A DNA stretch of 64,000 nt, taken from the NCBI GenBank assembly GCA_023659865.1, contig JAGXON010000001.1:45968-109967 (forward strand), read 5' to 3'. The position numbers were made by a program, and so were the translations under genes. This DNA comes from Candidatus Diapherotrites archaeon LH_S9. Its GTDB lineage: Archaea > B1Sed10-29 > WALL01 > JAGXON01. The notes beneath the pieces are model-generated. The model was not told the DNA's origin and did not search any database. It was given only the letters and a program-made list of their open reading frames with translations. Shown one piece after another: positions 1-64,000 of the stretch (position 1 is its first letter; the number at the start of each line of letters is the position of its first letter).

Positions 1-642
1 AAAATTCTTTCCCAGCACGACATTTACTTTCCTTACTCCCCGCAATCTGTTTTATGGGCTCACAACAAGTTCAGCACGATGGAGGTGCTGAAGAGACATA
101 AGTTGCCTGTTCCGCAGACTTACATGGCGGTGAACACTTCTATCGCTAGAGACATAATGAAGGAAGTTGGTTTCCCTTTAATCGTTAAACTGCCTCAGGG
201 AGCTGGAGGTAAGGGCGTGATGTACATCGAGTCAGAAGCGTCTGCAGCCTCGTTGTTTGACACTCTTCACACTCTTGAGCAGCCTTTGTTCATCGAAGAA
301 TTTATTGAAAATCCTGGAGAAGACTTAAGAGTGTTCGTGATTGGTAACGACGCTTATGGCTACAAGCGAGTTGCTAAAGACGGGGAGAAGCGAGCTAACC
401 TGCATTCTGGGGGGAAGGTGGAGAAGTACAGTCTTTCTGAAGAAGAAAAAGAACTTGGTTTCAAGGCTGCCGAGGCAACGAATTGCGATATAGCTGGAGT
501 GGACTTGCTTCATGATCCGGAAGGAGAATCTTATTTAATCGAGGTCAATATTTCTCCTGGATTGAACGGTATTACGAAAGCTACTGGCAAGAACATAGCT
601 AAAAAGATCGTTGACTTCACTTACGATAAAGTAAAGAAGTGA
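1..642 (+). CDS. RimK-family ATP-grasp ligase, 5' end truncated by the window (alpha-L-glutamate ligase-like)
   Basis: The frame is open from position 1 and the product ends at 642. ATP-grasp motifs are present (GxGGKGV, EEFIENPGEDLRVFVIG, EVNISPGL). A DUF785-type partner gene follows immediately. Confidence 0.7.
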   Translation, partial: KILSQHDIYFPYSPQSVLWAHNKFSTMEVLKRHKLPVPQTYMAVNTSIARDIMKEVGFPLIVKLPQGAGGKGVMYIESEASAASLFDTLHTLEQPLFIEEFIENPGEDLRVFVIGNDAYGYKRVAKDGEKRANLHSGGKVEKYSLSEEEKELGFKAAEATNCDIAGVDLLHDPEGESYLIEVNISPGLNGITKATGKNIAKKIVDFTYDKVKK

Positions 643-1043
643 TTTGTATTAAGAAAACTATTGGGTTGACCGAGAAAGTCGTTGTAATCGGAGAAAAAGG
701 TTCGAAGGAAGTAGCTGCGATTTTCGATACCGGTGGAAAAACAACTTCTATAGACAAGAAAATTGCTGAAGAAGTCGGCTTAGGCAAAACTGTTGATACA
801 ACGGAAGTGAAGAACCCTTCTTACTCAGAGCCGATGGAGAGAGAAGTAAAGAAAGCAAAGATAAAGATAGGTGACGAAGTCTACGAAGTGAAAGCAAACA
901 TTCAGGACAGAAGCCATATGACTCACAAGGTTTTGATAGGTAGAAACATAATTCACGGTAACTACATTGTGGACGTTACTTTAAGTCACGAGAATCATAG
1001 CCGGGATTCCTTAAAGAAAAAAGAAGTCAGGAAATTACTCTGA
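639..1043 (+). CDS. RimK-associated putative zinc/aspartic protease-like protein (DUF785, retropepsin-like)
   Basis: It overlaps the rimK-like stop by 4 nt and is 134 aa. The protein resembles the ATP-dependent zinc protease domain (COG4067) usually paired with RimK. Confidence 0.5.
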   Translation: MICIKKTIGLTEKVVVIGEKGSKEVAAIFDTGGKTTSIDKKIAEEVGLGKTVDTTEVKNPSYSEPMEREVKKAKIKIGDEVYEVKANIQDRSHMTHKVLIGRNIIHGNYIVDVTLSHENHSRDSLKKKEVRKLL

Positions 1044-2840
1044 AAGCTTTTTGTCCCAGAGCCAGAACACGAAGAATCCGAAGAAGAACATGAAGAAAAG
1101 TAGTGCACCTCTGTTCTCGCTCAAGACTTTTCCTGACATCGGGAAGTTGAGTGAATTGTCTGGCTTTATCGTGAACTCCGTTGAATTAATGTTTCCAGTT
1201 AAATCAGCTGCAAAACACTTTACAACCGTTTCTTCTCCTGAACCCTTTATTTCTGTGCTGCAATTCTTTTCTCCTTCACAGGCCTTGCTTCCGTCAACCT
1301 TCATCCAGACTTTGCTTGCTTTCTGTGACTTGCAGGACACTGTTGTTTTTTCTTCAGGTTTCAGTAACTCTGGTGTTTCTTCCAGTTTTGCTTCCGGGGC
1401 TTCTGTATCCACTATCAAGTCCAGTTTCCTTTCGATCATGTTGTCTGCTTTATCGTAGCATTTGATGCTTATTGAGTGGTTTCCGTCCTCCAAAGATTTT
1501 TCGAAGCTTTTGACGAACGGTTTTTCCAAAGAGAAGTTAGCGTGTTTTTTTGAGTTGATTCTGACGAAGCACTTGACTTTTTCTGAAAGAGCGTCAGGCG
1601 TGTTGAACTCTATTTTGACTGGGTCTTGAAAAACTCTTTTTCCTAGTGGAAAAGTGAACGATAGTTCGGGCGGAGTATTATCGAGAGTGAAAGAAAACTT
1701 TTGAGAAGAGTTAATGTTTCCTGGTTCGTCTTCTGCTTTAACAAAGAAAGAGTGTTCTCCTTCTCCCATTTCACGTGTTCTGAACATGTAGCTCCATTCA
1801 CCTGCTACTTTCGTGGGCTCAACCGTCTTATTGCCTGAAACTAATTTTATGGAGCTGATGTTCGTTGACTCGTCTTTCGCTGAAACCCTGACTTCGACTT
1901 CAGCTGCTGAGTACTCTTGATTCCCTTTAAGCACTTTGACTTCAGGTGGCGTGTTGTCAACGATTATTTTTCTGGACAAAGTTCTTTTGTTCCCTGCTCT
2001 GTCGAACGCACTTACTGCTATCGAGAGTTCTCCGTCCGTGAACTCAGTTGAATCCAGCTGCGTTGACCACTGGCCTCGGTTGTCTTTTGTAAGATTGGTT
2101 TCCGTGTCTCCTGCCGTTGAATAAACTTCTAAAATTCCTGAAAGTTCGTCTGAAGAAGTTGCTTTAATGTAAAAGTCTTCTTTAACAGGTTCGTTTGCTG
2201 AAGGTGAAAGTATGTCAACTGACGGGGCTGAGAAGTCTGTTGAAAAAGTTTTTTCAGCTGATTCTCCTTTGTTTCCAGCTTCGTCTTCGCATTCTACTTT
2301 CCAGGAGTGCTCGCCTTCCTGTAGCAAGAACTCGTTTTTTTCTTCTTCTCCGGAACTGGTGCTGATTGTTCTCTTTTCTTCTTTGTCAACGAAGAGTTTG
2401 CAGGAGAGTTCTTCCGATAGTTCGTCGGTGGCGTTGAACGAGAGAGCCACCGGGTCTTGAGAGATCCATTTTTTTTCAGGGGAAAGCAGATTGATTTCTG
2501 GTCCTGAGTTATCGGAATAAAAGTAAATTTCTTCGGTTTCCGAGTCTGCTTTGACTTCAAAATAGTATTTTCCGTTGGAAAGAAATTCAGTGTTTATCTT
2601 GGTAGAGAATTCGGTCGTGAGCGGGTTGTTCCACGTGGTGTTGGTGCTGTAAGTGGAGTTGAATACCTTAAATGTGACTTGAGATGGATTGGAGTCTGTT
2701 TCTGCTTTGAATTGCGTTTTGCCTGAAACGAATTGTTTCTTGTCTGGAAACGTTATCTGCAGTGCTGCTGCAGTGCTGAACATAAGGATGACAGAAATTG
2801 CGAAGATCGCTTGTTTTCTCATATTTAATTTAGGTTCCAA
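1035..2840 (-). CDS. Large surface protein with a signal peptide, repeated Ig-like/CARDB-like beta-sandwich modules and a C-terminal TM anchor
   Basis: The N-terminus is hydrophobic (MRKQAIFAISVILMFSTAAA). Repeated motifs (DNTPPE, DFSAPSVDILSP, DTEAPEAKLEE) mark separate domains. The protein ends in a hydrophobic stretch followed by KK. Confidence 0.55.
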   Translation of the reverse strand: MEPKLNMRKQAIFAISVILMFSTAAALQITFPDKKQFVSGKTQFKAETDSNPSQVTFKVFNSTYSTNTTWNNPLTTEFSTKINTEFLSNGKYYFEVKADSETEEIYFYSDNSGPEINLLSPEKKWISQDPVALSFNATDELSEELSCKLFVDKEEKRTISTSSGEEEKNEFLLQEGEHSWKVECEDEAGNKGESAEKTFSTDFSAPSVDILSPSANEPVKEDFYIKATSSDELSGILEVYSTAGDTETNLTKDNRGQWSTQLDSTEFTDGELSIAVSAFDRAGNKRTLSRKIIVDNTPPEVKVLKGNQEYSAAEVEVRVSAKDESTNISSIKLVSGNKTVEPTKVAGEWSYMFRTREMGEGEHSFFVKAEDEPGNINSSQKFSFTLDNTPPELSFTFPLGKRVFQDPVKIEFNTPDALSEKVKCFVRINSKKHANFSLEKPFVKSFEKSLEDGNHSISIKCYDKADNMIERKLDLIVDTEAPEAKLEETPELLKPEEKTTVSCKSQKASKVWMKVDGSKACEGEKNCSTEIKGSGEETVVKCFAADLTGNINSTEFTIKPDNSLNFPMSGKVLSENRGALLFFMFFFGFFVFWLWDKKLSE

Positions 2841-2859
2841 CTGGTTTTTAATTTTACTG

Positions 2860-3525
2860 TTATTTCATGAAAGAAAGGTATTCTTTTATTTCTTCTGAGC
2901 TTATGCTGCATCCGGCGAACCTTACTCCGTAAAGAGCTGCTTCAAGAACTTTTTCTGGTTCCCCGTACCTGTCTAGAAGGCCTTGTTCGTAGGCGTAGGC
3001 AACTATTTCGCTGGATCGGATTACTGAAACGTTCTTGAATTCTTCCATTATTTTCTTGGCTTTGTCTTCGTCCATGTCTATCTGGAACTTGTGTTTTTCT
3101 TCCAGGTATTTTTGTAGCATGTTAAGATCTTCGATTAATAGTCTTGTTGTCCTTTCGTCAAGCATCACGGCGTGAGCGTCCATTTCCTTCAGTAGTGCGA
3201 CCATTTCTGCTTCTCCGCCGTGGACGATGCTTAAGTTCTTCCCTTTGTGGGAGAACAAGGAGTTTGCCATGTTGCTTAGTCTTCTTGCTTCTTTCTTTAC
3301 TTCTTCTTCTCCGACTACTTCGATCATTTCTTCAACGAACTTGGATAACCTAATTGCTTTTAGCTCGAATTTCTTGGTTTTGAGTGGTTTGTCGACGAGT
3401 TCTTCCTTGACTTTTGGAGGGATGAATATCTCTGGTTTTATTTCAGGAATCAGCCAGAGCAAGCAGCATTCGCTGAGGGAGATGAGTGGTCCTGTGTCCG
3501 AGATTATTTTTTTATTCATCTTCAT
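2860..3525 (-). CDS. PIN-like nucleic-acid-binding protein (COG2405/DUF3368-like)
   Basis: The N-terminal IISDTGPLISL...PPKVKEEL pattern is typical of the DUF3368 PIN-like family. The C-terminal ~70 aa is an extension beyond the usual domain. Confidence 0.4.
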   Translation of the reverse strand: MKMNKKIISDTGPLISLSECCLLWLIPEIKPEIFIPPKVKEELVDKPLKTKKFELKAIRLSKFVEEMIEVVGEEEVKKEARRLSNMANSLFSHKGKNLSIVHGGEAEMVALLKEMDAHAVMLDERTTRLLIEDLNMLQKYLEEKHKFQIDMDEDKAKKIMEEFKNVSVIRSSEIVAYAYEQGLLDRYGEPEKVLEAALYGVRFAGCSISSEEIKEYLSFMK

Positions 3526-4072
3526 CCTTCTCGAAAAGTTTTTTGGTTTCCCTGTATCTTTTTTCAGCTTTTTTTGACACGGAGTGCTTCATGTCCGGGA
3601 TGTTAGTGGTTCCGATGTACGAGTATAGCTTGAACAAATCTGCTCCTGTTAGTGAAGCTGCTTTGTCGAAAGATAATCCCATTGCGTAGGCTCTTGATGC
3701 CTGTTTTACTTTAATGTGGTCCACGATGTTTCTGGCGTAGTTGCCGTAGTTTTCGTCTATCTCGTATATGTCTCGAATTACGTCTTTTTTAAGAATGCCT
3801 TTCAGGTCTCTTTCTTCTTTAGACATTCTAACGCTTTCTTTCAGGTCTTTTCGAACGTCTTCCAGGAACTTTCCCCATTTCTCTGTTTCCTGAAAGTGGA
3901 TTTTGGACAAGAGCTTGTATAGAGCGTAAGCTATTATTGATATGTAAACCAGTTCTTTTTCTGAGGTCATTGAAGCTTTTTCTATTGCCTTGTTACTGAT
4001 GTCTTTTAGTCTAGTCATGTTTCTTTGTTCAAACGCGTTCTCCAGCTCTTTTATGAATTCTTTTGTTTCCAT
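3512..4072 (-). CDS. Hypothetical protein (186 aa, helical), overlapping the downstream PIN-like gene
   Basis: ORF only, with a 14-nt overlap with 2860-3525. No motif was recognised. Confidence 0.35.
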   Translation of the reverse strand: METKEFIKELENAFEQRNMTRLKDISNKAIEKASMTSEKELVYISIIAYALYKLLSKIHFQETEKWGKFLEDVRKDLKESVRMSKEERDLKGILKKDVIRDIYEIDENYGNYARNIVDHIKVKQASRAYAMGLSFDKAASLTGADLFKLYSYIGTTNIPDMKHSVSKKAEKRYRETKKLFEKDEDE

Positions 4073-5095
4073 TCACGACCACTTGTTCAGCCTGGACTGT
4101 TTTCCAGTTAAGTCAACGTTCCTTTTAATTCTTTCAACTGCTTTCCTAACTCTTCCTTCAGAGAAATCGTGCTCTCCTGACAAGAATTCTACAGTGTTTT
4201 CTTCGTCGGCTTCTTCCCACGAGATATCGTAGTCTTCGGTCACGTCAGGGTTTTTGAAAAGCTCTCGAATGTGTTCAAGACCTTCTGCCTCCAAATCGTT
4301 TTCTTCGAAAACTTCTTCAGCTTTCTTTCCTTCCCTGACTTTCTTCAAAGCTGTTTTCGGACCCACCCCCTTTATTCCTTCGTGGTAATCAGTTCCAATC
4401 ATGAGCGCTATCTCTATGAGTTCTTCTTTCCTTATCCCGAGCTCTTCTTCAACTTCTTTTAACTTCAAGAGCTCTGGCTTGATAGTTTTGTAAGCATTTT
4501 TGCCAGGTATTTTTCTTCTTCCAGTGACAGTCATGTTCCGCACGAGTGCCGGTGCTCCGAAGAGCATGACGTCAAAATCCTGTGAACCAACAGCCCAAGC
4601 GTCTCCTGCTTCAGCTATTTCTGATGCTTGTGCTTCTCCTTCTGAAGGTGCTTGAACTGAAGGTATTCCTAGATGATCTAAAAGTTCTTTTGATTGCGCC
4701 ACCATCTTTTTAGAGAGCGAGGTTGCTTGCTGAGCGTGCTTCCTGGCCTCTTTTTCTTTTCCTTTCTCTAGGGCTTCTTCCCATTTCTCTCTGGCTTTCT
4801 TCCTGATTTTAACTCTTTTTTTTAGTTCTTCAGATTTTTTTTCAGGCGGTTCTCCATCGAAAACGAACACGGGTTTTATGCCGTTTTCTGTAAGTCTAGA
4901 GGTTCTGTAGAGCAAGCCGCTCAAGTGCGACGTGATTTCTCCTTCGGAGTTGGTTAAAGGAGATCCGTCTCTTTGCCTGATTATCGCTAGGAATTGATAA
5001 AGAGTGTTGTATGCGTCTATAGCGATTATTCTTCCGTTCAGTGCTTCTAGTTCTGTTTCTTTTGCAGGAAGAATGTCCCCTAAATCGACTCCCAT
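4073..5095 (-). CDS. fen: Flap endonuclease 1 (FEN-1)
   Basis: N-domain (GRIIAIDAYNTLYQFL), I-domain and H3TH regions are present. The C-terminus has a PIP-like tail. Length is 340 aa. Confidence 0.85.
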   Translation of the reverse strand: MGVDLGDILPAKETELEALNGRIIAIDAYNTLYQFLAIIRQRDGSPLTNSEGEITSHLSGLLYRTSRLTENGIKPVFVFDGEPPEKKSEELKKRVKIRKKAREKWEEALEKGKEKEARKHAQQATSLSKKMVAQSKELLDHLGIPSVQAPSEGEAQASEIAEAGDAWAVGSQDFDVMLFGAPALVRNMTVTGRRKIPGKNAYKTIKPELLKLKEVEEELGIRKEELIEIALMIGTDYHEGIKGVGPKTALKKVREGKKAEEVFEENDLEAEGLEHIRELFKNPDVTEDYDISWEEADEENTVEFLSGEHDFSEGRVRKAVERIKRNVDLTGKQSRLNKWS

Positions 5096-5136
5096 GAAAG
5101 AGTAATAGGTTCAGTTCAGTTAAAATAGTTGGGGGT

Positions 5137-5511
5137 TTAACCCGAGAGCGGTGTCCCATTTCCTTTTTCTCTTAGCATTAAGAACGCAATCACTAACCCG
5201 ATAGCTACCAGGAAACCTACTGAAACGAATCCGCCTCCTAGTACCATTAACCCTGTTACTGGTACTGAAGGAACTGATTCTGAGCTGAAAGACTGTGTTT
5301 CCTCTGTTCTCGCGGAGGTAATGCAGTCAGAGCAGTTTCCTAGTTCTTTTTCTCCAGCTGTGCATGCTCCGTCTTCATAGCACTGTACTTCTCCGGATAT
5401 TGAGCAGTCTGGACAAGACTTGGTTTCTTTTGAAAGATCACAAATATTGTCGTAGTTGCATGCTGCGAACGCTGTTGAAAGTATCACGAGCAAAGCTAGT
5501 AACTTTTTCAT
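5137..5511 (-). CDS. Small secreted Cys-rich protein with a C-terminal TM anchor
   Basis: There is a signal peptide, eight Cys in the N-terminal half, a Ser/Pro linker and a C-terminal hydrophobic segment followed by REKG. Confidence 0.4.
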   Translation of the reverse strand: MKKLLALLVILSTAFAACNYDNICDLSKETKSCPDCSISGEVQCYEDGACTAGEKELGNCSDCITSARTEETQSFSSESVPSVPVTGLMVLGGGFVSVGFLVAIGLVIAFLMLREKGNGTPLSG

Positions 5512-5553
5512 GTTACTATCTTTTGGGTAAATAATTTATTAAAGCCTTTCTTT

Positions 5554-6852
5554 TTGATTAGTGTGAGACTCATGAACAAATTTGTAGACCTTGATTACGT
5601 GCCAAAAAAAGAGGATTTGATATGCGAGTTCAGCGTGGAACCTTCTGAAAACCTTTCAATGAAAGAAGCTTGCAACAGAATCGCTAAAGAATCATCTATA
5701 GGTACTTGGACGCACGTAGAGCACTTGAACAAAGAAAAAAGAGATAAATTAAGAGCAAGAGTTTACTCGATAGACGGGAACACCGCAAAAGTTGCTTACC
5801 CCCCTGAACTATTTGAAAAAACGAATGTTCCGGGAACACTTGCATCAATAGCTGGAAACATTTTTGGCATGAAAGCACTCAAGAACCTCAGGCTCGAAGA
5901 CGTTTACATCCCTGCATCAATAGACAACGCATTCGAAGGACCGAGATACGGGATTAAAGGAATCAGAGACACTTTCGGAATTGAAGAAAGACCGTTAATA
6001 GGAACAATAGTCAAGCCAAAAGTCGGTCTGAGCTCAGAACAGCACGCTAACATTGCCTTCGAGGCCTGGAAAGGGGGTTGCGATGTTGTGAAAGATGACG
6101 AGAACCTCGTGAACCAGGATTTCAACAAGTTCGAGGAAAGACTTGATCTAACTCTGGAGAAAAGAAAAAAAGCAGAGGAAGAAACCAGTGAAACAAAGGG
6201 CTACATGCCGAACGTGACCGCAGAAACCGAGGAAATGCTGAAGAGAGCGGAGCTCGTGAAAGAAAAAGGCGGCAGATACATGATGATCGACATAGTCACC
6301 GCTGGCTGGAGCGCGCTACAGACTTTAAGGAAACACGGTCCTGACCTACGGATTCACGCTCACAGAGCAATGCACGCTGCCTTGACAAAGAACAAGAAGC
6401 ACGGCATTTCAATGCTCACGATCGCGAAGTTCGCCAGACTCATTGGCGTTGACCAACTACATATTGGAACAGCTGTCGGCAAGATGGAGGGAGAGCCAAC
6501 CGATATCTGGGAAATAGAGCAAGAAGTAGAGAACAAAATAGTTAGAAAGCATGAGGACGATCACGTTCTTGCAGAAGACTGGAGAGACATAAAACCAGTT
6601 TTTGCTGTCAGTTCAGGAGGACTTCACCCTGGACTCGTTCAGCCTTTAATGCAGCTACTGGGAAAAAACATCATTATTCAGGCTGGAGGAGGAATCCACG
6701 GCCATCCAGACGGAACTCGTGCTGGAGCAAGAGCTATGAGGCAAGCTATTGATGCTAGGATGAAAGGAATTGATGTAGAGGAATACGCTGAAGACAGCGA
6801 GGAACTGAAGAAAGCTCTTGACTTATGGGGCGCAGGAAAGACTTACAAGTGA
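5554..6852 (+). CDS. rbcL: Ribulose-1,5-bisphosphate carboxylase large subunit, archaeal form III (or II/III)
   Basis: Motifs include GTWT, KPKVGLS, CDVVKDDENL and AGGGIHGHPDG. Form-III-type insertions are present. The true start may be the internal Met at 5572. Confidence 0.85.
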   Translation: MISVRLMNKFVDLDYVPKKEDLICEFSVEPSENLSMKEACNRIAKESSIGTWTHVEHLNKEKRDKLRARVYSIDGNTAKVAYPPELFEKTNVPGTLASIAGNIFGMKALKNLRLEDVYIPASIDNAFEGPRYGIKGIRDTFGIEERPLIGTIVKPKVGLSSEQHANIAFEAWKGGCDVVKDDENLVNQDFNKFEERLDLTLEKRKKAEEETSETKGYMPNVTAETEEMLKRAELVKEKGGRYMMIDIVTAGWSALQTLRKHGPDLRIHAHRAMHAALTKNKKHGISMLTIAKFARLIGVDQLHIGTAVGKMEGEPTDIWEIEQEVENKIVRKHEDDHVLAEDWRDIKPVFAVSSGGLHPGLVQPLMQLLGKNIIIQAGGGIHGHPDGTRAGARAMRQAIDARMKGIDVEEYAEDSEELKKALDLWGAGKTYK

Positions 6853-6857
6853 TTAAA

Positions 6858-7307
6858 ATGGATTTTGAGAGAGATTGGAAATCAGATTTGAAGGATCGAT
6901 TGCAGGATAACAAGAAAAGAATAGTTGTAGTACTGATAATGATTTTGATGATCGTGTTCCTAGGGTTTTCCGCGAGGACCGCGACCACTACAAAGCCTCT
7001 GGAGCTTAGTTTCCGTAAAAATGATTTGAGTTCAGGAAAAGGAACCACTCTGGAAGTAAGAGTGAACAACATTTACGATGAGGACCTGGATGAGATAACT
7101 GTTTCAGTAAAGCCTGAGAGCAAGGCACTCACTTTTGGTGAAGAAGAAGTAGAGGAAAGTAATGTTGGAGCTGGATCTTACCGAAAGTTTTTTCTCCCGT
7201 TCACTGTTTCTCAGAACGCTACTGCTGGAAGATACAAAGTCAGTGCCACTGCTGAATTAGGTTCTCATGACGTTAGTTCAGTTGCTTACTTGGTTGTAGA
7301 AGACTGA
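6858..7307 (+). CDS. Membrane-anchored protein with a CARDB-like beta-sandwich domain
   Basis: An N-terminal TM helix is followed by a TLEVRVNN...ITVSV domain. I chose the start at 6858, just after the rbcL stop. Confidence 0.4.
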   Translation: MDFERDWKSDLKDRLQDNKKRIVVVLIMILMIVFLGFSARTATTTKPLELSFRKNDLSSGKGTTLEVRVNNIYDEDLDEITVSVKPESKALTFGEEEVEESNVGAGSYRKFFLPFTVSQNATAGRYKVSATAELGSHDVSSVAYLVVED

Positions 7308-7309
7308 TT

Positions 7310-7744
7310 CTAGTCTATGTCGACTTGAACGCCTTCGTCTTCAGTTTCTTCCCGTTCTTTTTTTGGTATCGTGATCTCTAGTACTCCGTTGTTGAACTTG
7401 CTTTCTGCTTTTTCTGAGAATACTTTTGCGGGAAGAGACACGGATCTTTTGAAAACGCTTTTTGATCTTTCTTTGTATTGGTAGTTCTCTTCCTGTTCTT
7501 CTGTAGCTTCTTCTGAACCTGCTTCAATCACTAAAGTGTCTTCAGTGCACCTGACATCGACGTCTTCTTTTTTGACTCCAGGTACTTCTGCGATCACTAT
7601 TACTTTGTCTTTTTTTTCCACGATGTCGATCGGAGGAGTTCTGAAACCGATTTCCGCGCGAGATCTTTTACCTAAAGCGTCTTTGAACATCGAATTCATT
7701 CTTTTCTGCATTCTTTCCATTTTCTCGAAAGGATCCCATACCAT
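7310..7744 (-). CDS. Small heat shock protein, Hsp20/alpha-crystallin family
   Basis: The alpha-crystallin domain signature is present (PPIDIVEKKDKVIVIAEVPGVKKEDVDV ... GVLEITIPK). Confidence 0.8.
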   Translation of the reverse strand: MVWDPFEKMERMQKRMNSMFKDALGKRSRAEIGFRTPPIDIVEKKDKVIVIAEVPGVKKEDVDVRCTEDTLVIEAGSEEATEEQEENYQYKERSKSVFKRSVSLPAKVFSEKAESKFNNGVLEITIPKKEREETEDEGVQVDID

Positions 7745-7791
7745 GTTATCACCTATAGAAAATAGTTGGTCAAAAAACTATAAAAATCTTT

Positions 7792-8103
7792 CTAGTCCCG
7801 GTTAGCTTTCTTAATCCATCTTCGGGCCTTGGCAAAACTTAGGTTTATCACGATTTCTAAGTCGTTCTCATCGTTAAGCAGGATTTCTTGAACTATTCCG
7901 CCCCGGTTCAAGAGAACTGGTTCTTCTAACTCCTGGTTTGATCTCATTCCTAGTGCTCTTTTCGTCATTTCTCTTAAAACTATTCCAGCACAATCGTCGC
8001 AAATCACGTACTCGTTCTCTAGCTCTTTCTGAGCGTTCTTTTCCTTAAGCTTCCATTGATAAGTGGGTTCTTTCTCAGATTTGCATAAACCGCAGTAAAC
8101 CAT
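7792..8103 (-). CDS. Small zinc-ribbon protein, hypothetical
   Basis: Two CxxC pairs are present (CGLC ... CDDC). The ORF is 103 aa. Confidence 0.35.
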   Translation of the reverse strand: MVYCGLCKSEKEPTYQWKLKEKNAQKELENEYVICDDCAGIVLREMTKRALGMRSNQELEEPVLLNRGGIVQEILLNDENDLEIVINLSFAKARRWIKKANRD

Positions 8104-8145
8104 TTGGTTTCATTAACTCACTTGATGTATAAAAAGTTACTTGAC

Positions 8146-9357
8146 TTAAGTTTCTTCAGTCTTTATGTAAGTTATCCTCACTCTGAATTCGCGGTTAGTA
8201 GCGTCTAAGATATCTCGCTGGATTTTTTGCTTGAATCCTGAAGGAGGACTCTGAGTTGAGAGCACTTCAAGAGTCACTTCAGCTTCATCAAAGTCTACGT
8301 TGAATTCTTTTAAAGAACCATTGATAAGGGCAACGTTTTCGTTAACTTCACTGCGTATATTGTTCTTCAGTTGTGATTTCTGGAAAGAAATGTACGAGGT
8401 GTAAGCGAAAGGTACTGAGAAAAGAATTAAAAGCAATGTAGCTACTTTTATGTGGGTGGAGAAAAGTTTTTCCGTAACTTTCACAAGTCCGGACAAGTAA
8501 AATACTAGTCCTCCCCCAATATCTATTGCCAGGCAGTTCACAACAATCACGAGAGCAGTTGAACCAATCAAGTCAACTCCAGTCCTACCGACCATAAAAG
8601 AAAATATGTTTATTCCAAGCGCAGCTATAGGAGGTACTAATGCAGCAGCTATTGCTACTCCTGCAAGCTTCTCGCTTATTTCCGAGATCATGGAAACTCC
8701 AGCTATGAATCCTGCAACTAGAGCAATGGCAACGGTAAGTATGTCCAGTTGAGAAATGCTCATTATCAATGGATTAAGCTGGGGCCAAGGAATAATCAAA
8801 TTGACTAGAAAAGCTGATATTGCGCCAAGGAAGACCGCTACTCCTACTGCTGCTACTCCCCTCAGAAAAAGAATCAGGTCCCCAGCGATAGTTCCGATAG
8901 AAACTGTCATTATCGGTCTTAGTATCGGGAAGATGACCATGGCTCCGATGATGACTACTACGTTTCCTTGAAGTAAGCCAAGAGTTGCTAGTGCAGCTGT
9001 GAGCACGCAGAGTGCCATGTAAGTTAGGGTTATTGATGTTGATTGGTATGCTTCTGCTTTCAGTTCCTCGAAAGGTACTTTTTCGGATTCTTCTCCAGTT
9101 TCCTCTATCCCCGTGAAAGGCTTTTCAGCATTCCAGATCCTTGTGTCGGTTGTTATTCCTTCTTCTTTACTGTAGTTCCCTATTTTCTCGATTATTTCGT
9201 CTACTTTTTCTTTTTCTACTGTTATAGTTACCACGTCTTTATCGCCTTCTGGACTTCCAGCTTTCAGGACCATGGAGTCTTCTGCTCCTTCCCTGTTAGC
9301 TATTTCAGCGATTGCTTTGCCTTCTCCAGATGCCGTGGAAACTTCGATTTTTCTCAT
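8146..9357 (-). CDS. DUF389-family membrane protein (uncharacterized hydrophobic domain)
   Basis: A soluble N-domain is followed by a multi-TM region containing the IGAMVIFPILRP motif, which resembles the DUF389 signature. Confidence 0.45.
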   Translation of the reverse strand: MRKIEVSTASGEGKAIAEIANREGAEDSMVLKAGSPEGDKDVVTITVEKEKVDEIIEKIGNYSKEEGITTDTRIWNAEKPFTGIEETGEESEKVPFEELKAEAYQSTSITLTYMALCVLTAALATLGLLQGNVVVIIGAMVIFPILRPIMTVSIGTIAGDLILFLRGVAAVGVAVFLGAISAFLVNLIIPWPQLNPLIMSISQLDILTVAIALVAGFIAGVSMISEISEKLAGVAIAAALVPPIAALGINIFSFMVGRTGVDLIGSTALVIVVNCLAIDIGGGLVFYLSGLVKVTEKLFSTHIKVATLLLILFSVPFAYTSYISFQKSQLKNNIRSEVNENVALINGSLKEFNVDFDEAEVTLEVLSTQSPPSGFKQKIQRDILDATNREFRVRITYIKTEET

Positions 9358-9391
9358 TAATTAAGTAGAAATAGAGTTTGCTTAAAAAAGT

Positions 9392-11233
9392 TTATCTTTC
9401 GAAGAATTCCTTTATCTCGCGGGCGGGGTCCTCGGCCTTTGTTAGCTGCATGTCTTTCGGGAAGCACTGGAGGTAGTTCTGCCACAAGTATCTTTTGTCC
9501 ATGAACATGACAGCTCCTTTGTCTGACTTGTTTCTTATTAGTCTACCGCTTGCTTGAATGGCTTTTATCATTGCGGGGAACAAGTAGCCGTAGCTCCAGC
9601 CTGCTCCAAATTTGTGTTCGTAGTAGTCGACCAGTGCCTGGGTTTCCAAATCCATTTCTTGTAAAGGGATTCCTACGACGACTACGCCCATCATTTCGGT
9701 TCCAGGGTAATCTATTCCCTCGGATAAAGATCCTCCTGCCACTGCCAGGAGCAGCGCGCCTTCATTGTGGTTTCTTTTGAATCTTCTGACGATTTCCTGG
9801 TTTTGCTCGGGCGTTGATCGTGGTTTCTGGACGAAAGTTTTTGAATCGACGTCAAGTCTCTTGCTTACTTCCTGTAGAACTGAGTAAGACGGGAAGAAGA
9901 TAGCAGTGTTGCCTGAGATAGCTCTAACTACTTGCTCCAGTTCTCCTGACATTTTGGAATACTCTTTTTCTCCTCTTTCAGAGTACCTGGTGGTCGTTGA
10001 ATCCGATATTATATTCATTCGATTGCTTTTTGGGAAAGGTGAAGAGTATTCTCGGGTCACGGCGCCCTGGAACCCCATTATGTCTTCGTACATTTTTTGC
10101 GGTGTCAGTGTTCCGCTCATGGCTATCACGGACCTTGCTCCTTTGATCACGGGCTTGATCGCTGGAGCTGGATCAAGGCATTTGTAGGACAGTGAGTACT
10201 TCCCAGGGTTCAGTGTAGTCATTATTCGGACGTGTTTGTCCGAGTCTTTCTGCCATTCTTCCATGAACTTCATTATTTTGAGGCAGGAGCTTTTGTCTCT
10301 GTTTGTAGCTTCTAGGTAGGTTTTTCCAGTTTCTTTGAGTTCGTTCAACTGGTTTTCCGAGAGCAGTGGAATGCTTTCCTTGCTGCAGAGTTTTTCTTTT
10401 CCATCCATCTCGTCTCCTTGGTTGTGGAAGTATCGGTTCAACCGCTCTAACGGTTTTTTAACGCTAGATCCTGTGACTTTTGCTTCGTTTAAAGCTCTTT
10501 TCAGCATGTAGCTGTTTAAGGTAACGCTCATAACTCTTCTTATTCTTTCTGGAGCGTTGTGTGCCTCGTCTATGATGACGATAGCGTCTTTCAGGTTTTT
10601 TCTTACTTTTGCTAGGAAAACGTCTCGCACTGTTGGTGAGAGAAGGTGGAAGTAGTCACATATTATTGCTTTCGAGTTGTTTGCTTCGAGTACGGTGTAT
10701 TCGTAGGGGCACATGTCGTGTTCTTTACATATTTTCTTTATTTTTTGGGCTCGTTCTATGTTGCTGGTTTTTTTCCTAATTTCTTGCCTGTTCTTTTTTG
10801 CGTCCAGTTTTTCTTTTTTGGTGAATCCTTTTGTTTTCGCGTAGTAATCGCATTCCTCGTTATCTCTTTTTCTTTTGCAGGCTTCGTAGAAGGATTCTGA
10901 GTCCGTGTCTTCGAGTATTTCGTCTGCGCACATGTGTTTTTTTCCGATGACGTCGGTTGCTTTGAATTTGAGGTCGTGTTTTTCTGAAAGTTTTTTTAGT
11001 TCGTTGACTGCTATTCTGTGTTGAGAGATTTTTGGCGTGAGAAAGAATATAGTGGAATTGTTTTCTGTGGCGTGCGTGATTGCTGGTCCGAGCACTGCGC
11101 TGGTTTTCCCTATTCCTGTGGGCGCGTGACAGATGAGGTTTCTTGAGTTTTCCATGCATTTGTACGCGTCTTTAAGTAGTTGTTCCTGGTGTTTTCTGGG
11201 TTGGTCGTGTGAGAAATAGGGTTTTTTCATATT
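9392..11233 (-). CDS. xpd: XPD/Rad3-family 5'-3' DNA helicase with FeS domain
   Basis: Walker A (APTGIGKT), DEAH box (IIDEAHN) and four Cys in the FeS insert are present, along with C-terminal helicase motifs. I placed the start at the internal Met at 11233. The upstream basic extension in the ORF track would overlap the neighbouring gene. Confidence 0.75.
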   Translation of the reverse strand, partial: NMKKPYFSHDQPRKHQEQLLKDAYKCMENSRNLICHAPTGIGKTSAVLGPAITHATENNSTIFFLTPKISQHRIAVNELKKLSEKHDLKFKATDVIGKKHMCADEILEDTDSESFYEACKRKRDNEECDYYAKTKGFTKKEKLDAKKNRQEIRKKTSNIERAQKIKKICKEHDMCPYEYTVLEANNSKAIICDYFHLLSPTVRDVFLAKVRKNLKDAIVIIDEAHNAPERIRRVMSVTLNSYMLKRALNEAKVTGSSVKKPLERLNRYFHNQGDEMDGKEKLCSKESIPLLSENQLNELKETGKTYLEATNRDKSSCLKIMKFMEEWQKDSDKHVRIMTTLNPGKYSLSYKCLDPAPAIKPVIKGARSVIAMSGTLTPQKMYEDIMGFQGAVTREYSSPFPKSNRMNIISDSTTTRYSERGEKEYSKMSGELEQVVRAISGNTAIFFPSYSVLQEVSKRLDVDSKTFVQKPRSTPEQNQEIVRRFKRNHNEGALLLAVAGGSLSEGIDYPGTEMMGVVVVGIPLQEMDLETQALVDYYEHKFGAGWSYGYLFPAMIKAIQASGRLIRNKSDKGAVMFMDKRYLWQNYLQCFPKDMQLTKAEDPAREIKEFFER

Positions 11234-11294
11234 CTTTCCTTTTCTTGGTTGATTTAAATAAGGTTGGGGCGTGTTTTTCCGAAGTTTCCGAAAG

Positions 11295-11873
11295 TTAGAC
11301 TGCTTCTTCAGTTTCTTCCGAATCAGGCTTAAAATCTTCGAGGCGGTCGTCGTTATCTTTGTCCGAAGCGTCAAAGTACCTTACAAGCCTGTAGTTAGAA
11401 ACCTCTCCTAGTTCAACATCTTTTTGGAAAGCATCAGCTATTTTTTCTCTTAATGTTTCTTCTCCGAATCGTTCAACAAGAGCTGAAGGACTGGTATTAG
11501 GTCCGTAAACACCTTTTAGTTCGTTTTCAAAGAGATTGTAATGTTCGTTAACAAAGTCCATCCTTATCTCTGCATTCGCCCACTTGTAGCCTTTTTCTTT
11601 CAGCACCTGCTTTAATTGCGGTCCAGTAAGCCTGAAAACGTCAGGATGAGCAAGTTTTCTTCTTACTTCCTCATCCCAGTTATCCACGTTCTCGAGTACG
11701 TCAACTTTTCTTTCAAAGAATCCTCTGTACCCTATTTCGGATCTTATTTCAGCTTTTTTCTTTTTTTCCTTCCTGGTCTCTTCTCCTAAAACGTCCATAG
11801 CTCTTCGCTTCTTTTCTGGTTTTCCTTCAAAAAGGTCTCTGTCTCCCAACAAATTCTTAAACCACTCGAACAT
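11295..11873 (-). CDS. Hypothetical protein (192 aa)
   Basis: ORF only. The protein is acidic and helical. Confidence 0.35.
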   Translation of the reverse strand: MFEWFKNLLGDRDLFEGKPEKKRRAMDVLGEETRKEKKKKAEIRSEIGYRGFFERKVDVLENVDNWDEEVRRKLAHPDVFRLTGPQLKQVLKEKGYKWANAEIRMDFVNEHYNLFENELKGVYGPNTSPSALVERFGEETLREKIADAFQKDVELGEVSNYRLVRYFDASDKDNDDRLEDFKPDSEETEEAV

Positions 11874-11975
11874 ACTAACATTTTTGTTTTAGAAGTTAAA
11901 AAACTTTATGTTTACGACAACCAAAAAACCGGGGAAAAAACGACGAACAAGAACGAAGAGACGAGGAGATCACTA

Positions 11976-13199
11976 CTAATCCTTGATGTACTTCAAGAGC
12001 GCTTCCCTGCTACGGAAGTCCTTGAGTAACGTGCTTTTTTTCTCCCACTCTTTTCCTAACTCGCTTTCTTTCCGAACGTGACCCAGAGCCTGCTTAAGCG
12101 TGTCTGCTTCAAAATCCGGTTCTTTCATCGCGTTCCGAACGTTTTCTCGAACCTGCCAAACACCAACCGGGCACCAGTAATCCGGAGTTATCTCCCGGTA
12201 AACAATTGCTCCAGCCTGTCTCCGCATATCGCGCAGTTTTTCAGTAACCGCTACTCTTGCAGCGTAGTAACCACCAGTCACCTCGTCAGCGTAGTTAGTG
12301 CGCCCGTCATACCTCTCGAAATCCGTTTTGAACACGGGCTCAGCGTCTTCAGAAACCCATATGTTGCCAGGAACATACGTTTCAATCACTTCAAAACCCC
12401 ATTTGCCAGGGAACAGAATCACAAAGAACTTGTTCCCCCACTTCTCCGAAGAAAAAACCATGTAGTCATTAACTTCCTTAAAGTCACGGACCTCTTTCGT
12501 CATCTCTTTGCTAGCGATGTCGTCAGTGGCCGTGATGCTCCAGCGAGTTGGAACCAGTTTCCTGTTCTGTCTTTCGCCGAGCAATCCAACACTGAATATT
12601 TTGGAGATTTTGCTCACGGGAACGTCGTTGCTTGAAAGTTCTTGAACTCCTTTAACTGCCTTCAAGTCATCGTCGGAAACAATTTTATCAACTTTTCTGG
12701 GCACTGACGGGTTCTCCGTTAACTTGAAATCGCTCAAGCTGCCTGAAGGCCCGTAAGGCGGGGAAACGTCGCTGAAGTTAGTGGAAAGTAAGGGTTTTTT
12801 CCTGAAATGAGTTTCAGTGTCCACAGGATCTTTGCTCATGGCCACTTCCTGTAAAGAAACCAGGTCGTACGATGGATCTGGAGCTGTTTCGACTTCCATT
12901 CCTTTTTTTCCGCGAGCCAGGTCGTATCTCATTCCAACCAGTTCGTTGAGGTTGAAGTCTCCCCATTGTTCAGGCGCGTCCAGGATGTCGGGCTGTCCTG
13001 AGTAAGCTATCATTGGTCCGGAAAAGACTTTTGGGTAACCTATTCGGCCGATGAATACTGATGGGGCTCCAGCGAACAAGTCTTTCTTTATCTTGTCTGA
13101 TTTTTTCTTGGCTTGTCTTTTTTTCTGTATGAGTGGGCACTTGCTTTTCCCGCAGAGCATTTTCGTGCCTTTGCACCTGACGCAATCGTAGTTCTTCAT
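11976..13199 (-). CDS. nreA: NreA-like DNA repair protein (archaeal Nre family, DUF650/DUF651)
   Basis: The N-terminal Zn motif (CVRCKGTKMLCGKSKCP), FAGAPSVFIGRIGYPKV and the overall ~400 aa length match the Nre family. Confidence 0.55.
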   Translation of the reverse strand: MKNYDCVRCKGTKMLCGKSKCPLIQKKRQAKKKSDKIKKDLFAGAPSVFIGRIGYPKVFSGPMIAYSGQPDILDAPEQWGDFNLNELVGMRYDLARGKKGMEVETAPDPSYDLVSLQEVAMSKDPVDTETHFRKKPLLSTNFSDVSPPYGPSGSLSDFKLTENPSVPRKVDKIVSDDDLKAVKGVQELSSNDVPVSKISKIFSVGLLGERQNRKLVPTRWSITATDDIASKEMTKEVRDFKEVNDYMVFSSEKWGNKFFVILFPGKWGFEVIETYVPGNIWVSEDAEPVFKTDFERYDGRTNYADEVTGGYYAARVAVTEKLRDMRRQAGAIVYREITPDYWCPVGVWQVRENVRNAMKEPDFEADTLKQALGHVRKESELGKEWEKKSTLLKDFRSREALLKYIKD

Positions 13200-13259
13200 C
13201 CACTAGTTTTTGGTTCTCGAAAACTTTAAATGTTGTCAGGAGCATGAAATTGAGGGAAG

Positions 13260-14000
13260 ATGGTTAAGATAAATAAGACTGCTAAAGGAAACTTAGGTAT
13301 TTTTTTCCCGGATGAAGTCGTTAAAGAGCTTGGATTAACCGAGAAAGATGAAGTGGAAGTGGAAGTAGTTCACGGAGATGTTGCAGTCCTTTACCCGAAA
13401 GGAAAGACCTCTAGAAAGAAAGGAACAAAGAAGAGCAAGACAAAGAAAGGTGGGAAAGTCATCCAGAAACTGAAGTCGATTCCTTTCTCTCAAAGAACTA
13501 AGGAAAGAGTCGAGAAAGACCTTTCGAAAAAACAGTTAAATAAATTAAAGAATCTGGAGCAGCAGGGAGCAATCAATTTCTACAAGAAAGGGAAGTACGA
13601 AGACAAAGGCGTTTACAGCATCAGTCAAGAGTACTTCGGCCAGCAAGCTAGTGAAGGAAAAAGTAGCGGGATCAAGGAAGAGATCGCTGAAAAAGGTTAC
13701 GTCAAGATTTCGAACAAGAAAAAGATCGGGCAAGCGATCCGAAGCCTTAAGCCTGAAGTGAAGAACGGGAAGATAATCACGGTCAAGGACTTCAAGAAAA
13801 ATCTTTACGCTGTCAAGAACGAGTTGGTTGAGGACCTAGGGAGCAAGATAATCGCTCAGATCGAGAACGGTAACAATGAACTGGAAGAGATACAGAAGAA
13901 CGTTGACGAAGATCCAGGCCTCTGTAAAGCCATCACCGAAATATTGAGAGAATCAGGGGATTTGATTGAAAAAAGAGAGCACGAGTACGAACTGGCCTGA
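13260..14000 (+). CDS. Protein with an N-terminal AbrB/SpoVT-like swapped-hairpin domain and a Lys-rich linker
   Basis: The N-terminus (MVKINKTAKGNLGIFFPDEVVKELGLTEKDEVEVEV) resembles SpoVT/AbrB/PhoU-N DNA-binding folds. Confidence 0.4.
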   Translation: MVKINKTAKGNLGIFFPDEVVKELGLTEKDEVEVEVVHGDVAVLYPKGKTSRKKGTKKSKTKKGGKVIQKLKSIPFSQRTKERVEKDLSKKQLNKLKNLEQQGAINFYKKGKYEDKGVYSISQEYFGQQASEGKSSGIKEEIAEKGYVKISNKKKIGQAIRSLKPEVKNGKIITVKDFKKNLYAVKNELVEDLGSKIIAQIENGNNELEEIQKNVDEDPGLCKAITEILRESGDLIEKREHEYELA

Positions 14001-14391
14001 AAAAGAAGAAGGGAAGACAAACTGGGTTCTAATCCCGATGCTCACAGGTAAAGAGGAACAGGAAAGGTTCTTGAGCAAGGTCAGTGAAAAGAATTCGCGT
14101 GTAGTGCTGGCGAACGTCATTGATTCCACGAGAACTAATTTAAGCCCTCAGGAGCTTGAAGGAAGTATTCAGGAAAAAGATAAAGCTATGGAGGAGGCTG
14201 CGGAATTTCTTAGGATGAAGCGAGTGAACGTTAGCACGGCGGAAGAATGGGGTAAGTTTCCTCAGAAGCTCGTGAATATTTTCAAGAAAGAAGAGCTGGA
14301 TCAAGTTATTGTCTTGAACGACGGAAGAGAAGAAACAGAGCAGAAGATCAAGGAACTTAAGTCAACGGAATTGCCAGTGAAAGTTATATAG
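13966..14391 (+). CDS. Hypothetical protein, possibly USP-like
   Basis: ORF only. The start may be the internal Met at 14038, which avoids overlap with the upstream gene. Confidence 0.3.
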   Translation: MKKESTSTNWPEKEEGKTNWVLIPMLTGKEEQERFLSKVSEKNSRVVLANVIDSTRTNLSPQELEGSIQEKDKAMEEAAEFLRMKRVNVSTAEEWGKFPQKLVNIFKKEELDQVIVLNDGREETEQKIKELKSTELPVKVI

Positions 14392-14448
14392 ATTTCTTCC
14401 TCAAATCCATTGTTAGGCGATAGTGCGAGAAGATATAGTGAACATACT

Positions 14449-15264
14449 TTAATTATTTTTAATCTCAATTGTTTTTCCTACTCCGTATTCTATAAAATTT
14501 TCTTTGTATTCTTCTGCAAACGCCTCTCTAACTGGATCGCCTGTGCAATGAGATGGTGCAACTTTTTTTACTCCAAGTTCTCTAAACTTTTTAACCACAG
14601 CTATAGGGGGATGATGGAAACCTCCCATAACAAGATATGCCTCGTCTTCCTTCATCAAGTCTCTGGCTTTTTTAACAATATTTACAACTCCAGGATGAGC
14701 ACAGCCAGTAATAACTATCAATCCCTTTTCTGAATCTATAATTAGAGATTGCTCTTTTGGAGGCCCATAAAGCTCTCCAGTGGTATAAACAGAATCAGAA
14801 ATTTTTCTAGGGCCAGAAACATCTACAAATTTAGCTCCTTGGCTGGTTATCATATCTCTGATCGAATTAGGAAAAGAACCTGGGATGAATACGGTAACGT
14901 TACTATTTTTCTCTAAAAATCCTTCTAATCCCCCTACGTGATCTTCATGGATATGAGAAATAACTACTTTATTAATTGATTTGGGATCTATATCCTTCTT
15001 CTCTATATTGAAAAGTAAAGTTTCTGCATCTCCTCCAGTATCAAACAATATTAGTTCTTCAGAGGTTTTTATCACGCATCCGAAACCCCAGGCAGTTTTC
15101 AGAGCAGGATCTACTTGGTAGTTATCGTAAACCGAGACTAAGGTTGCTTCAGATATCTCTTTTTTTTCTGGTTCGATATGGATTTCTGGGGAAGTTGCTT
15201 TTTTGGTCTGAATTAAATACCAACTTCCTATTCCTGCTAAGACCAAGATCCCAACTAAAATCAA
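14449..15264 (-). CDS. Metallo-beta-lactamase-fold hydrolase (COG1237-like) with an N-terminal TM/signal
   Basis: The HIHEDHVGG metal-binding motif and a downstream His/Asp are present. It is a tandem paralog of 15287-15928. Confidence 0.65.
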   Translation of the reverse strand: MILVGILVLAGIGSWYLIQTKKATSPEIHIEPEKKEISEATLVSVYDNYQVDPALKTAWGFGCVIKTSEELILFDTGGDAETLLFNIEKKDIDPKSINKVVISHIHEDHVGGLEGFLEKNSNVTVFIPGSFPNSIRDMITSQGAKFVDVSGPRKISDSVYTTGELYGPPKEQSLIIDSEKGLIVITGCAHPGVVNIVKKARDLMKEDEAYLVMGGFHHPPIAVVKKFRELGVKKVAPSHCTGDPVREAFAEEYKENFIEYGVGKTIEIKNN

Positions 15265-15286
15265 GGTTTTGAAATTTTTGTTCGTA

Positions 15287-15928
15287 TTACTCGTCCTCCT
15301 TTATTACTCTTCCTGCTCCTCCTTCAACATATCTCTCTGGAGAAAGAGACTTTATCCCCGACTTATATTGAGTACAATGGGTTGGACAAATCAAATCCAA
15401 GTCCTCCAAAGATTCAGGCCTAGTTCCATGCAAGCCTCCTATAATACCGTAAACCTTGCCAAATTGAGAGGCTACTTGTAGAATATGTGTCATTCTTGGA
15501 TGCGAGCATCCAACTATAACTACAATCCCTTTCTTTGTTTCAATACAGAGCGACTGCTCTATTCCTTCTAACTCGCCTGTGGAGTAAATTCCTTCGTAGA
15601 GCTCTCTGGGGTTTTCTACTTCAATGACTTCTCTTACATTTTTAACCCCTGGAAAAGAAGGAGGAATCCAAACTTTAACTTCGTTATTCACGTTAAGGAA
15701 AGCTGATAAACCTCCAACATGATCAAAATGAGGGTGAGAAATAAATATTTCATGAATTTCTTTAGGATTAATTCCGAGCTTTTGCATATTAGAAAGCAAA
15801 ATATCCCCATTTGCTCCTGTATCAAAGAGTATTTTCCTTCCGTTAGTTTCCACTAGAGCAGAAAAGCCCCAATCAGCTTGAAGGCTTTTTCTATAAGCAG
15901 TATTATCATAAATAATGGTGATTTTCAT
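15287..15928 (-). CDS. Metallo-beta-lactamase-fold hydrolase (COG1237-like), cytoplasmic paralog
   Basis: HPHFDHVGG motif is present, and the architecture is similar to the adjacent gene. Confidence 0.65.
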   Translation of the reverse strand: MKITIIYDNTAYRKSLQADWGFSALVETNGRKILFDTGANGDILLSNMQKLGINPKEIHEIFISHPHFDHVGGLSAFLNVNNEVKVWIPPSFPGVKNVREVIEVENPRELYEGIYSTGELEGIEQSLCIETKKGIVVIVGCSHPRMTHILQVASQFGKVYGIIGGLHGTRPESLEDLDLICPTHCTQYKSGIKSLSPERYVEGGAGRVIKEDE

Positions 15929-16508
15929 TTTTACTACTTAATTTAGTAAGTGTTCATTACTATTTAAGGGGGGGGATCGCTGTATCTTCATCCACACGGA
16001 TGAAGTCTTAGCGACCTCTAGAAGAGGTAAACTCTGCCAATAGTCGCTCGTAGTTCACGATTGCGTATAACGTTCTCAGTGTAAAAGAAGCTCGGCGTAA
16101 GCCGGATTTGAACGAAGCGTAGCCGTTTACACAGCGTTATATGACCTGAATGGTAAGGTTGCAAAGCAACTGCAGTGTTCCGAACCCCGTAAATGTTATT
16201 TTAATCTTTTTTCTTCATATACTTACTGCCTTTAATCTTTTAACTAACTTTTCTGCCTCTGTTTTTGCTCTAACGCTTTCAGGAGGTTTTCCTTTTAGCC
16301 AGGATAAAGAAATGAGGGATACGGCTACAAAGATCTAGGAGTGTTAGAAAAAAAGACAAAAGCAGACCTAAAGACAAAGGAATTAAATCCGAAAAACTAG
16401 AAGAAAAAAGAAGAAGAAAAAAGAAACAAGACGCATTCTAGACTCCTCTTCTTCGCCTCAATATCGTAATCTTCTTTCTTCGTCATCAAACACACAAAAA
16501 GAAACTAG

Positions 16509-17063
16509 TTAACCCCTGTCCCGAAGTTCTTTGAAGTCCTCGAGCAAAACATCTTTCTTGCTTGGATCGTAAGCCACGACAGCCGGATGAAACATTGGGA
16601 TTATTGAAAGACTTCCAGAAAGCCTGTTCACCTGAAAACGTTTTCCGTGAACCCTGCTGATTTTCTCGTTTCCCAGATTATATTTTTCAAGCAAGTACTC
16701 GGTAGCAAAACGCCCGAGAGGAACCAGCACCTCTGGATCAATTTCCTTAATCTGCTGATCCAAGTAAGGTGAACAAGCCTTAATCTCTTTCAAAGTCGGG
16801 TCACGGTTCTTTGAAGGCCTGCACTTCACAACGTTAGTGATGTAAACATCTTCTCTAGAAAAATCAATAGATTCAAGAAGTTCGTCGAGCACGGAACCAG
16901 CTCTTCCAACGAAAGGAAGCCCTTGCTCGTCCTCGTTCCGGCCAGGAGCTTCTCCAACGAACATTATGTTTGCGTTTTCGTCTCCGGCTCCAGGCACTGC
17001 GTTAGTTCTTTTCTCGCTCAACTGGCATCTCGTGCAGTTCAAGATCTCTTCATCCAATTCCAT
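16509..17063 (-). CDS. udg: Uracil-DNA glycosylase, family 4
   Basis: CxxC plus GEAPG and HPA motifs are present (GEAPGRNEDEQGLPFVGRAG ... HPAVV). I placed the start at MELDEE. Confidence 0.8.
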   Translation of the reverse strand: MELDEEILNCTRCQLSEKRTNAVPGAGDENANIMFVGEAPGRNEDEQGLPFVGRAGSVLDELLESIDFSREDVYITNVVKCRPSKNRDPTLKEIKACSPYLDQQIKEIDPEVLVPLGRFATEYLLEKYNLGNEKISRVHGKRFQVNRLSGSLSIIPMFHPAVVAYDPSKKDVLLEDFKELRDRG

Positions 17064-17528
17064 GAAACAACTTTTATTCAAACGAGTTAAATAAACTTGC
17101 ACCAAAAACTTAATACTACCGGCGCTTTCATCCCACAGCTAAAGCAATGGGATTTCCCGCAGTGGTACTAAAAATGTGGGATAAATCCGTTTCTATATAG
17201 TCATGTTTACCTTGAGATGTATGAAAGCCGAAAATCATCAAATAAATAAAATAGGTTAACGCTATTGGTGAATTAGGAGTTTACCAATGATATGGGAAAA
17301 TACTCACAGCTAATGGATGAACACAGCAACAGACGCGCAGGAAAAATACTGAACTACCTAAAGTTCACAATCTGTCCTTCCCAGTTAAACTTCCTTGTGT
17401 TTAAGAAGCAGAGTTAGACGAATAACCGCTAGACGGGGTAGTTGTTGTGCACTCAATTAACAAAGCTATTATGACGATTGAAAGTAAAACCGATATTTTC
17501 ACCTATTTTTTAGACAACACTAGTATCA

Positions 17529-17969
17529 TTAATTTTGTGTCAAAACTTTTAAAGAAATCCCTGTTATTAAAGCATAGAATACAAATATCGCCCACAATTC
17601 AAATAACCATGGGTCTGTTAACAACTTAGTTATTGCTGAAACAAATGCAAAACCAGTTAAAATTCCAGTTGACACTCTCAACCAATTAAAACTCCAATTA
17701 TTGAATTTATGAGAACAAATCCAATCGCATAGTATGGGAAAAGGGAGTACTGCAATAACCCAGATTGGGATGACAGCACCGGTAACAGAAAAAAATAATC
17801 CGGGGACTATTCCCAGATATATACCCAAACAACGAGCACAAATGAATATGTCACATACTTGGATACATTTATAGTATTCCTTTGGTTCATGATGGGAAAG
17901 AAGATAACGTTTAGACTCAATTATCGCGTTGTAGACTTCTTTAAATGTATGTTCAATAGAAGAAGCCAC
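17529..17969 (-). CDS. Multi-pass membrane protein with CxxC motif
   Basis: Four predicted TM segments and a CARC motif. Confidence 0.35.
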   Translation of the reverse strand: MASSIEHTFKEVYNAIIESKRYLLSHHEPKEYYKCIQVCDIFICARCLGIYLGIVPGLFFSVTGAVIPIWVIAVLPFPILCDWICSHKFNNWSFNWLRVSTGILTGFAFVSAITKLLTDPWLFELWAIFVFYALITGISLKVLTQN

Positions 17970-17977
17970 CCTTTCAA

Positions 17978-18403
17978 CTACTTTTCAACATACTTCTTTT
18001 GGAACTCTTCATCTGAAGCAAATAGATAGATTATCCCTTCAACAAATCCGACTATAGTTGGAATCCCAGTCCAACAGAAACATAGATATATGATACCTAA
18101 GGCATTTTTCCCTAAATAGAATTTGTGTATACCTAAACTACCCAATAAGATTCCTAAAATTCCTGCAGTCATTCTATCTTTTTGTGAGGAAGCAAACTTT
18201 TGTCTTTGTGAGGAAGCAGACTTTTGTCTTACGCCGCATTTTGGGCATATTTCAGCTTCTTTTTTGATTATCTCTCCACAACTTTTACAAAAACATTCGT
18301 CCGCTGCCGGTTCTGCTGATGCCATAAGTATCAAATATATAAAAACATTGCAGTTTATAAATGTTTTGAGGTGGGGAGTGCTATTTCTAACCTTTTTTTG
18401 CAT
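17978..18403 (-). CDS. Zinc-ribbon plus TM2-domain membrane protein
   Basis: CKSCGE...CPKCG is followed by a TM2-like GILGILLGSLGIHKFYLGK pair of helices. Confidence 0.45.
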   Translation of the reverse strand: MQKKVRNSTPHLKTFINCNVFIYLILMASAEPAADECFCKSCGEIIKKEAEICPKCGVRQKSASSQRQKFASSQKDRMTAGILGILLGSLGIHKFYLGKNALGIIYLCFCWTGIPTIVGFVEGIIYLFASDEEFQKKYVEK

Positions 18404-18973
18404 AAATATTGTGTATGCCTGAGGAACGGAAAGATGTCAAGACCACGAGGAAAGAGCGGGAAAATACATCCACTCTCCAGAAATAAGCGAGAAAACAAGG
18501 GAAAAGGAGAAATGGCTCGATTTGAACCCAGTTTCTCACTGGAAAGAAATTCAAAACACCATTACGGCGCTCTGCACTACGAAAAATGGAAAGCCTTCAA
18601 AAAATACGTTGAAGACTTCGGAAACCTTGAAGAATACCCCCCAACGCACGTGGTACTATGGGAACTTCCTCGTGTACGCCACGTCACTTGAAGTAGCCGA
18701 AGAAGTGCTAAAAGAAATGGAAAACGTCTTCACAGAACCAACTGAAGGATCAACAGTATACGCAGACGGAAACGTCCAACACTATCACACAGTAGGATTC
18801 TCTAGCTCCCTATCCCCTTCCTAATAAGCCAGAGGTGTTTTGTGGGTGAAGAAGCTGTTTGCTCCAGAGGAGGAATGAGCCGCTGATGCTGGGAAGCAAG
18901 GAGGTCCTGCTGCCAGAGTACATGCCGTTAGAGGCAATCGGCAGGTTCAATAAAATAGAAGAAATAGCGAACG

Positions 18974-19036
18974 CTTAACTTTCACCAATGACTGTGAGTT
19001 AAGGATATTGAGTGCGCAGGGCTCGGCAAAAAGAGC
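18974..19036 (+). pseudogene. Approximately 63-bp degenerate copy of an internal segment of the terminase large-subunit gene (matches 20055-20117)
   Basis: The two segments are about 87% identical by eye. The copy translates to RLTFTNDCELRILSAQG, flanked by stops. Confidence 0.6.
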
Positions 19037-19178
19037 TCAGTGAACGCGGCGGATGCCAGGGGTTTAAAAAGAAAGGACTGGATAATAAGTATAGGTACGT
19101 AATTCTAAAAGATTTAGAGACCAAGAAAACAAAAAAATTACTTTAAGAAGAGATAATGAAAATTAATCAAAAAAATTA

Positions 19179-19631
19179 GTGAGTAATATGACTTATAAAA
19201 ATACTCCGATTCCGGAAGACAAGGACCCAGAAGACTATACCCATAACGAAAGAAGGGCAGAAATACTAAAACATATCATAGATGCTGGCCTAAGCCGTAG
19301 AGTAAATCAGACGGAATTAGCTCAGAGATATGAAGCTTCCCAACCACAGATATCTCGGGACTTTAAAAGGATAAAGGAAGAAATACGGGACACTATTGGA
19401 AACGATATACAGGTGGATGCTTATGCTCTATACCAAAGTTCTATAGCTAAGTTACTTGACCAGGAGAGACCTTATTTAGCTTGTAAGGTTATGGATGACT
19501 ATCTAAAGTTTATATATGGTATAGGAATAGAAAAATCACCTGAAAAAATAGATAGTGAGTGCTCTGATCTTAGGGAACGCTTGTCTGAAGCGGCTAAAAA
19601 AATTGACAAGGAAGATTTTAAGGAGAAGTAA
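19179..19631 (+). CDS. HTH DNA-binding protein, candidate terminase small subunit
   Basis: A winged-helix/HTH segment (LSRRVNQTELAQRYEASQPQISRDFKRI) is present. Its position immediately upstream of terL, separated by 2 nt, supports the call. Confidence 0.4.
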   Translation: MSNMTYKNTPIPEDKDPEDYTHNERRAEILKHIIDAGLSRRVNQTELAQRYEASQPQISRDFKRIKEEIRDTIGNDIQVDAYALYQSSIAKLLDQERPYLACKVMDDYLKFIYGIGIEKSPEKIDSECSDLRERLSEAAKKIDKEDFKEK

Positions 19632-19633
19632 AA

Positions 19634-21025
19634 GTGAATAAAAAGCAAATTACTGAAAACGAAGCAGAGAAATTAATACTCACGAGGAAAGGACGATTTG
19701 CAGTAATTAAAGAAATATTTAATGTACAACCAACACCAGGACAAATGGATATAATAGAATCCATTGCATTAAAGTCTCATTTAAAACGAGTAGTGATCTC
19801 TGCATATACACAATACGGAAAAACGTGGAGCATTGCTATAGGGATATTACTCTATATCTGGCTCCAGGAGAACGATGGTAAAAAAATCGATGTCGTCGCG
19901 CCGAATGAGCAGAGCAAGATACTGGGAGATTATATTGCAAAGCTTATTGCTGGCTGCCCTGTGCTCGGACCTTCACCCCTCAAAAAGACTAACAGGAAAA
20001 GAGAGACCCTTAAGAAAGAAGTCAGCCGTAAACACTTAACTTTCACTAACGACTGTGAATTAAGGATATTGAGTGCACAGGGCCCAGCAGAGAGACTGAT
20101 GGGTCATGGCACGGATTTGCTGGTAATCGATGCAGCTTGTCTGATTGACCCTGAGGTTTATCGCTCTAAGATTAGTCGTGTGTTAGGAGATTCTCCTGAC
20201 ACGAAGCTCGTGGAAACCGGTAATCCATTGAATAAAAATAATCAGATGTGGGAGCATTGGACCGACCCTAATTTCAAAAAAATTCATGTTCCTTACACTG
20301 TTGGTTTAGAAGAAGGACGGGTGAGTGAAGACGTTATAGAAGAGCAACGAAGAGAACTCGACAGTACAACCTTTAAAGTCCTATACAAAGCGGAATTCCC
20401 AGACACTGTCGAGCAAGGACTGATTAGACACTCCTGGAAAGAGAAAGCAGTCCAGAGAGACCCGTTCGACCTAAAAGAAAGCCAGGAAATCGTTGGAATA
20501 GACGTTGCCGAATTCGGTGAAGATAAGACAGTTATAACCACCACAAAACAACTCAATAATAAAGTCAATGTAACAAAAGTAGAATCCTGGGAACGACTAG
20601 ACACCACGGAAACGGCGGATAAAATAGCTGACCACTTAGAAGGACATGAATACCTAGTAGTAGACGCAATAGGGGTTGGGAGCGGCGTAGCTAGCCGCCT
20701 CAAGCAAAAAGGATTCCAAGTAAACGCTATGAAAGTCAATAAAAGTCCCACAAACGAGAAACACAGGTTTACAAACAAGAAAGCGCAATACTATTGGAAA
20801 CTACGCGGTTTATTCGAAGATGGGAGAATCCAACTAAAAGAAGACATGAAAAACAAGGATAAGCTAGAAAAACAATTAAGTCAAATACAATACGAATTCA
20901 ACTCAAAAGAAAAGATTAAGATAAATGACCCACGAAAATCTCCCGATTACGCTGGCTCGTTGATGCTGGCTTGCAGTAAATCCCACGCTGGAACAGGGGG
21001 CGCTATAGTCGGAATTCGTTTTTAA
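19634..21025 (+). CDS. terL: Terminase large subunit (ATPase plus RNase-H-fold nuclease)
   Basis: Walker A (AYTQYGKTWS) and Walker B (DLLVIDAA) are present. The C-terminal nuclease begins VGIDVAEFGEDKTV. The length of 463 aa is typical. Confidence 0.6.
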   Translation: MNKKQITENEAEKLILTRKGRFAVIKEIFNVQPTPGQMDIIESIALKSHLKRVVISAYTQYGKTWSIAIGILLYIWLQENDGKKIDVVAPNEQSKILGDYIAKLIAGCPVLGPSPLKKTNRKRETLKKEVSRKHLTFTNDCELRILSAQGPAERLMGHGTDLLVIDAACLIDPEVYRSKISRVLGDSPDTKLVETGNPLNKNNQMWEHWTDPNFKKIHVPYTVGLEEGRVSEDVIEEQRRELDSTTFKVLYKAEFPDTVEQGLIRHSWKEKAVQRDPFDLKESQEIVGIDVAEFGEDKTVITTTKQLNNKVNVTKVESWERLDTTETADKIADHLEGHEYLVVDAIGVGSGVASRLKQKGFQVNAMKVNKSPTNEKHRFTNKKAQYYWKLRGLFEDGRIQLKEDMKNKDKLEKQLSQIQYEFNSKEKIKINDPRKSPDYAGSLMLACSKSHAGTGGAIVGIRF

Positions 21026-21067
21026 AGAAAAACCATTTTAAAGAAGGTAGTATATAAAGTTAAGTGA

Positions 21068-22342
21068 ATGCATATGAATTTTAAAGAAACACTACAGAAA
21101 CCAGTAAACTATATCAAGAACATGTATCACAAAGACACATCTACCGGCACTGATGCCGGGGACTACAAGATACCACATTTTCCTTATAAAGACCGGTATA
21201 TATACGATGTTGCTAACTACAGCAGTGTCTTGAACAATATTCTTCAAACTATCCAGACCGAGTTATTTAAAAATGGCTGGGAGTTCATTCCCAAGTATGA
21301 ATATATTTGCACCAGCTGCGGGAGAGAGTACGACCACGAGCCCGAACAGAAGAACGATGAAGGCGTACCTATCTGTAGTAACTGCGGTAACATAGTAACC
21401 AAACCCGACAAAAGCAGCATAAGAAACGTGAAGAAACAGCTCAGAAGAGACGTGAACTATAATAATCAAACGCTTACTGAAGTTCTCAAAGAAATCGAAT
21501 GGGACTTAGACGCTTACGACTCCGCTTACTTATATTTAGAGAAGAATTATGAACACGATTCGGACGGCAAACTCGTGAACACTGAAATCGACGAGATAGT
21601 TAAACTGCAACCAATCAGAATGAGAATAATCAAGAACGATAGAGGCATGCCAGCTACTGACCAAAAAGGAGACTCCATCAGATTCTGCCCAGAACATAGG
21701 GGCAAAAAAACAAAGAGAGATTACTGTGAGCAATGCGGACGAGAGACCCTCCCCACCTATTTTGTTAAGGAGAAGGGAGAGGAAAAAAAGTACTTCAGTA
21801 ATGATGAAGTCAAACACCTGAAGAAATACCGCCCGACAGAACCATACGGCTGGAGCCCAGTCATCCCTCTCTGGCAAAAAATACATATCCTTTATTTCAT
21901 GAATAGAGATAAGCCACCGAAGGGCCCCAAGAACTTTGCGAAGTACACAGAAATGAGGAACGGGCTCAAAAAAGAAGTAGATTCAACATACGGAGTCATG
22001 CCATTGTTCCAGGGAAACCTCGAAGGAGTAGGAGGATTGAACAACGAAGGCCAAGAGATTACTATAACCAACAGTGCTATGAGAAAAGGGCAAGAAGTAT
22101 TCAATAAGAAACTATTTCCCTGGCTTTGTGACCAACTGAGTTTAGAACATTGGACCATCGAACTCAATGAAGTCGAAACCAGAGACGTTGCGCAAGAAAA
22201 GCAACAGATTAACCAACGACGTATCCAGAACGCTGTGCAGATGAGTCAGATAGGATTCAACGTAGAATTGGATGAAAAAGAAGATAATAAATACGTCTCA
22301 TTCAAGTATAGCGGGAAAGCGGAAAAACCGAGTGAACAGTAA
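21068..22342 (+). CDS. Portal-like protein (positional inference) with two inserted zinc ribbons
   Basis: A 424-aa protein directly downstream of terL. CTSCG...CSNCGN and CPEH...CEQCG pairs are present. The portal identity is not established by motif. Confidence 0.3.
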   Translation: MHMNFKETLQKPVNYIKNMYHKDTSTGTDAGDYKIPHFPYKDRYIYDVANYSSVLNNILQTIQTELFKNGWEFIPKYEYICTSCGREYDHEPEQKNDEGVPICSNCGNIVTKPDKSSIRNVKKQLRRDVNYNNQTLTEVLKEIEWDLDAYDSAYLYLEKNYEHDSDGKLVNTEIDEIVKLQPIRMRIIKNDRGMPATDQKGDSIRFCPEHRGKKTKRDYCEQCGRETLPTYFVKEKGEEKKYFSNDEVKHLKKYRPTEPYGWSPVIPLWQKIHILYFMNRDKPPKGPKNFAKYTEMRNGLKKEVDSTYGVMPLFQGNLEGVGGLNNEGQEITITNSAMRKGQEVFNKKLFPWLCDQLSLEHWTIELNEVETRDVAQEKQQINQRRIQNAVQMSQIGFNVELDEKEDNKYVSFKYSGKAEKPSEQ

Positions 22343-22464
22343 AAACCTACAACACCCGATACCATTTTTCAGTAAGACAGCCCACTCAAATTAAAAAAAC
22401 ACTCGGAAAAGAACCGAATAAGGCGCGTGAGGAAGTACAGAACCAGATCGAGAAAGAAACGGAC

Positions 22465-22722
22465 GTGAATCTATTTATAAGCAAAGAAGACCTAAGCCAG
22501 AACTTTAGTGAACTTCTTAACGAGCTCTGGAACAAGAGATACAAAAGCCTTTACAAAGACCTTTCTCAGGATAAAAGCAAAGAAGAGAAAGAATGGTGTG
22601 AAGCTGCCATGGCGTTCTGCAATGCATGCGAAGAACTGGGCAGGGAACCTGCGGAGTCGTTGCTTCAAGCAAGAGGGTTGGAAGAGGCAGCTAAAACTAT
22701 AAACTTCACTCCTTCTTTTTAG
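22465..22722 (+). CDS. Hypothetical small protein
   Basis: ORF only. Confidence 0.25.
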   Translation: MNLFISKEDLSQNFSELLNELWNKRYKSLYKDLSQDKSKEEKEWCEAAMAFCNACEELGREPAESLLQARGLEEAAKTINFTPSF

Positions 22723-23164
22723 TTTTATCTTTAGCTCTCAATGCGAAGTGACCAATTATAACAAATACAATCCCTAAAAAGAAACCGATTACTCCCGCAA
22801 TAATCGTGATAACCCCCCCGCCAACCCCGGCACCAATTACTTCTGCTGCATCACTTACATTAACATTAGCTGCAGTATAATTTATAGTATAAATTATCGC
22901 TACAATTGGCATCAAAAAGAATTCAATTGCAAGAGCAACTGATGCCCATCCAAACATTCTTCGAAGGTCATTAACTCGATATAATCCGTATGAAAATCCA
23001 ATCCAACTAATAAAAAACAACGAAACAAGGATAATAAAAAACAACCAAACGGGAGCACCTACAGTGGCGATACCTGTCAACATACACAAAAATAATCCTA
23101 ATATGAATCCAAAAAATGTTGCAAGTCCAATCAGTTTTAGTTTACTGAAATCCATATAACACAC
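22706..23164 (-). CDS. Small multi-pass membrane protein
   Basis: Four hydrophobic helices. Confidence 0.35.
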   Translation of the reverse strand: MCYMDFSKLKLIGLATFFGFILGLFLCMLTGIATVGAPVWLFFIILVSLFFISWIGFSYGLYRVNDLRRMFGWASVALAIEFFLMPIVAIIYTINYTAANVNVSDAAEVIGAGVGGGVITIIAGVIGFFLGIVFVIIGHFALRAKDKTKKKE

Positions 23165-23212
23165 CTAATTACTATTTTTGCGTCTAAATTTACTAATCCA
23201 CTTGTTATATTC

Positions 23213-24319
23213 TCAATTTAAAGGAACACTGAACTCGAATTCATCTTGCAAGAATCCACCACCTTTAAAACGGAATGTACCTGTTCCTGAATCCTTTGGA
23301 ATATTTTTAAATGTCCATGAACCACTTTTAGTTGCTCCAGGTAGTAAAGTGCTACTATAAGTATCGACCTCACATGAAAAACATGGAGAAACATCGTACT
23401 GATGTTTGTCAGAATCTAAAATAAGAATAGAACGAGGTCGGAAATACCAGGTTTTATTACGAATATTTTTAACATCGAATTCAATTTTATAATCATCCCC
23501 ATCAAATCCAGCATATTTAACCGTAAATTTAAATTCATCGCTAGCTACAGTTTTGTCTATAGTATGTTTGGTACTTTCATAATCCCCTGTCACTTCTACA
23601 TTATTTAAGTCATCACTTGATGTTACCTCTTCACCATATAACGCCAACCATACTTCACCATCTTCCTCTCGTTCAAATGCAAGGACAGGTTTGGAATCAG
23701 ACGAATCTACTTCAAATGCCATCCATCCTTCCTGAGCTGAACCTGGATAGAGAGATGTACCAAATTGAGGGTCAGGTTCAACAATCGAACCCCACTCATT
23801 GTACACTCTTCCTGATTCTGACACTACATCAAATTCATAATGTGTAGCATCAAATGCATCATCATCTTCCATAGAAATTAATTCAAATTTTATTTTCGCC
23901 AATATGTAATCCTTATCTGGCTTCGGTGCCTCATTTACCATGCTGGCTTCTTCAATCATTGACCATGCAGCACTTCCGCGTTTTATATCAGTGACAGTTA
24001 TCTTAGCTGAACCTGTTCCACAGAACAAATCAAAATTAGAGATTAGAGGAGTTCCAATCGGAGATGGATTTGCTCTTGAATTAGTAGTTTGAGGATGGGT
24101 GTTGCCGTTGGAATTTGCGTTGGCCTCGGAGTCACTGTTAGAGGTAGCAGAAACGCTGGAACTTGCGTTGGTTGACTGAGGACAATCCTGTGGATTCGAC
24201 ACAGTTGAACCATCTGAACAAACATAGTTAGTTGAACTAACATTAGTTGAACTAACACATCCAGCTAAAACTACAACTCCAATGATAACTAATAGTAGAC
24301 TTAAACGCATGATGAACAC
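23213..24319 (-). CDS. Secreted lipoprotein-like protein with two DUF4352-like beta-sandwich domains
   Basis: A signal/lipobox-like LAGCVSS is followed by a Ser/Thr/Asn-rich linker. Two domains end in the PGxxxxGW motif typical of DUF4352. Confidence 0.5.
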   Translation of the reverse strand: MFIMRLSLLLVIIGVVVLAGCVSSTNVSSTNYVCSDGSTVSNPQDCPQSTNASSSVSATSNSDSEANANSNGNTHPQTTNSRANPSPIGTPLISNFDLFCGTGSAKITVTDIKRGSAAWSMIEEASMVNEAPKPDKDYILAKIKFELISMEDDDAFDATHYEFDVVSESGRVYNEWGSIVEPDPQFGTSLYPGSAQEGWMAFEVDSSDSKPVLAFEREEDGEVWLALYGEEVTSSDDLNNVEVTGDYESTKHTIDKTVASDEFKFTVKYAGFDGDDYKIEFDVKNIRNKTWYFRPRSILILDSDKHQYDVSPCFSCEVDTYSSTLLPGATKSGSWTFKNIPKDSGTGTFRFKGGGFLQDEFEFSVPLN

Positions 24320-24737
24320 CTGCTTTTACTTTTGGTGTTATATAAACATAAAAACATTACTTAATTTCGTAGCATTTTCTAGAATCCCCCACGCCATTTC
24401 TTTCTCACGAGGATTGTCACTAACTGCATACTCCAGACATATTTGTTGATTTGGCGCGTTTTGTTGTTCGTTTGAGTAATTTTGAAAATGCGTTCCCATC
24501 CATTCTTGTTGCATACGTTTTTGATTGCTTCCCAAATTTAAGGGGAAAAAAGGGCATCCCTCTTCTTGTTCAACGATGGGAATCCACCCACAACCTCCCT
24601 CAAGAAAAATTAGCCACTGCACAAGCCCGGAAAGACGGAAGCAAGCAGATAGACATTCCTTTTGAAGACGGAACCCTTTTCAAGTCAGAAAAACCTCGCG
24701 AAGCACACGAAATTAGAGTATTCATCAAAAAGTAATC

Positions 24738-24774
24738 AAAACCTTTAAAAACCATAATGAATACAAATTCATAT
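24738..24774 (+). promoter_or_regulatory. Archaeal promoter (TATA-like CTTTAAAAA) followed by the 8-4-8 palindrome TAATGAAT-ACAA-ATTCATAT, overlapping the predicted TSS
   Basis: The 37-nt block is nearly identical to 29613-29649. Confidence 0.55.
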
Positions 24775-24775
24775 C

Positions 24776-24928
24776 ATGACTAACGGAAGAGGAAGAAAAG
24801 GCGGAAAAGCCCTCGGGCCAGGAGGACAATGCGTTTGCCCTGAATGCGGGAAAAAAGTACCGCACGAGAGAGGCGTCCCCTGCTACAAAAAAAACTGCCC
24901 AAAATGTGGAAGCAAAATGACGAGGTAA
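24776..24928 (+). CDS. 50-aa zinc-ribbon protein with a Gly/Arg-rich N-terminus, not in the ORF track
   Basis: Translation is MTNGRGRKGGKALGPGGQCVCPECGKKVPHERGVPCYKKNCPKCGSKMTR. Two CxxC pairs are present. It ends 4 nt before the next gene and begins just after the operator. Confidence 0.5.
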   Translation: MTNGRGRKGGKALGPGGQCVCPECGKKVPHERGVPCYKKNCPKCGSKMTR

Positions 24929-24932
24929 AAAA

Positions 24933-25424
24933 ATGAAAATAGCAATACCCTCAACAGGAAAATCGATAGACAGCACGATAAGTAACATCTTTGGAAGATG
25001 CCCAGTATACATAATAGCCGAGATAAAAGAAGATCCAGAAACAGGAAAAAAAGAGATAGGAAAAGCAGAAGCCATAGAAAACCCTGCTGTCGGACAAAGA
25101 GGAGGAGCAGGAATAATGGCATCCCAAACGCTCGGCAACGAAGACGTGGACATAGTAATAGCCCCAAGAATAGGGCCAAGAGCATTCAACGTACTCCAAA
25201 AAATAGGCATAGAGATATACCAAGCCTCCGGAAACACCGTGAAACAAAACCTGGACAACTTCCTTGAAAACAAACTAAACAAGATAAACTCTCCCGGCCA
25301 GATGGGCATGGGCCCAAAACCAGGAGCTGGAAGAGGCGCAGGCAGAGGCCAGGGCGCTGGACAAGGAAGAGGACAAGGCGGTGGAGCCGGACAAGGAAAA
25401 GGTAGAGGACAAGGAAGAAAATGA
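24933..25424 (+). CDS. NifX/NafY-like (Nitro_FeMo-Co family, PF02579) protein with a C-terminal Gly/Arg/Gln-rich tail
   Basis: MKIAIPSTGKSIDSTISNIFGRCPVYIIAEI matches the dinitrogenase FeMo-cofactor-binding fold. The tail is GAGRGAGRGQGAGQGRGQGGGAGQGKGRGQGRK. Confidence 0.6.
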   Translation: MKIAIPSTGKSIDSTISNIFGRCPVYIIAEIKEDPETGKKEIGKAEAIENPAVGQRGGAGIMASQTLGNEDVDIVIAPRIGPRAFNVLQKIGIEIYQASGNTVKQNLDNFLENKLNKINSPGQMGMGPKPGAGRGAGRGQGAGQGRGQGGGAGQGKGRGQGRK

Positions 25425-26668
25425 GCGATAACCTAAAGAAAGGAGAGGACGCAGCAGGAAAAGTGAGCATAGTTACTTTTCTTCTAGCTGCAGGGAAAGG
25501 AATCGCTGGAGTGATGACTGGAAGCATAGCTTTGCTCACAGACGCTCTTCACTCCACTGTCGACTTAGTCGTGGCGGTTGCTTCCTGGCTTAGTCTAAAG
25601 CTTTCTCAAAGAGAAGCCGATGAACAGTTCCAGTACGGGTACTACAAAGCAGAGAACCTGGCAGCGTTCGTAATCTCTTTTTTCATCCTCTACGCAGCTT
25701 TCAACTTTGCAATAGAAGGTATAAAAAGGCTCTCGGTTGTAGAACCAATAAAACTGCCTTTCCTGGCAATGGGAGCTACGCTAGTATCAGCAATCGTTTC
25801 CGGATACCTAGTGAAATACTTAAGGGAAAAAGGAGAGGAAACAGGATCTGCATCGCTTTTGGCGAACGCAAAAGAAACTCTTGCAGACGTAATGTCTTCA
25901 TTAGTTGTCTTCGTCGCCATAGTGTGCACTTACCTAGAGATACCTTACGTTGAAGGAGTAGTCACAATAGGAATATCGTTATTTATATTCAAAGAAGGTT
26001 TCGAAACCATTAAAGACTCTTCTTTTGCTTTAATGGACGTCAGCCCAAGCAAAAAACTAGAAAAAGAAGTTGCAGAAGCAGCTAAAAAAGTGAACGGAGT
26101 CAAAGAAGTCAATAACCTGAAACTAAGAAAATCCGGTCCATTCATCCTGGGCGACCTGGACGTTCAGATAAGTAAGTCAGCCGACGTGGAAAGAGCTCAC
26201 ACAGTAGCAGACGAGATAGAGGAAAAAGCAAAAAGAAACGTGAAAGAACTTGAATCAATAGCCGTGCAAGTCGAGCCATTCAAACCAAAGGAAAGAACAG
26301 TTGCAATACCTGTAAAAGAAGATAAAGGAATGAAATCAGAGGTGAGCAATCACCTGGGAAGATGCGAACACATCGTTTTCCTGAACATCACTCCAGAAGA
26401 AAAAACAATAGAAAAAATCATGAAGAACGAGTACAAACAAAAGAAAGTTAGAGCTGGATTATCGCTGTCAAGAGAGTTATGCGAGCAAAAAACAGATGCA
26501 GTAGTAGTGCAAAGAATCGGAGAGATAAGCTTCCACACGCTAAGAGACTGTTTCACCGACATATACAAAACCGAGGGAAAAACAGTGGAAGAAGTATCAA
26601 AAAAAGTAAGGAAAAACCAGCTAAAGCTCTTGAAAGAACCTACAAAAAGATCAGGAGCCAAAAAATGA
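25421..26668 (+). CDS. Cation diffusion facilitator (CDF) metal efflux transporter fused to a C-terminal NifX-like domain
   Basis: Six TM segments with the HSTVDLV motif and a cytoplasmic CDF domain. The C-terminal ~110 aa contain IAIPVKEDKGMKSEVSNHLGRCEHIVFLNI, a Nitro_FeMo-Co pattern. An ATGA overlap links it to the upstream gene. Confidence 0.6.
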   Translation: MSDNLKKGEDAAGKVSIVTFLLAAGKGIAGVMTGSIALLTDALHSTVDLVVAVASWLSLKLSQREADEQFQYGYYKAENLAAFVISFFILYAAFNFAIEGIKRLSVVEPIKLPFLAMGATLVSAIVSGYLVKYLREKGEETGSASLLANAKETLADVMSSLVVFVAIVCTYLEIPYVEGVVTIGISLFIFKEGFETIKDSSFALMDVSPSKKLEKEVAEAAKKVNGVKEVNNLKLRKSGPFILGDLDVQISKSADVERAHTVADEIEEKAKRNVKELESIAVQVEPFKPKERTVAIPVKEDKGMKSEVSNHLGRCEHIVFLNITPEEKTIEKIMKNEYKQKKVRAGLSLSRELCEQKTDAVVVQRIGEISFHTLRDCFTDIYKTEGKTVEEVSKKVRKNQLKLLKEPTKRSGAKK

Positions 26669-27030
26669 AAGTAGCCATACCCACAGACTCAGGAAAAGTC
26701 GCTCCTCACTTCGGAAGAGCCCCAGAATACACTATCGCCATCATCGAAGAAAAAGAAGTCAGCAAAAAACAAAAAATAGATAATCCTGGCCACAAACCAG
26801 GTTATCTGCCGAAATTCTTCAACGAAAAAGGCGTAGACGTCATGCTGGTTAAAGGGATAGGAAGAAGAGCAGTTTCCTTGTTCAACCAGTTCGACATCGA
26901 TATTGTGACAGGAGCTCAAGGCAAGATAGATGAAGTGCTCGAAAAATTCGTTGAAGAAGAACTAGATGAAAAAAGCAATCCATGCAAACCAGGTAAAGGA
27001 AAAGACTACGGAATAGAAAAGGAGGATTAA
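26665..27030 (+). CDS. NifX/NafY-like (Nitro_FeMo-Co family) protein
   Basis: MKVAIPTDSGKVAPHFGRAPEYTIAIIEE is present. I placed the start at 26665, coupled to the CDF stop, rather than the longer track ORF. Confidence 0.6.
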   Translation: MKVAIPTDSGKVAPHFGRAPEYTIAIIEEKEVSKKQKIDNPGHKPGYLPKFFNEKGVDVMLVKGIGRRAVSLFNQFDIDIVTGAQGKIDEVLEKFVEEELDEKSNPCKPGKGKDYGIEKED

Positions 27031-27031
27031 A

Positions 27032-27775
27032 TTGACCAAACTAATGATGATCCTGGCAGCAAGTCTTCTTTCAGCCGTTCTCTGCAGCCTAGGCGTCCTA
27101 GTCATCTGGAGATTCAGAGAATTCGGCGAAAAATCAATGAATTACTTCATGTACTTTGCTTCAGGAGTACTAGTATCAGCTGCATTCATGATAGCTGCTC
27201 CAAAAGCATTCAGCATGAACGAATACGGTCCCATGTTCATGTTGCTCGGTTTCTTATCCATCTTCCTTCTGGACAGATTCATAAACCTTTACGTTTGCCA
27301 CGGTCACACAAAAAAATGTACAAGAGGATTCAGAATAAGCGTAGTAGCGGCAATAGGAATAGCGCTTCATTCATTCGTTGACGGAATAATATACTCAACA
27401 ACATTCACCGTATCCTCCTTCCTTGGTGTGATGACCACTCTAGGACTGATATTCCACGAATTTCCTGAAGGGATAATAACATTCATACTATTCCTTAAAG
27501 GAGGGTTCAGTGAAAAAAAATCCTTGATTTACTCAATACTGATAGCAGCATTAACCACCCCCCTAGGAGCAATAATTAGTTACCCATTCATAAGCACGCT
27601 GAGAGGACCTAAACTAGGAGCAATGGTAGGCCTAACAGCTGGAGTGCTCGCATTCGTAGGAGCATCACACCTGCTGCCGGAAGCGGAAAGAAAAAGCAAG
27701 AAGTACGGAATAATAGCTTTCCTGCTCGGAATAGCAGTAGCATCAGTTCTGGTTGTGGTAAAAGGAGGAGTATGA
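27032..27775 (+). CDS. ZIP-family metal (Zn/Fe) transporter
   Basis: The HEFPEG motif, His-containing TM helices and a length of ~247 aa are consistent with the ZIP family. Confidence 0.65.
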   Translation: MTKLMMILAASLLSAVLCSLGVLVIWRFREFGEKSMNYFMYFASGVLVSAAFMIAAPKAFSMNEYGPMFMLLGFLSIFLLDRFINLYVCHGHTKKCTRGFRISVVAAIGIALHSFVDGIIYSTTFTVSSFLGVMTTLGLIFHEFPEGIITFILFLKGGFSEKKSLIYSILIAALTTPLGAIISYPFISTLRGPKLGAMVGLTAGVLAFVGASHLLPEAERKSKKYGIIAFLLGIAVASVLVVVKGGV

Positions 27776-27847
27776 AAACAAACGCGAAAAACAAAGCTAG
27801 CATTAATCCTGACATCATTAATCGCTCTCGCAATATACGTGAATCAA

Positions 27848-27875
27848 TTGAAAAGATTTCAACACTGAATTTCAA
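27848..27875 (+). promoter_or_regulatory. Palindromes TTGAAA-AGA-TTTCAA and TGAA-T-TTCA upstream of the MinD-ferredoxin ATPase pair
   Basis: Both are perfect inverted repeats 13-40 nt upstream of the ATG at 27888. Confidence 0.35.
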
Positions 27876-27887
27876 GGAGAAAATAAA

Positions 27888-28718
27888 ATGAAGATAGCTG
27901 TAACAGGGGGAAAAGGCGGAACAGGAAAAAGCACAGTAGCAACAGCCCTAGCAACACAACTAGCAAAAGAAAATAAAGTCTTGCTTGTAGATGCAGACGT
28001 TGACTGTCCTGACGACGACCTAATCCTCTCCATAAAGACCCGGAAGACGAAAGACGTTGAAAACATGATACCGGAAATAAATGAAGAAAAATGCATCAAA
28101 TGCGGAAAATGCGCTGAAGCATGTAAAGAAAACGCTTTAGTTCAAGTAAAAAAACAAACTCCGTTTCTCGTTGAAGACCAGTGCACTGGCTGCAAAGCAT
28201 GCAAATACACGTGCCCAGTTAACGCGATAACGGAATCAAAACAAAAAATAGGCGAGATAAGCAGAGGAGAAAACAGCAAGATAAGTTTAGTGAAAGCAGA
28301 CCTCAAACCAGGAATAGAGGAATCAAGCCTCGTTGTCAACGCCTTAAAACGATACGTGGAAAAAGAAGAAGACAAATACGACCACATCATAATCGACACG
28401 GCAGCTGGAACCCACTGCCCCGTAATAGCAGCATTAACAGGAGCAGAAAAAGCTCTGGCCGTGACAGAACCAACACCACTCGGAAACCATGACCTGAAAC
28501 TAATTCTAGAGCTTCTGAAAAAGCTCGAAGTTCCAGCGAAAACAGTTATAAACCGTTCAGACATCTCAAGCAAGAAAGAAACTGAAGAAATAGCAGAAGA
28601 ATTCAGTTCACCTGTGATAACTGGGATACCTTACAGTAAAAAAATCCAGGAAGACTACGCAGCAGGAAAACCGATCGAACACGAACAAATAAATAAAATA
28701 GCGGAGGCGATAAAATGA
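27888..28718 (+). CDS. MinD/ParA-superfamily P-loop ATPase with an inserted 2x[4Fe-4S] ferredoxin domain (COG1149-like)
   Basis: The deviant Walker A GGKGGTGKST is present, as are CIKCGKCAEAC and CTGCKACKYTCP. Confidence 0.75.
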   Translation: MKIAVTGGKGGTGKSTVATALATQLAKENKVLLVDADVDCPDDDLILSIKTRKTKDVENMIPEINEEKCIKCGKCAEACKENALVQVKKQTPFLVEDQCTGCKACKYTCPVNAITESKQKIGEISRGENSKISLVKADLKPGIEESSLVVNALKRYVEKEEDKYDHIIIDTAAGTHCPVIAALTGAEKALAVTEPTPLGNHDLKLILELLKKLEVPAKTVINRSDISSKKETEEIAEEFSSPVITGIPYSKKIQEDYAAGKPIEHEQINKIAEAIK

Positions 28719-29602
28719 AGGAACTGACAGTACTATCAGGAAAAGGAGGAACAGGAAAAAGCAGTATAACAGCATCACTTGCAGCAATCTTATCAGAAGA
28801 AAAAGAAATAGTCACAACGGACTGCGACGTGGACGCCTCGAACCTGTCCATACTTTTAGGAAACAAGAGACCGTACAGCACTAAAGAAATATCCACGAAC
28901 GAGAAAGCCTTTGTGAAAAACCCGGAGAACTGCAGAGGAAAAAACTGTAAGAAGTGCGTGGACCTGTGCGCATTCTCAGCAATCGAATGGAACGAAGAAA
29001 AAGAAATACCGGAGATAAACAAGTTCCTGTGCGAAGGGTGTGGCTCCTGCAAAATAGCGTGTCCAGAAGACGTCTTCGAACTGAAAAAAGTGAATAACGC
29101 TACTCTAACCGAAACAGATACTGATTACGGATTTCCTCTAGTATCAGGACAGCTGAAGATGGGAGAAGCAGGCTCAGGAAAAGTAGTAGACCTCATAAAA
29201 AAGATAGCAAAAGAAAAAAACAGAGAAATACTCCTATCAGATTCCGCAGCCGGAATAAGCTGCCCAGTAATAGCTTCAGTAAGAGACAGTGACTACGTTG
29301 TAGCAGTCACCGAACCATCGCCAGCGGCTTTAAGCGACCTGAAAAAAGCTCTAGAAATAGTTGAGCACTTTGGAATAAGCTACGGGATAATCATAAACAA
29401 GTACGACTTGAACAAAAAATCCACTGAAGAAATAGAAAAATTTGCAGAAGAAAAAGACGCCAAAATCCTTGGAAAAATTCCTTTCGACAAAAAATTCGTG
29501 GAATCGCTGGTGAAGATGAAACCAGTAGTGGAAGAAAGCAAGGAACATCGAAAGATGTTCTCCAGTATTCTGGAAAAAATCATGGAAGACTCCAAATTAT
29601 GA
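28715..29602 (+). CDS. MinD/ParA-superfamily P-loop ATPase with an inserted ferredoxin domain (paralog)
   Basis: GKGGTGKSS is present, plus CRGKNCKKCVDLCAF and CEGCGSCKIACP. An ATGA overlap links it to the upstream paralog. Confidence 0.75.
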   Translation: MKELTVLSGKGGTGKSSITASLAAILSEEKEIVTTDCDVDASNLSILLGNKRPYSTKEISTNEKAFVKNPENCRGKNCKKCVDLCAFSAIEWNEEKEIPEINKFLCEGCGSCKIACPEDVFELKKVNNATLTETDTDYGFPLVSGQLKMGEAGSGKVVDLIKKIAKEKNREILLSDSAAGISCPVIASVRDSDYVVAVTEPSPAALSDLKKALEIVEHFGISYGIIINKYDLNKKSTEEIEKFAEEKDAKILGKIPFDKKFVESLVKMKPVVEESKEHRKMFSSILEKIMEDSKL

Positions 29603-29612
29603 ATACCTAACC

Positions 29613-29649
29613 AAAACCTTTATAAAGTATAATGAATACAAATTCATTA
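29613..29649 (+). promoter_or_regulatory. Archaeal promoter (CTTTATAAA) plus the perfect 8-4-8 palindrome TAATGAAT-ACAA-ATTCATTA
   Basis: Near-identical to 24738-24774. It sits about 25 nt upstream of the ATG at 29675. Confidence 0.55.
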
Positions 29650-29674
29650 AAGTTTTTATGGAGGTGAACAAAAA

Positions 29675-30061
29675 ATGCCATTTGGAGACGGAACAGGCCC
29701 AAGAGGCCAAGGACCAATGACAGGAAGAGGATTAGGGTTCTGCGCAGGCTTTAACAACCCAGGATTCACCCAAGCAGCACCAAGAAGAGGGCTCGGAAGA
29801 GGCCAAGGTTTCGGAAGAGGCCAAGGTTTCGGAAGAGGTCGAGGTTTCGGAAGAGGACCTGGATTTGGAGCAAGATTTGCCCCATCAACTGCAAGAACTC
29901 CTGCAAGAACTCCTGTAAGAGCACCTGCTCAGAGGATGACAAAAGAAGATGAAACGAATCTACTGAATCAGGAGAAACAAGCAGTGGAAAGAGAGCTGGA
30001 AACGCTCAAAAACGAGCTCGAAAATATAAAAGAGAGAATAAACAAAATAAGTGAAGAATAA
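29675..30061 (+). CDS. DUF5320-like protein with a Gly/Arg/Phe-rich N-terminal half and a C-terminal coiled coil
   Basis: MPFGDGTGPRGQGPMTGRGLGFCAGF is followed by GRGQGFGRGQGFGRGRGFGRGPGFG. The C-terminal heptad-like segment is EKQAVERELETLKNELENIKERI. Confidence 0.55.
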   Translation: MPFGDGTGPRGQGPMTGRGLGFCAGFNNPGFTQAAPRRGLGRGQGFGRGQGFGRGRGFGRGPGFGARFAPSTARTPARTPVRAPAQRMTKEDETNLLNQEKQAVERELETLKNELENIKERINKISEE

Positions 30062-30362
30062 CATGACTCGACCTAGAAAACCACGAACAGTAAGAAGAAA
30101 GCCAGGAGCCACATACTTCAAACCAAGAGCAGTTCCCCTGTCCACCTTGAAAGAGGTTACGATATCAGTGGGCGAGCTCGAAGCAATACACTTATCTGAT
30201 GCAGAAGGAAAAGACCAGAAAGAAGCAGCAGAAGAAATGAACATCTCGCAACCAACTTTCAGCAGGCTCCTGGCGTCAGCAAGAAAAAAAGCAGCGGAAG
30301 CTCTGTACAAAGGAAAAGCAATAAAAGTAGAAGGGGGAGAATACAAGCTAAAGGAGGATTAA
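30051..30362 (+). CDS. DUF134/UPF0251-family predicted DNA-binding regulator (sigma-70 region-4-like HTH)
   Basis: The sequence RPRKPRTVRRKPGATYFKPRAVPL...ELEAIHLSDAEGKDQKEAAEEMNISQPTFSRLLASARKKAAEAL matches the family. Confidence 0.65.
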   Translation: MKNNMTRPRKPRTVRRKPGATYFKPRAVPLSTLKEVTISVGELEAIHLSDAEGKDQKEAAEEMNISQPTFSRLLASARKKAAEALYKGKAIKVEGGEYKLKED

Positions 30363-30363
30363 A

Positions 30364-30570
30364 ATGCCTGAAGGCGTGCCAAGAACTGATGAAGAAAGAA
30401 AAGAAAGACATGAAGAGAAGTACGGAGATACTAACATACCTGAAGAGCGTAAGGGAAAAGCATCAGAGGCACTGGAACAAAAGAAAAACTTAACTCCTGG
30501 AATAGAAATAATCCTTGTGATAGCAATCCTAATTTCATTATGGATAATCGCTCAAAGATGGATCATCTGA
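30364..30570 (+). CDS. Small protein with a C-terminal TM helix
   Basis: 68 aa with a charged N-terminus and a hydrophobic C-terminus. Confidence 0.3.
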   Translation: MPEGVPRTDEERKERHEEKYGDTNIPEERKGKASEALEQKKNLTPGIEIILVIAILISLWIIAQRWII

Positions 30571-30613
30571 ACAAACTTTTATATAATCTAATAAGATCAA
30601 AAAGTAAGAAAAG

Positions 30614-32017
30614 ATGAATCTAAAAAAATTGTTTTTTGGACTCTTAACGATACTTATATTATTTGCACCAGCAGCAACAGCAGCAAAAACTTGCACAACC
30701 TACTTCACTGGAGTGGGATGCCCACACTGCGCTAAAGCAGACCCGGTAGTTCTTGAAGACTACCCACAAGACTTCAATAGCTTAGTTGTAATAGAGTACG
30801 AGATATACCAAAAACAATCCAATGCACCTCTTCTCTACAACTTCAACTCAAATTATAACTCGGGCCTAGGCGTGCCTGCCCTCATATTCGGGGAAGACAA
30901 TTCACTTGTTGGAGATCGGCCAATACTTCAGAAAGGGGAAAAATCAGTTTCTGATCACGAAGGAAACGCTTGTCCAACCTCGATAGGTAAAATAAAGTTC
31001 GATAGCCTTGATTTATCAAAACTCGAGGGCTACCCCAAGATCTGGGCCAACAAAAGAGTAATCCTTGGCAAGCCTGATAATTCAAGCTCGAGCGAAGTTC
31101 TGAAATCGCTCTTGTTCGAGGAAAATCTAGTAGAAGAACTGGAAAAAATGAACAAAACCTCTAAAAGCCCTTCCTCAGTCCCGTTATCCGGAAAAAGCGT
31201 TAACTTTGATAACGCCGTCCAGATAGATGGAGCAACACTTCAATGGAATGGGAAAGGATTGGAAAAGCAAGGAAATGGGACCAGTGCCACCAGACCACAA
31301 GGAGATTACTCCAGGATCAGTCCTGACCTCACTTTGCCAAAGATAGTTGGACTAGCTGCAGTAGATGCTGTCAACCCGTGCGCTCTAGCAGTTCTGAGCC
31401 TCATGCTTATCTCAATAATCACTTACAATCCAAAAGAAAAGAGGAACATACTCCTGGCAGGACTGGCGTTCGTTGCATCTGTTTTCGTCATGTACCTGTT
31501 CTACGGCCTAGTTATAGTGAAATCATTTCAGTTGATTCAAGCATTAACATCAGTTAGAGTAATGCTTTACAAAGCTCTAGGTGTTCTAGCGATAGTTCTT
31601 GGTATACTTAACTTAAAGGACTTCGTGCACTACAAGCCCGGAGGATTTGGCACGGAGATGCCGAAGTTCCTAAGACCGAAAGTGAAGAAAATAATCTCTG
31701 GAATTACTTCACCTAAAGGCGCTTTCCTGGTCGGTGCTTTCGTAACGCTGTTCCTTTTACCATGCACAATCGGCCCCTACGTCATAGCCGGAGGAGTACT
31801 ATCCACACTAGGTTTACTTAAAACTCTTCCAGCGCTGTTACTCTACAACGCAATCTTCGTTCTTCCAATGCTAGCGATAACCATAATCGTTTACATGGGA
31901 ATGAGTTCAATAGAAGACGTCTCAGAATGGAGAGAGAACAACATACGCTACCTGCACTTAATCGCAGGAGCAATCATCTTAGGGCTTGGAATCGCAATGG
32001 TTCTAGGGCTGGTATAA
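30614..32017 (+). CDS. Thiol:disulfide interchange membrane protein (CcdA/DsbD family) with an N-terminal thioredoxin-like CPHC domain
   Basis: There is a signal peptide. GCPHCAK is present, plus the transmembrane Cys motifs AVNPCALAVL and LLPCTIGPY. Confidence 0.6.
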   Translation: MNLKKLFFGLLTILILFAPAATAAKTCTTYFTGVGCPHCAKADPVVLEDYPQDFNSLVVIEYEIYQKQSNAPLLYNFNSNYNSGLGVPALIFGEDNSLVGDRPILQKGEKSVSDHEGNACPTSIGKIKFDSLDLSKLEGYPKIWANKRVILGKPDNSSSSEVLKSLLFEENLVEELEKMNKTSKSPSSVPLSGKSVNFDNAVQIDGATLQWNGKGLEKQGNGTSATRPQGDYSRISPDLTLPKIVGLAAVDAVNPCALAVLSLMLISIITYNPKEKRNILLAGLAFVASVFVMYLFYGLVIVKSFQLIQALTSVRVMLYKALGVLAIVLGILNLKDFVHYKPGGFGTEMPKFLRPKVKKIISGITSPKGAFLVGAFVTLFLLPCTIGPYVIAGGVLSTLGLLKTLPALLLYNAIFVLPMLAITIIVYMGMSSIEDVSEWRENNIRYLHLIAGAIILGLGIAMVLGLV

Positions 32018-32065
32018 TGCCTTAATCGGTAAAAGTCTAGTCCTCTACTTTTTTTGTAAAGCTCT

Positions 32066-32494
32066 CTAAATCAAGGGATTTCGTTCCTTCCATTTCTCTA
32101 TCTTTGAAGGGAAATCTATCATAACTTTTGCAATGTTCCTCCAGTCTTCTTTAGTTAATTCCCTGTTATCCCTCATTGCTTCTGAAGCCTTCCGGCCATG
32201 AAAAACATGTAGAAGGTGTACTGCTGCTTCCTTAATTTCTTCAGGATCTAAATCTCTGTTTGAAGCGTCTTGTACGGCTGCAGGGGATTTTCCTTCTTCT
32301 TCCTCTATTGCTTGAAGCAAGCTGTTCAACCCTGGTTCATTTATCTCAAATTCTTCTTGGAGAACTTGTTCAGAGTTCTTGGTTGTAGTTTCTACTACGT
32401 TAAATAAAGCGTCCTTGAATGCATCACGTTCCTCTGAATCAATTTCATTAGGCATAACCAAGTTAGAAAGATTCAAATATTTAATCCTTCCCAA
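32066..32494 (-). CDS. Hypothetical acidic protein
   Basis: ORF only. Confidence 0.3.
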   Translation of the reverse strand: MGRIKYLNLSNLVMPNEIDSEERDAFKDALFNVVETTTKNSEQVLQEEFEINEPGLNSLLQAIEEEEGKSPAAVQDASNRDLDPEEIKEAAVHLLHVFHGRKASEAMRDNRELTKEDWRNIAKVMIDFPSKIEKWKERNPLI

Positions 32495-32553
32495 AAAACC
32501 TTAAGGATAAATTTTAATACCTGCCTTCTGTATTCAGAACAGGTGAAAACAAA

Positions 32554-33111
32554 ATGATTGTATGGATACTTCTCGCAATCCTAGTGGTCCTCGGAGTCAT
32601 TGCACTAGCTTTCCTGCTAATGTACAACTCCTTCGTGGTACTGGGAGCAAGAATAGACAACGCATGGGCTCAGATAGACGTTCAAACCAAAAGACGGCAC
32701 GACCTGGTCCCAAACCTCGTTGAAACCGTTAAAGGTTACGCAAAACACGAAAAAGGCGTTTTCAAGCAAGTGACTGAAGCAAGAGCAAAAACAACAAAAG
32801 CAGAAACACCGAAAGAAAAAGCAGAAGCAGAGAACATGCTTTCAAGCGCTTTAAAGAGCTTGTTCGCAGTAGCAGAAGACTACCCGGACCTGAAAGCAAG
32901 TAAGAACTTCCAGATGCTGCAAGAAGAACTGTCAAGCATCGAGAACAAAATAGCTTACGCAAGACAATTCTACAACGATGCCGTGATGAAATGGAACCAG
33001 AAAACAAAACTATTCCCAACAAAGATCGTGGCAGCAATGCTCGGATTCAAAGAAAAAGAGTACTTTGAAGCAGAAGAAGAAGAAAGAAAAGCAGTTAACG
33101 TGAACTTCTAA
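32554..33111 (+). CDS. lemA: LemA-family membrane protein
   Basis: An N-terminal TM helix is followed by the conserved NxxxxxIDxxWAQID...[20 protein letters not shown] region. Confidence 0.75.
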
Positions 33112-34016
33112 TGCCAAAAGAATACTACGAAGCTGTAAAAGACAGCAAGAGAAGAACCTGGCTACTTTTTGCAATATTCATAATCCTGATCTTGGCCATC
33201 GGCTGGATAGCAGGACTGTGGCTAGGTTCAGAGATACTTGGAACAGGAATAGCAATCGTCGTGGCCGTAATATGGGGCCTGATAAGCTGGTACGCTGGAG
33301 ACAAAATAATTCTTTCAGTTAGTGGAGCAGGAAAAGCAAGTGAAGACGATTACCCTCGCTTGTTTAACACTGTTGAAGCGCTCGCGATCGGAGCTGGAAT
33401 TCCAAAACCAGAGATTTACGTGATAAATGATCCTGCACCGAACGCTTTTGCAACTGGCAGAGACCCAGATAACGCTAAAATAGCTGTTACAACAGGTTTA
33501 TTGGAGAAAATGGATAAAGACGAGCTTGAAGGAGTTATCGCACACGAGGTAAGCCACATCAGAAACGAGGATATCAGGGTAATGATGCTTGCGGCAGTGC
33601 TCACAGGCATAATAGTTTTGCTCGGGCACCTGTTTTTGCGGATGATGCTTTTTTCAGGAGGAGGAAGAAAAAAAGGTGGCGCGGTAATGCTGCTGATTGG
33701 ACTTGCTTTTGTGATAGCATCGCCTTTTGTCGCTCAGCTGATAAAGCTCGCTATTTCAAGAAGAAGAGAGTACTTGGCTGACGCTAGCGCGGTCGACCTA
33801 GCGCGTAACCCGGACGGATTGATAGGTGCCTTGCGGAAACTCGATGAAGACAAAACCAAGTTATCGAGAGCGAACGGGGCAACAGCTCATCTGTACATAG
33901 AGGACCCGATGAAGAAAGAAGAAGGATTCTTCGCCAAACTCGGAGGCCTTTTTTCAACTCATCCTCCTCTCGAAGACAGAATAAACCGTTTACAGGAAAT
34001 GGCGGCAATTGGTTAG
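33111..34016 (+). CDS. htpX: HtpX-like M48 zinc metalloprotease
   Basis: HEXXH (HEVSHIRNED) and multiple TM helices are present. The pairing with LemA is common. Confidence 0.75.
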   Translation: MPKEYYEAVKDSKRRTWLLFAIFIILILAIGWIAGLWLGSEILGTGIAIVVAVIWGLISWYAGDKIILSVSGAGKASEDDYPRLFNTVEALAIGAGIPKPEIYVINDPAPNAFATGRDPDNAKIAVTTGLLEKMDKDELEGVIAHEVSHIRNEDIRVMMLAAVLTGIIVLLGHLFLRMMLFSGGGRKKGGAVMLLIGLAFVIASPFVAQLIKLAISRRREYLADASAVDLARNPDGLIGALRKLDEDKTKLSRANGATAHLYIEDPMKKEEGFFAKLGGLFSTHPPLEDRINRLQEMAAIG

Positions 34017-34221
34017 GTGAATTACCCACCGCCAAATCTTCTATTTGGAAGTGGACTTCTTGGCTACAAAAAAGGTTAAAACGTTTTTTTGTCTTCGGAG
34101 CTATTTGGTTCATATCTTCAAGATTTTCTCTAGCTTTTCTCTGTTTAACTTCTTTAGGTAAGGAGGTTTTTCAGGGGTCATCACCAGTTTAATGCAGTAA
34201 GTGGCAAAAAAAGTAGTTGGA

Positions 34222-34325
34222 TGGGTCCGCCCGGAGTTGAACCGGGGATCTTCTGCACGTCAAGCAGACGTCTTAACTACCCTTCCCGCAAAGGAACGCG
34301 GAAAACCGGGCTAGACCACGGACCC
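34222..34325 (-). tRNA. tRNA-Val (anticodon GAC) with an approximately 29-nt insertion (putative intron) in the D-loop
   Basis: Minus-strand read: acceptor GGGTCCG/CGGACCC, D-stem GTCT/AGAC, anticodon arm TCTGC-TTGACGT-GCAGA, T-arm CCCGG-TTCAACT-CCGGG, discriminator A73. Total length is 104 nt. Confidence 0.55.
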
Positions 34326-34373
34326 AGAATCCATATACAGTTTTTTGCTAGCTTTTTTCTAAAAAAAGCTGAG

Positions 34374-34465
34374 TGGACCTGAGGGGAGTTGAACCCCTGA
34401 CCTCGTCCACTTTGTCGAATTCTTCCGTCGCCAAGGACGCGCTCTTCCAACTGAGCTACAGGCCC
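34374..34465 (-). tRNA. tRNA-Ala (anticodon GGC) with a canonical-position intron of about 19 nt and a G3:U70 pair
   Basis: Minus-strand read: GGGCCTG-TA-GCTC-AGTTGGAA-GAGC-G-CGTCC-TTGGCG[intron]T-GGACG-AGGTC-AGGGG-TTCAACT-CCCCT-CAGGTCC-A. The G3:U70 pair is the alanine identity element. Confidence 0.65.
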
Positions 34466-34473
34466 AAGCGGTT

Positions 34474-34710
34474 TTATGGGGATATGTAGGTTATGTTGTC
34501 GCCTCTTAAGAACACAGAGCCTAGTTTTTGTTTGACTTGATCGTTTTCTAGTTTTTCTGCGTCCTCTAAGAAGGCGTTTATGTGGACGTCGAAGGTCTTT
34601 AGCGTTCCTCTGTATTTTGAGCCGTTCTTTAGCTTTATTAGTACTTTGTTGTCGATTGCGTTGTTCAAAAAGTCGAAAGGTCTTTTGTCTACCATTGTTT
34701 TTTTCACCAT
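34474..34710 (-). CDS. Sm-like archaeal protein (LSm/SmAP)
   Basis: Sm1/Sm2 motifs are present (VLIKLKNGSKYRGTLKTFDVHINAFLEDAE ... VFLRGDNI). Confidence 0.75.
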   Translation of the reverse strand: MVKKTMVDKRPFDFLNNAIDNKVLIKLKNGSKYRGTLKTFDVHINAFLEDAEKLENDQVKQKLGSVFLRGDNITYISP

Positions 34711-34735
34711 TGATGAGTTTTGTTTTATTTAGTAT

Positions 34736-35524
34736 TTATAAGTTTAATAGTTCTTTTATTCTTTTTATTATTCCTTTGGTTTCCTTCGGTTTCTTGATTC
34801 TTTCTGGAGGCTCTTCGTCAAGCAGGTCTGCCGCTAGCCCGATTATTGCCTTGGCCGCTGGATTCTGTGGATTGGTTAAAACTATTGGTTCCCCTTTCAT
34901 CGTGGATTCTCTTGTTTCAGAGTCTTCGGATATTGTTGCAAGTACGTCGGTTTGCACGGTCTTCCTTATCTCTTCGTTGTCCATTTCTTTTCTCATTCCT
35001 TTTTTCATGTTCACTACCGTGCCCAGAATGTCTAGTCCGAGTTTTCTTTCAGCTATTACTGCCATTTTCATGGAGTCCGTAACTGCTGACGGTTCCGGCA
35101 TGGTGACAATCATGGCTTCGTCTGAAGAATTAAGTGCTGCTAAAGTGCTTTCTTCTACTCCTGGCGCCGTATCAATAAGTATAATGTCTGCGTTAGGTGA
35201 AATAGTGTCTATTATTTTCTTGAACTTCTTTCCATCTATTTCTTCGATGTTTTCTTCCGATAAAGCAGCAGGCATGTACATCGTGTTCTCGTTTATCTCG
35301 TATAAAGCGTCTTCTACGTCTGCTTGTCCTATTAAAACGTCCTGAAGACTTATTGGTGTTCCTTTTTTTCCTAGCATCAGCGAAATGTTCGCCATCCTTA
35401 TGTCCGCGTCAACTATTATCACTTTTTTGTCGAATTCGGCGAGCGCTAGGCCTAGGTTGATTGCAAGAGTTGTTTTTCCTACCCCCCCTTTTCCTGAGGT
35501 TATTGCTATTTTTCTTGCCATCAT
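34736..35524 (-). CDS. minD: MinD/ParA-family cell-division/partition ATPase
   Basis: The deviant Walker A KIAITSGKGGVGKTT and a length of 262 aa are consistent with MinD/ParA. Confidence 0.8.
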   Translation of the reverse strand: MMARKIAITSGKGGVGKTTLAINLGLALAEFDKKVIIVDADIRMANISLMLGKKGTPISLQDVLIGQADVEDALYEINENTMYMPAALSEENIEEIDGKKFKKIIDTISPNADIILIDTAPGVEESTLAALNSSDEAMIVTMPEPSAVTDSMKMAVIAERKLGLDILGTVVNMKKGMRKEMDNEEIRKTVQTDVLATISEDSETRESTMKGEPIVLTNPQNPAAKAIIGLAADLLDEEPPERIKKPKETKGIIKRIKELLNL

Positions 35525-36111
35525 TTTTCCTCCAGGTACTCGTTCATTTTCTTTTCAACTTTTTCCGCGGATTGTTCTCCTGACGTAAGTTTTTTCTCGA
35601 ACTCTATTGCTTTTTCTTCCTCGGTCTTGGCCTCGAAGTCAGGTATGTTGTATTGCTTGAGTATTTCTTCCCTGGTCTTTTCTGCTTCTTCTACCTCGTT
35701 TTCTTCGTACTCGTAGCTGAACGACATTGGAATCGAGGCGTCTGTCCTCTCTTTGCTTCTGGGTTCAAGCAGCAGGAAGTCCTCGTTGAACACTTTCATC
35801 AATTCGCATTGTTCTCCTGAAACAGTGTAAATTTCGTAAATTCCTTGTTCAGCGTCCAAAGCGTTCAAGCACCTTTTCAAAGCTTTTTCAGCTACGTAAT
35901 CACTTTCGTAGTTCAAGTAATCGTAGTGAGCTCCTATGACCCTTCCTTTCTCTATTACAAATATTCCTTCCTCCATCCCCGTTCTTCCTTTCAGGGTTAT
36001 AGTCATGTATCCAGTTTTTTCTTTGGATAGAACTTGCAGCAGGTCCTGTATTGCTGAATCTCCCTCGATTTTCCTGTTCTTTATCGAACATTTACCTACA
36101 GGTATCTTCAT
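35521..36111 (-). CDS. Hypothetical protein translationally coupled upstream of minD, with an acidic C-terminus
   Basis: Shares a 4-nt overlap with minD. No firm motif was found. Confidence 0.35.
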   Translation of the reverse strand: MKIPVGKCSIKNRKIEGDSAIQDLLQVLSKEKTGYMTITLKGRTGMEEGIFVIEKGRVIGAHYDYLNYESDYVAEKALKRCLNALDAEQGIYEIYTVSGEQCELMKVFNEDFLLLEPRSKERTDASIPMSFSYEYEENEVEEAEKTREEILKQYNIPDFEAKTEEEKAIEFEKKLTSGEQSAEKVEKKMNEYLEEK

Positions 36112-36590
36112 TCTTCTGCCTCTTCGACTTCACCCATCATTACTACTTCATCAGCAGTATTTTTTAATGCTGTGGAAAACCCGGGCTCGACCCCTAAGAC
36201 GATAGTGTTCTTTCCTTTGGACTTGGCCTTCATCAGAACCGGTTGAAAATCAGCGTCTCTAGTCATCAGAGCAATTGTGTCTATCGCAGGATTGAAAACT
36301 AGTACTATTGCTTCAGCAGCCATGGCCACATCCACGTCCGTGCCGGTTACGATTGGTTCAAAGCCTTGTGTGGTTACTGCTTCGATGAGTTTATCTGACG
36401 CGTACTGGTCGAGAAAAACTTTCCCAACCTTCATGGTGCCATAATCCTCTATCTTTTCTTTTACTTCCTTCAGATTTATGTTGAATTCTTTTCTCAAGAT
36501 GTTTGGGCCGTCTATTAATATGCCTACCTTCTCCTGTTTTTTAACTAGCCCTAGCTTGTCTTTAACTTCTTCTAATACAATAAAAATCAC
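36108..36590 (-). CDS. NYN-domain (LabA-like) predicted RNase
   Basis: GILIDGPNI...TGTDVDVAMAAEA...MTRDADFQPV matches the NYN/LabA fold acidic residues. Confidence 0.6.
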   Translation of the reverse strand: MIFIVLEEVKDKLGLVKKQEKVGILIDGPNILRKEFNINLKEVKEKIEDYGTMKVGKVFLDQYASDKLIEAVTTQGFEPIVTGTDVDVAMAAEAIVLVFNPAIDTIALMTRDADFQPVLMKAKSKGKNTIVLGVEPGFSTALKNTADEVVMMGEVEEAEE

Positions 36591-36690
36591 CTACGAACGA
36601 AATCAAAACAATTGTATTTCTTTTTACTTGAAGAGTATTTATAATGATTTTGAAAAAAGATTAAATATTCGGGTTCAGTGAATAAAACGA

Positions 36691-37737
36691 ATGAACGAAA
36701 AAGTAAAAGCAATAGCCTCAACTTTCATCGTAGGCGCAGTCATACTCTCCTTAATCCTTTGGATACTAGGACCTCAAGAGATAGCAGCAAAGCTGATGAA
36801 AGGAGACGGTTTATTAATCCTCTTAGCTCTCTTCGTTCAACTAGTAAGCCTCTCAATCCTTTTCACTAGATGGAACTACCTTGTAAACGCAGCCGGAGTG
36901 AAAACCACCTGGAAAAACGTTAGCAAAATAGGTTTAGCGGGTCAAGCTTTGAATGCAGTGACCCCGAGCACCAGACTTGGAGGAGAACCACTGAAAGCGT
37001 ATCTGCTGAAAAAAAGAACTGATTCACGCCTCGGAGTCGCGATGGCAACTCTAGTGATGGAAAAAATAGTGGACCAAGCAGCTTTTCTTTTCATTGCCCT
37101 AGGTTCAGTAACTTTTGCAGTACTATTCCTCGATCTCTCAGGTTACATAATTCTTTTACTGATCATTGCAACCCTCTTCTCTTTCGCGATACTTACTGGT
37201 CTGATCTACGTGTGTTTCGGTAGAAGGATAAAGTCGAAGACCATTGTCGACCTTCTTGAAAGACATGATTGGATAACAAACAAAATTCCTTTTGTTGGCC
37301 ATTACAAAAATAAGATGACTGATTCTTTGCTTAACTACTATTCTCATATAGCAAAGATAGGTTCAAATCCAAGAGTATGGTCCGTTGGAATATTATTATC
37401 CTTAATGTACTGGGGAGCAGAAATAACTAGGGCATGGGTTCTTTTCAGAGCCTTTGGAGCAGAAGTAGCTTTTGCAGTGATTGCAACTGCTTACATTCTT
37501 TCTGCGATAATAGGTTCGTTCCCACTGCTACCAGGAGATCTTGGCATAGTTGAGAGCGCAATGATACTTATTTATTCCTCGGCTCACATAAACTCTGTAA
37601 CCGGCGGGTTAGTCACTTTAATTGACCGACTGTTCTCTTACTGGTTCGTAATACTGGTTGGAGTACCGCTCGCTTGGTACTTAGGATTTATGAATTACGC
37701 AGGTGATTTCGATTCCGAAGAAAATGGGACAGATTAG
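36691..37737 (+). CDS. Flippase-like membrane protein (UPF0104/LPG-synthase TM-domain family)
   Basis: Eight TM segments and the conserved GGEPLKAYLL motif. Confidence 0.55.
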   Translation: MNEKVKAIASTFIVGAVILSLILWILGPQEIAAKLMKGDGLLILLALFVQLVSLSILFTRWNYLVNAAGVKTTWKNVSKIGLAGQALNAVTPSTRLGGEPLKAYLLKKRTDSRLGVAMATLVMEKIVDQAAFLFIALGSVTFAVLFLDLSGYIILLLIIATLFSFAILTGLIYVCFGRRIKSKTIVDLLERHDWITNKIPFVGHYKNKMTDSLLNYYSHIAKIGSNPRVWSVGILLSLMYWGAEITRAWVLFRAFGAEVAFAVIATAYILSAIIGSFPLLPGDLGIVESAMILIYSSAHINSVTGGLVTLIDRLFSYWFVILVGVPLAWYLGFMNYAGDFDSEENGTD

Positions 37738-38095
37738 AGACTTGAAAAAAGGAAGTTACATTTTGATAGATAACGCTCCATGCAAAGTGAAAAAGATACA
37801 GAAAAGTAAACCGGGAAAACACGGTTCCACAAAAGCAAGAATAAGCGCAGTAGGTATATTCGACGACCAAAAAAGAAACATAGTTGACTCAGTTAACTCC
37901 AAATGCGAGATACCGGTCGTGGAAAGAAAAACCGGGCAATTAGTTGCAGACATAGGAAACAAACTCCAAATCATGGACATGGAAGACTACAACACGTTCG
38001 AAGTAGACAAACCAGACTTTGACGTGAACCAAGGAGAGAAAGTAGAATACCTTGAATCACTAGGACAAAAAAAACTCATCCGGAAAAAGTCATGA
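37724..38095 (+). CDS. eif5a: Translation initiation factor 5A (aIF5A)
   Basis: The hypusine-loop region (KSKPGKHGSTKARI) and the OB domain are present. I placed the start at the internal Met. Confidence 0.85.
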   Translation: MGQIRDLKKGSYILIDNAPCKVKKIQKSKPGKHGSTKARISAVGIFDDQKRNIVDSVNSKCEIPVVERKTGQLVADIGNKLQIMDMEDYNTFEVDKPDFDVNQGEKVEYLESLGQKKLIRKKS

Positions 38096-38868
38096 AAACA
38101 AGACAGAACTGCTTGATCTGGCAAAACATCATAGAACCGGAAGAAGCAGAACTTTTCTTGCTCGGCATACCTTTTGACTCCACAGTCACTGGCACGCCAG
38201 GAACAAGAAAAGCACCAACCGCAATCCGGCACCAAGTAAACGACTTAAGTTCTTTCGACCCAGATAACGGTTCTTTCCAGGAAGTCAAACTCTTCGACGC
38301 CGGAAACGTGGAAACGATTCCAGGCAACCCAAAAAAGACCTGGAAAAACATTGAAGAAACCGTTAAAGAACTTGTTGAAATCAATCCAGAAGCTAAATTC
38401 TTGTTTCTCGGAGGAGAGCACTCAATAACTTTTCCGATAGCCAGAGCACTGAATGAAGAAAAAAGTTTTGACTACCTTTGTTTTGACGGGCACTGGGATC
38501 TCCTGAACAACTGGAAAGGAGTGAAGGAATCTCACGCTGCCGTTAACCAGAGAGTTTCAGAGCTTTTAGGAAAAGAAAAAATGGAAGTCAAAGGAGTTGT
38601 GGACGGAAGCAAAGAAGAATGGAGGAAAAGCCAGGAGCTCGGGAAAGCAAAAGACCCTGTTTACTTGTCCGTGGACGTGGACGTTCTCAAGAACGTTCCT
38701 TGCAGCACTCCAGTCGCAGCGGAACTGGAACTTCCAGAACTATGGAATGAAATAAAAAATAGAGAGTTAGTTGCTGCTGACGTCTGCGAGTACAACCCCT
38801 TAGCCGGAAAAAGCGCTCTGCCAGCAGACCTCGTCAAAAAACTTATTCTAAAGCTTGGGAAAAATTGA
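38092..38868 (+). CDS. speB: Arginase-family protein, likely agmatinase
   Basis: Mn-binding motifs (GGEHSIT, DGHWD, SVDVDVL) are present. The gene is coupled to aIF5A, as in many archaea. Confidence 0.7.
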   Translation: MKTRQNCLIWQNIIEPEEAELFLLGIPFDSTVTGTPGTRKAPTAIRHQVNDLSSFDPDNGSFQEVKLFDAGNVETIPGNPKKTWKNIEETVKELVEINPEAKFLFLGGEHSITFPIARALNEEKSFDYLCFDGHWDLLNNWKGVKESHAAVNQRVSELLGKEKMEVKGVVDGSKEEWRKSQELGKAKDPVYLSVDVDVLKNVPCSTPVAAELELPELWNEIKNRELVAADVCEYNPLAGKSALPADLVKKLILKLGKN

Positions 38869-38961
38869 GGTCCTTTCGACCACTTTTCTCCAGCTACAAT
38901 ACCAAAAAAAAAGCGCGACCTCTCCCTTTCTAGTGCTTTCAGGTGTTTTCTAGCTAATTTA

Positions 38962-39279
38962 TCAGTGTATTCTGGCGCCTGGCTCTATATCACACTCGAC
39001 CAGCTTAATCGTTCCGTCTTTCTCTCCGGCCAGTACCATGCCCTCTGATTTCATGCCGTACATTTCTTTTGGCTCAAGGTTCGCGAGGTAAGCGACTGTT
39101 TTTCCTTTAAGATCTTCTTTGTCTAGGTATGGCTTGAGTCCAGCGGCTACTGTTCGTTTCCCTAAGGAGCCTACGTCCAAACTTATCTTGAACAGTTTGT
39201 CTGCTCCTTCAACTTCTTCAACGTTCTTTACTTTAGCGGCTCTTAAATCAAGTTTTTGGAAGTCCTGAAATTCAATCAT
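38962..39279 (-). CDS. Stand-alone tRNA-binding domain protein (Trbp111/EMAP-like, the C-terminal domain of MetRS encoded separately)
   Basis: LDLRAAKVKNVEE...PKEMYGMKSEGMVLAG matches the OB-fold tRNA-binding domain. The start overlaps the metG stop with ATGA. Confidence 0.65.
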   Translation of the reverse strand: MIEFQDFQKLDLRAAKVKNVEEVEGADKLFKISLDVGSLGKRTVAAGLKPYLDKEDLKGKTVAYLANLEPKEMYGMKSEGMVLAGEKDGTIKLVECDIEPGARIH

Positions 39280-40814
39280 ATTTGACTCCTCTTTTCCTCT
39301 TCTTTTGTTTGAACATCTCTTTTTTTGAACAAAGGCTCTGGTTCACCGATCTCGTGATCTGATAACTCGAAGTCTTTTGCATCCTCCCATTCTTTGGATC
39401 TGATGCTCTCATCTATTCCTAGCTGCTCCCAGATTTTTTCAGCGCAGTCAGGCAGGAACGGGAACAAAATTATTGAAATATTTTTGCATAAGTTACCACA
39501 AACATTTAAAACGTTCGGAGCTCTTCCCTCGTTATTCCACGGCTCGTTAGCGTTCAAGTACTGGTTTCCTTTCTTGCTTAAGGCCATAACTTTTTCGAGA
39601 GCCGTGTTAAGGCTTAGTTCTTCAAGGTCTTTTCCTGCTTCGTCAACAGTTCTCCTGGTTTCTTCCACCAGTTCTTCATCCGATTCAGTGAATTCCTCTC
39701 TCTCAGGAATGCCTCCATCAAAGTTGCTGTTGAGGAACGAGAGCGTTCGGTGAACGAAGTTACCTAAGTTGTCTGCAAGCTCGTTGTTCAATTTTTTGAC
39801 CAGCAGTTCCTCGGAAAAATCGCTGTCCTCGCCAATAGATCCTCCGCTAAGCAAAGAGTACCTCAATGCATCGGTTCCGTAAGCTTCAACGAGTTCAAAC
39901 GGGTCAAGGACGTTTCCCTTGGACTTGCTCATTTTTTCTCCGCCCAGGTTCAGGAAACCGTGCGCACAAACAGTTTCAGGCAAGTCAACTCCAAGAGACA
40001 TCAGCATGGCAGGCCAGATAACAGCATGGAACCAAGTGATATCTTTTCCTATCATATGAACGTTTGCAGGCCAGTATTTATTGAATTTATCGCCTTCTGG
40101 GTATCCTAGAGCCGTGATGTAATTTGATAGGGCGTCTACCCAGACGTAAGTTGTGTAATCATCGTCTATCGGGAAAGGAACTCCCCATTCGAAAGCTGAT
40201 CGTGTTATGCAGAGGTCTCTTAAGCCGTCCTCGATTCTGTTCAAGAGTTCTTTCTTTCTGCTTTCAGGGAAAACGAAATCAGGTTTCTGATCGTAAAGTT
40301 CTAAGAGGTCTTCCTCGTATTTCGAGAGTCTGAAGAAGTATCCTTCTTCCTTCTTTTTTTCTACTTCTCTGTTGCATTCCGGGCACTTCCCTTCATCTAA
40401 TTGTTTGTCCGTCCAGTAGCTTTCGCATGGAACGCAGTACCATCCCTCGTACTCTCCTTTGTATATGTCCCCTTTCTCGTGCATGGCTTTAACTATTTTC
40501 TTGTTAGCTTCTTCGTGGCGTGAATGAGTTGTTCGGATGAAGTCATCGTTCTCCACGCTTAAAATCGTGCATAAGTTCCTGAAGCGTTCTGAAATATCGT
40601 CAACGAATTTCTGAGGGTCCTCTCCTTTTTTCTTAGCTGCCTTGAAAACTTTTTCCCCGTGCTCATCCGTTCCAGTCAAAAAGAAAACGTCTTTGCCTCT
40701 AGCCTTCTGGAATCTGGCGATTACGTCTGTGAGTACCTTTTCGTAAGCGTGACCGATGTGTGGCTTATCGTTCGCGTAATCTATGGCGGTGGTAATGTAA
40801 AAAGTATCTTTCAA
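39276..40814 (-). CDS. metG: Methionyl-tRNA synthetase catalytic core
   Basis: HIGH (PHIGHAYE), a Zn knuckle (CVPCESY...CPECN) and KMSKS are present. The protein is 512 aa and lacks the C-terminal tRNA-binding domain. Confidence 0.85.
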   Translation of the reverse strand: MKDTFYITTAIDYANDKPHIGHAYEKVLTDVIARFQKARGKDVFFLTGTDEHGEKVFKAAKKKGEDPQKFVDDISERFRNLCTILSVENDDFIRTTHSRHEEANKKIVKAMHEKGDIYKGEYEGWYCVPCESYWTDKQLDEGKCPECNREVEKKKEEGYFFRLSKYEEDLLELYDQKPDFVFPESRKKELLNRIEDGLRDLCITRSAFEWGVPFPIDDDYTTYVWVDALSNYITALGYPEGDKFNKYWPANVHMIGKDITWFHAVIWPAMLMSLGVDLPETVCAHGFLNLGGEKMSKSKGNVLDPFELVEAYGTDALRYSLLSGGSIGEDSDFSEELLVKKLNNELADNLGNFVHRTLSFLNSNFDGGIPEREEFTESDEELVEETRRTVDEAGKDLEELSLNTALEKVMALSKKGNQYLNANEPWNNEGRAPNVLNVCGNLCKNISIILFPFLPDCAEKIWEQLGIDESIRSKEWEDAKDFELSDHEIGEPEPLFKKRDVQTKEEEKRSQI

Positions 40815-40981
40815 CCTCTTTTCACCTTTTTCGACAGAGAAACCCTTAATCTAGATTTATTTAATGCAGGAACCCATTTTAAATACTTTGGAAAAATACA
40901 TCCATCAAAACCTATAATCTAAGGGGTTTGGAAATCCGACCACCAACTCATAAATAATCGTTTTTTCATAAACTTCTATCC

Positions 40982-43039
40982 ATGGAACTAGAAGAATTCT
41001 TCAGAGACGAGTACCAAGAAGAGCTCGAAAAAATCGGTGAAGAGTACCCTGACAAGAAAAGCATTCAAATGGACTTCAGCGACCTCGAGTCCTACGATTA
41101 CAACACTGCAGACGAACTGATAGAAAAACCAGACAAAATGCTGAGAAGAGCAGAAGAAGAACTCGAGGCAATCGGAATACACGACCAAGAAAACAACGAG
41201 ATAGTTCCAAACATCAGATTCTTCAACCTCCCGGAAGAACGCACCTTCTTAATCCGAGATATCAACAGCGACCACCTGAACCAGTTAATCGCCACCGAAG
41301 GCGTTATCACCAAGATAACAGACGTGAGACCAAAAGTAAACGAAGGCGTGTTCGAATGTCGCAGATGCGGAAGAACACAGACCATTGAACAAGACCAGCA
41401 CTCGTTCGGGAAACTAAAAGAACCAGCAAAGTGCGCCTGTAAACGCAAGGACTTCAAACTCAAAGAAAACGAAAGCAAATTCATAGACATGCAAAAAATG
41501 GAAATACAGGAACCATTAGAAGCACTGGTTAAAGGAGAGCAAGCAAAAACCATCGACGTATGGCTCGAAGACGACTTAACCAACAAGCTCTACCCTGGAG
41601 ACAAAGTGATAGTTACTGGAGTCGTAAAACTCAGATCACCTTCAAAAAAGAGTTCAGCCGTTTACGACATCTACCTGGACTCGATCCACATTCAACAAGT
41701 CGAAAAAGAATTCGAAGAAATAGAAATCACTCAAGAAGAAGAAAAAGAAATAGAAGAACTAGCAAAAGACCCTGAAATATATCAAAAGATAATCAACTCA
41801 ATTGCTCCAACAATCTACGGCCACAGAGAAATCAAAGAAGCAATAGCGCTCCAGTTGTTCGGTGGAACAAAAAATAAGGTGTTCCCCGACCAATCAAACA
41901 TACGGCCAGACGTTCACGTGCTTTTAATCGGTGATCCAGGAACAGCTAAATCCATGATCCTCGAGTACCTGAACCAGCTAGCGCCAAAAGGGATCTTTGT
42001 TTCAGGAAAATCCGCTACTGGAGCCGGACTAACTGCATCAGCAGAAAAAGACGAGTTCGGAGAAGGAGGATGGACCCTCAAAGCTGGAGCCCTGGTACTG
42101 GCGAGCGGTGGACACGCAGCAATCGACGAATTCGATAAAATGACTACAGACGACAGGTCAAGCATGCACGAAGCCATGGAACAACAGACCATCAGCGTTG
42201 CAAAAGCAGGAATAGTCACAACCTTCAAAGCTAAGACCGCCGTCCTGGCCGCAGCCAACCCTAAGTACGGTCGTTTCGATCCTCATGAACCTCCTGCAAA
42301 ACAATTCGACATCCCTCCAACACTGCTTTCAAGATTCGACCTGATATTCCCGATAAAAGACGTTATGGACGAAGAAAGAGATCGAGAGATGGCGGACCAC
42401 ATCCTTAATTCTCATCAAGCAGCAGGCATCAAGACCGACAGCCCTGAAGTACTTTCAGAAGACGAGCTTGACAAAGCCATACAAGAGATCGAGCCAGTGC
42501 TCGACATAGACCTGCTCAGGAAATACATATCTTACACTAGAAAGCACTGCCACCCTGTTCTGACGAAAGATGCAATAAGAAAAATTAAAGAATACTACAC
42601 TGACCTGCGGATGACCGGAGAACAATCAGGAGCAGTACCAATAACTCCAAGACAGCTGGAAGCTCTCGTTCGACTAGCAGAAGCTTCAGCAAAAGGAAGA
42701 CTAAGTGAAGAAGTCCAGCTAGAGGACGCGAGAAGAGCTATAAAGCTGCATAAGTTCGTGATGAGAGAAATTGGCGTGGATCAAGAGACAGGCAGGATGG
42801 ACATAGACATAATCGCAACAGGAAAACCAAAATCCAAGATAGACAAAGTTAAAACGCTTTACGCGGCAATAAAAGATCTTTCACAAGAATACGATAAAGT
42901 AACTCACGACCAGATAGTGGACGAGGCAGAAGAACTTGGAATAGAGCCCGAAAAAGTCAATGACTTGCTCTCAATCCTCAAGAAAAAAGGAGACATATAC
43001 TCCCCTAAGCACGGAGAATACAAGATAGCAGGACAATAA
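40982..43039 (+). CDS. mcm: MCM replicative helicase
   Basis: Zn finger CRRCG...CAC, Walker A GDPGTAKS, Walker B IDEFDKM and the SRFDL arginine finger are present. Length is 685 aa. Confidence 0.9.
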   Translation: MELEEFFRDEYQEELEKIGEEYPDKKSIQMDFSDLESYDYNTADELIEKPDKMLRRAEEELEAIGIHDQENNEIVPNIRFFNLPEERTFLIRDINSDHLNQLIATEGVITKITDVRPKVNEGVFECRRCGRTQTIEQDQHSFGKLKEPAKCACKRKDFKLKENESKFIDMQKMEIQEPLEALVKGEQAKTIDVWLEDDLTNKLYPGDKVIVTGVVKLRSPSKKSSAVYDIYLDSIHIQQVEKEFEEIEITQEEEKEIEELAKDPEIYQKIINSIAPTIYGHREIKEAIALQLFGGTKNKVFPDQSNIRPDVHVLLIGDPGTAKSMILEYLNQLAPKGIFVSGKSATGAGLTASAEKDEFGEGGWTLKAGALVLASGGHAAIDEFDKMTTDDRSSMHEAMEQQTISVAKAGIVTTFKAKTAVLAAANPKYGRFDPHEPPAKQFDIPPTLLSRFDLIFPIKDVMDEERDREMADHILNSHQAAGIKTDSPEVLSEDELDKAIQEIEPVLDIDLLRKYISYTRKHCHPVLTKDAIRKIKEYYTDLRMTGEQSGAVPITPRQLEALVRLAEASAKGRLSEEVQLEDARRAIKLHKFVMREIGVDQETGRMDIDIIATGKPKSKIDKVKTLYAAIKDLSQEYDKVTHDQIVDEAEELGIEPEKVNDLLSILKKKGDIYSPKHGEYKIAGQ

Positions 43040-43043
43040 AAAA

Positions 43044-43838
43044 ATGAAGCTAGCACCAAAACTAATCTCAATATTTCTAGCGATCCAGTTAGCCGGGATC
43101 TACCTAGGTTCAAAACTCATTCAAGTACCTGAACTAGAGCCAGAAACAAGCGCTGCAGCAGGACCCCTCATATTCATCTACCTTCTCGTGGTCACAGCAA
43201 TAGTTCTACTGATAATAAAATACTTCTCAGGATTCATGAAAGGCTTCGAATTAATAGCCGTTTTCTTCGGATCAGAAATCTTCTTCGAAACACTCTTCAT
43301 GGGCTTCATCAAACAAAGCCAGGCATTCATGATAGCGCTCGTGCTCGCAGCCGCACTCACCGGAATAAGGCACAAGAAAAGAAACCTATGGACTCAAAAC
43401 ACAGCAATAACACTATCAGCAATAGGAATAGGATCACAACTAGGAGCATCACTAGGAATATGGCCAATACTAATACTCATATCGCTGTTAGCCGTTTATG
43501 ACGTTGTAGCAGTTTTCAAAACAAAACACATGGTGACAATGGCTAAAGAAATAATCAAGCAAAAACTAGCGTTCACGCTCGCCATCCCCACACAAGACAG
43601 AGTGTTCCAGATAGGTGGCGGAGACCTGATAATGCCGATAATTCTCGAAGTGAGCATACTGCGATACGGAGGCATAGTCCCCGCAATAGCTGCAATGATA
43701 GGAGGACTTATTGGCGTGACCGGTCTAGTAATCTATCTGAACAAAAAACCAGGCAGGCCGATGCCTGCGCTTCCGCCGATAGTGCTTGGATTGCTTACTG
43801 GTTTTGCTTTATACTTAGGAACTCAATTAATAGGGTGA
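43044..43838 (+). CDS. Presenilin/signal-peptide-peptidase-family intramembrane aspartyl protease homolog
   Basis: The YD motif (LLAVYDVVAVF), GxGD (IGGGDLIMP) and PAL (MPALPP) lie in a multi-TM protein. Confidence 0.7.
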   Translation: MKLAPKLISIFLAIQLAGIYLGSKLIQVPELEPETSAAAGPLIFIYLLVVTAIVLLIIKYFSGFMKGFELIAVFFGSEIFFETLFMGFIKQSQAFMIALVLAAALTGIRHKKRNLWTQNTAITLSAIGIGSQLGASLGIWPILILISLLAVYDVVAVFKTKHMVTMAKEIIKQKLAFTLAIPTQDRVFQIGGGDLIMPIILEVSILRYGGIVPAIAAMIGGLIGVTGLVIYLNKKPGRPMPALPPIVLGLLTGFALYLGTQLIG

Positions 43839-43842
43839 TCGC

Positions 43843-44301
43843 ATGAAAAGAAGTCCAGCAAAAAGAATTTGGATAAAAAACCTGAGAGAAGGAAAGTACT
43901 CCCCGTCTTCAGGAGGTTACAACCCGAACAAACTCATCTACGATGGAGAAGAATTCATCAGAGTCAGAGTACTAGGAACCGTGGTAGACACATACGATTC
44001 AGACAAGTTCTCAGCCATCACAGTAAAAGACGAGACAGGAGAAATTAGTGTAAGGTTCTTCCAGGACGATACGGAATGGACTGAAAACATCACTGAAGGA
44101 GATTTAGTGAGAGCAATAGGAAAAGTCAGAGAAAGAGAGGATGAGATAGTGCTGAACGGAGAGATCGTCAGAAAACTAGAAAACCCGGCCTGGATAGAGC
44201 TACATCAAAAACAATTAAAAGACATGGAAACAAAAGAAAACAACACAGAAACCAAGGAAACCAAAGAAAGTAATACTGAAATAGAAGAAACGGAGATTTG
44301 A
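43843..44301 (+). CDS. OB-fold nucleic-acid-binding protein (RPA/SSB-like)
   Basis: VRVLGTVVDTYDSDKFSAITVKDETGEISVRFF is an OB-fold pattern. The C-terminal tail is acidic. Confidence 0.4.
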   Translation: MKRSPAKRIWIKNLREGKYSPSSGGYNPNKLIYDGEEFIRVRVLGTVVDTYDSDKFSAITVKDETGEISVRFFQDDTEWTENITEGDLVRAIGKVREREDEIVLNGEIVRKLENPAWIELHQKQLKDMETKENNTETKETKESNTEIEETEI

Positions 44302-44302
44302 A

Positions 44303-44713
44303 ATGGAAGACTACGAAAAAATGCTGAAAAAAGTCCAGAAAGACGTACCGGACGAAGTAAGCAAATCAACACGGTTCAAGATGCCAAAATTTGATTCACA
44401 CATCCAAGGAAAAAAAACATTCATCAAGAACTTCAAAAACGTTGCAGACAAACTAAGAAGAGACCCAGATCACCTGATGAAGTACCTGGCAAAAGAATGC
44501 GGAGTACCAGCAGAAATGAAGAACGGTCGGCTCTTGCTCAAAGGAAAATTCAGGCAAAGAAAACTCAACAAAGAACTAAAGATGTACGTGAACGAATACG
44601 TGCTCTGCAAAGAATGCGGGAAACCAGACACCAAATTCACAACACAGAAAGGCGTAACCTACATGAGATGCGAATCCTGCGGTGGAAGAAGCCCAGTAAA
44701 ACCCATAAAGTGA
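44303..44713 (+). CDS. eif2b: Translation initiation factor 2 beta subunit (aIF2-beta)
   Basis: The conserved core is followed by a C4 zinc ribbon CKECGKPDT...CESCGG. Confidence 0.8.
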   Translation: MEDYEKMLKKVQKDVPDEVSKSTRFKMPKFDSHIQGKKTFIKNFKNVADKLRRDPDHLMKYLAKECGVPAEMKNGRLLLKGKFRQRKLNKELKMYVNEYVLCKECGKPDTKFTTQKGVTYMRCESCGGRSPVKPIK

Positions 44714-44718
44714 TTCAA

Positions 44719-45015
44719 ATGATTTCAAAGATACACGAACAACAGAAAAAAATCGTGTTAGCAGCATGCGACAAAGAACTGCTTGAAAAAACATTTGAAG
44801 ACAAAAAAGCACGAATAGAAATCACAGAAAACTTCTACGGAACAAAAGAAACAACTGAAGAAGAGCTTTCAGAAAATCTGGAGGAAGCAGACATAATCAA
44901 TCTCGTAGGAGAAAAAACAATTGCTATAGCAATCAAAAACGGTCTAGCAGACCCAGATCAAACACTTAAAATAGATGGAATCCCACACGCTCAAATAGTT
45001 AAGATAAAGGAGTAA
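44719..45015 (+). CDS. Conserved hypothetical small protein (about 98 aa)
   Basis: I placed the start at MISKIHEQ. The longer track ORF at 44497 is an out-of-frame overlap with aIF2-beta. Confidence 0.4.
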   Translation: MISKIHEQQKKIVLAACDKELLEKTFEDKKARIEITENFYGTKETTEEELSENLEEADIINLVGEKTIAIAIKNGLADPDQTLKIDGIPHAQIVKIKE

Positions 45016-45019
45016 AAAA

Positions 45020-45322
45020 ATGGCAAAAAAAGACGAAGAAAAAAAGCAAAGAACCAGGATGCCAAGAGGAAAACAAGTAATCGGTAGAGTAGACGACCTT
45101 CTAGGCGCAAAAAGAATGAGAGTAGAATGCTCGGACGGAAGAACACGAATGTGCCGCATCCCAGGAAAAGCACAGAGAAGAATGTGGATAAAAGAAGGAA
45201 ACTACGTTATAGTAGAACCGTGGAAAATACAGGGAGACGAAAAAGGCGACATCACCTGGAAATACAGAAAACATCAAGTACAAGAACTAAGAAGAAAAGG
45301 AATGCTCGACGAAATAGAATGA
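45020..45322 (+). CDS. eif1a: Translation initiation factor 1A (aIF1A)
   Basis: The S1-like OB domain is present (GKQVIGRVDDLLGAKRMRVECSDGRTRMCRIPGK). Confidence 0.85.
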   Translation: MAKKDEEKKQRTRMPRGKQVIGRVDDLLGAKRMRVECSDGRTRMCRIPGKAQRRMWIKEGNYVIVEPWKIQGDEKGDITWKYRKHQVQELRRKGMLDEIE

Positions 45323-45981
45323 AAACAGGAGCACTATTCTCAGGCGGAAAAGACAGCGCTTACGCAATATACTGGGCTCTAAATCAAGCCTGGAACGTAA
45401 ACTGCCTGATAAACATAAAAACAGAAAACCCTCATTCTTTCATGTTCCATCACCCGAACCAAAAGCTGATCGAACTACAGGCAAAAAAAGCAGGAATCCC
45501 GTTAATCCAGCTTGAGACACCAGGAGAAAAAGAAGAAGAGCTCGAAGCACTGGAAAAAGCCGTTAAAAAAGCAAAAAAAGAATTTGACCCAGACGCAGTA
45601 ATCAGCGGAGCAGTCGCGTCCAGCTACCAGAAAAAAAGAGTGGACAACATCTGCCACAAACAAGAAATAAAGTCCTTCGCCCCATTATGGACTAAAAAAC
45701 AAAACACGCTAATGCAATACATCCTAAAAGCTGACTTCGACGTGAGAATCAGCGCAGTAGCAGCAGAAGGCCTGACAAAAGACTGGCTCGGCAAAAAAAT
45801 CACTGAAGAAACAGTCCAAGAACTAAAAGAAATGAAGGGAATGAACATCGCTGGCGAAGGAGGAGAGTGGGAGAGCACCGTACTAAACGCTCCTTTCTTC
45901 AAAGAAAAAATAGTCGTGAAAAAAGCAAGAAAAGAATGGAAAAAAAACAGAGGAAACTGGATAATAGAGGAAGCTAGATAG
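45320..45981 (+). CDS. Diphthine-ammonia ligase-like ATP pyrophosphatase (Dph6/MJ0570 family)
   Basis: LFSGGKDSAY PP-loop is present. I placed the start at MKTGALF. The track ORF extends upstream in frame through aIF1A. Confidence 0.6.
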
Positions 45982-48355
45982 AAACGTCTACACTTGTCTC
46001 TCCTGCCTCTAAATCGCCTTCTCCCTCAGAAAAAACAATTTCTTCAGCATTCAAAGTGTCCTTAAAGTCCTTCTCCCAGTTCTGCAAGTCACTGTAAACT
46101 GCTAGTTCCTCGATCTCCTTGTTCAACGGAAGACCATTATCAGATTTAAACTTCCTAACAGCTGAAATCACGTCCAAAGCTTCCTCAAAACCTTTAGGCG
46201 CTTCAACATCCAGTTTTTCCGGCCAAGATGCTTTGTGAACTGATCGAAGTCCAGTGAACTTCTTCAAGTACTTTTCGTGCACTTCTTCAGTGATGTGCGG
46301 GACGAAGGGCGCTAGCATAAAAGTAACTCTTTTAAGCACGTTCAGCAACGTTTGCTGAGCGGCTTCTTTCCTCCAGTCTTCAGTATTGTAAAGCCTGTAC
46401 TTCACCATCTCCAGGTAGTAATCGCAGAACTCGTGCCAGAAAAAATCACGCAAAAGCTTCATAGCCCTGCAAAACTCGTAATCATCCAAAAAACCAGTGG
46501 CTTGTTCCACGACTTCGTCAGTCCTGTAAAGAATCCATTCATCCGCAGGCCTTAACTTGCTCACTTCTTTTTCTTCTTCAGGCAAGTGCATGTCCACAAA
46601 GTAAGAGGCATTCCAGTACTTCTCCTGGAATTTTTCAGCGTATTTCAGCTCCTTCCAGGAAAAAGGATAGTCTTTTCCAAGAGAAGCGTTCAGCGCCCAC
46701 TGTCGAAGCGCATCAGTTCCGTGTTCATCCAACGCTTCTTCAGGAGGTATGACATTACCAAAACTCTTGCTCATCTTCCTGCCGTCAGGCCCAGCGACCA
46801 TGCCGTTGACCACAACTTCCTCGAACGGAATATCGTCCGTTAAGAGCAAGGACCTGAAAATCGTGTAGAAAGCCCAGGTTCGAATTATTTCATAACCCTG
46901 AGGCCTCATTGAGTTTGGGTAAGCTTTCTTGAAGTAATTCTTGTTTTCTTTCCATCTAGATACCTTTAAAGGAGTTATGGAACTGTCTACCCAGCAATCG
47001 CAAACGTCTTGAGCTCCAACTATTTTTCCTCCGCACTCGCAAGTTTCTTCTGGAGCTTCATCTATTCTTGGATCCACTGGCAAATCATCTTTGTCTGGCT
47101 CGATTATTTTACCGCAGTCTTCACAGAACCAGAAAGGTATTGGCGTTCCGTAAGTTCGTTGACGGGAAATTATCCAATCCCAGTCAAGCGAGTCACACCA
47201 ATTGAAAAGTTTTTGCTTCATGTAACCAGGATACCAGTCCATTTCATCGGCCGCTTCCTTGACTGCATCCGTCTTGTCCTGTACTTTAATGAACCACTGT
47301 TTTTTCGGTAAAAGCTCTATTGGAGCTTTGCAGGCAGATCTTTCCACGTGACAGAGCACGTTATGCTGATAATCCTCTTTTTTCTTCAGGAAACCTTTTT
47401 CTTTGAACCATTTAGCCATTTTTTTTCTGGCTTCCTTGGCTTTCATACCTGCAAATTCTCCTGCTAGGTCAGTGAGTCTTCCTTCTTCGTCAACTATTTT
47501 GAATATAGGTAAATCGTATTTTTGCTGCCACTTGATGTCCATTTCGTCTCCAAAAGTGCACAAGTAGACGACTCCAGTACCGAAATCCGTGTCCACGTCC
47601 TCGTCAGCAATTATTGGTACTTCCCTGTCAACCATCGGGACCAATACTTTCTTTCCTTCCAAGTGTGCGTGTTCCTCGTCCTCCGGATGGATTAGGACTG
47701 CGGCGCATGCAGGAGTCATTTCAGGCCTCGTGGTCGCTATGGTTATGGTTTCATCTGAGTCCTTGATCGGGAACTCCAAGTACCATAATCCTCCTGCCAT
47801 TGAAACGTGATCGACTTCCGCTTGAGCTAACGCTGTATTGCATTCAGGGCACCAGAGCACAGGGTGCTTATCTCGATATATCCTGTCTATATCATTGAAT
47901 TCAAGCAACGAAAGCTGAACAAGCCGCTTGTATTCATCTGAACGGGTTTCGTAGTATTCGTTCCAATCTGCAGAGTATCCTAGAGCCTTGTACTGCTCGT
48001 TCATTTTTTCTATGGCTTCGTCCGTCCATTCATCGCATTTTTTCACGAATTCTTTCGTGTCTTCTTTGGAGACATCAAATTCTTTTTCAACCTTCATCTC
48101 CGTTGGAAGACCGTGACAGTCGTAGCCCACCGGTAATAGCACGCTGTATCCCTGCATTCTCTTGTATCTGGCTGCAAAATCAATCCAAACATGGTTCAGT
48201 ACGTGACCCATGTGCAGTGTTCCGCTTGTGAAGCTGGGAGGGTTGTCTATCGAGTAAACTGGTTTGTTTTCATCCACGTTGAAACTATAGATGTCTTCTT
48301 CCTGCCATTCCTTTTGCCATTTTTCTTCTATTTCCTTTGGATTGTACTTGGGCAT
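45974..48355 (-). CDS. valS: Class I aminoacyl-tRNA synthetase, most likely valyl-tRNA synthetase (short form)
   Basis: The HMGH motif sits in PPSFTSGTLHMGHVLNH, and KMSKS in RKMSKSFGNVI. A CxxC Zn motif is in the editing region. At 793 aa it is shorter than LeuRS or IleRS. Confidence 0.6.
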   Translation of the reverse strand: MPKYNPKEIEEKWQKEWQEEDIYSFNVDENKPVYSIDNPPSFTSGTLHMGHVLNHVWIDFAARYKRMQGYSVLLPVGYDCHGLPTEMKVEKEFDVSKEDTKEFVKKCDEWTDEAIEKMNEQYKALGYSADWNEYYETRSDEYKRLVQLSLLEFNDIDRIYRDKHPVLWCPECNTALAQAEVDHVSMAGGLWYLEFPIKDSDETITIATTRPEMTPACAAVLIHPEDEEHAHLEGKKVLVPMVDREVPIIADEDVDTDFGTGVVYLCTFGDEMDIKWQQKYDLPIFKIVDEEGRLTDLAGEFAGMKAKEARKKMAKWFKEKGFLKKKEDYQHNVLCHVERSACKAPIELLPKKQWFIKVQDKTDAVKEAADEMDWYPGYMKQKLFNWCDSLDWDWIISRQRTYGTPIPFWFCEDCGKIIEPDKDDLPVDPRIDEAPEETCECGGKIVGAQDVCDCWVDSSITPLKVSRWKENKNYFKKAYPNSMRPQGYEIIRTWAFYTIFRSLLLTDDIPFEEVVVNGMVAGPDGRKMSKSFGNVIPPEEALDEHGTDALRQWALNASLGKDYPFSWKELKYAEKFQEKYWNASYFVDMHLPEEEKEVSKLRPADEWILYRTDEVVEQATGFLDDYEFCRAMKLLRDFFWHEFCDYYLEMVKYRLYNTEDWRKEAAQQTLLNVLKRVTFMLAPFVPHITEEVHEKYLKKFTGLRSVHKASWPEKLDVEAPKGFEEALDVISAVRKFKSDNGLPLNKEIEELAVYSDLQNWEKDFKDTLNAEEIVFSEGEGDLEAGETSVDVSI

Positions 48356-48426
48356 ACTGGTACACCTCTCTAGAGTAGTTGAATCAGCCGTTGCTGGTTC
48401 AGGATAAGTTTAGCCCCTTTTACTTA

Positions 48427-49251
48427 TTAATCTTTGTTGTGCTTTTTGCCCACGTGGATTTTCAGGCCTTTCTCGGAGTCGAACTCTTTTCCGCATTCAC
48501 TGCAGACAAAAACGTCTTTCTTTTTTCTGGATAAGAGCAGTGCTGCTAAACCAATTACGATTATTGCACTGATGACCCCGATAAAGAGGAGTGAAGTGTC
48601 GTCTTCTTGTTCTTCAGTCTCTGGCTGTGTTTTGTTTTCTGCCTTGTCTTCTTCGCACTTTCCTTTGTAAGCTATCTTAACGTCATCGCATTCAGCAAAG
48701 CATTTGTTGGAATAAGTTTCTCCGTTCACTCCGCAAACTGGATCCCAGTATTCTGCGCAGAAGCATCCTTTTTCCGTCTCGTTCTCTGTTGGAGCACTAA
48801 CGTTCTCTTCCGGAGGCATCTCAGGAGCTACTTCTTCTTCCATCACTTCGATAACTTCTGTTTCCACGTTGAAAGGTGGTTCAGCAGGGTTGGTCGCGTA
48901 GTACATCAGCCAATCGTAGTACTGATCCATCTTTGGCTTCAGGTCGTAGTAGTCAGAGTTCGATAAGCAAGTGTTCACCTTAGCCGTTGAAGGGTTGTAG
49001 TAGTACAGAGCCGTCGGTTTCTCGGAGTTGTCCGCTATATACCTTTCTCCTTGCTCGTTCATCGGCAGATACTTTTTTTCCGCTTTCCTTGCTGCCTTTA
49101 AGTAATTGTAAAGGCAGTCATTCCATTGTTCGGCTTCCTTATAACAGTCTCCTGCATCCACATACTTGTCTTGTTCCACGAGATCTTGGCAGGAAGCTGC
49201 TATAACTCCTGAAATCAGGAGCATCGCTATCAGCAAAGTTTTCTTCAACAT
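48427..49251 (-). CDS. Type I membrane protein with an extracellular Kazal-type serine-protease-inhibitor domain and a cytoplasmic C2H2 zinc finger
   Basis: There is a signal peptide. The Kazal signature CAEYWDPVCGVNGETYSNKCFAEC...C follows the C-x7-C-x6-Y-x3-C-x3-C pattern. A TM helix is followed by CSECGKEFDSEKGLKIHVGKKH, a C-x2-C-x12-H-x4-H finger. Confidence 0.6.
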   Translation of the reverse strand: MLKKTLLIAMLLISGVIAASCQDLVEQDKYVDAGDCYKEAEQWNDCLYNYLKAARKAEKKYLPMNEQGERYIADNSEKPTALYYYNPSTAKVNTCLSNSDYYDLKPKMDQYYDWLMYYATNPAEPPFNVETEVIEVMEEEVAPEMPPEENVSAPTENETEKGCFCAEYWDPVCGVNGETYSNKCFAECDDVKIAYKGKCEEDKAENKTQPETEEQEDDTSLLFIGVISAIIVIGLAALLLSRKKKDVFVCSECGKEFDSEKGLKIHVGKKHNKD

Positions 49252-49260
49252 TTAATTCAC

Positions 49261-50403
49261 CTAAAGGTATTCTTTTAAATCACGGTTCGTGGTTTCCCAG
49301 GAAAACTCTGGCAGGTTGCGGCCGAAGTGACCGTAGCAAGCTGTCTTCCTGTATATTGGTCTTAAGAGATCTAATCGTTTTATTATTTTGCCTGGTTTTA
49401 GCACGAATTCTTTTTGAACTATTTCTTTTATTTCATGATGCGTCAGGTCGCTGGTTCCGAAGGTATCTATCAGAACTCCTACTGGCTCAGGAACACCTAG
49501 GGCGTACGATAACTGGACTTCGCATTCGTCTGCCAGTCCTGAAGCCACTATGTTTTTGGCTATGTACCTGGCCATGTAGGTTCCTGATCTGTCAACTTTT
49601 GACGGGTCTTTTCCGGAGAAGCATCCTCCTCCGTGAGATCCTTTTCCTCCGTAAGTATCGACAATGATTTTTCTGCCTGTCAAGCCTGAATCGGCTGGTG
49701 GACCCCCTTTCACGAATCTTCCGCTCTCGTTAACGAAAATCTTGGTGTCTTCATCCAAGTAACTGCCGAGAACTGGTTTTACAACGTCTTCTTCAACGTC
49801 TTTTTTGAGCGTTTCTCTTTCAACGTCTGGCTCTGTCTGTGCTGCGATCACTACTGCTTCAGCTCTTTTTGGTTCCCCGTCATCGTACTCTACAGTAACC
49901 TGTGATTTTCCGTCAGGCCTGAGGTACGGGAGGACTTCTTTTTTTCTGGCTTCAGCGAGATTCATTGACAGTTCGTGAGCTAGAGTTATAGGTAAAGGCA
50001 TCAGTTCCGGTGCTTCGTCGATTGCGTAGCCGAACATTATCCCTTGGTCCCCTGCTCCTTGTTCCCCTATATCTTCCGAGTTAACTCCTTGAGCTATGTC
50101 AGAACTCTGCTGGTGTATTGAGTTCGAGATGTTGCAAGAGTCGTATGTAAAACCGTATTCAGGTTCAGTATACCCTATTTCTTTCAAGGTTTCTCTAGCG
50201 ACTTCATTGTAATCGATGGTTGCTTCAGAAGTTACTTCTCCTGCCATGAAAACCATGCCATTCGTCACAAGCGTTTCAACAGCTACTCGGGATCCTGGGT
50301 CTCTATCGATGAGTTCGTCTAAAACCGCGTCAGATATCTGGTCAGCTATCTTGTCCGGGTGTCCTTCAGTCACTGATTCCGAAGTGTAATAATATTTTTC
50401 CAT
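49261..50403 (-). CDS. metK: S-adenosylmethionine synthetase of the bacterial/eukaryotic MetK type
   Basis: SESVTEGHPDKIADQISDAVLD, GAGDQGIMFGYA and DTYGG...GGGAFSGKD-like motifs are diagnostic of MetK rather than the archaeal-type MAT. Confidence 0.8.
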   Translation of the reverse strand: MEKYYYTSESVTEGHPDKIADQISDAVLDELIDRDPGSRVAVETLVTNGMVFMAGEVTSEATIDYNEVARETLKEIGYTEPEYGFTYDSCNISNSIHQQSSDIAQGVNSEDIGEQGAGDQGIMFGYAIDEAPELMPLPITLAHELSMNLAEARKKEVLPYLRPDGKSQVTVEYDDGEPKRAEAVVIAAQTEPDVERETLKKDVEEDVVKPVLGSYLDEDTKIFVNESGRFVKGGPPADSGLTGRKIIVDTYGGKGSHGGGCFSGKDPSKVDRSGTYMARYIAKNIVASGLADECEVQLSYALGVPEPVGVLIDTFGTSDLTHHEIKEIVQKEFVLKPGKIIKRLDLLRPIYRKTACYGHFGRNLPEFSWETTNRDLKEYL

Positions 50404-50485
50404 GAAATCCTCTCAACAATTCAAGGGGTTACTATAATAAATAAGTAACAACTTTCCTAAATAAACAAAAACTGGAGGTAATCAA

Positions 50486-51016
50486 TTGAAGCAAATAAGG
50501 TTCCACGGACGAGGAGGCCAAGGTGCAGTAACCGCAGCCGAAATCCTTGGCTTAGCAGCCAGCGAAGAAAAAAAATGGTGTCAAGCATTCCCTTTCTTTG
50601 GAGTTGAAAGAAGAGGAGCACCAGTAAAAGCATTCACACGAATAAGTGACGAGTACATAAAAACAAGACAACAGATATACAAACCAGATTACGTTGTCGT
50701 CCTGGATTCCACTTTGATGGACGTGGTAGACACTGAAGAAGGAAACCCGTCAACAATCGTTGTGAACACGAAAAGAACTCCTGAAGAACTCGATCTGAGT
50801 ACAGGAGACGTGCAAACAATCCATGCAACAAAAATAGCTTTAGACGAGATAGGGAAACCTTTTGCAAACACTCCAATGCTGGGAGCGCTCGCAGCAGCCA
50901 CAGGCGTGGTCAAACCAGAATCCTTGAAAAAAGCAATAAAAGAAAAATACCCAGGAAAAATAGGAGAAAAAAACGCTAACGCGATTCAAAAAGCTTACGA
51001 GGAGCTGAAAAAATGA
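50486..51016 (+). CDS. porG: Pyruvate/2-oxoacid:ferredoxin oxidoreductase gamma subunit
   Basis: 176 aa, GRGGQGAVTAAEILG. It is first in the porGDAB order. Confidence 0.75.
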   Translation: MKQIRFHGRGGQGAVTAAEILGLAASEEKKWCQAFPFFGVERRGAPVKAFTRISDEYIKTRQQIYKPDYVVVLDSTLMDVVDTEEGNPSTIVVNTKRTPEELDLSTGDVQTIHATKIALDEIGKPFANTPMLGALAAATGVVKPESLKKAIKEKYPGKIGEKNANAIQKAYEELKK

Positions 51017-51276
51017 CTGAAACAACTACAGGCGGAACAATAAAAGATCCGAAGTCGTCCAAAAAGAACAAGACAGGGACCTGGAGAACATTCAAACCAA
51101 ACGTGGACAAAGAAAAATGCATCAAGTGCGGAAAATGCGGAGAACTCTGCCCGGAAGGCGCGATAAGAATAACTGAAGAAGGAGCAAAAGTAAACATGGA
51201 TTACTGCAAAGGATGCGGCATATGCGCAAAAGAATGTCCAGTAAAAGCAATAAAAATGGAAAAGGAGGAGAAATGA
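51013..51276 (+). CDS. porD: Pyruvate:ferredoxin oxidoreductase delta subunit (2x[4Fe-4S] ferredoxin)
   Basis: CIKCGKCGELCP and CKGCGICAKECP are present. Confidence 0.8.
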   Translation: MTETTTGGTIKDPKSSKKNKTGTWRTFKPNVDKEKCIKCGKCGELCPEGAIRITEEGAKVNMDYCKGCGICAKECPVKAIKMEKEEK

Positions 51277-52446
51277 ATGGAAGTAAAACAAGGAGCACAA
51301 GCAATAGCTCACTCAGTAAAAAAATGTAAACCAGATGTTTGCTCGATGTACCCGATAACTCCCTCAACCGAGCTTCCTGAAGAAATAGCTCAGTTGGTTG
51401 CAGACGGAGAACTAGACGCAACAATAATAAGAGTCGAATCCGAATTTTCAGCCATATCAGGATGTGTTGGAGCATCAGCAGCAGGATCAAGAGCATACAC
51501 AGCAACCAGCTCGCAAGGACTGGCGCTGATGACTGAAGTACTGTTTGCAGCATCAGGAATGCGGCTACCAATAGTCATCAACGTGGTCAACAGAGCATTA
51601 AGTGCTCCAATAAACATTTGGAACGATCAACAAGATTCAATCAGTCAAAGAGATAATGGATGGCTTCAAATATACTGCGAAAGCAACCAAGAAGCAGTTG
51701 ACACGACCATACAATCCTTTAAAATAGCTGAAGACGAGGACGTGCTTCTTCCAATAATGTGCTGCACTGACGGATACATCCTGAGCCATACTTACGAGCC
51801 AGTAGAACTCCCGGACGAAGAAGAAGTGCAGGAGTTCCTACCGGAATACGATCCAGATCACGCTTACCTCGATCCAGAGAATCCGATGACGCAAGGACCT
51901 TTCGCGTACCCAAAACCCTACGCTGCACTAAGGAAAGACTTGAGCGATGCAGTTAATGGGTCCAAAGAAATCGTTAAAAGAGTTCACGACGAATTCGCGG
52001 AAAAATTCGGAAGAAGCTACGGAAACGGATTGATAGAAGAATACAAAAACGATAAAGATACTGCACTAGTTTCAATGGGAAGCATATGCGGAACCATCAA
52101 AAGCACTCTAGACAACAGAAACGATGCCGGCCTAATGAGAATAAGGTGCTACCGCCCGTTCCCTGAAGAAGAAATCAAGAAAGCTCTTGAAGGAAAAGAT
52201 CAAGTCATAGTACTGGAGAAAAACGTTTCCATGGGTCACGGGTCAGGAGCCCTATACAACGAAATTAAAAGCATTTTACCTAGAAGTACAACCGTTCACG
52301 ATATCGTAGTTGGACTTGGAGGAACGGACATAGCTGAAGAAGACATAAACAACATGATCGATTCCTTGAGCAACAAAGAAAATGGAGTAAAACGTTGGTT
52401 GCTTGAGAAAGGTGGAAAACTTCAGAAGAACAGAGGTGAAAAATAA
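51277..52446 (+). CDS. porA: Pyruvate:ferredoxin oxidoreductase alpha subunit
   Basis: 389 aa, with the conserved SMYPITPSTE N-terminus. Confidence 0.8.
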   Translation: MEVKQGAQAIAHSVKKCKPDVCSMYPITPSTELPEEIAQLVADGELDATIIRVESEFSAISGCVGASAAGSRAYTATSSQGLALMTEVLFAASGMRLPIVINVVNRALSAPINIWNDQQDSISQRDNGWLQIYCESNQEAVDTTIQSFKIAEDEDVLLPIMCCTDGYILSHTYEPVELPDEEEVQEFLPEYDPDHAYLDPENPMTQGPFAYPKPYAALRKDLSDAVNGSKEIVKRVHDEFAEKFGRSYGNGLIEEYKNDKDTALVSMGSICGTIKSTLDNRNDAGLMRIRCYRPFPEEEIKKALEGKDQVIVLEKNVSMGHGSGALYNEIKSILPRSTTVHDIVVGLGGTDIAEEDINNMIDSLSNKENGVKRWLLEKGGKLQKNRGEK

Positions 52447-53339
52447 TGGAAGACGATTTATTTGCTTCAGGCCACCGAGCGTGCGCTGGATGCGGATCCG
52501 CTCTGGCTTTACGGCACTTGACAAAAGCCGCTGGCAAGAACAGTGTTTTCACTATAGCAACGGGCTGCATGGAAGTAGTTTCAACTCAGTACCCAACAAC
52601 TGCTTGGGGAGTCCCATTAATTCACACTACTTTCGAGAACGCGGCTTCAGTAGCTGCTGGAATCAAAGAAGCACTTAACCAGCAAGGAAAAGAAGATACC
52701 AATGTTATAGCTCTTGCTGGTGATGGCGGGATGGTGGACATTGGTTTCAGAGCGCTCAGTGGTTCTTTGGAAAGAGGCCATGACGTTCTTTACGTTTGCT
52801 ACGATAACGGTGCTTACATGAACACTGGAGTCCAGAAATCTGGAGCAACTCCTTTCGGAGCTTCTACGACCACTACTCCAGCTGGAAAACAATCTCACGG
52901 TAAAAGCGAGTGGCAGAAGAACGTTCCTTTCATTGCACTGATGCATGGCGTCAATTACGTTGCTACTGCATCTATAGCAGATCTTGATGACTTCAAGAAA
53001 AAAGTTAAGAAAGCTCTTGAAGTCGAGGGACCGAAATATATTCACGTGCATTGCCCTTGTCCGATTGGATGGGGTTTTGACACTAGTGAAACAATAGATC
53101 AGGGTAGGAAAGCCGTTGAGTCGGGAGCCTGGGTACTTTACGAGATAGAGGACGGAAATTTCTCGATTAGCTACAAGCCTAGTGAGAGGATTCCTGTAAA
53201 AGATTATCTTTCAGGCCAGAAAAGGTTCAAGCACTTGGATGAAGACGATGTTGAAACGATTCAAGATCATGTGGACAGGAACTGGGAAGAGCTTAAGAAA
53301 CTAGAGGGTTTGGACTTGGATTTACTGAAACTATTGTAA
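52446..53339 (+). CDS. porB: Pyruvate:ferredoxin oxidoreductase beta subunit (TPP-binding)
   Basis: CAGCG and the GDGG TPP motif (LAGDGGMVDIG) are present. Confidence 0.8.
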   Translation: MEDDLFASGHRACAGCGSALALRHLTKAAGKNSVFTIATGCMEVVSTQYPTTAWGVPLIHTTFENAASVAAGIKEALNQQGKEDTNVIALAGDGGMVDIGFRALSGSLERGHDVLYVCYDNGAYMNTGVQKSGATPFGASTTTTPAGKQSHGKSEWQKNVPFIALMHGVNYVATASIADLDDFKKKVKKALEVEGPKYIHVHCPCPIGWGFDTSETIDQGRKAVESGAWVLYEIEDGNFSISYKPSERIPVKDYLSGQKRFKHLDEDDVETIQDHVDRNWEELKKLEGLDLDLLKLL

Positions 53340-55106
53340 TTGCTCGAATTGTTTTTGCAGGTCAACTATTTTTGACATTAAGTTCCGTGCTTTTTCTAAA
53401 TCCTGTCCTTCAATTGCAGATTCAAGCGAAACTATTCCAAGGTCTTCTTTGCTGAGTATCATGTTCAGTTTCGAGACTTCTTCATCTTTTTCCTTAAGTT
53501 CCGAGATTTTTTCTTTGTTGGTCTCAAGCATCTTGTCAGCGTAAGCTGTTATTTCTTTTTGGCCTCTACTCCAAACTAGATCAGGTTTTGATGCTGATTT
53601 TACTTGCTTCTGGAATTCGTTGAACTTGCTTATAAGATCTTTTCTTCTTACTTTGTCCGGGACTTCTATTTTTTCTTCTCTAGAAACATCTTCTACGCTT
53701 GGCTTTTCTATCATTTCTTCTTCTTTCTTCATCTCTTCCTTCAGAACGCCCCCAGTAGCTATCTCTCCTTCTTTTTCCTTTTTCCCTTCAGCTTCCTTCC
53801 CCTTTTTTCCTTCAGCCTCCTTTTCCTCTTTTCCTTCAGCTTCTTTTTTCTTAGTTTCTTTCTTTCCCTCTTCTTTTTCGGCTTTTTTCTTTAGTTCTTC
53901 AGTGCCTTCAGGCGCCTCTTCCTCAGTTTCTTCTGGCTCTTCTCCTTTTTCTTCCGGTTCCTCTGACTTTTCTTTTTTTTCTTCTGGTTTTTTCTTAACT
54001 TTCTTTTTCTTCTTTGGGGTTGTTTCTCCTGCAATCTTCTCAAGTTCTTCTCTCACCTGCTTGAGGCCTTTTTCAACGCGTTCTTCTGGAACTTCTTCTA
54101 GTTCGTCCAGGTCTTCGAGTTCTTTCTCGAATTTTTCTTTTGAGACCATGGTTTGCACGCCTTCTCTGACAAGATCTTTTAGCTCTCTGTCGAATTTTTT
54201 CATTTGCTCTTGTTCTTTCCTAAGTTTTTCTTCTCTTTCCTCAATCTCTTCGAGTTCTTCTGTGACTTCTGAGAGGGATTCAGCTAATGTGGATACTTTT
54301 TGCTCTGTTTTCTTTGATTTTATGTCTTTTACTATTTTTTTTGCTCTGAAAAGATTCTTTTTGTTTTTCTTGGTTTTTTCCTCCCATCCTTCAAGTTCTT
54401 TATTCATTCTTTTCAGGTCTTGCCTGATTTTGCTTAACTTGGTTGTTTTTTTCCCTACGGAAGCGTAAAGTTCGTCAAAGTTCTCTTCATGCTTTTCTAG
54501 TGTGCTTCTAAGTCCTTTGAGTTTTTTCAAACTATCTGAAAGGTTTCTAGCTTCTTTTTGAAGTTTTTTCATCCGTGGTTTCATTTTGGATTCTTCCTTC
54601 TCGGAAGAAAGCTCTTTCATTCTGTTCGATAAATTCCTTATTCTCTGAGAATTTTCTTTTGTCTCGTCTTCCCAGCCCTTTATCTCTTTCTCTATTCTTT
54701 CTAGAGTTCTTTGTATCCTTAATTCAGGAGAAGTCTGTCCTGAAGGCTTTTGAGGTTCTGGTTCTTCAACTTCTTTTTCAGACTTTTCTTTTTCTAGTGA
54801 GAATTCTTCTTCCTCTATAAGTTCTGCGGGTTCTTCCAGCTCTTCCTCGGTTTCAGAAGTTTTTTTTGGCTTCGGAGTTTTTTCTTCTAGTTTTTGAGGT
54901 TTCTCCATATGTTCTGGCTCTTTTTCTTGCTTCTCAACTAAGGCGAAGATCTGGTCTATCTTTTTCTTGGATTTTCCCATTTCTCTCAAAGTATTTTTTA
55001 TATCCCCTTCAGTGAATCCTTCGTCTCTAAGTGATTTTATTTCCTCTAATAGCTCTTTCGTTTCCGCTCCTGTTTCCTCACGTCCTTCAGCTTTCTCTTC
55101 TTCCAT
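53331..55106 (-). CDS. Large (591 aa), highly charged Lys/Glu-rich coiled-coil protein with tandem KEAEGK-type repeats
   Basis: The whole ORF is hydrophilic with heptad-like periodicity. A repeat block reads KKETKKKEAEGKEEKEAEGKKGKEAEGKKEKEGE. No catalytic motif was found. Confidence 0.45.
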   Translation of the reverse strand: MEEEKAEGREETGAETKELLEEIKSLRDEGFTEGDIKNTLREMGKSKKKIDQIFALVEKQEKEPEHMEKPQKLEEKTPKPKKTSETEEELEEPAELIEEEEFSLEKEKSEKEVEEPEPQKPSGQTSPELRIQRTLERIEKEIKGWEDETKENSQRIRNLSNRMKELSSEKEESKMKPRMKKLQKEARNLSDSLKKLKGLRSTLEKHEENFDELYASVGKKTTKLSKIRQDLKRMNKELEGWEEKTKKNKKNLFRAKKIVKDIKSKKTEQKVSTLAESLSEVTEELEEIEEREEKLRKEQEQMKKFDRELKDLVREGVQTMVSKEKFEKELEDLDELEEVPEERVEKGLKQVREELEKIAGETTPKKKKKVKKKPEEKKEKSEEPEEKGEEPEETEEEAPEGTEELKKKAEKEEGKKETKKKEAEGKEEKEAEGKKGKEAEGKKEKEGEIATGGVLKEEMKKEEEMIEKPSVEDVSREEKIEVPDKVRRKDLISKFNEFQKQVKSASKPDLVWSRGQKEITAYADKMLETNKEKISELKEKDEEVSKLNMILSKEDLGIVSLESAIEGQDLEKARNLMSKIVDLQKQFEQLQ

Positions 55107-55279
55107 TTTTTTCCTCCTAGTTTTTTTCTTTTTCTAGGAAAACTTCTTCCTCAACCAGTTCTTTTGATAGTTTTTCTTCAGATTCCTCTTCATCTTTTTT
55201 TCTTCAAGTTCTTTTTTCCTCACAAGGGAAGCCCATAAAAATCATTCATTACTAAACCCATTTAACTTAAAAGGATTGT

Positions 55280-55942
55280 TCATAAATTCTTCTTCGCATT
55301 CTCAAAAACTCCTTTCATCGTCCGAACCTCTCTCGGTGTAACAAAAGCTCTTGAAACAACGTCTCTAAACATCTTCGTTGCATTATCTGGATTACGGAAA
55401 CCAATCTCTTCAGATGCAGCTAAACTCCTGAAAGAATTAATCAATCCTTCTTTATCCGATCTTCTGACTCTTTCTTTCTCTTCAGTCTCTTTCCTGAACA
55501 TTTCATAAAAAAATATGACTGCTGCATGACTCACATTCAACGTACCGTACTCTTCAGACGCAGGAACGTACGAAACCAAATCGCACTCCCTTATCTCATC
55601 GTTGGTCAAACCAATATCCTCTCTTCCAAAAACCAGGCCGATATCCCCTTTCCTTTCCGAGGACTTCTCAGCTACTTTTTCTGGAGTAAGACCTTTCGGG
55701 TTCGAAGTCGTGGCTACACTAATGTCTACTTCTTTCAAAGCATCTTCAAGACTGCCGAAAACTTTTGAGTTCTTCAGAACGTCTTCTGCGTGCATCGCCC
55801 TCGCTTTTGAATCTCCATCGATTTCGCAAGACGGATTAACGATAATTAGCTCGTTTAACCTGAAGTTCTTCATCGATCTGGCCATGAACCCTATGTTGCC
55901 GGAAGTTTGAGGTTCTACAAAAATTACTTTGGTGTTCATCAC
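55280..55942 (-). CDS. trmJ: SPOUT-class RNA 2'-O-methyltransferase (TrmJ/LasT-like)
   Basis: VIFVEPQTSGNIGFMARSMKNFRLNELIIVNP matches TrmJ/LasT. Confidence 0.6.
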   Translation of the reverse strand: MMNTKVIFVEPQTSGNIGFMARSMKNFRLNELIIVNPSCEIDGDSKARAMHAEDVLKNSKVFGSLEDALKEVDISVATTSNPKGLTPEKVAEKSSERKGDIGLVFGREDIGLTNDEIRECDLVSYVPASEEYGTLNVSHAAVIFFYEMFRKETEEKERVRRSDKEGLINSFRSLAASEEIGFRNPDNATKMFRDVVSRAFVTPREVRTMKGVFENAKKNL

Positions 55943-55989
55943 TGTGTTAATGTGGCATCAATTTTTTATAGCTTGTCTGAATATTTGAA

Positions 55990-57330
55990 ATGATGAGAAA
56001 AAAAGTTTTTTTACTGGCTTCATTGCTGGTGATCTCTTCAGCAGTGTACGCGGCCGTTTCTTTCAATAAAGCTGGGAACATGGTAGCTTCGGAATTCCCT
56101 GAATTAGGTTCCCCGAACAGCGTGCACTCGTACACTATAAAAGTAAGCAACGGAAGCTACTTCGTCTACGAATTTGAGGAAGAAGGAGTTTGGGTGGCTG
56201 TAGATCAGGAAAAAGGTGACATGGCTTCTGGAGACGTTATCAAACCTGTTTTTTCTGTTTATTATTCTATCAAGAACATTAGGGCTCAGAAAGAAAGCGA
56301 AGGCTATCCTGGAAAAAGCTTTGTAACCATATCCAGGATGCATGGAGACGTTAAATCACAGGTAAGTTACATAAAAACCTGGCAGCAGGACCTACCGGAA
56401 GAACTTTCTGAAGAAACAGACTCGCTCTTAAAAGCAGCTGAAGAACTGGACAGTGCCTTCTCAAAACTTTCGAACGAGAAAGGAGACCTAGAGCAATCAG
56501 AAGAAGCCTTGCTGGAAAGCAGTTCCTCAACTCAGGACGTGGAGAACTGGAAGAGAGACTTTTCGGACGTGCTAACGGCAAAAGCCAACATGATAGAAAA
56601 AGCTTACGCTTACGAGAACGAGAGCCAAGAATTTATAGGATCTGCTTCAGACTTCAAATCAAAGAACGACACTGAACTAAACCAAAAAAAGGCTGTGAAC
56701 AGTTTTCTTTCAGGCATAAGCATATCCCGGATACCTGGATCTCTGCCTGGCATGGAATCAACCTTGAACAAGTGGGAAAACTGGTTCCAAACCACTTTAT
56801 CCGAAGAAAAAACAAAGGAAGAAGCAGAAAGGAGAAAAAGCAATTACGAAGAAATTTTATCAGAAAAAACAGTTGAAGACAGGAAAGAAGAGGCCACGAA
56901 CCTGATAGAACAAACATCACCAAAAGTAGAAGCGCTGAAGAACAAGCTAGAAGTTTGCTCGTCGGAACTCGATATCCCAACTCAGAAGAACTTCGGAGAA
57001 ATGAAAGACAAAATGGAGAAAGCTCAAAACTCTTATCAGGAAGCTAAAACCCTTTATCAAGAATCAGAGTACGATGCAGCAAAAGAAGGATACTTGAACG
57101 CTTTCAGTTACGCTGAAGACGCGGAAGAACAAGCTGGAAAGCTCGAGGGAACCAATTGTCCTGAAGAAGAGTCTGAACCTCAAGGTATCGGCGAGATACT
57201 GGCCAATTTCGTGTCCTCGATTTGGGGACTAGCTTTCTTTGTTTTGGTGATAGCATTAATAGTAATCTGGGTAATAAGTCATAGAGGAGGTGAAGAATAT
57301 GAAGAAGACTACGATTATTATGATTACTAG
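55990..57330 (+). CDS. Secreted protein with a helical ectodomain, a C-terminal TM anchor and a Tyr/acidic tail (EEYEEDYDYYDY)
   Basis: There is a signal peptide. A hydrophobic segment near the C-terminus is followed by the acidic Tyr-rich tail. Confidence 0.4.
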   Translation: MMRKKVFLLASLLVISSAVYAAVSFNKAGNMVASEFPELGSPNSVHSYTIKVSNGSYFVYEFEEEGVWVAVDQEKGDMASGDVIKPVFSVYYSIKNIRAQKESEGYPGKSFVTISRMHGDVKSQVSYIKTWQQDLPEELSEETDSLLKAAEELDSAFSKLSNEKGDLEQSEEALLESSSSTQDVENWKRDFSDVLTAKANMIEKAYAYENESQEFIGSASDFKSKNDTELNQKKAVNSFLSGISISRIPGSLPGMESTLNKWENWFQTTLSEEKTKEEAERRKSNYEEILSEKTVEDRKEEATNLIEQTSPKVEALKNKLEVCSSELDIPTQKNFGEMKDKMEKAQNSYQEAKTLYQESEYDAAKEGYLNAFSYAEDAEEQAGKLEGTNCPEEESEPQGIGEILANFVSSIWGLAFFVLVIALIVIWVISHRGGEEYEEDYDYYDY

Positions 57331-58012
57331 TCTCTTGATGACTTTAACTGCTTCTGCAGCTTCTTTAGAGTTACAGCAAAAGCACGTGTTCACTTCAGAA
57401 GAGTTTGAAGTCGAGGTAACCCAGCACGCTCCGTTCGATGGAACATTAGAGCTTGCTTTCAACGGTGAAACAAAGAAGATATCGATAGAGAACCTGGAAC
57501 AAGGTTACTTTACTCAAACCCTGACCCTGAAAGCTCCACCTTACCCCGGGACCTATACTATAAAAGGAGATTTTGAAAAAGAAATCGGGATAGAGGAAAA
57601 CCCTCTACAAATAGAGAGCCTGGAAACTGATCCAAGCACGATCGATCCAAGAGAAACCACAAAACTCAAGTACAGGATAACCAACACCGGGAAAACAGAT
57701 GTATACAATGTAGAAGTAAAAGTAAACGCTTTCGGAGGAGAAAGATTTCTTGAAATAGCTGGATCTGAAAGCAAGCAAGAAAAAATGGCTCCAGAAGAAT
57801 CTTCAAGCAAGGTAGTGAACATAAAAGCAAAACCTTCGTCTGAAGGAAATTACAATATCGTTCTAAGAGTAAGTTACGAGTTCAATGAAGAAACTCACGT
57901 TATCTCTTCTTCCACCGACATGAACGTCGGAGGGTCAAACAACATAGAAATAGTTTTGATCGGACTAATAGTGCTTCTTGGACTTGGTATAGCAATAAAA
58001 AACTACATTTAG
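57290..58012 (+). CDS. Secreted CARDB-like domain protein with a C-terminal TM anchor
   Basis: Signal peptide. ETTKLKYRITNTGKTDVYNVEVKVNAFG resembles the CARDB fold. The C-terminus is hydrophobic. Confidence 0.45.
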   Translation: MKNMKKTTIIMITSLLMTLTASAASLELQQKHVFTSEEFEVEVTQHAPFDGTLELAFNGETKKISIENLEQGYFTQTLTLKAPPYPGTYTIKGDFEKEIGIEENPLQIESLETDPSTIDPRETTKLKYRITNTGKTDVYNVEVKVNAFGGERFLEIAGSESKQEKMAPEESSSKVVNIKAKPSSEGNYNIVLRVSYEFNEETHVISSSTDMNVGGSNNIEIVLIGLIVLLGLGIAIKNYI

Positions 58013-58503
58013 TCCATTAAAACCTCTGCCAGATCTCCTTCACAATTAGAATAATCGCTTACCTCCTGAGATTCTCCTCCAACAATATCAAAAACACATT
58101 TCATCTTCATACCCCCCTCTTCTTCTCCTGAAGCCTTTTTTGATTCAACAAAAACTATACACTCTCCGATCCCTCTCTGGATTGTGTAAACTCGTTCAGT
58201 ACCTGCATAAGAACTCTTGTACTCTCCTTTAACACACTTTCTTTTCTTGCTCAGGCAAAAAGGTTTAGAGCATTCAGTAGGTTCTTCTGCTACAAGAAAA
58301 GGAACAGCGTACCCCACTATCAAAAGTAAAACAATCCCTGCAACTATCACTGATCCTATCCTCAAGCTTTTTTTCCGGGCCTCGCTTTCCTCATCAGGCT
58401 GTTCTTTAAGCTCTTCCGAAGATTTTTGTTTCTCCTCCTCTTTTTCTTCCTCGGAAAGTTCAAAACCTTCTTTTGAAAGATCTATTTCTTCACCCATCGT
58501 CAC
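58009..58503 (-). CDS. Small single-pass membrane protein with an acidic N-terminus and a Cys-containing C-domain
   Basis: ORF plus a single TM helix. Confidence 0.3.
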   Translation of the reverse strand: MTMGEEIDLSKEGFELSEEEKEEEKQKSSEELKEQPDEESEARKKSLRIGSVIVAGIVLLLIVGYAVPFLVAEEPTECSKPFCLSKKRKCVKGEYKSSYAGTERVYTIQRGIGECIVFVESKKASGEEEGGMKMKCVFDIVGGESQEVSDYSNCEGDLAEVLMD

Positions 58504-58647
58504 TCAAACTCCTCTAGCTCGTTTTATCTTAGACAAGATTTTTTCACTGCTTTTTCTCACAAGATTCAATGAATTGTTTTGACTTGTCTTGTTTTAACTC
58601 TTTCCCCCCCACTTTTCGGAAGGAGACTTCTCGCCAGTTATGTTAAA

Positions 58648-59700
58648 TCACCTCAGCTCCACAACATCCTCGTCACAAAGCTCGTGAGACAATCCTACTT
58701 TTTGACCGCCGAACTTCGCGCTCTCACCCCAAATTCTTGCTTCATCAAAGCTTGAATGAATCTTTTCAGCTGCTTCGTCGATACTGGCGCCTTGATTAAC
58801 TATCAAAGGCTCATCGTAATCCGGGTCCTCCCCCCTCCTCTTCATGTAAATCCTTATGAGCCCAAGAGGCTGAAAAATATTTTCTTTTAATTCTTCAAGA
58901 CCTTTTTCTTCTTTCGCGCTTATTCCTATGTCAAAATCGTCGCTCACTTCATCAACTAAATCAATTTTGTTCGCAACCTTGACTGAAGGAAGATACTTCC
59001 TGTTTTTCCTCGCAGCATCTTCCAACCGCTCTAAATTAAGGTCCTCGTTTATCGTGACCACTGCATTTATTACGCCGTACTCTTTCAAGAACGCTTTAAC
59101 AGTTTCCTCATCCAAATTGGATTGTTCCACTGTACTTCTCACTTCTAATCCCCCTCTCCCTCTTTTCCTGATCCTGACGTCAGGCGGGTCCTGATCCAGC
59201 CTGATCCCTGTTTTTTCGAGCTCTTGAACAGTTTTCTCTAATCGGTCGGGCTCGCTGGCATCAACAACAATCACGATCAGATCAGCTGATCTTGCCAGAC
59301 TAAGAACTTCTTTTCCTTCTCCTTTCCCTTTCGCGGCTCCGATAATAATCCCAGGAACATCAAAAATCTGGATCTTGGCTCCTTTATACGTGAGCATGCC
59401 TGGAATAACCTCAAGAGTAGTAAACTGATACTCAGCTACTTCTGGTTCCGCGTTTGTTAACTCGTTAAGTATCGTGCTTTTCCCAACGGACGGAAATCCA
59501 GTCAAGAGCACCGTAGCGTCTCCAGTCTTTTGCGGAGCGTACCCCTGAGTCGATCCGCCTGAAGATTTCTCTTTTTTCTCCTTTAATCGAGCTATCCTAG
59601 CCTTAAGTTCACCTACATGACGCATCGTGGCCTTGTTGTACGGAGTTTCCCTGATTTCTTTTTCCAGTTCTTTTATCTTTTCTTCAACGCCCATTTTCAC
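58648..59700 (-). CDS. drg: Obg-family GTPase of the DRG/Rbg1 type with a C-terminal TGS domain
   Basis: G1 (GFPSVGKST), G3 (DVPG), G4 (NKID) and a TGS-like C-terminus are present. Confidence 0.8.
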   Translation of the reverse strand: MKMGVEEKIKELEKEIRETPYNKATMRHVGELKARIARLKEKKEKSSGGSTQGYAPQKTGDATVLLTGFPSVGKSTILNELTNAEPEVAEYQFTTLEVIPGMLTYKGAKIQIFDVPGIIIGAAKGKGEGKEVLSLARSADLIVIVVDASEPDRLEKTVQELEKTGIRLDQDPPDVRIRKRGRGGLEVRSTVEQSNLDEETVKAFLKEYGVINAVVTINEDLNLERLEDAARKNRKYLPSVKVANKIDLVDEVSDDFDIGISAKEEKGLEELKENIFQPLGLIRIYMKRRGEDPDYDEPLIVNQGASIDEAAEKIHSSFDEARIWGESAKFGGQKVGLSHELCDEDVVELR

Positions 59701-60265
59701 TCGCTCCGTACACTCTTAGTTTTTCCCAAGGGATTTTTTTCTCTTCCTCGATCCAGAAGTTCATTCCTTTTTGCTTAAGGATTTCTTCTGTCTTCCTGAA
59801 GTCGTTTAAGGATGATTGCACAAAAAAAGCTTTGCCTCCGTCAGCCAAATAATCTCTAAAATGATTCAGGAACCTGTCCAACAGCTCTCTACCTTTCTTG
59901 CCCCCGTCAAGGTCCTGATGCCCTTCTTTTCCTGGTAAGTAAGGAGGATTAAAAAATATCAGGTCGAATTCGCTGCTTATTTCGCTGAACAAATCGCTTT
60001 GAACAAAAGATGTCTGCAGGTCGCCTGCGTTCTCTTCAGCCAGCTTCAGAGTAGTTTCGCTAACATCAGATGAAACTACTTCAGAGCCGTTAGAGGCTGC
60101 AACAATTCCCTGGATTCCGGAACCAGTCCCAAGATCCAGCACTCGCTTGCCTTTACCTGAATGTTTTTTCACTACCTTGGCTAGCAAGAAAGAGTCTTCT
60201 CTAGGAGAGTAAACACCTTCTTTTTCCTTGAACTCAAATTCATCAAAAAATACTGTCATCTGCAA
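59684..60265 (-). CDS. Class I SAM-dependent methyltransferase, HemK/PrmC (Mtq2-like) protein-glutamine N5-methyltransferase
   Basis: VLDLGTGSGIQGI and the NPPY motif (IFFNPPYLP) are present. Confidence 0.65.
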   Translation of the reverse strand: MQMTVFFDEFEFKEKEGVYSPREDSFLLAKVVKKHSGKGKRVLDLGTGSGIQGIVAASNGSEVVSSDVSETTLKLAEENAGDLQTSFVQSDLFSEISSEFDLIFFNPPYLPGKEGHQDLDGGKKGRELLDRFLNHFRDYLADGGKAFFVQSSLNDFRKTEEILKQKGMNFWIEEEKKIPWEKLRVYGASENGR

Positions 60266-60285
60266 AAAAGTTTTCTTGTGCGAGT

Positions 60286-60936
60286 TTATCCGCCTGGCTC
60301 GCCAGTGAAGTAAACTCCAACAGTCACAAAAACAACTGAAGTGAGCAAGTACATTGCTCCAGTAACCATCAGTATAACTCCTTCAGTTATAGAACCGAAG
60401 TCAAGAGCCATAACTTGAGGAGTAACGTTGAAAACAGCGTGACCAGCTAAGAACAGTCCAAAAATAAAGAATACGACTGCAACGATAAGCCTGAGTTTTG
60501 AAGGTCCTGCTAGGAGGTTATCAACATCTGTTCTGAGCAATTCAACTTTTTTCCTTAGTTTCACGTTCTCTTCTCTTATTTTCTTCGTGGAGAGTGAGAG
60601 GTTGTCAATTTTTTCATTCATCTTTCTCGCAAACTCCCCCATTTTTGTTTCAGCTCGAGAGTAAACTTGATCCTCTATATCCCCCATTTCCTCTTCTAAC
60701 TTGTCTTCAACCATTGAATCGATCATGTCTCGGTTGTCCTTTATTCTCTTCTGGATGAATTGGGACATTTCTCCTTTGAACTTGGCGTAGACGTCTTTTT
60801 CAGCTATTTCCATTACTTCGTCTACTTCTTCGTCAGATAAACTCATCTGGCTCAGATTATTGCGAATCTCGTTGTCGGAAAGTCCTTTGCTTCTCATGTC
60901 CGTAACTATTCTGAGCAGTTTTGGTTTTTCAGCCAA
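60286..60936 (-). CDS. Coiled-coil protein with C-terminal TM helices
   Basis: ORF only. Helical N-domain and two C-terminal hydrophobic segments. Confidence 0.3.
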   Translation of the reverse strand: MAEKPKLLRIVTDMRSKGLSDNEIRNNLSQMSLSDEEVDEVMEIAEKDVYAKFKGEMSQFIQKRIKDNRDMIDSMVEDKLEEEMGDIEDQVYSRAETKMGEFARKMNEKIDNLSLSTKKIREENVKLRKKVELLRTDVDNLLAGPSKLRLIVAVVFFIFGLFLAGHAVFNVTPQVMALDFGSITEGVILMVTGAMYLLTSVVFVTVGVYFTGEPGG

Positions 60937-61006
60937 ATTATCATCCTCGGCAAAAAATATAAGTATGTAAACTATTTAAAAGTTATCATAACAAAAAGGA
61001 GATAAA

Positions 61007-61438
61007 ATGAAAATTCCTCGCCACATCATCGTATCGCTGAACTCCATAATCGTTCTAATCATATTCACAATAGCAGTAGTATCTGGAATAGTCTACTTTC
61101 TGCCTAAGTACACTGGATCACCTAACGCTCCCGAACTAGACATCAAAGCAAGATACCCCAAGCAAGCAAACACAGGAAGCGAGTGGGCTGTTAACATCTC
61201 CGTAGAAAACCAGGGAGAAAAGACAGTGAATAACTTGTTCGCTGAAATTCGTGAAAACGATTACGTTGAAACGGCAGAAGCAGGAGAACTAGAACTGCCT
61301 CCAGAAAACAAGACCACGCTCTTACTGAACTCAAAAGTATTTAATAGCGCTGAAAAAGGTGAAGCGAACATTACAGTGCTCGTTAAATCCAAGAGACTCG
61401 AAGGAAAAAAGACCGTCCTCCCAATAACAATCCCTTGA
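61007..61438 (+). CDS. Membrane-anchored CARDB-like domain protein
   Basis: An N-terminal TM helix is followed by the beta-rich domain WAVNISVENQGEKTV. Confidence 0.4.
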   Translation: MKIPRHIIVSLNSIIVLIIFTIAVVSGIVYFLPKYTGSPNAPELDIKARYPKQANTGSEWAVNISVENQGEKTVNNLFAEIRENDYVETAEAGELELPPENKTTLLLNSKVFNSAEKGEANITVLVKSKRLEGKKTVLPITIP

Positions 61439-61469
61439 TTTCAACAAATTAACGAAAGAAACTTCGGTG

Positions 61470-62950
61470 AACTACCACCACCAAAATCAAAGATTTTGGG
61501 GGTGGCTTCCTGATTCAACCACTTGACTTGCAGGAACGTGTTGCAGTTCTTGTAGAGGTTTAGTGTCCACAGGCGTAGATTCGGGTCGTCCCGACCCTAG
61601 TTTATCTATTCCTTTTTCTAAGATGTTTAGTGAGGCGTTGTAGTCACGGTCGATGTCTTGGCCGTGTTTGTGTTCTTGCGAAGTGCCTTGTGGGTTCACT
61701 TTGATTACTGTCTTACCAGCTCTTTCAGCCTTGTAGGATAGCAGCTCTGTGAATTTGTTCCACGAGGCATCAGTTATCCCTCTCGCAAGATAAGGGTTTT
61801 TAGTCATGTTCTTGATGTTTAGGTCTTCAACCGCAATCAAATCGTAGTTATCGACATAGTAGTGTGAAAGCTTGTGCAAAAAATCATTGCGTTGATTTTC
61901 AATTCGCTCGTGCTGTCGAGCTACGCGAACACGCTGTTTATCGCTGTTGTTCGAACCGTGCTCCATCCTTGAAAGCTTTTTCTGTCTGCGTTCAAGTTTC
62001 TTTGCCGACTTCTCTAAGTACTCTGGATTCTCAAACTGTCGACCATCACTGTCAGAACAATAGTATTTTAGCCCGACGTCGATACCGACAGCTTTCTCTA
62101 TCGGCTGTTCAGCAACTTCGTTCTCCTGTTCCACCATGATAGAAGCATACCATTTGCCAGACCGATAGTGCTTGATAACTACTTGTTTTATATCACCCTT
62201 GACAGGTCGGTGCATCCTCATCGGTAAATTGCCGACTTTAGAAATGTGTAGTTTATCTAAGCGGTTTCCTGTTTCCAGTATCTTGAAGCCGGATTGGTTG
62301 TAATGGATTGTTTTGAAACTTTGGCTCGACTTGAAACGCAGTCTTCCTACCTTGTTTCCTTTTTTCTTTGATTGAGACAGTGCATGAAGATTATGGAACA
62401 AACGGTGAACCTCATACTGCAGAGCCTTAGAGTACACTTGTTTTAGTTCAGGGTGTTCTTGTTTTAATGACGGTAGCTTATTCTGTAACTCATACTTATT
62501 TATCTCGTCCTGTTCATTCAACCATCCAAGAAGAGTGTTGTAAACATACCTACAGATCTCGAGGTTGTGGGATAGGGTTTCTTCTTGTTCTTTCGATGGA
62601 TACAGACGGAATTTGTAGGTTTTGTGCATTATTTTTCTCTCCCTGACTTTCTACGTATTTTTTTCAGTTGGTCAAGTGTTGCTTGTCCTGTTGTAGTAAG
62701 ACAAATCCTTCTGAAATACTCGTGTCCTCTCTTTTTTAGTTCGTTTGTTATATCTTTGTTGGTAAATACGTTTCTACGATGCTTTTTTATACATGACTGG
62801 ATGATAGGTCAATGTGAATACAGTGTGGGAAGGACTTATCGAAATCGTGGTAACTTTTTGGTTTTGATGGCATATGATACACATACCCTATTACCAACTG
62901 CTATATAAACATTGTGCCAATTCATCCTCCACCAAAATCTTTGATTTCGG
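61470..62950 (-). mobile_element. IS200/IS605-family, tnpB-only (IS1341-like) insertion sequence of about 1.48 kb
   Basis: A single tnpB ORF is flanked by similar subterminal hairpins that share CCACCAAAATC. One is at 61476-61506 (CCACCACCAAAATC-AAA-GATTTTGGGGGTGG) and one at 62921-62940 (CCAAAATC-TTT-GATTTCGG). Confidence 0.55.
61487..62629 (-). CDS. tnpB: TnpB-like (OrfB_IS605) RuvC-fold nuclease lacking the usual C-terminal zinc finger
   Basis: RuvC-I is GIDVGLKYY, RuvC-II is IAVEDLNIKNM, and RuvC-III is DRDYNASLNIL. Only about 7 aa (HKHGQDI) separate TSQE from DRD, whereas canonical TnpB has a roughly 30-aa CxxC...CxxC insert there. Confidence 0.7.
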   Translation of the reverse strand: MHKTYKFRLYPSKEQEETLSHNLEICRYVYNTLLGWLNEQDEINKYELQNKLPSLKQEHPELKQVYSKALQYEVHRLFHNLHALSQSKKKGNKVGRLRFKSSQSFKTIHYNQSGFKILETGNRLDKLHISKVGNLPMRMHRPVKGDIKQVVIKHYRSGKWYASIMVEQENEVAEQPIEKAVGIDVGLKYYCSDSDGRQFENPEYLEKSAKKLERRQKKLSRMEHGSNNSDKQRVRVARQHERIENQRNDFLHKLSHYYVDNYDLIAVEDLNIKNMTKNPYLARGITDASWNKFTELLSYKAERAGKTVIKVNPQGTSQEHKHGQDIDRDYNASLNILEKGIDKLGSGRPESTPVDTKPLQELQHVPASQVVESGSHPQNL

Positions 62951-63008
62951 AAGTAGACTTCTTGGCGAAACAGTTAAATATTAAAAAACTAGTTCTCTAA
63001 CTAAAAAC

Positions 63009-63689
63009 ATGAAAAAACTACAGCAAAAGATAGCTGGAGAAATCACTTTATCAACCGACCCAGGCGCAAGCATGAAAAAATGGAGGAACATTTTCGGTTT
63101 CACGCAAACAGAAGTAGCAGAATACTTGGATTTAACCCCTTCCACTATCAGCGACTACGAGAGCAACAGGAGAAGATCTCCAGGCATAAAAGTCATAAAA
63201 AGATTTGTTGAAGCCCTCCTAGAATTAGATCAGAAAAGAGGGAGTAAAATAATAAACAAGATGACGGAAGAAACTCCTCAATTCTTTGAAGTAAAAGACT
63301 TCCCAAAAAGAGTGAAAGCCACAGAATTCGCGGAAAAAATCAATGCAAAACCAGAAACAGGGAAAAGAAGAATAAAAGACATACAAATAACCGGATACTC
63401 CATAATAGACAGCCTGAAAGCCATCACACAGCTTCCAGTAGAAGAATTCAAAAAAATATATGGAACCTCAACCGACAGAGCCCTCATATTCACAAAAGTC
63501 AGTGTAGGACGAAGCCCGATGGTAGCAATCAGAGTAACAAAACTCAGGCCAAACATCGTCGTTTACCAAGGCCTTGACGAAATGAAGGACAAAATAGCTA
63601 GAAAGATTTCAGAAGTGGAAAAGATCCCGATACTGACAACGCAGATGAAACCAGAAGAGATAAAAAAGAAACTGAAAAGATTTGAGTGA
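63009..63689 (+). CDS. HTH (XRE-type) transcriptional regulator with a C-terminal conserved domain (COG1395-like)
   Basis: FGFTQTEVAEYLDLTPSTISDYESNRR is an HTH. The C-terminal domain is typical of archaeal COG1395 regulators. Confidence 0.55.
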   Translation: MKKLQQKIAGEITLSTDPGASMKKWRNIFGFTQTEVAEYLDLTPSTISDYESNRRRSPGIKVIKRFVEALLELDQKRGSKIINKMTEETPQFFEVKDFPKRVKATEFAEKINAKPETGKRRIKDIQITGYSIIDSLKAITQLPVEEFKKIYGTSTDRALIFTKVSVGRSPMVAIRVTKLRPNIVVYQGLDEMKDKIARKISEVEKIPILTTQMKPEEIKKKLKRFE

Positions 63690-63694
63690 GTCCA

Positions 63695-64000
63695 TGTGGT
63701 TCGCACTAGCATTAATAGCAATGACCTGCTTTGGCCTGCAGAATTTTCTTCTTAAAGTAGCTGGCGAACGAAAATACGACTCGAAAATAACTGTTTTTTC
63801 TTTTTTCTTCGTAGGAGCCATCCTAGCAATAATAATCTTCTTGGCGTCTCCCTTGGAAGTAACCAATCTTCCTTTTTTAGTTGGAATAGCAATCATCCAA
63901 GTCACTTTCTTCCTCACAGCAAGCTTGCTTAAGCTAGAGTCAATGAAACACACTGCTTCACTAAGAGCCTTCCCCATATTTGGAACACACGGAGCAATAA
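63695..64000 (+). CDS. EamA/DMT-family transporter, 3' end truncated by the window
   Basis: Consecutive TM helices with an EamA-like pattern. The ORF runs off the window end. Confidence 0.45.

Follow-up and report, generated by a model that had tools for sequence, protein, structure and literature searches.

A predicted single-pass archaeal surface protein with an outer Kazal domain and an inner C2H2-type finger

Described Kazal proteins and membrane-proximal zinc modules

The described proteins closest to the Kazal domain analysed here are leech-derived tryptase inhibitor (LDTI), Galleria SPI2, rhodniin and infestin (MEROPS family I1), which are soluble, secreted animal proteins with a basic or neutral P1 residue (Lys8 in LDTI). 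Hypervariability of P1 and the reactive site is typical of canonical inhibitor families such as Kazal. Not every Kazal-like module is a protease inhibitor, exceptions being those of follistatin, agrin and the OATP loops. Membrane-attached proteins, of type I or another kind, with Kazal-like modules near the outer membrane face include tomoregulin (TMEFF1/2), RECK and the OATP loop. On the cytoplasmic side, the dual CCHC beta-beta-alpha fingers of hantavirus and nairovirus Gn and the CD4/CD8-Lck zinc clasp are zinc modules that dock cytoplasmic partners, namely nucleocapsid, RNA or a kinase. The zf-HC2 anti-sigma factors and ToxR/CadC carry one transmembrane (TM) helix between an extracytoplasmic domain and a small cytoplasmic zinc- or DNA-binding domain; to our knowledge, archaea have no sigma factors.

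The open reading frame at 48427..49251 (minus strand) of the window, by which the whole 64-kb stretch of DNA analysed is meant, starts with ATG and encodes 274 aa. The layout of the protein is a signal peptide, an N-terminal domain of about 115 aa, an acidic linker, a Kazal domain, a stalk, a TM helix and a basic tail of 33 aa with a C2H2 finger. The Kazal domain shares with the LDTI group the six-cysteine spacing, the C-x-C start, the PVCG-x-(D/N)G-x-TY-x-N-x-C core and a predicted extracytoplasmic location; it differs in having Glu at P1 and in being one module of a membrane-anchored archaeal protein, in which inhibition is predicted. Secreted prokaryotic Kazal proteins, which also have signal peptides, are 57-68% identical in the core, including C-x-C-x-E-x-W-D-P-V-C-G, but many of them are multi-Kazal (e.g. 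in Myxococcota) or very large, and the C2H2 tail is found in 0 of the 29 such loci, a set that comes from a Kazal-pattern scan only and is blind to tail relatives. A Kazal-to-tail pattern scan of viral contigs gave no match. In contrast to the present protein, TMEFF1/2, RECK and OATP are eukaryotic, their modules are mostly non-inhibitory and their tails lack a zinc finger, and the homology to them is confined to the Kazal domain.

The comparison with the zinc modules is one of analogy. Like the Gn tails and the CD4/CD8-Lck clasp, the tail would be organised by zinc and would follow immediately on the TM helix of a protein with N-out, C-in orientation, but those modules are viral or eukaryotic and are CCHC pairs or an intermolecular clasp, the likeness being by description only. 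The predicted plan is also analogous to zf-HC2 and ToxR/CadC in that one TM helix separates an outer domain from a small cytoplasmic domain; in those proteins, by contrast, the cytoplasmic domain is N-terminal and of other folds (H-x3-C-x2-C; winged helix). Membership in either group was rejected, as the orientation is reversed and the window protein has no wHTH or zf-HC2 match in Pfam or NCBIfam at E<=10. Literature searches on Kazal domains in archaea or prokaryotes, on C2H2 with archaea and membrane, and on DUF929 with zinc finger returned no description of a Kazal-TM-C2H2 protein, and the combination occurs in three sequences only. This is in accordance with an earlier, sequence-only reading of the locus, which did not recognise the architecture as a described one.

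The gene, its predicted topology and its family

The gene is preceded by a Shine-Dalgarno-like GGTGA (49257..49261, minus strand; read directly from the sequence) 5 nt 5' of the ATG. The SAM-synthetase gene lies upstream (49261-50403; intergenic gap 9 nt) and its TAG stop overlaps the GGTGA, which suggests co-transcription and translational coupling of the two genes. The Kazal-TM-C2H2 protein is carried by three independent assemblies, and the gene order MetK-X-ValRS was also found in a 95% identical relative. The frame is a real gene of an uncultivated archaeon. Its neighbours are housekeeping genes, and the pattern of a regulated target gene is absent. A signal-peptide-peptidase gene (43044-43838) lies 5 kb away as a member of a conserved housekeeping block, not adjacent to the Kazal-TM-C2H2 gene. 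Neither an S1 or S8 protease gene nor rRNA was found within the 64-kb window. Form III RuBisCO and a small housekeeping set in the window give a DPANN-like context, and the host lineage is probably DPANN-like, with indirect hints of a DPANN or Iainarchaeota-like affiliation.

The Kazal and C2H2 patterns occur once each in the six-frame translation of the window, both in this frame. The stringent patterns were recovered in 0 of 200 DNA shuffles and 0 of 500 residue shuffles; for a loose C2H2 pattern, the expectation per window was 0.3 in shuffled DNA and 0.012 in shuffled long reading frames. The orthologue P0002 keeps all modules at an overall identity of 60% (MAFFT alignment; 48% by BLASTP). 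The pN value was 0.11 for both the Kazal domain and the tail against about 0.47 for the linker, stalk and TM helix, with pS saturated, and 0.18 for the N-terminal domain, again against saturated pS. In the tail, 27 of 31 residues are identical in P0002 while synonymous sites are saturated (pS 0.76). The dN/dS ratio is about 0.05 for the Kazal domain and about 0.15 overall, the Kazal and C2H2 motifs being the best-conserved parts. Purifying selection on the N-terminal domain, the Kazal domain and the finger is thereby shown.

Two hydrophobic segments are present in the whole protein, at residues 1-21 and 221-241. The signal peptide (residues 1-20, MLKKTLLIAMLLISGVIAAS; 49192..49251, minus strand) has a Kyte-Doolittle window score of 1.6-2.0 and a Lys-Lys n-region, and its predicted cleavage site directly precedes Cys21. 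The single TM helix (residues 221-241, LLFIGVISAIIVIGLAALLLS; 48529..48591, minus strand) scores up to 2.97 and is flanked by acidic residues outside and by RKKK (residues 242-245) inside; no basic residue lies in the stalk just outside the helix against five in the first 15 residues inside. Among the orthologues the hydrophobicity of the helix is kept and its sequence is not. The linker (residues 137-160; 48772..48843, minus strand) is fast-evolving, with a pN of 0.47, and residues 131-160 comprise 11 acidic and 0 basic residues. The acidic stalk (residues 201-220; 48592..48651, minus strand) separates the Kazal domain from the membrane by about 20 residues. All three N-x-S/T sequons of the protein (N150-V-S, N157-E-T and N206-K-T) fall in these linkers, and the number of cysteines in the ectodomain is even (10). 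Because of the hydropathy, the charge distribution, the even cysteine count and the confinement of sequons to linkers, the Kazal domain is placed outside and the finger inside, an assignment made by hydropathy and charge rules and not by a dedicated predictor. The location predicted for the Kazal domain is thus extracytoplasmic and oxidising, in agreement with the signal peptide, the C-terminal TM helix and the positive-inside rule. The protein is, by predicted topology, a type I (N-out, C-in) single-pass surface glycoprotein. The order given in the sequence-only reading (signal peptide, extracytoplasmic Kazal, one TM helix, cytoplasmic C2H2) is therefore borne out. A full-length AF2 model from the three-sequence alignment gave a pLDDT of 35, with neither small domain folded and the tail lacking secondary structure.

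Two other modes of membrane attachment were considered. The residues around the cleavage site look like a lipobox (A-A-S-C21 in the window protein, A-V-S-C in P0002), and Cys21 is the first of four conserved cysteines of the N-terminal domain. The residue before the equivalent cysteine in relatives is D, E, N, Q, T or A (ADC, PEC, ANC, EQC, GTC). Because this residue varies, a structural disulfide cysteine exposed after SPase I cleavage is more likely than a lipobox, and the family comparison makes the lipoprotein reading of AASC unlikely. A sortase or archaeosortase C-terminal sorting signal was rejected, as no LPXTG or PGF motif lies before residue 221 and a cleaved sorting signal is not expected to carry a strongly conserved 33-aa tail. 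Matches to LPXTG-anchor profiles were all sub-threshold (13.9 vs 15.9 bits; 10.3 vs 20 bits) and are attributed to the combination of TM helix and basic tail.

The N-terminal ectodomain (residues 21-136; 48844..49191, minus strand), identified by hmmsearch, alignment and AF2, was missed in the sequence-only reading, which had the Kazal domain, the TM helix and the finger. It is predicted to be all-alpha with seven helices (mean pLDDT 95.8, pTM 0.89), and its conserved features are Cys 21, 36, 46 and 95, Trp43, Trp114 and a PPF(D/N)(M/V) motif, which reads PPFNV in the window protein. No Pfam model was found for it, the PDB sequence-profile search gave nothing below E=0.03 and the best Foldseek matches of the fold had E-values of 0.57 against PDB and 0.5 against BFVD. 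Weak TPR/Sel1-like similarities (E 0.36-0.69) were seen, and TPR and 14-3-3 proteins were among the insignificant Foldseek matches. Patterns from the N-terminal half recovered no relatives in the genome collection. An exhaustive hmmsearch with the domain returned 16 cluster representatives at E<=1e-3. One of them (P0012, 1773 aa, eight partial matches) was rejected as a family member, being a PfkB kinase that contains a repetitive region; the homology to 14 other representatives has E-values of 1e-24 to 2e-4 and begins at residues ~14-70, a hydrophobic N-terminus preceding the domain in all family members.

The N-terminal domain defines an unnamed archaeal surface-protein family of about 20 clusters. 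Its members have in common the signal peptide, the N-terminal domain, an acidic or Pro/Thr stalk, the TM helix and a Lys/His-rich tail. The TM helix and a K/R/H-rich tail are present in 13 of the 14 representatives, the exception (P0006, 124 aa) ending right after the N-terminal domain, and the tails hold 4-31 K/R and up to 6 His. None of the 16 representatives has a Kazal domain or a C2H2 finger, which are found in the window clade of three sequences only; the stalk of relatives is a preferred place for other small disulfide-rich inserts, and some relatives have no insert. The family gene usually adjoins the SAM-synthetase and ValRS genes. It is directly downstream of SAM synthetase in window/L002, L038 and L034/35, lies three genes away in L033 and is not adjacent to MetK in L036. 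The Kazal-TM-C2H2 arrangement is a rare two-module embellishment of this small family.

The Kazal domain and the cytoplasmic finger

The non-classical Kazal domain (residues 161-200; 48652..48771, minus strand) was assigned from Pfam, PDB matches and its pN of 0.11, and its signature CFCAEYWDPVCGVNGETYSNKCFAEC...C spans residues 163-199. It passed the profile search, with 28.0 bits for Kazal_2 (PF07648; gathering cut-off 22.8) and 24.6 bits for Kazal_1 (PF00050; cut-off 21), and P0002 scored 30 bits on both. The best match in the PDB profile search was LDTI (E=3.3e-8). Silk protease inhibitor 2, rhodniin and infestin followed, with the full 39-residue domain aligned; RECK and OATP were also among the matches, and follistatin appeared at E 3e-3 or weaker. 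C163, C165, C173, C184, C188 and C199 align residue-for-residue with C4, C6, C14, C25, C29 and C40 of LDTI and are invariant in the three orthologues. From this alignment the disulfides C163-C188, C165-C184 and C173-C199 (I-V, II-IV, III-VI) are predicted. The reactive loop would be C165-A-E167-Y-W-D-P-V-C173, with Glu167 as P1 by alignment to LDTI Lys8, and the three orthologues show no difference in the loop CAEYWDPVCG. An acidic P1 is conserved in this clade, yet it is unusual for Kazal inhibitors.

Prokaryotic relatives of the Kazal domain were found in Iainarchaeota, Woesearchaeota, Nitrosopumilus, CPR and Myxococcota. In these relatives the scaffold is kept and P1 is hypervariable (E, D, K, R, L, M, A, Q, G, V); interpreted from the variability typical of Kazal inhibitors, this is an inhibitor-like signature. 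The rarity of Kazal domains in archaea, which the sequence-only reading had stated, holds only roughly, given the near-identical cores in Iainarchaeota, Woesearchaeota and Nitrosopumilus and a 2026 survey in which Kazal is listed as a DPANN-specific fold among archaea (PMC13607799).

The cytoplasmic tail (residues 242-274; 48430..48528, minus strand; stop codon 48427-48429) contains 8 K/R and 6 D/E, giving a net charge of about +2. The C2H2 finger (residues 248-271; nt 48439-48510, minus strand), with F248, C250, C253, F257, L263, H266 and H271, lies about 8 residues from the membrane and is flanked by RKKK and GKKHNK. Its sequence F-V-C-SE-C-GKE-F-DSEKG-L-KI-H-VGKK-H fits the canonical (F/Y)-x-C-x2-4-C-x3-F-x5-L-x2-H-x3-5-H. 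The Pfam profile zf-C2H2 (PF00096) gave 19.8 bits (E=1e-3), under the cut-off of 25.2 bits, and zf-C2H2_4 (20.4 vs 27 bits) and zf-C2H2_6 (20.0 vs 25 bits) were also under theirs; the finger of P0002 is likewise below the Pfam gathering cut-offs. Single C2H2 fingers often score below Pfam whole-protein cut-offs. The earlier description of a classical C2H2 finger thus stands on the full canonical pattern and strong purifying selection, because of which the C2H2-type assignment is made, and falls short on the profile threshold. The ligands and the hydrophobic core are invariant in P0001 and P0002. The canonical base-contact positions -1, 3 and 6 are occupied by Ser, Gly and Ile, residues ill suited to contacting bases. 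The strong conservation of non-ligand residues of the finger is also compatible with a sequence-specific nucleic-acid or signalling role.

Outside this clade, archaeal proteins carry the nearest fingers, such as that of L118 (CEECGKEFDSERGLKIH), which matches P0001 and P0002 at 16 of 17 positions and the window finger at 15 of 17. A juxtamembrane cytoplasmic C2H2 finger is not unique to the window protein: the subtype CxECG(K/R)EFDSxxGLxxH stands beside a TM helix, on the cytoplasmic side, in L050, L051, L113 and L138, and the architectures found are C2H2-TM-DUF929, C2H2-TM-thioredoxin-like and ectodomain-TM-C2H2-Zn-ribbon. The hosts of these juxtamembrane fingers are prokaryotic and probably archaeal. 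The same subtype is found on a cytosolic nucleotidyltransferase (L118 and L053) and on an ERCC4-type nuclease-like protein. In all of them, as in the window protein, the finger is single, terminal and of nearly the same sequence; unlike the window protein, they have no Kazal domain, their partners being DUF929, a thioredoxin-like domain, a coiled-coil ectodomain with a Zn ribbon, or a nucleotidyltransferase. The idea that the finger arose de novo from a tail rich in His and Lys was rejected, as the match to an existing archaeal subtype is almost exact. The strict tail DNA pattern VCSECG.EFDSE.GLKIH had 0 matches in JGI metagenomes, and a slightly relaxed version had 0 matches in viral contigs.

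Candidate functions and significance

The preferred reading, held at a probability of roughly 0.5, is a surface-tethered Kazal inhibitor with a zinc-folded cytoplasmic docking tail on the backbone of the unnamed archaeal family. The backbone would consist of the signal peptide, the helical four-Cys ectodomain, the stalk, the TM helix and the basic tail, to which two modules may have been added in the window clade, the Kazal domain being inserted in the stalk and the finger placed where relatives carry Lys/His-rich tails. The Kazal domain would act as a standard-mechanism (Laskowski), tight-binding serine protease inhibitor tethered about 20 residues above the membrane; its targets may be Glu-specific or subtilisin-like enzymes, to judge from the conserved acidic P1, Glu167. 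Its role may be to keep proteolysis away from the surface of the cell itself or from an interface between cells. Some 8 residues beneath the membrane, the finger would fold around zinc into a docking knob of net positive charge. By binding a partner in the cytoplasm, be it a protein, a nucleic acid or an anionic lipid, it would anchor or cluster the membrane protein; a transcription-factor role is not envisaged.

If the Kazal domain were of the non-inhibitory type seen in follistatin, agrin and SPARC, it could act together with the N-terminal domain in binding a host or partner cell or the S-layer, the tail serving merely as an anchor. This adhesion or interaction role agrees with the N-terminal domain, not Kazal, defining the family, with the relatives whose stalks hold other Cys-rich inserts or none, and with the acidic P1, atypical of Kazal inhibitors. 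The weak TPR/Sel1-like similarity of the N-terminal domain is compatible with a protein-binding module, and in the DPANN-like context surface contact proteins matter. The Kazal domain is, however, nearest to proven inhibitors (E 3e-8 for LDTI, compared with 3e-3 or weaker for follistatin), its loop is invariant in the three orthologues and paralogous prokaryotic Kazal domains differ mostly at P1, which is an inhibitor signature; adhesion as the main function is accordingly regarded as rather unlikely. Turning to the inner face, the tail and finger could bind DNA or RNA in a non-specific or semi-specific manner and connect the envelope with the nucleoid or an RNP, in analogy to the Gn tail fingers of hantavirus and nairovirus. 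One finger plus basic flanks suffices for DNA binding in GAGA factor, and the present finger lies between RKKK and GKKHNK, the tails of relatives are polybasic with up to 31 K/R, and the CxECG subtype occurs in nucleic-acid contexts on the nucleotidyltransferase and the nuclease-like protein. The Ser, Gly and Ile at the contact positions, the short distance of the finger from the bilayer and the small net charge of the tail argue against such a tether, which is considered improbable.

The sequence-only reading had also proposed a one-component sensor. In such a device, protease capture or stalk cleavage would alter what the finger does, or intramembrane proteolysis would free it for gene regulation. 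In its favour are the conservation of modules on either side of a single TM helix, the signal-peptide-peptidase gene 5 kb off and the bacterial precedents of zinc-binding cytoplasmic domains coupled to outer domains (zf-HC2 anti-sigma factors, ToxR-like proteins). The TM helix and juxtamembrane stalk are free to change (pN ~0.47), unlike signal-transmitting helices, and the same plan is kept in family members lacking the finger or the Kazal domain, with plain Lys/His-rich tails. Any released peptide would have no more than about 33 aa, with one finger of non-DNA-like contact residues, and the finger lies close to the membrane. The absence of a regulated target gene pattern among housekeeping neighbours and the position of the peptidase gene within its own conserved block also weigh against the sensor, which is unsupported and judged very doubtful. 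A similarly slim chance is given to the wider idea that the finger is the output of a protease-sensing TM device built from two eukaryote-style modules, its binding to DNA, RNA or a partner protein shifting when the Kazal domain captures an outside serine protease or when the stalk is cut, and that juxtamembrane C2H2 fingers, those of the DUF929, thioredoxin-like and coiled-coil ectodomain proteins included, form an unrecognised archaeal class of envelope-to-cytoplasm couplers. Finally, the sub-threshold Pfam score of the finger and the tiny size of the family might suggest chance motifs or an artefact in a non-coding or mis-framed reading frame. Single occurrence of each pattern in the same frame, absence from shuffles, presence in three independent assemblies and the orthologue conservation and pN values effectively refute this explanation, whose probability is negligible.

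Two modules best known from eukaryotes are placed here on opposite sides of one archaeal TM helix, both under strong purifying selection. Archaeal membrane proteins in which a C2H2 finger adjoins the TM helix form a small group without a description so far, to which the present finger is an addition. A syntenic archaeal surface-protein family is newly recognised, its helical four-Cys domain being confidently predicted and matching no solved structure, and further work would be better directed at this family than at the single Kazal-TM-C2H2 protein. If the Kazal domain inhibits proteases, no surface-anchored Kazal inhibitor would, as far as could be found, have been described from Archaea before, and the protein would hint that the surfaces of tiny symbiotic archaea are places of protease warfare or protection.

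Domain arrangement, topology and selection

The studied ORF (48427..49251, minus strand) encodes a 274-residue protein in which a signal peptide, N-domain, linker, Kazal domain, stalk, transmembrane (TM) helix and C2H2 tail follow one another. The topology was analysed using four independent indicators, namely hydropathy, charge, cysteine count and sequons. Hydropathy revealed hydrophobic stretches at residues 1-21 (Kyte-Doolittle up to 2.0) and 221-241 (up to 3.0). The stalk (residues 201-220) contains no arginine, two lysines and nine acidic residues, with no lysine in the final 13 residues before the helix, and the cytoplasmic side opens with R-K-K-K. The ectodomain holds ten cysteines (4 + 6), and the cysteines of the tail are predicted zinc ligands. 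All three N-x-S/T sequons (N150, N157 and N206) lie in the linkers around the Kazal domain; the orthologue P0002 has six, in the same linkers. The sequence thus predicts the Kazal domain outside and the finger inside, with or without cleavage of the N-terminal segment. The result is in agreement with the sequence-only reading, which had proposed an extracytoplasmic Kazal domain, one TM helix and a cytoplasmic finger; the finger starts about 8 residues past the helix.

A search of 5.8 billion clusters recovered only two relatives. P0001, from GCA_023659035.1, is 95% identical and lies in the same order between SAM synthetase (MetK) and valyl-tRNA synthetase (ValRS). P0002 (325 aa, on a 1.1-kb Logan contig) is 48% identical by BLASTP and 60% in the MAFFT alignment, and retains every module, with 27 of the 31 final residues and 75% of the Kazal module identical. 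Nei-Gojobori comparison with P0002, in which synonymous sites are saturated (pS 0.67-0.83), gave pN of 0.18 for the N-domain, 0.11 for the Kazal domain and 0.11 for the tail, against 0.47-0.48 for linker, stalk and TM helix. As pN is low in the three modules and high between them, the protein comprises three selected modules joined by freely evolving spacers.

The Kazal and C2H2 modules and their relatives

The Kazal domain claimed earlier was confirmed by Pfam, where residues 159-199 exceeded the gathering scores of both Kazal_2 (28.0 against 22.8 bits) and Kazal_1 (24.6 against 21 bits). The best PDB match of a profile of the three orthologues was leech-derived tryptase inhibitor (E=3.3e-8), followed by silk protease inhibitor 2, rhodniin, elastase inhibitor and infestin; these relatives are 'non-classical' Kazal inhibitors. 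The alignments span the entire 39-residue module with all six cysteines in register and place P1 at Glu167, in a reactive loop (C165-A-E-Y-W-D-P-V-C173) identical in the three orthologues. Profile, cysteine framework and location together assign the module to the Kazal family at the sequence level. A Kazal-pattern scan of one genome per GTDB species gave 29 loci with 46-70% identical cores in Myxococcota (often multi-Kazal), CPR bacteria, Neomarinimicrobiota, Iainarchaeota, Woesearchaeota and Nitrosopumilus. Nearly all readable full ORFs among them have a hydrophobic N-terminus, and none carries a C2H2 motif. The scaffold (C-x-C-P-x-x-W/Y-x-P-V-C-G-x-D-G-x-T-Y-x-N-x-C-x-A-x-C) is near-identical across these prokaryotic loci and P1 is widely variable, the classic signature of canonical inhibitors. 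A 2026 fold survey also lists Kazal inhibitors among the DPANN-specific fold groups in archaea (PMC13607799).

The finger, F248-V-C-SE-C-GKE-F-DSEKG-L-KI-H-VGKK-H271, shows all canonical C2H2 features. The C2H2 claim of the sequence-only reading held for the full pattern and its conservation and fell short of the Pfam threshold, the C2H2 models scoring 19.8-20.4 bits (E about 1e-3), below the whole-protein cut-offs of 25-27 bits. The finger was nevertheless accepted as real, mainly because it is constrained as strongly as the Kazal domain, and by pattern and conservation it is a C2H2-type finger with a predicted zinc site. In the six-frame translation of the window the Kazal and C2H2 patterns occurred once each, both inside the studied ORF, and the stringent patterns were absent from 200 DNA shuffles and 500 residue shuffles; for a loose C2H2 pattern, shuffling gave an expectation of 0.3 occurrences per window and 0.012 per set of long ORFs.

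A stricter tail pattern had no matches in JGI metagenomes or viral contigs. The relaxed DNA pattern for C-x-E-C-G-x2-F-x-S-x2-G-L-x2-H gave at least 120 loci in JGI metagenomes; among the matches listed many were eukaryote-like multi-finger proteins, and the closest fingers were single, on prokaryotic, mostly archaeal-looking proteins. Two of the matches listed, L118 (484-1845) and L053 (4825-6186), are nucleotidyltransferases with CEECGKEFDSERGLKIH and CDECGKDFKSEKGLKIH as their C-terminal fingers; their neighbours, which we take from N-terminal sequence to be ABCE1-, topoisomerase-, RadB- and Cdc48-like, presumably indicate an archaeal context for these two loci. L138 (119-2074) encodes a signal peptide, 540-aa coiled-coil ectodomain, Ala/Gly-rich TM helix, RRRR, acidic linker, C2H2 finger and zinc ribbon, L050 (1966-2874) a C2H2-TM-DUF929 protein, L051 (~959-1429) a C2H2-TM-thioredoxin-like protein and L113 (487-1110) a multi-TM protein with a C-terminal finger. 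The finger subtype CxECG(K/R)xFxSxxGLxxH is single and terminal in all six proteins. In view of L050, L051, L113 and L138, the cytoplasmic juxtamembrane C2H2 finger appears to be a recurring, undescribed design that is not unique to the studied protein.

The N-domain family and its genomic setting

Residues 21-136 (48844-49191, minus strand) form a separate conserved domain overlooked by the sequence-only reading. Exhaustive hmmsearch of 1.84 billion cluster representatives gave 16 proteins at E<=1e-3. P0012, a kinase containing a repeat, is unrelated and was rejected; the rest range from 124 to 435 aa. A second word-index search added five members, one named 'hypothetical protein [archaeon]' and none with a Pfam domain. 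The family sequences are the studied protein, P0004-P0011 and P0013-P0022, with loci L033-L038, and no Pfam model covers them. Members share a hydrophobic N-terminus followed by the N-domain, which is marked by four conserved Cys, two conserved Trp and the motif PPFDM. A stalk, either acidic or rich in Pro/Thr, then leads to a single TM helix and a Lys-rich, often His-rich cytoplasmic tail (4-31 K/R, up to 6 His). Neither Kazal nor C2H2 was present in the members found outside the clade of the studied protein, P0001 and P0002. The stalk is an insert hot spot, with small cysteine-rich inserts of other kinds in some members. P0018 (~160-205) and P0002 (~140-185) share a four-Cys insert between N-domain and remaining stalk (C..LYYFD....EC..KEFCGLYMY.GL.TF.T...CQ.AL), which matches no Pfam family above threshold and is absent from the studied protein. 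The AF2 model of the N-domain (16 sequences) has seven helices, pLDDT 95.8 and pTM 0.89; Foldseek returned nothing significant from PDB or BFVD, where the lowest E-values were 0.57 and 0.5, and the PDB sequence-profile search only weak TPR-like noise. Cys21 has a lipobox-like context (A-A-S-C) in the studied protein. In relatives the residue before this cysteine is D, E, N or Q, which makes a disulfide partner more likely and a lipoprotein unlikely.

A bacterial-type SAM synthetase gene (49261-50403) ends 9 nt upstream of the studied ORF, which has a GGTGA Shine-Dalgarno 5 nt ahead of its ATG, and the ValRS gene (45974-48355) follows 71 nt downstream, all three on the minus strand. The identical protein was found in NCBI and Logan assemblies. 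In L038 the order is bacterial-type MetK, the family gene (X), FtsZ on the opposite strand and ValRS; L033 has this order too, with three additional genes separating MetK from X and with ValRS followed by diphthamide synthase. L034/L035 have deoxyhypusine synthase, archaeal-type SAM synthetase, X, an MBL-fold protein, two further genes and ValRS, and in L036 X precedes an MBL-fold protein with MetK not adjacent. As ValRS and MetK at these syntenic loci are 56-63% and 63-72% identical to those of the window, X is lineage-specific, inherited vertically within one archaeal clade. The SAM synthetase near X is of archaeal type (PF01941) in L034/L035 (3757-4926) and of bacterial/eukaryotic type (PF00438) in the window, L033 and L038; the differing type at the same upstream position looks like in-place displacement.

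The surrounding genes are archaeal housekeeping genes (diphthamide synthase, aIF1A, aIF2-beta, MCM, signal peptide peptidase, four-subunit pyruvate:ferredoxin oxidoreductase (PFOR)), with RuBisCO large subunit, FEN1, XPD and archaeal Nre further away; the window has 42% G+C and no rRNA. The RuBisCO (5554-6852, plus strand; no small subunit was noticed among the ORFs scanned) is presumably of form III, which belongs to nucleotide salvage, a pathway typical of DPANN and other archaea. The best Kazal match among archaea came from Iainarchaeota MAGs, as did a 48%-identical neighbour protein, and a Woesearchaeota MAG gave a 40%-identical M48 peptidase. With the presumed form III RuBisCO, these hints suggest with moderate confidence a 'DPANN-like' host.

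Further features of the window were recorded. The diphthamide synthase ORF (45127-45981, plus strand) has 284 aa against 220 aa in the gene calls of L001/L002, its Pfam match begins at residue 65, and the true start is probably internal; its 3' end overlaps the end of the ValRS gene by 8 nt. A TnpB/OrfB_IS605 (Cas12f-like) gene lies at 61487-62629 (minus strand). In L002, the P0001 locus of the 95%-identical relative, a TnpB copy (3321-4463) stands between PFOR-gamma and MetK and is absent there in the window, which suggests recent IS200/605 mobility. The region 19179-24319 may be an integrated virus or remnant: one ORF in it has a terminase large-subunit RNaseH-like domain (19634-21025), and the ORFs on either side show no Pfam match or DUF4352 only. 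Adjacent zinc-handling genes (25421-27775) encode a ZIP-family importer and a CDF exporter, the latter Cation_efflux and ZT_dimer fused to a Nitro_FeMo-Co (dinitrogenase cofactor-binding-like) domain. Of two tRNA matches at 34222-34465 (minus strand), the longer (92-93 nt, ARAGORN) is probably an intron-containing archaeal tRNA given its odd 4-nt 'anticodon', and the second (34222-34286) scored 29.8 bits, just above the Rfam threshold. Several ORFs of ~190-590 aa had no Pfam match at E<=1e-5 (53331-55106 and 2860-4072, minus strand; 55990-57330 and 21068-22342, plus strand).

Proposed working and meaning

A working of the protein can be proposed that goes beyond what was directly observed, namely its architecture, its topology indicators, its membership of the family, its synteny and the selection acting on three of its modules. 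The Kazal domain would inhibit serine proteases by the standard mechanism from a position about 20 residues above the membrane, with the helical N-domain farther out on an acidic linker of roughly 25-30 residues that is probably glycosylated. The P1 residue sets protease specificity, and the conserved acidic P1 would suit a glutamyl endopeptidase or a tolerant subtilisin; the window itself encodes no protease of family S1 or S8. The finger stands where relatives have polybasic or His-rich tails and would be a zinc-folded knob on which a cytoplasmic partner docks. A role as transcription factor is unlikely, because the finger is single, lies ~8 residues from the bilayer and has Ser, Gly and Ile at positions -1, 3 and 6. 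Signalling across the membrane, as in the sensor that the sequence-only reading had suggested beside an anchored inhibitor, is a less likely role: both the TM helix and the juxtamembrane stalk change freely in sequence, and the body plan is unchanged in finger-less relatives.

The protein belongs neither with ToxR-like regulators or anti-sigma factors nor with the substrates of sortase or archaeosortase. The closest functional analogies include tomoregulin and RECK, animal proteins that are membrane-bound with Kazal/follistatin modules, and hantavirus/nairovirus Gn, with zinc fingers in the cytoplasmic tail. The sequence-only reading had not recognised the Kazal-TM-C2H2 architecture as a described one; no description of it was found in the literature, and only three sequences carry it. 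As a product of domain shuffling the protein is a curiosity, and the biochemical hypothesis it offers can be tested; the more useful lead may be the unnamed, syntenic family of archaeal surface proteins, whose N-domain has a confident model without a solved-structure match.
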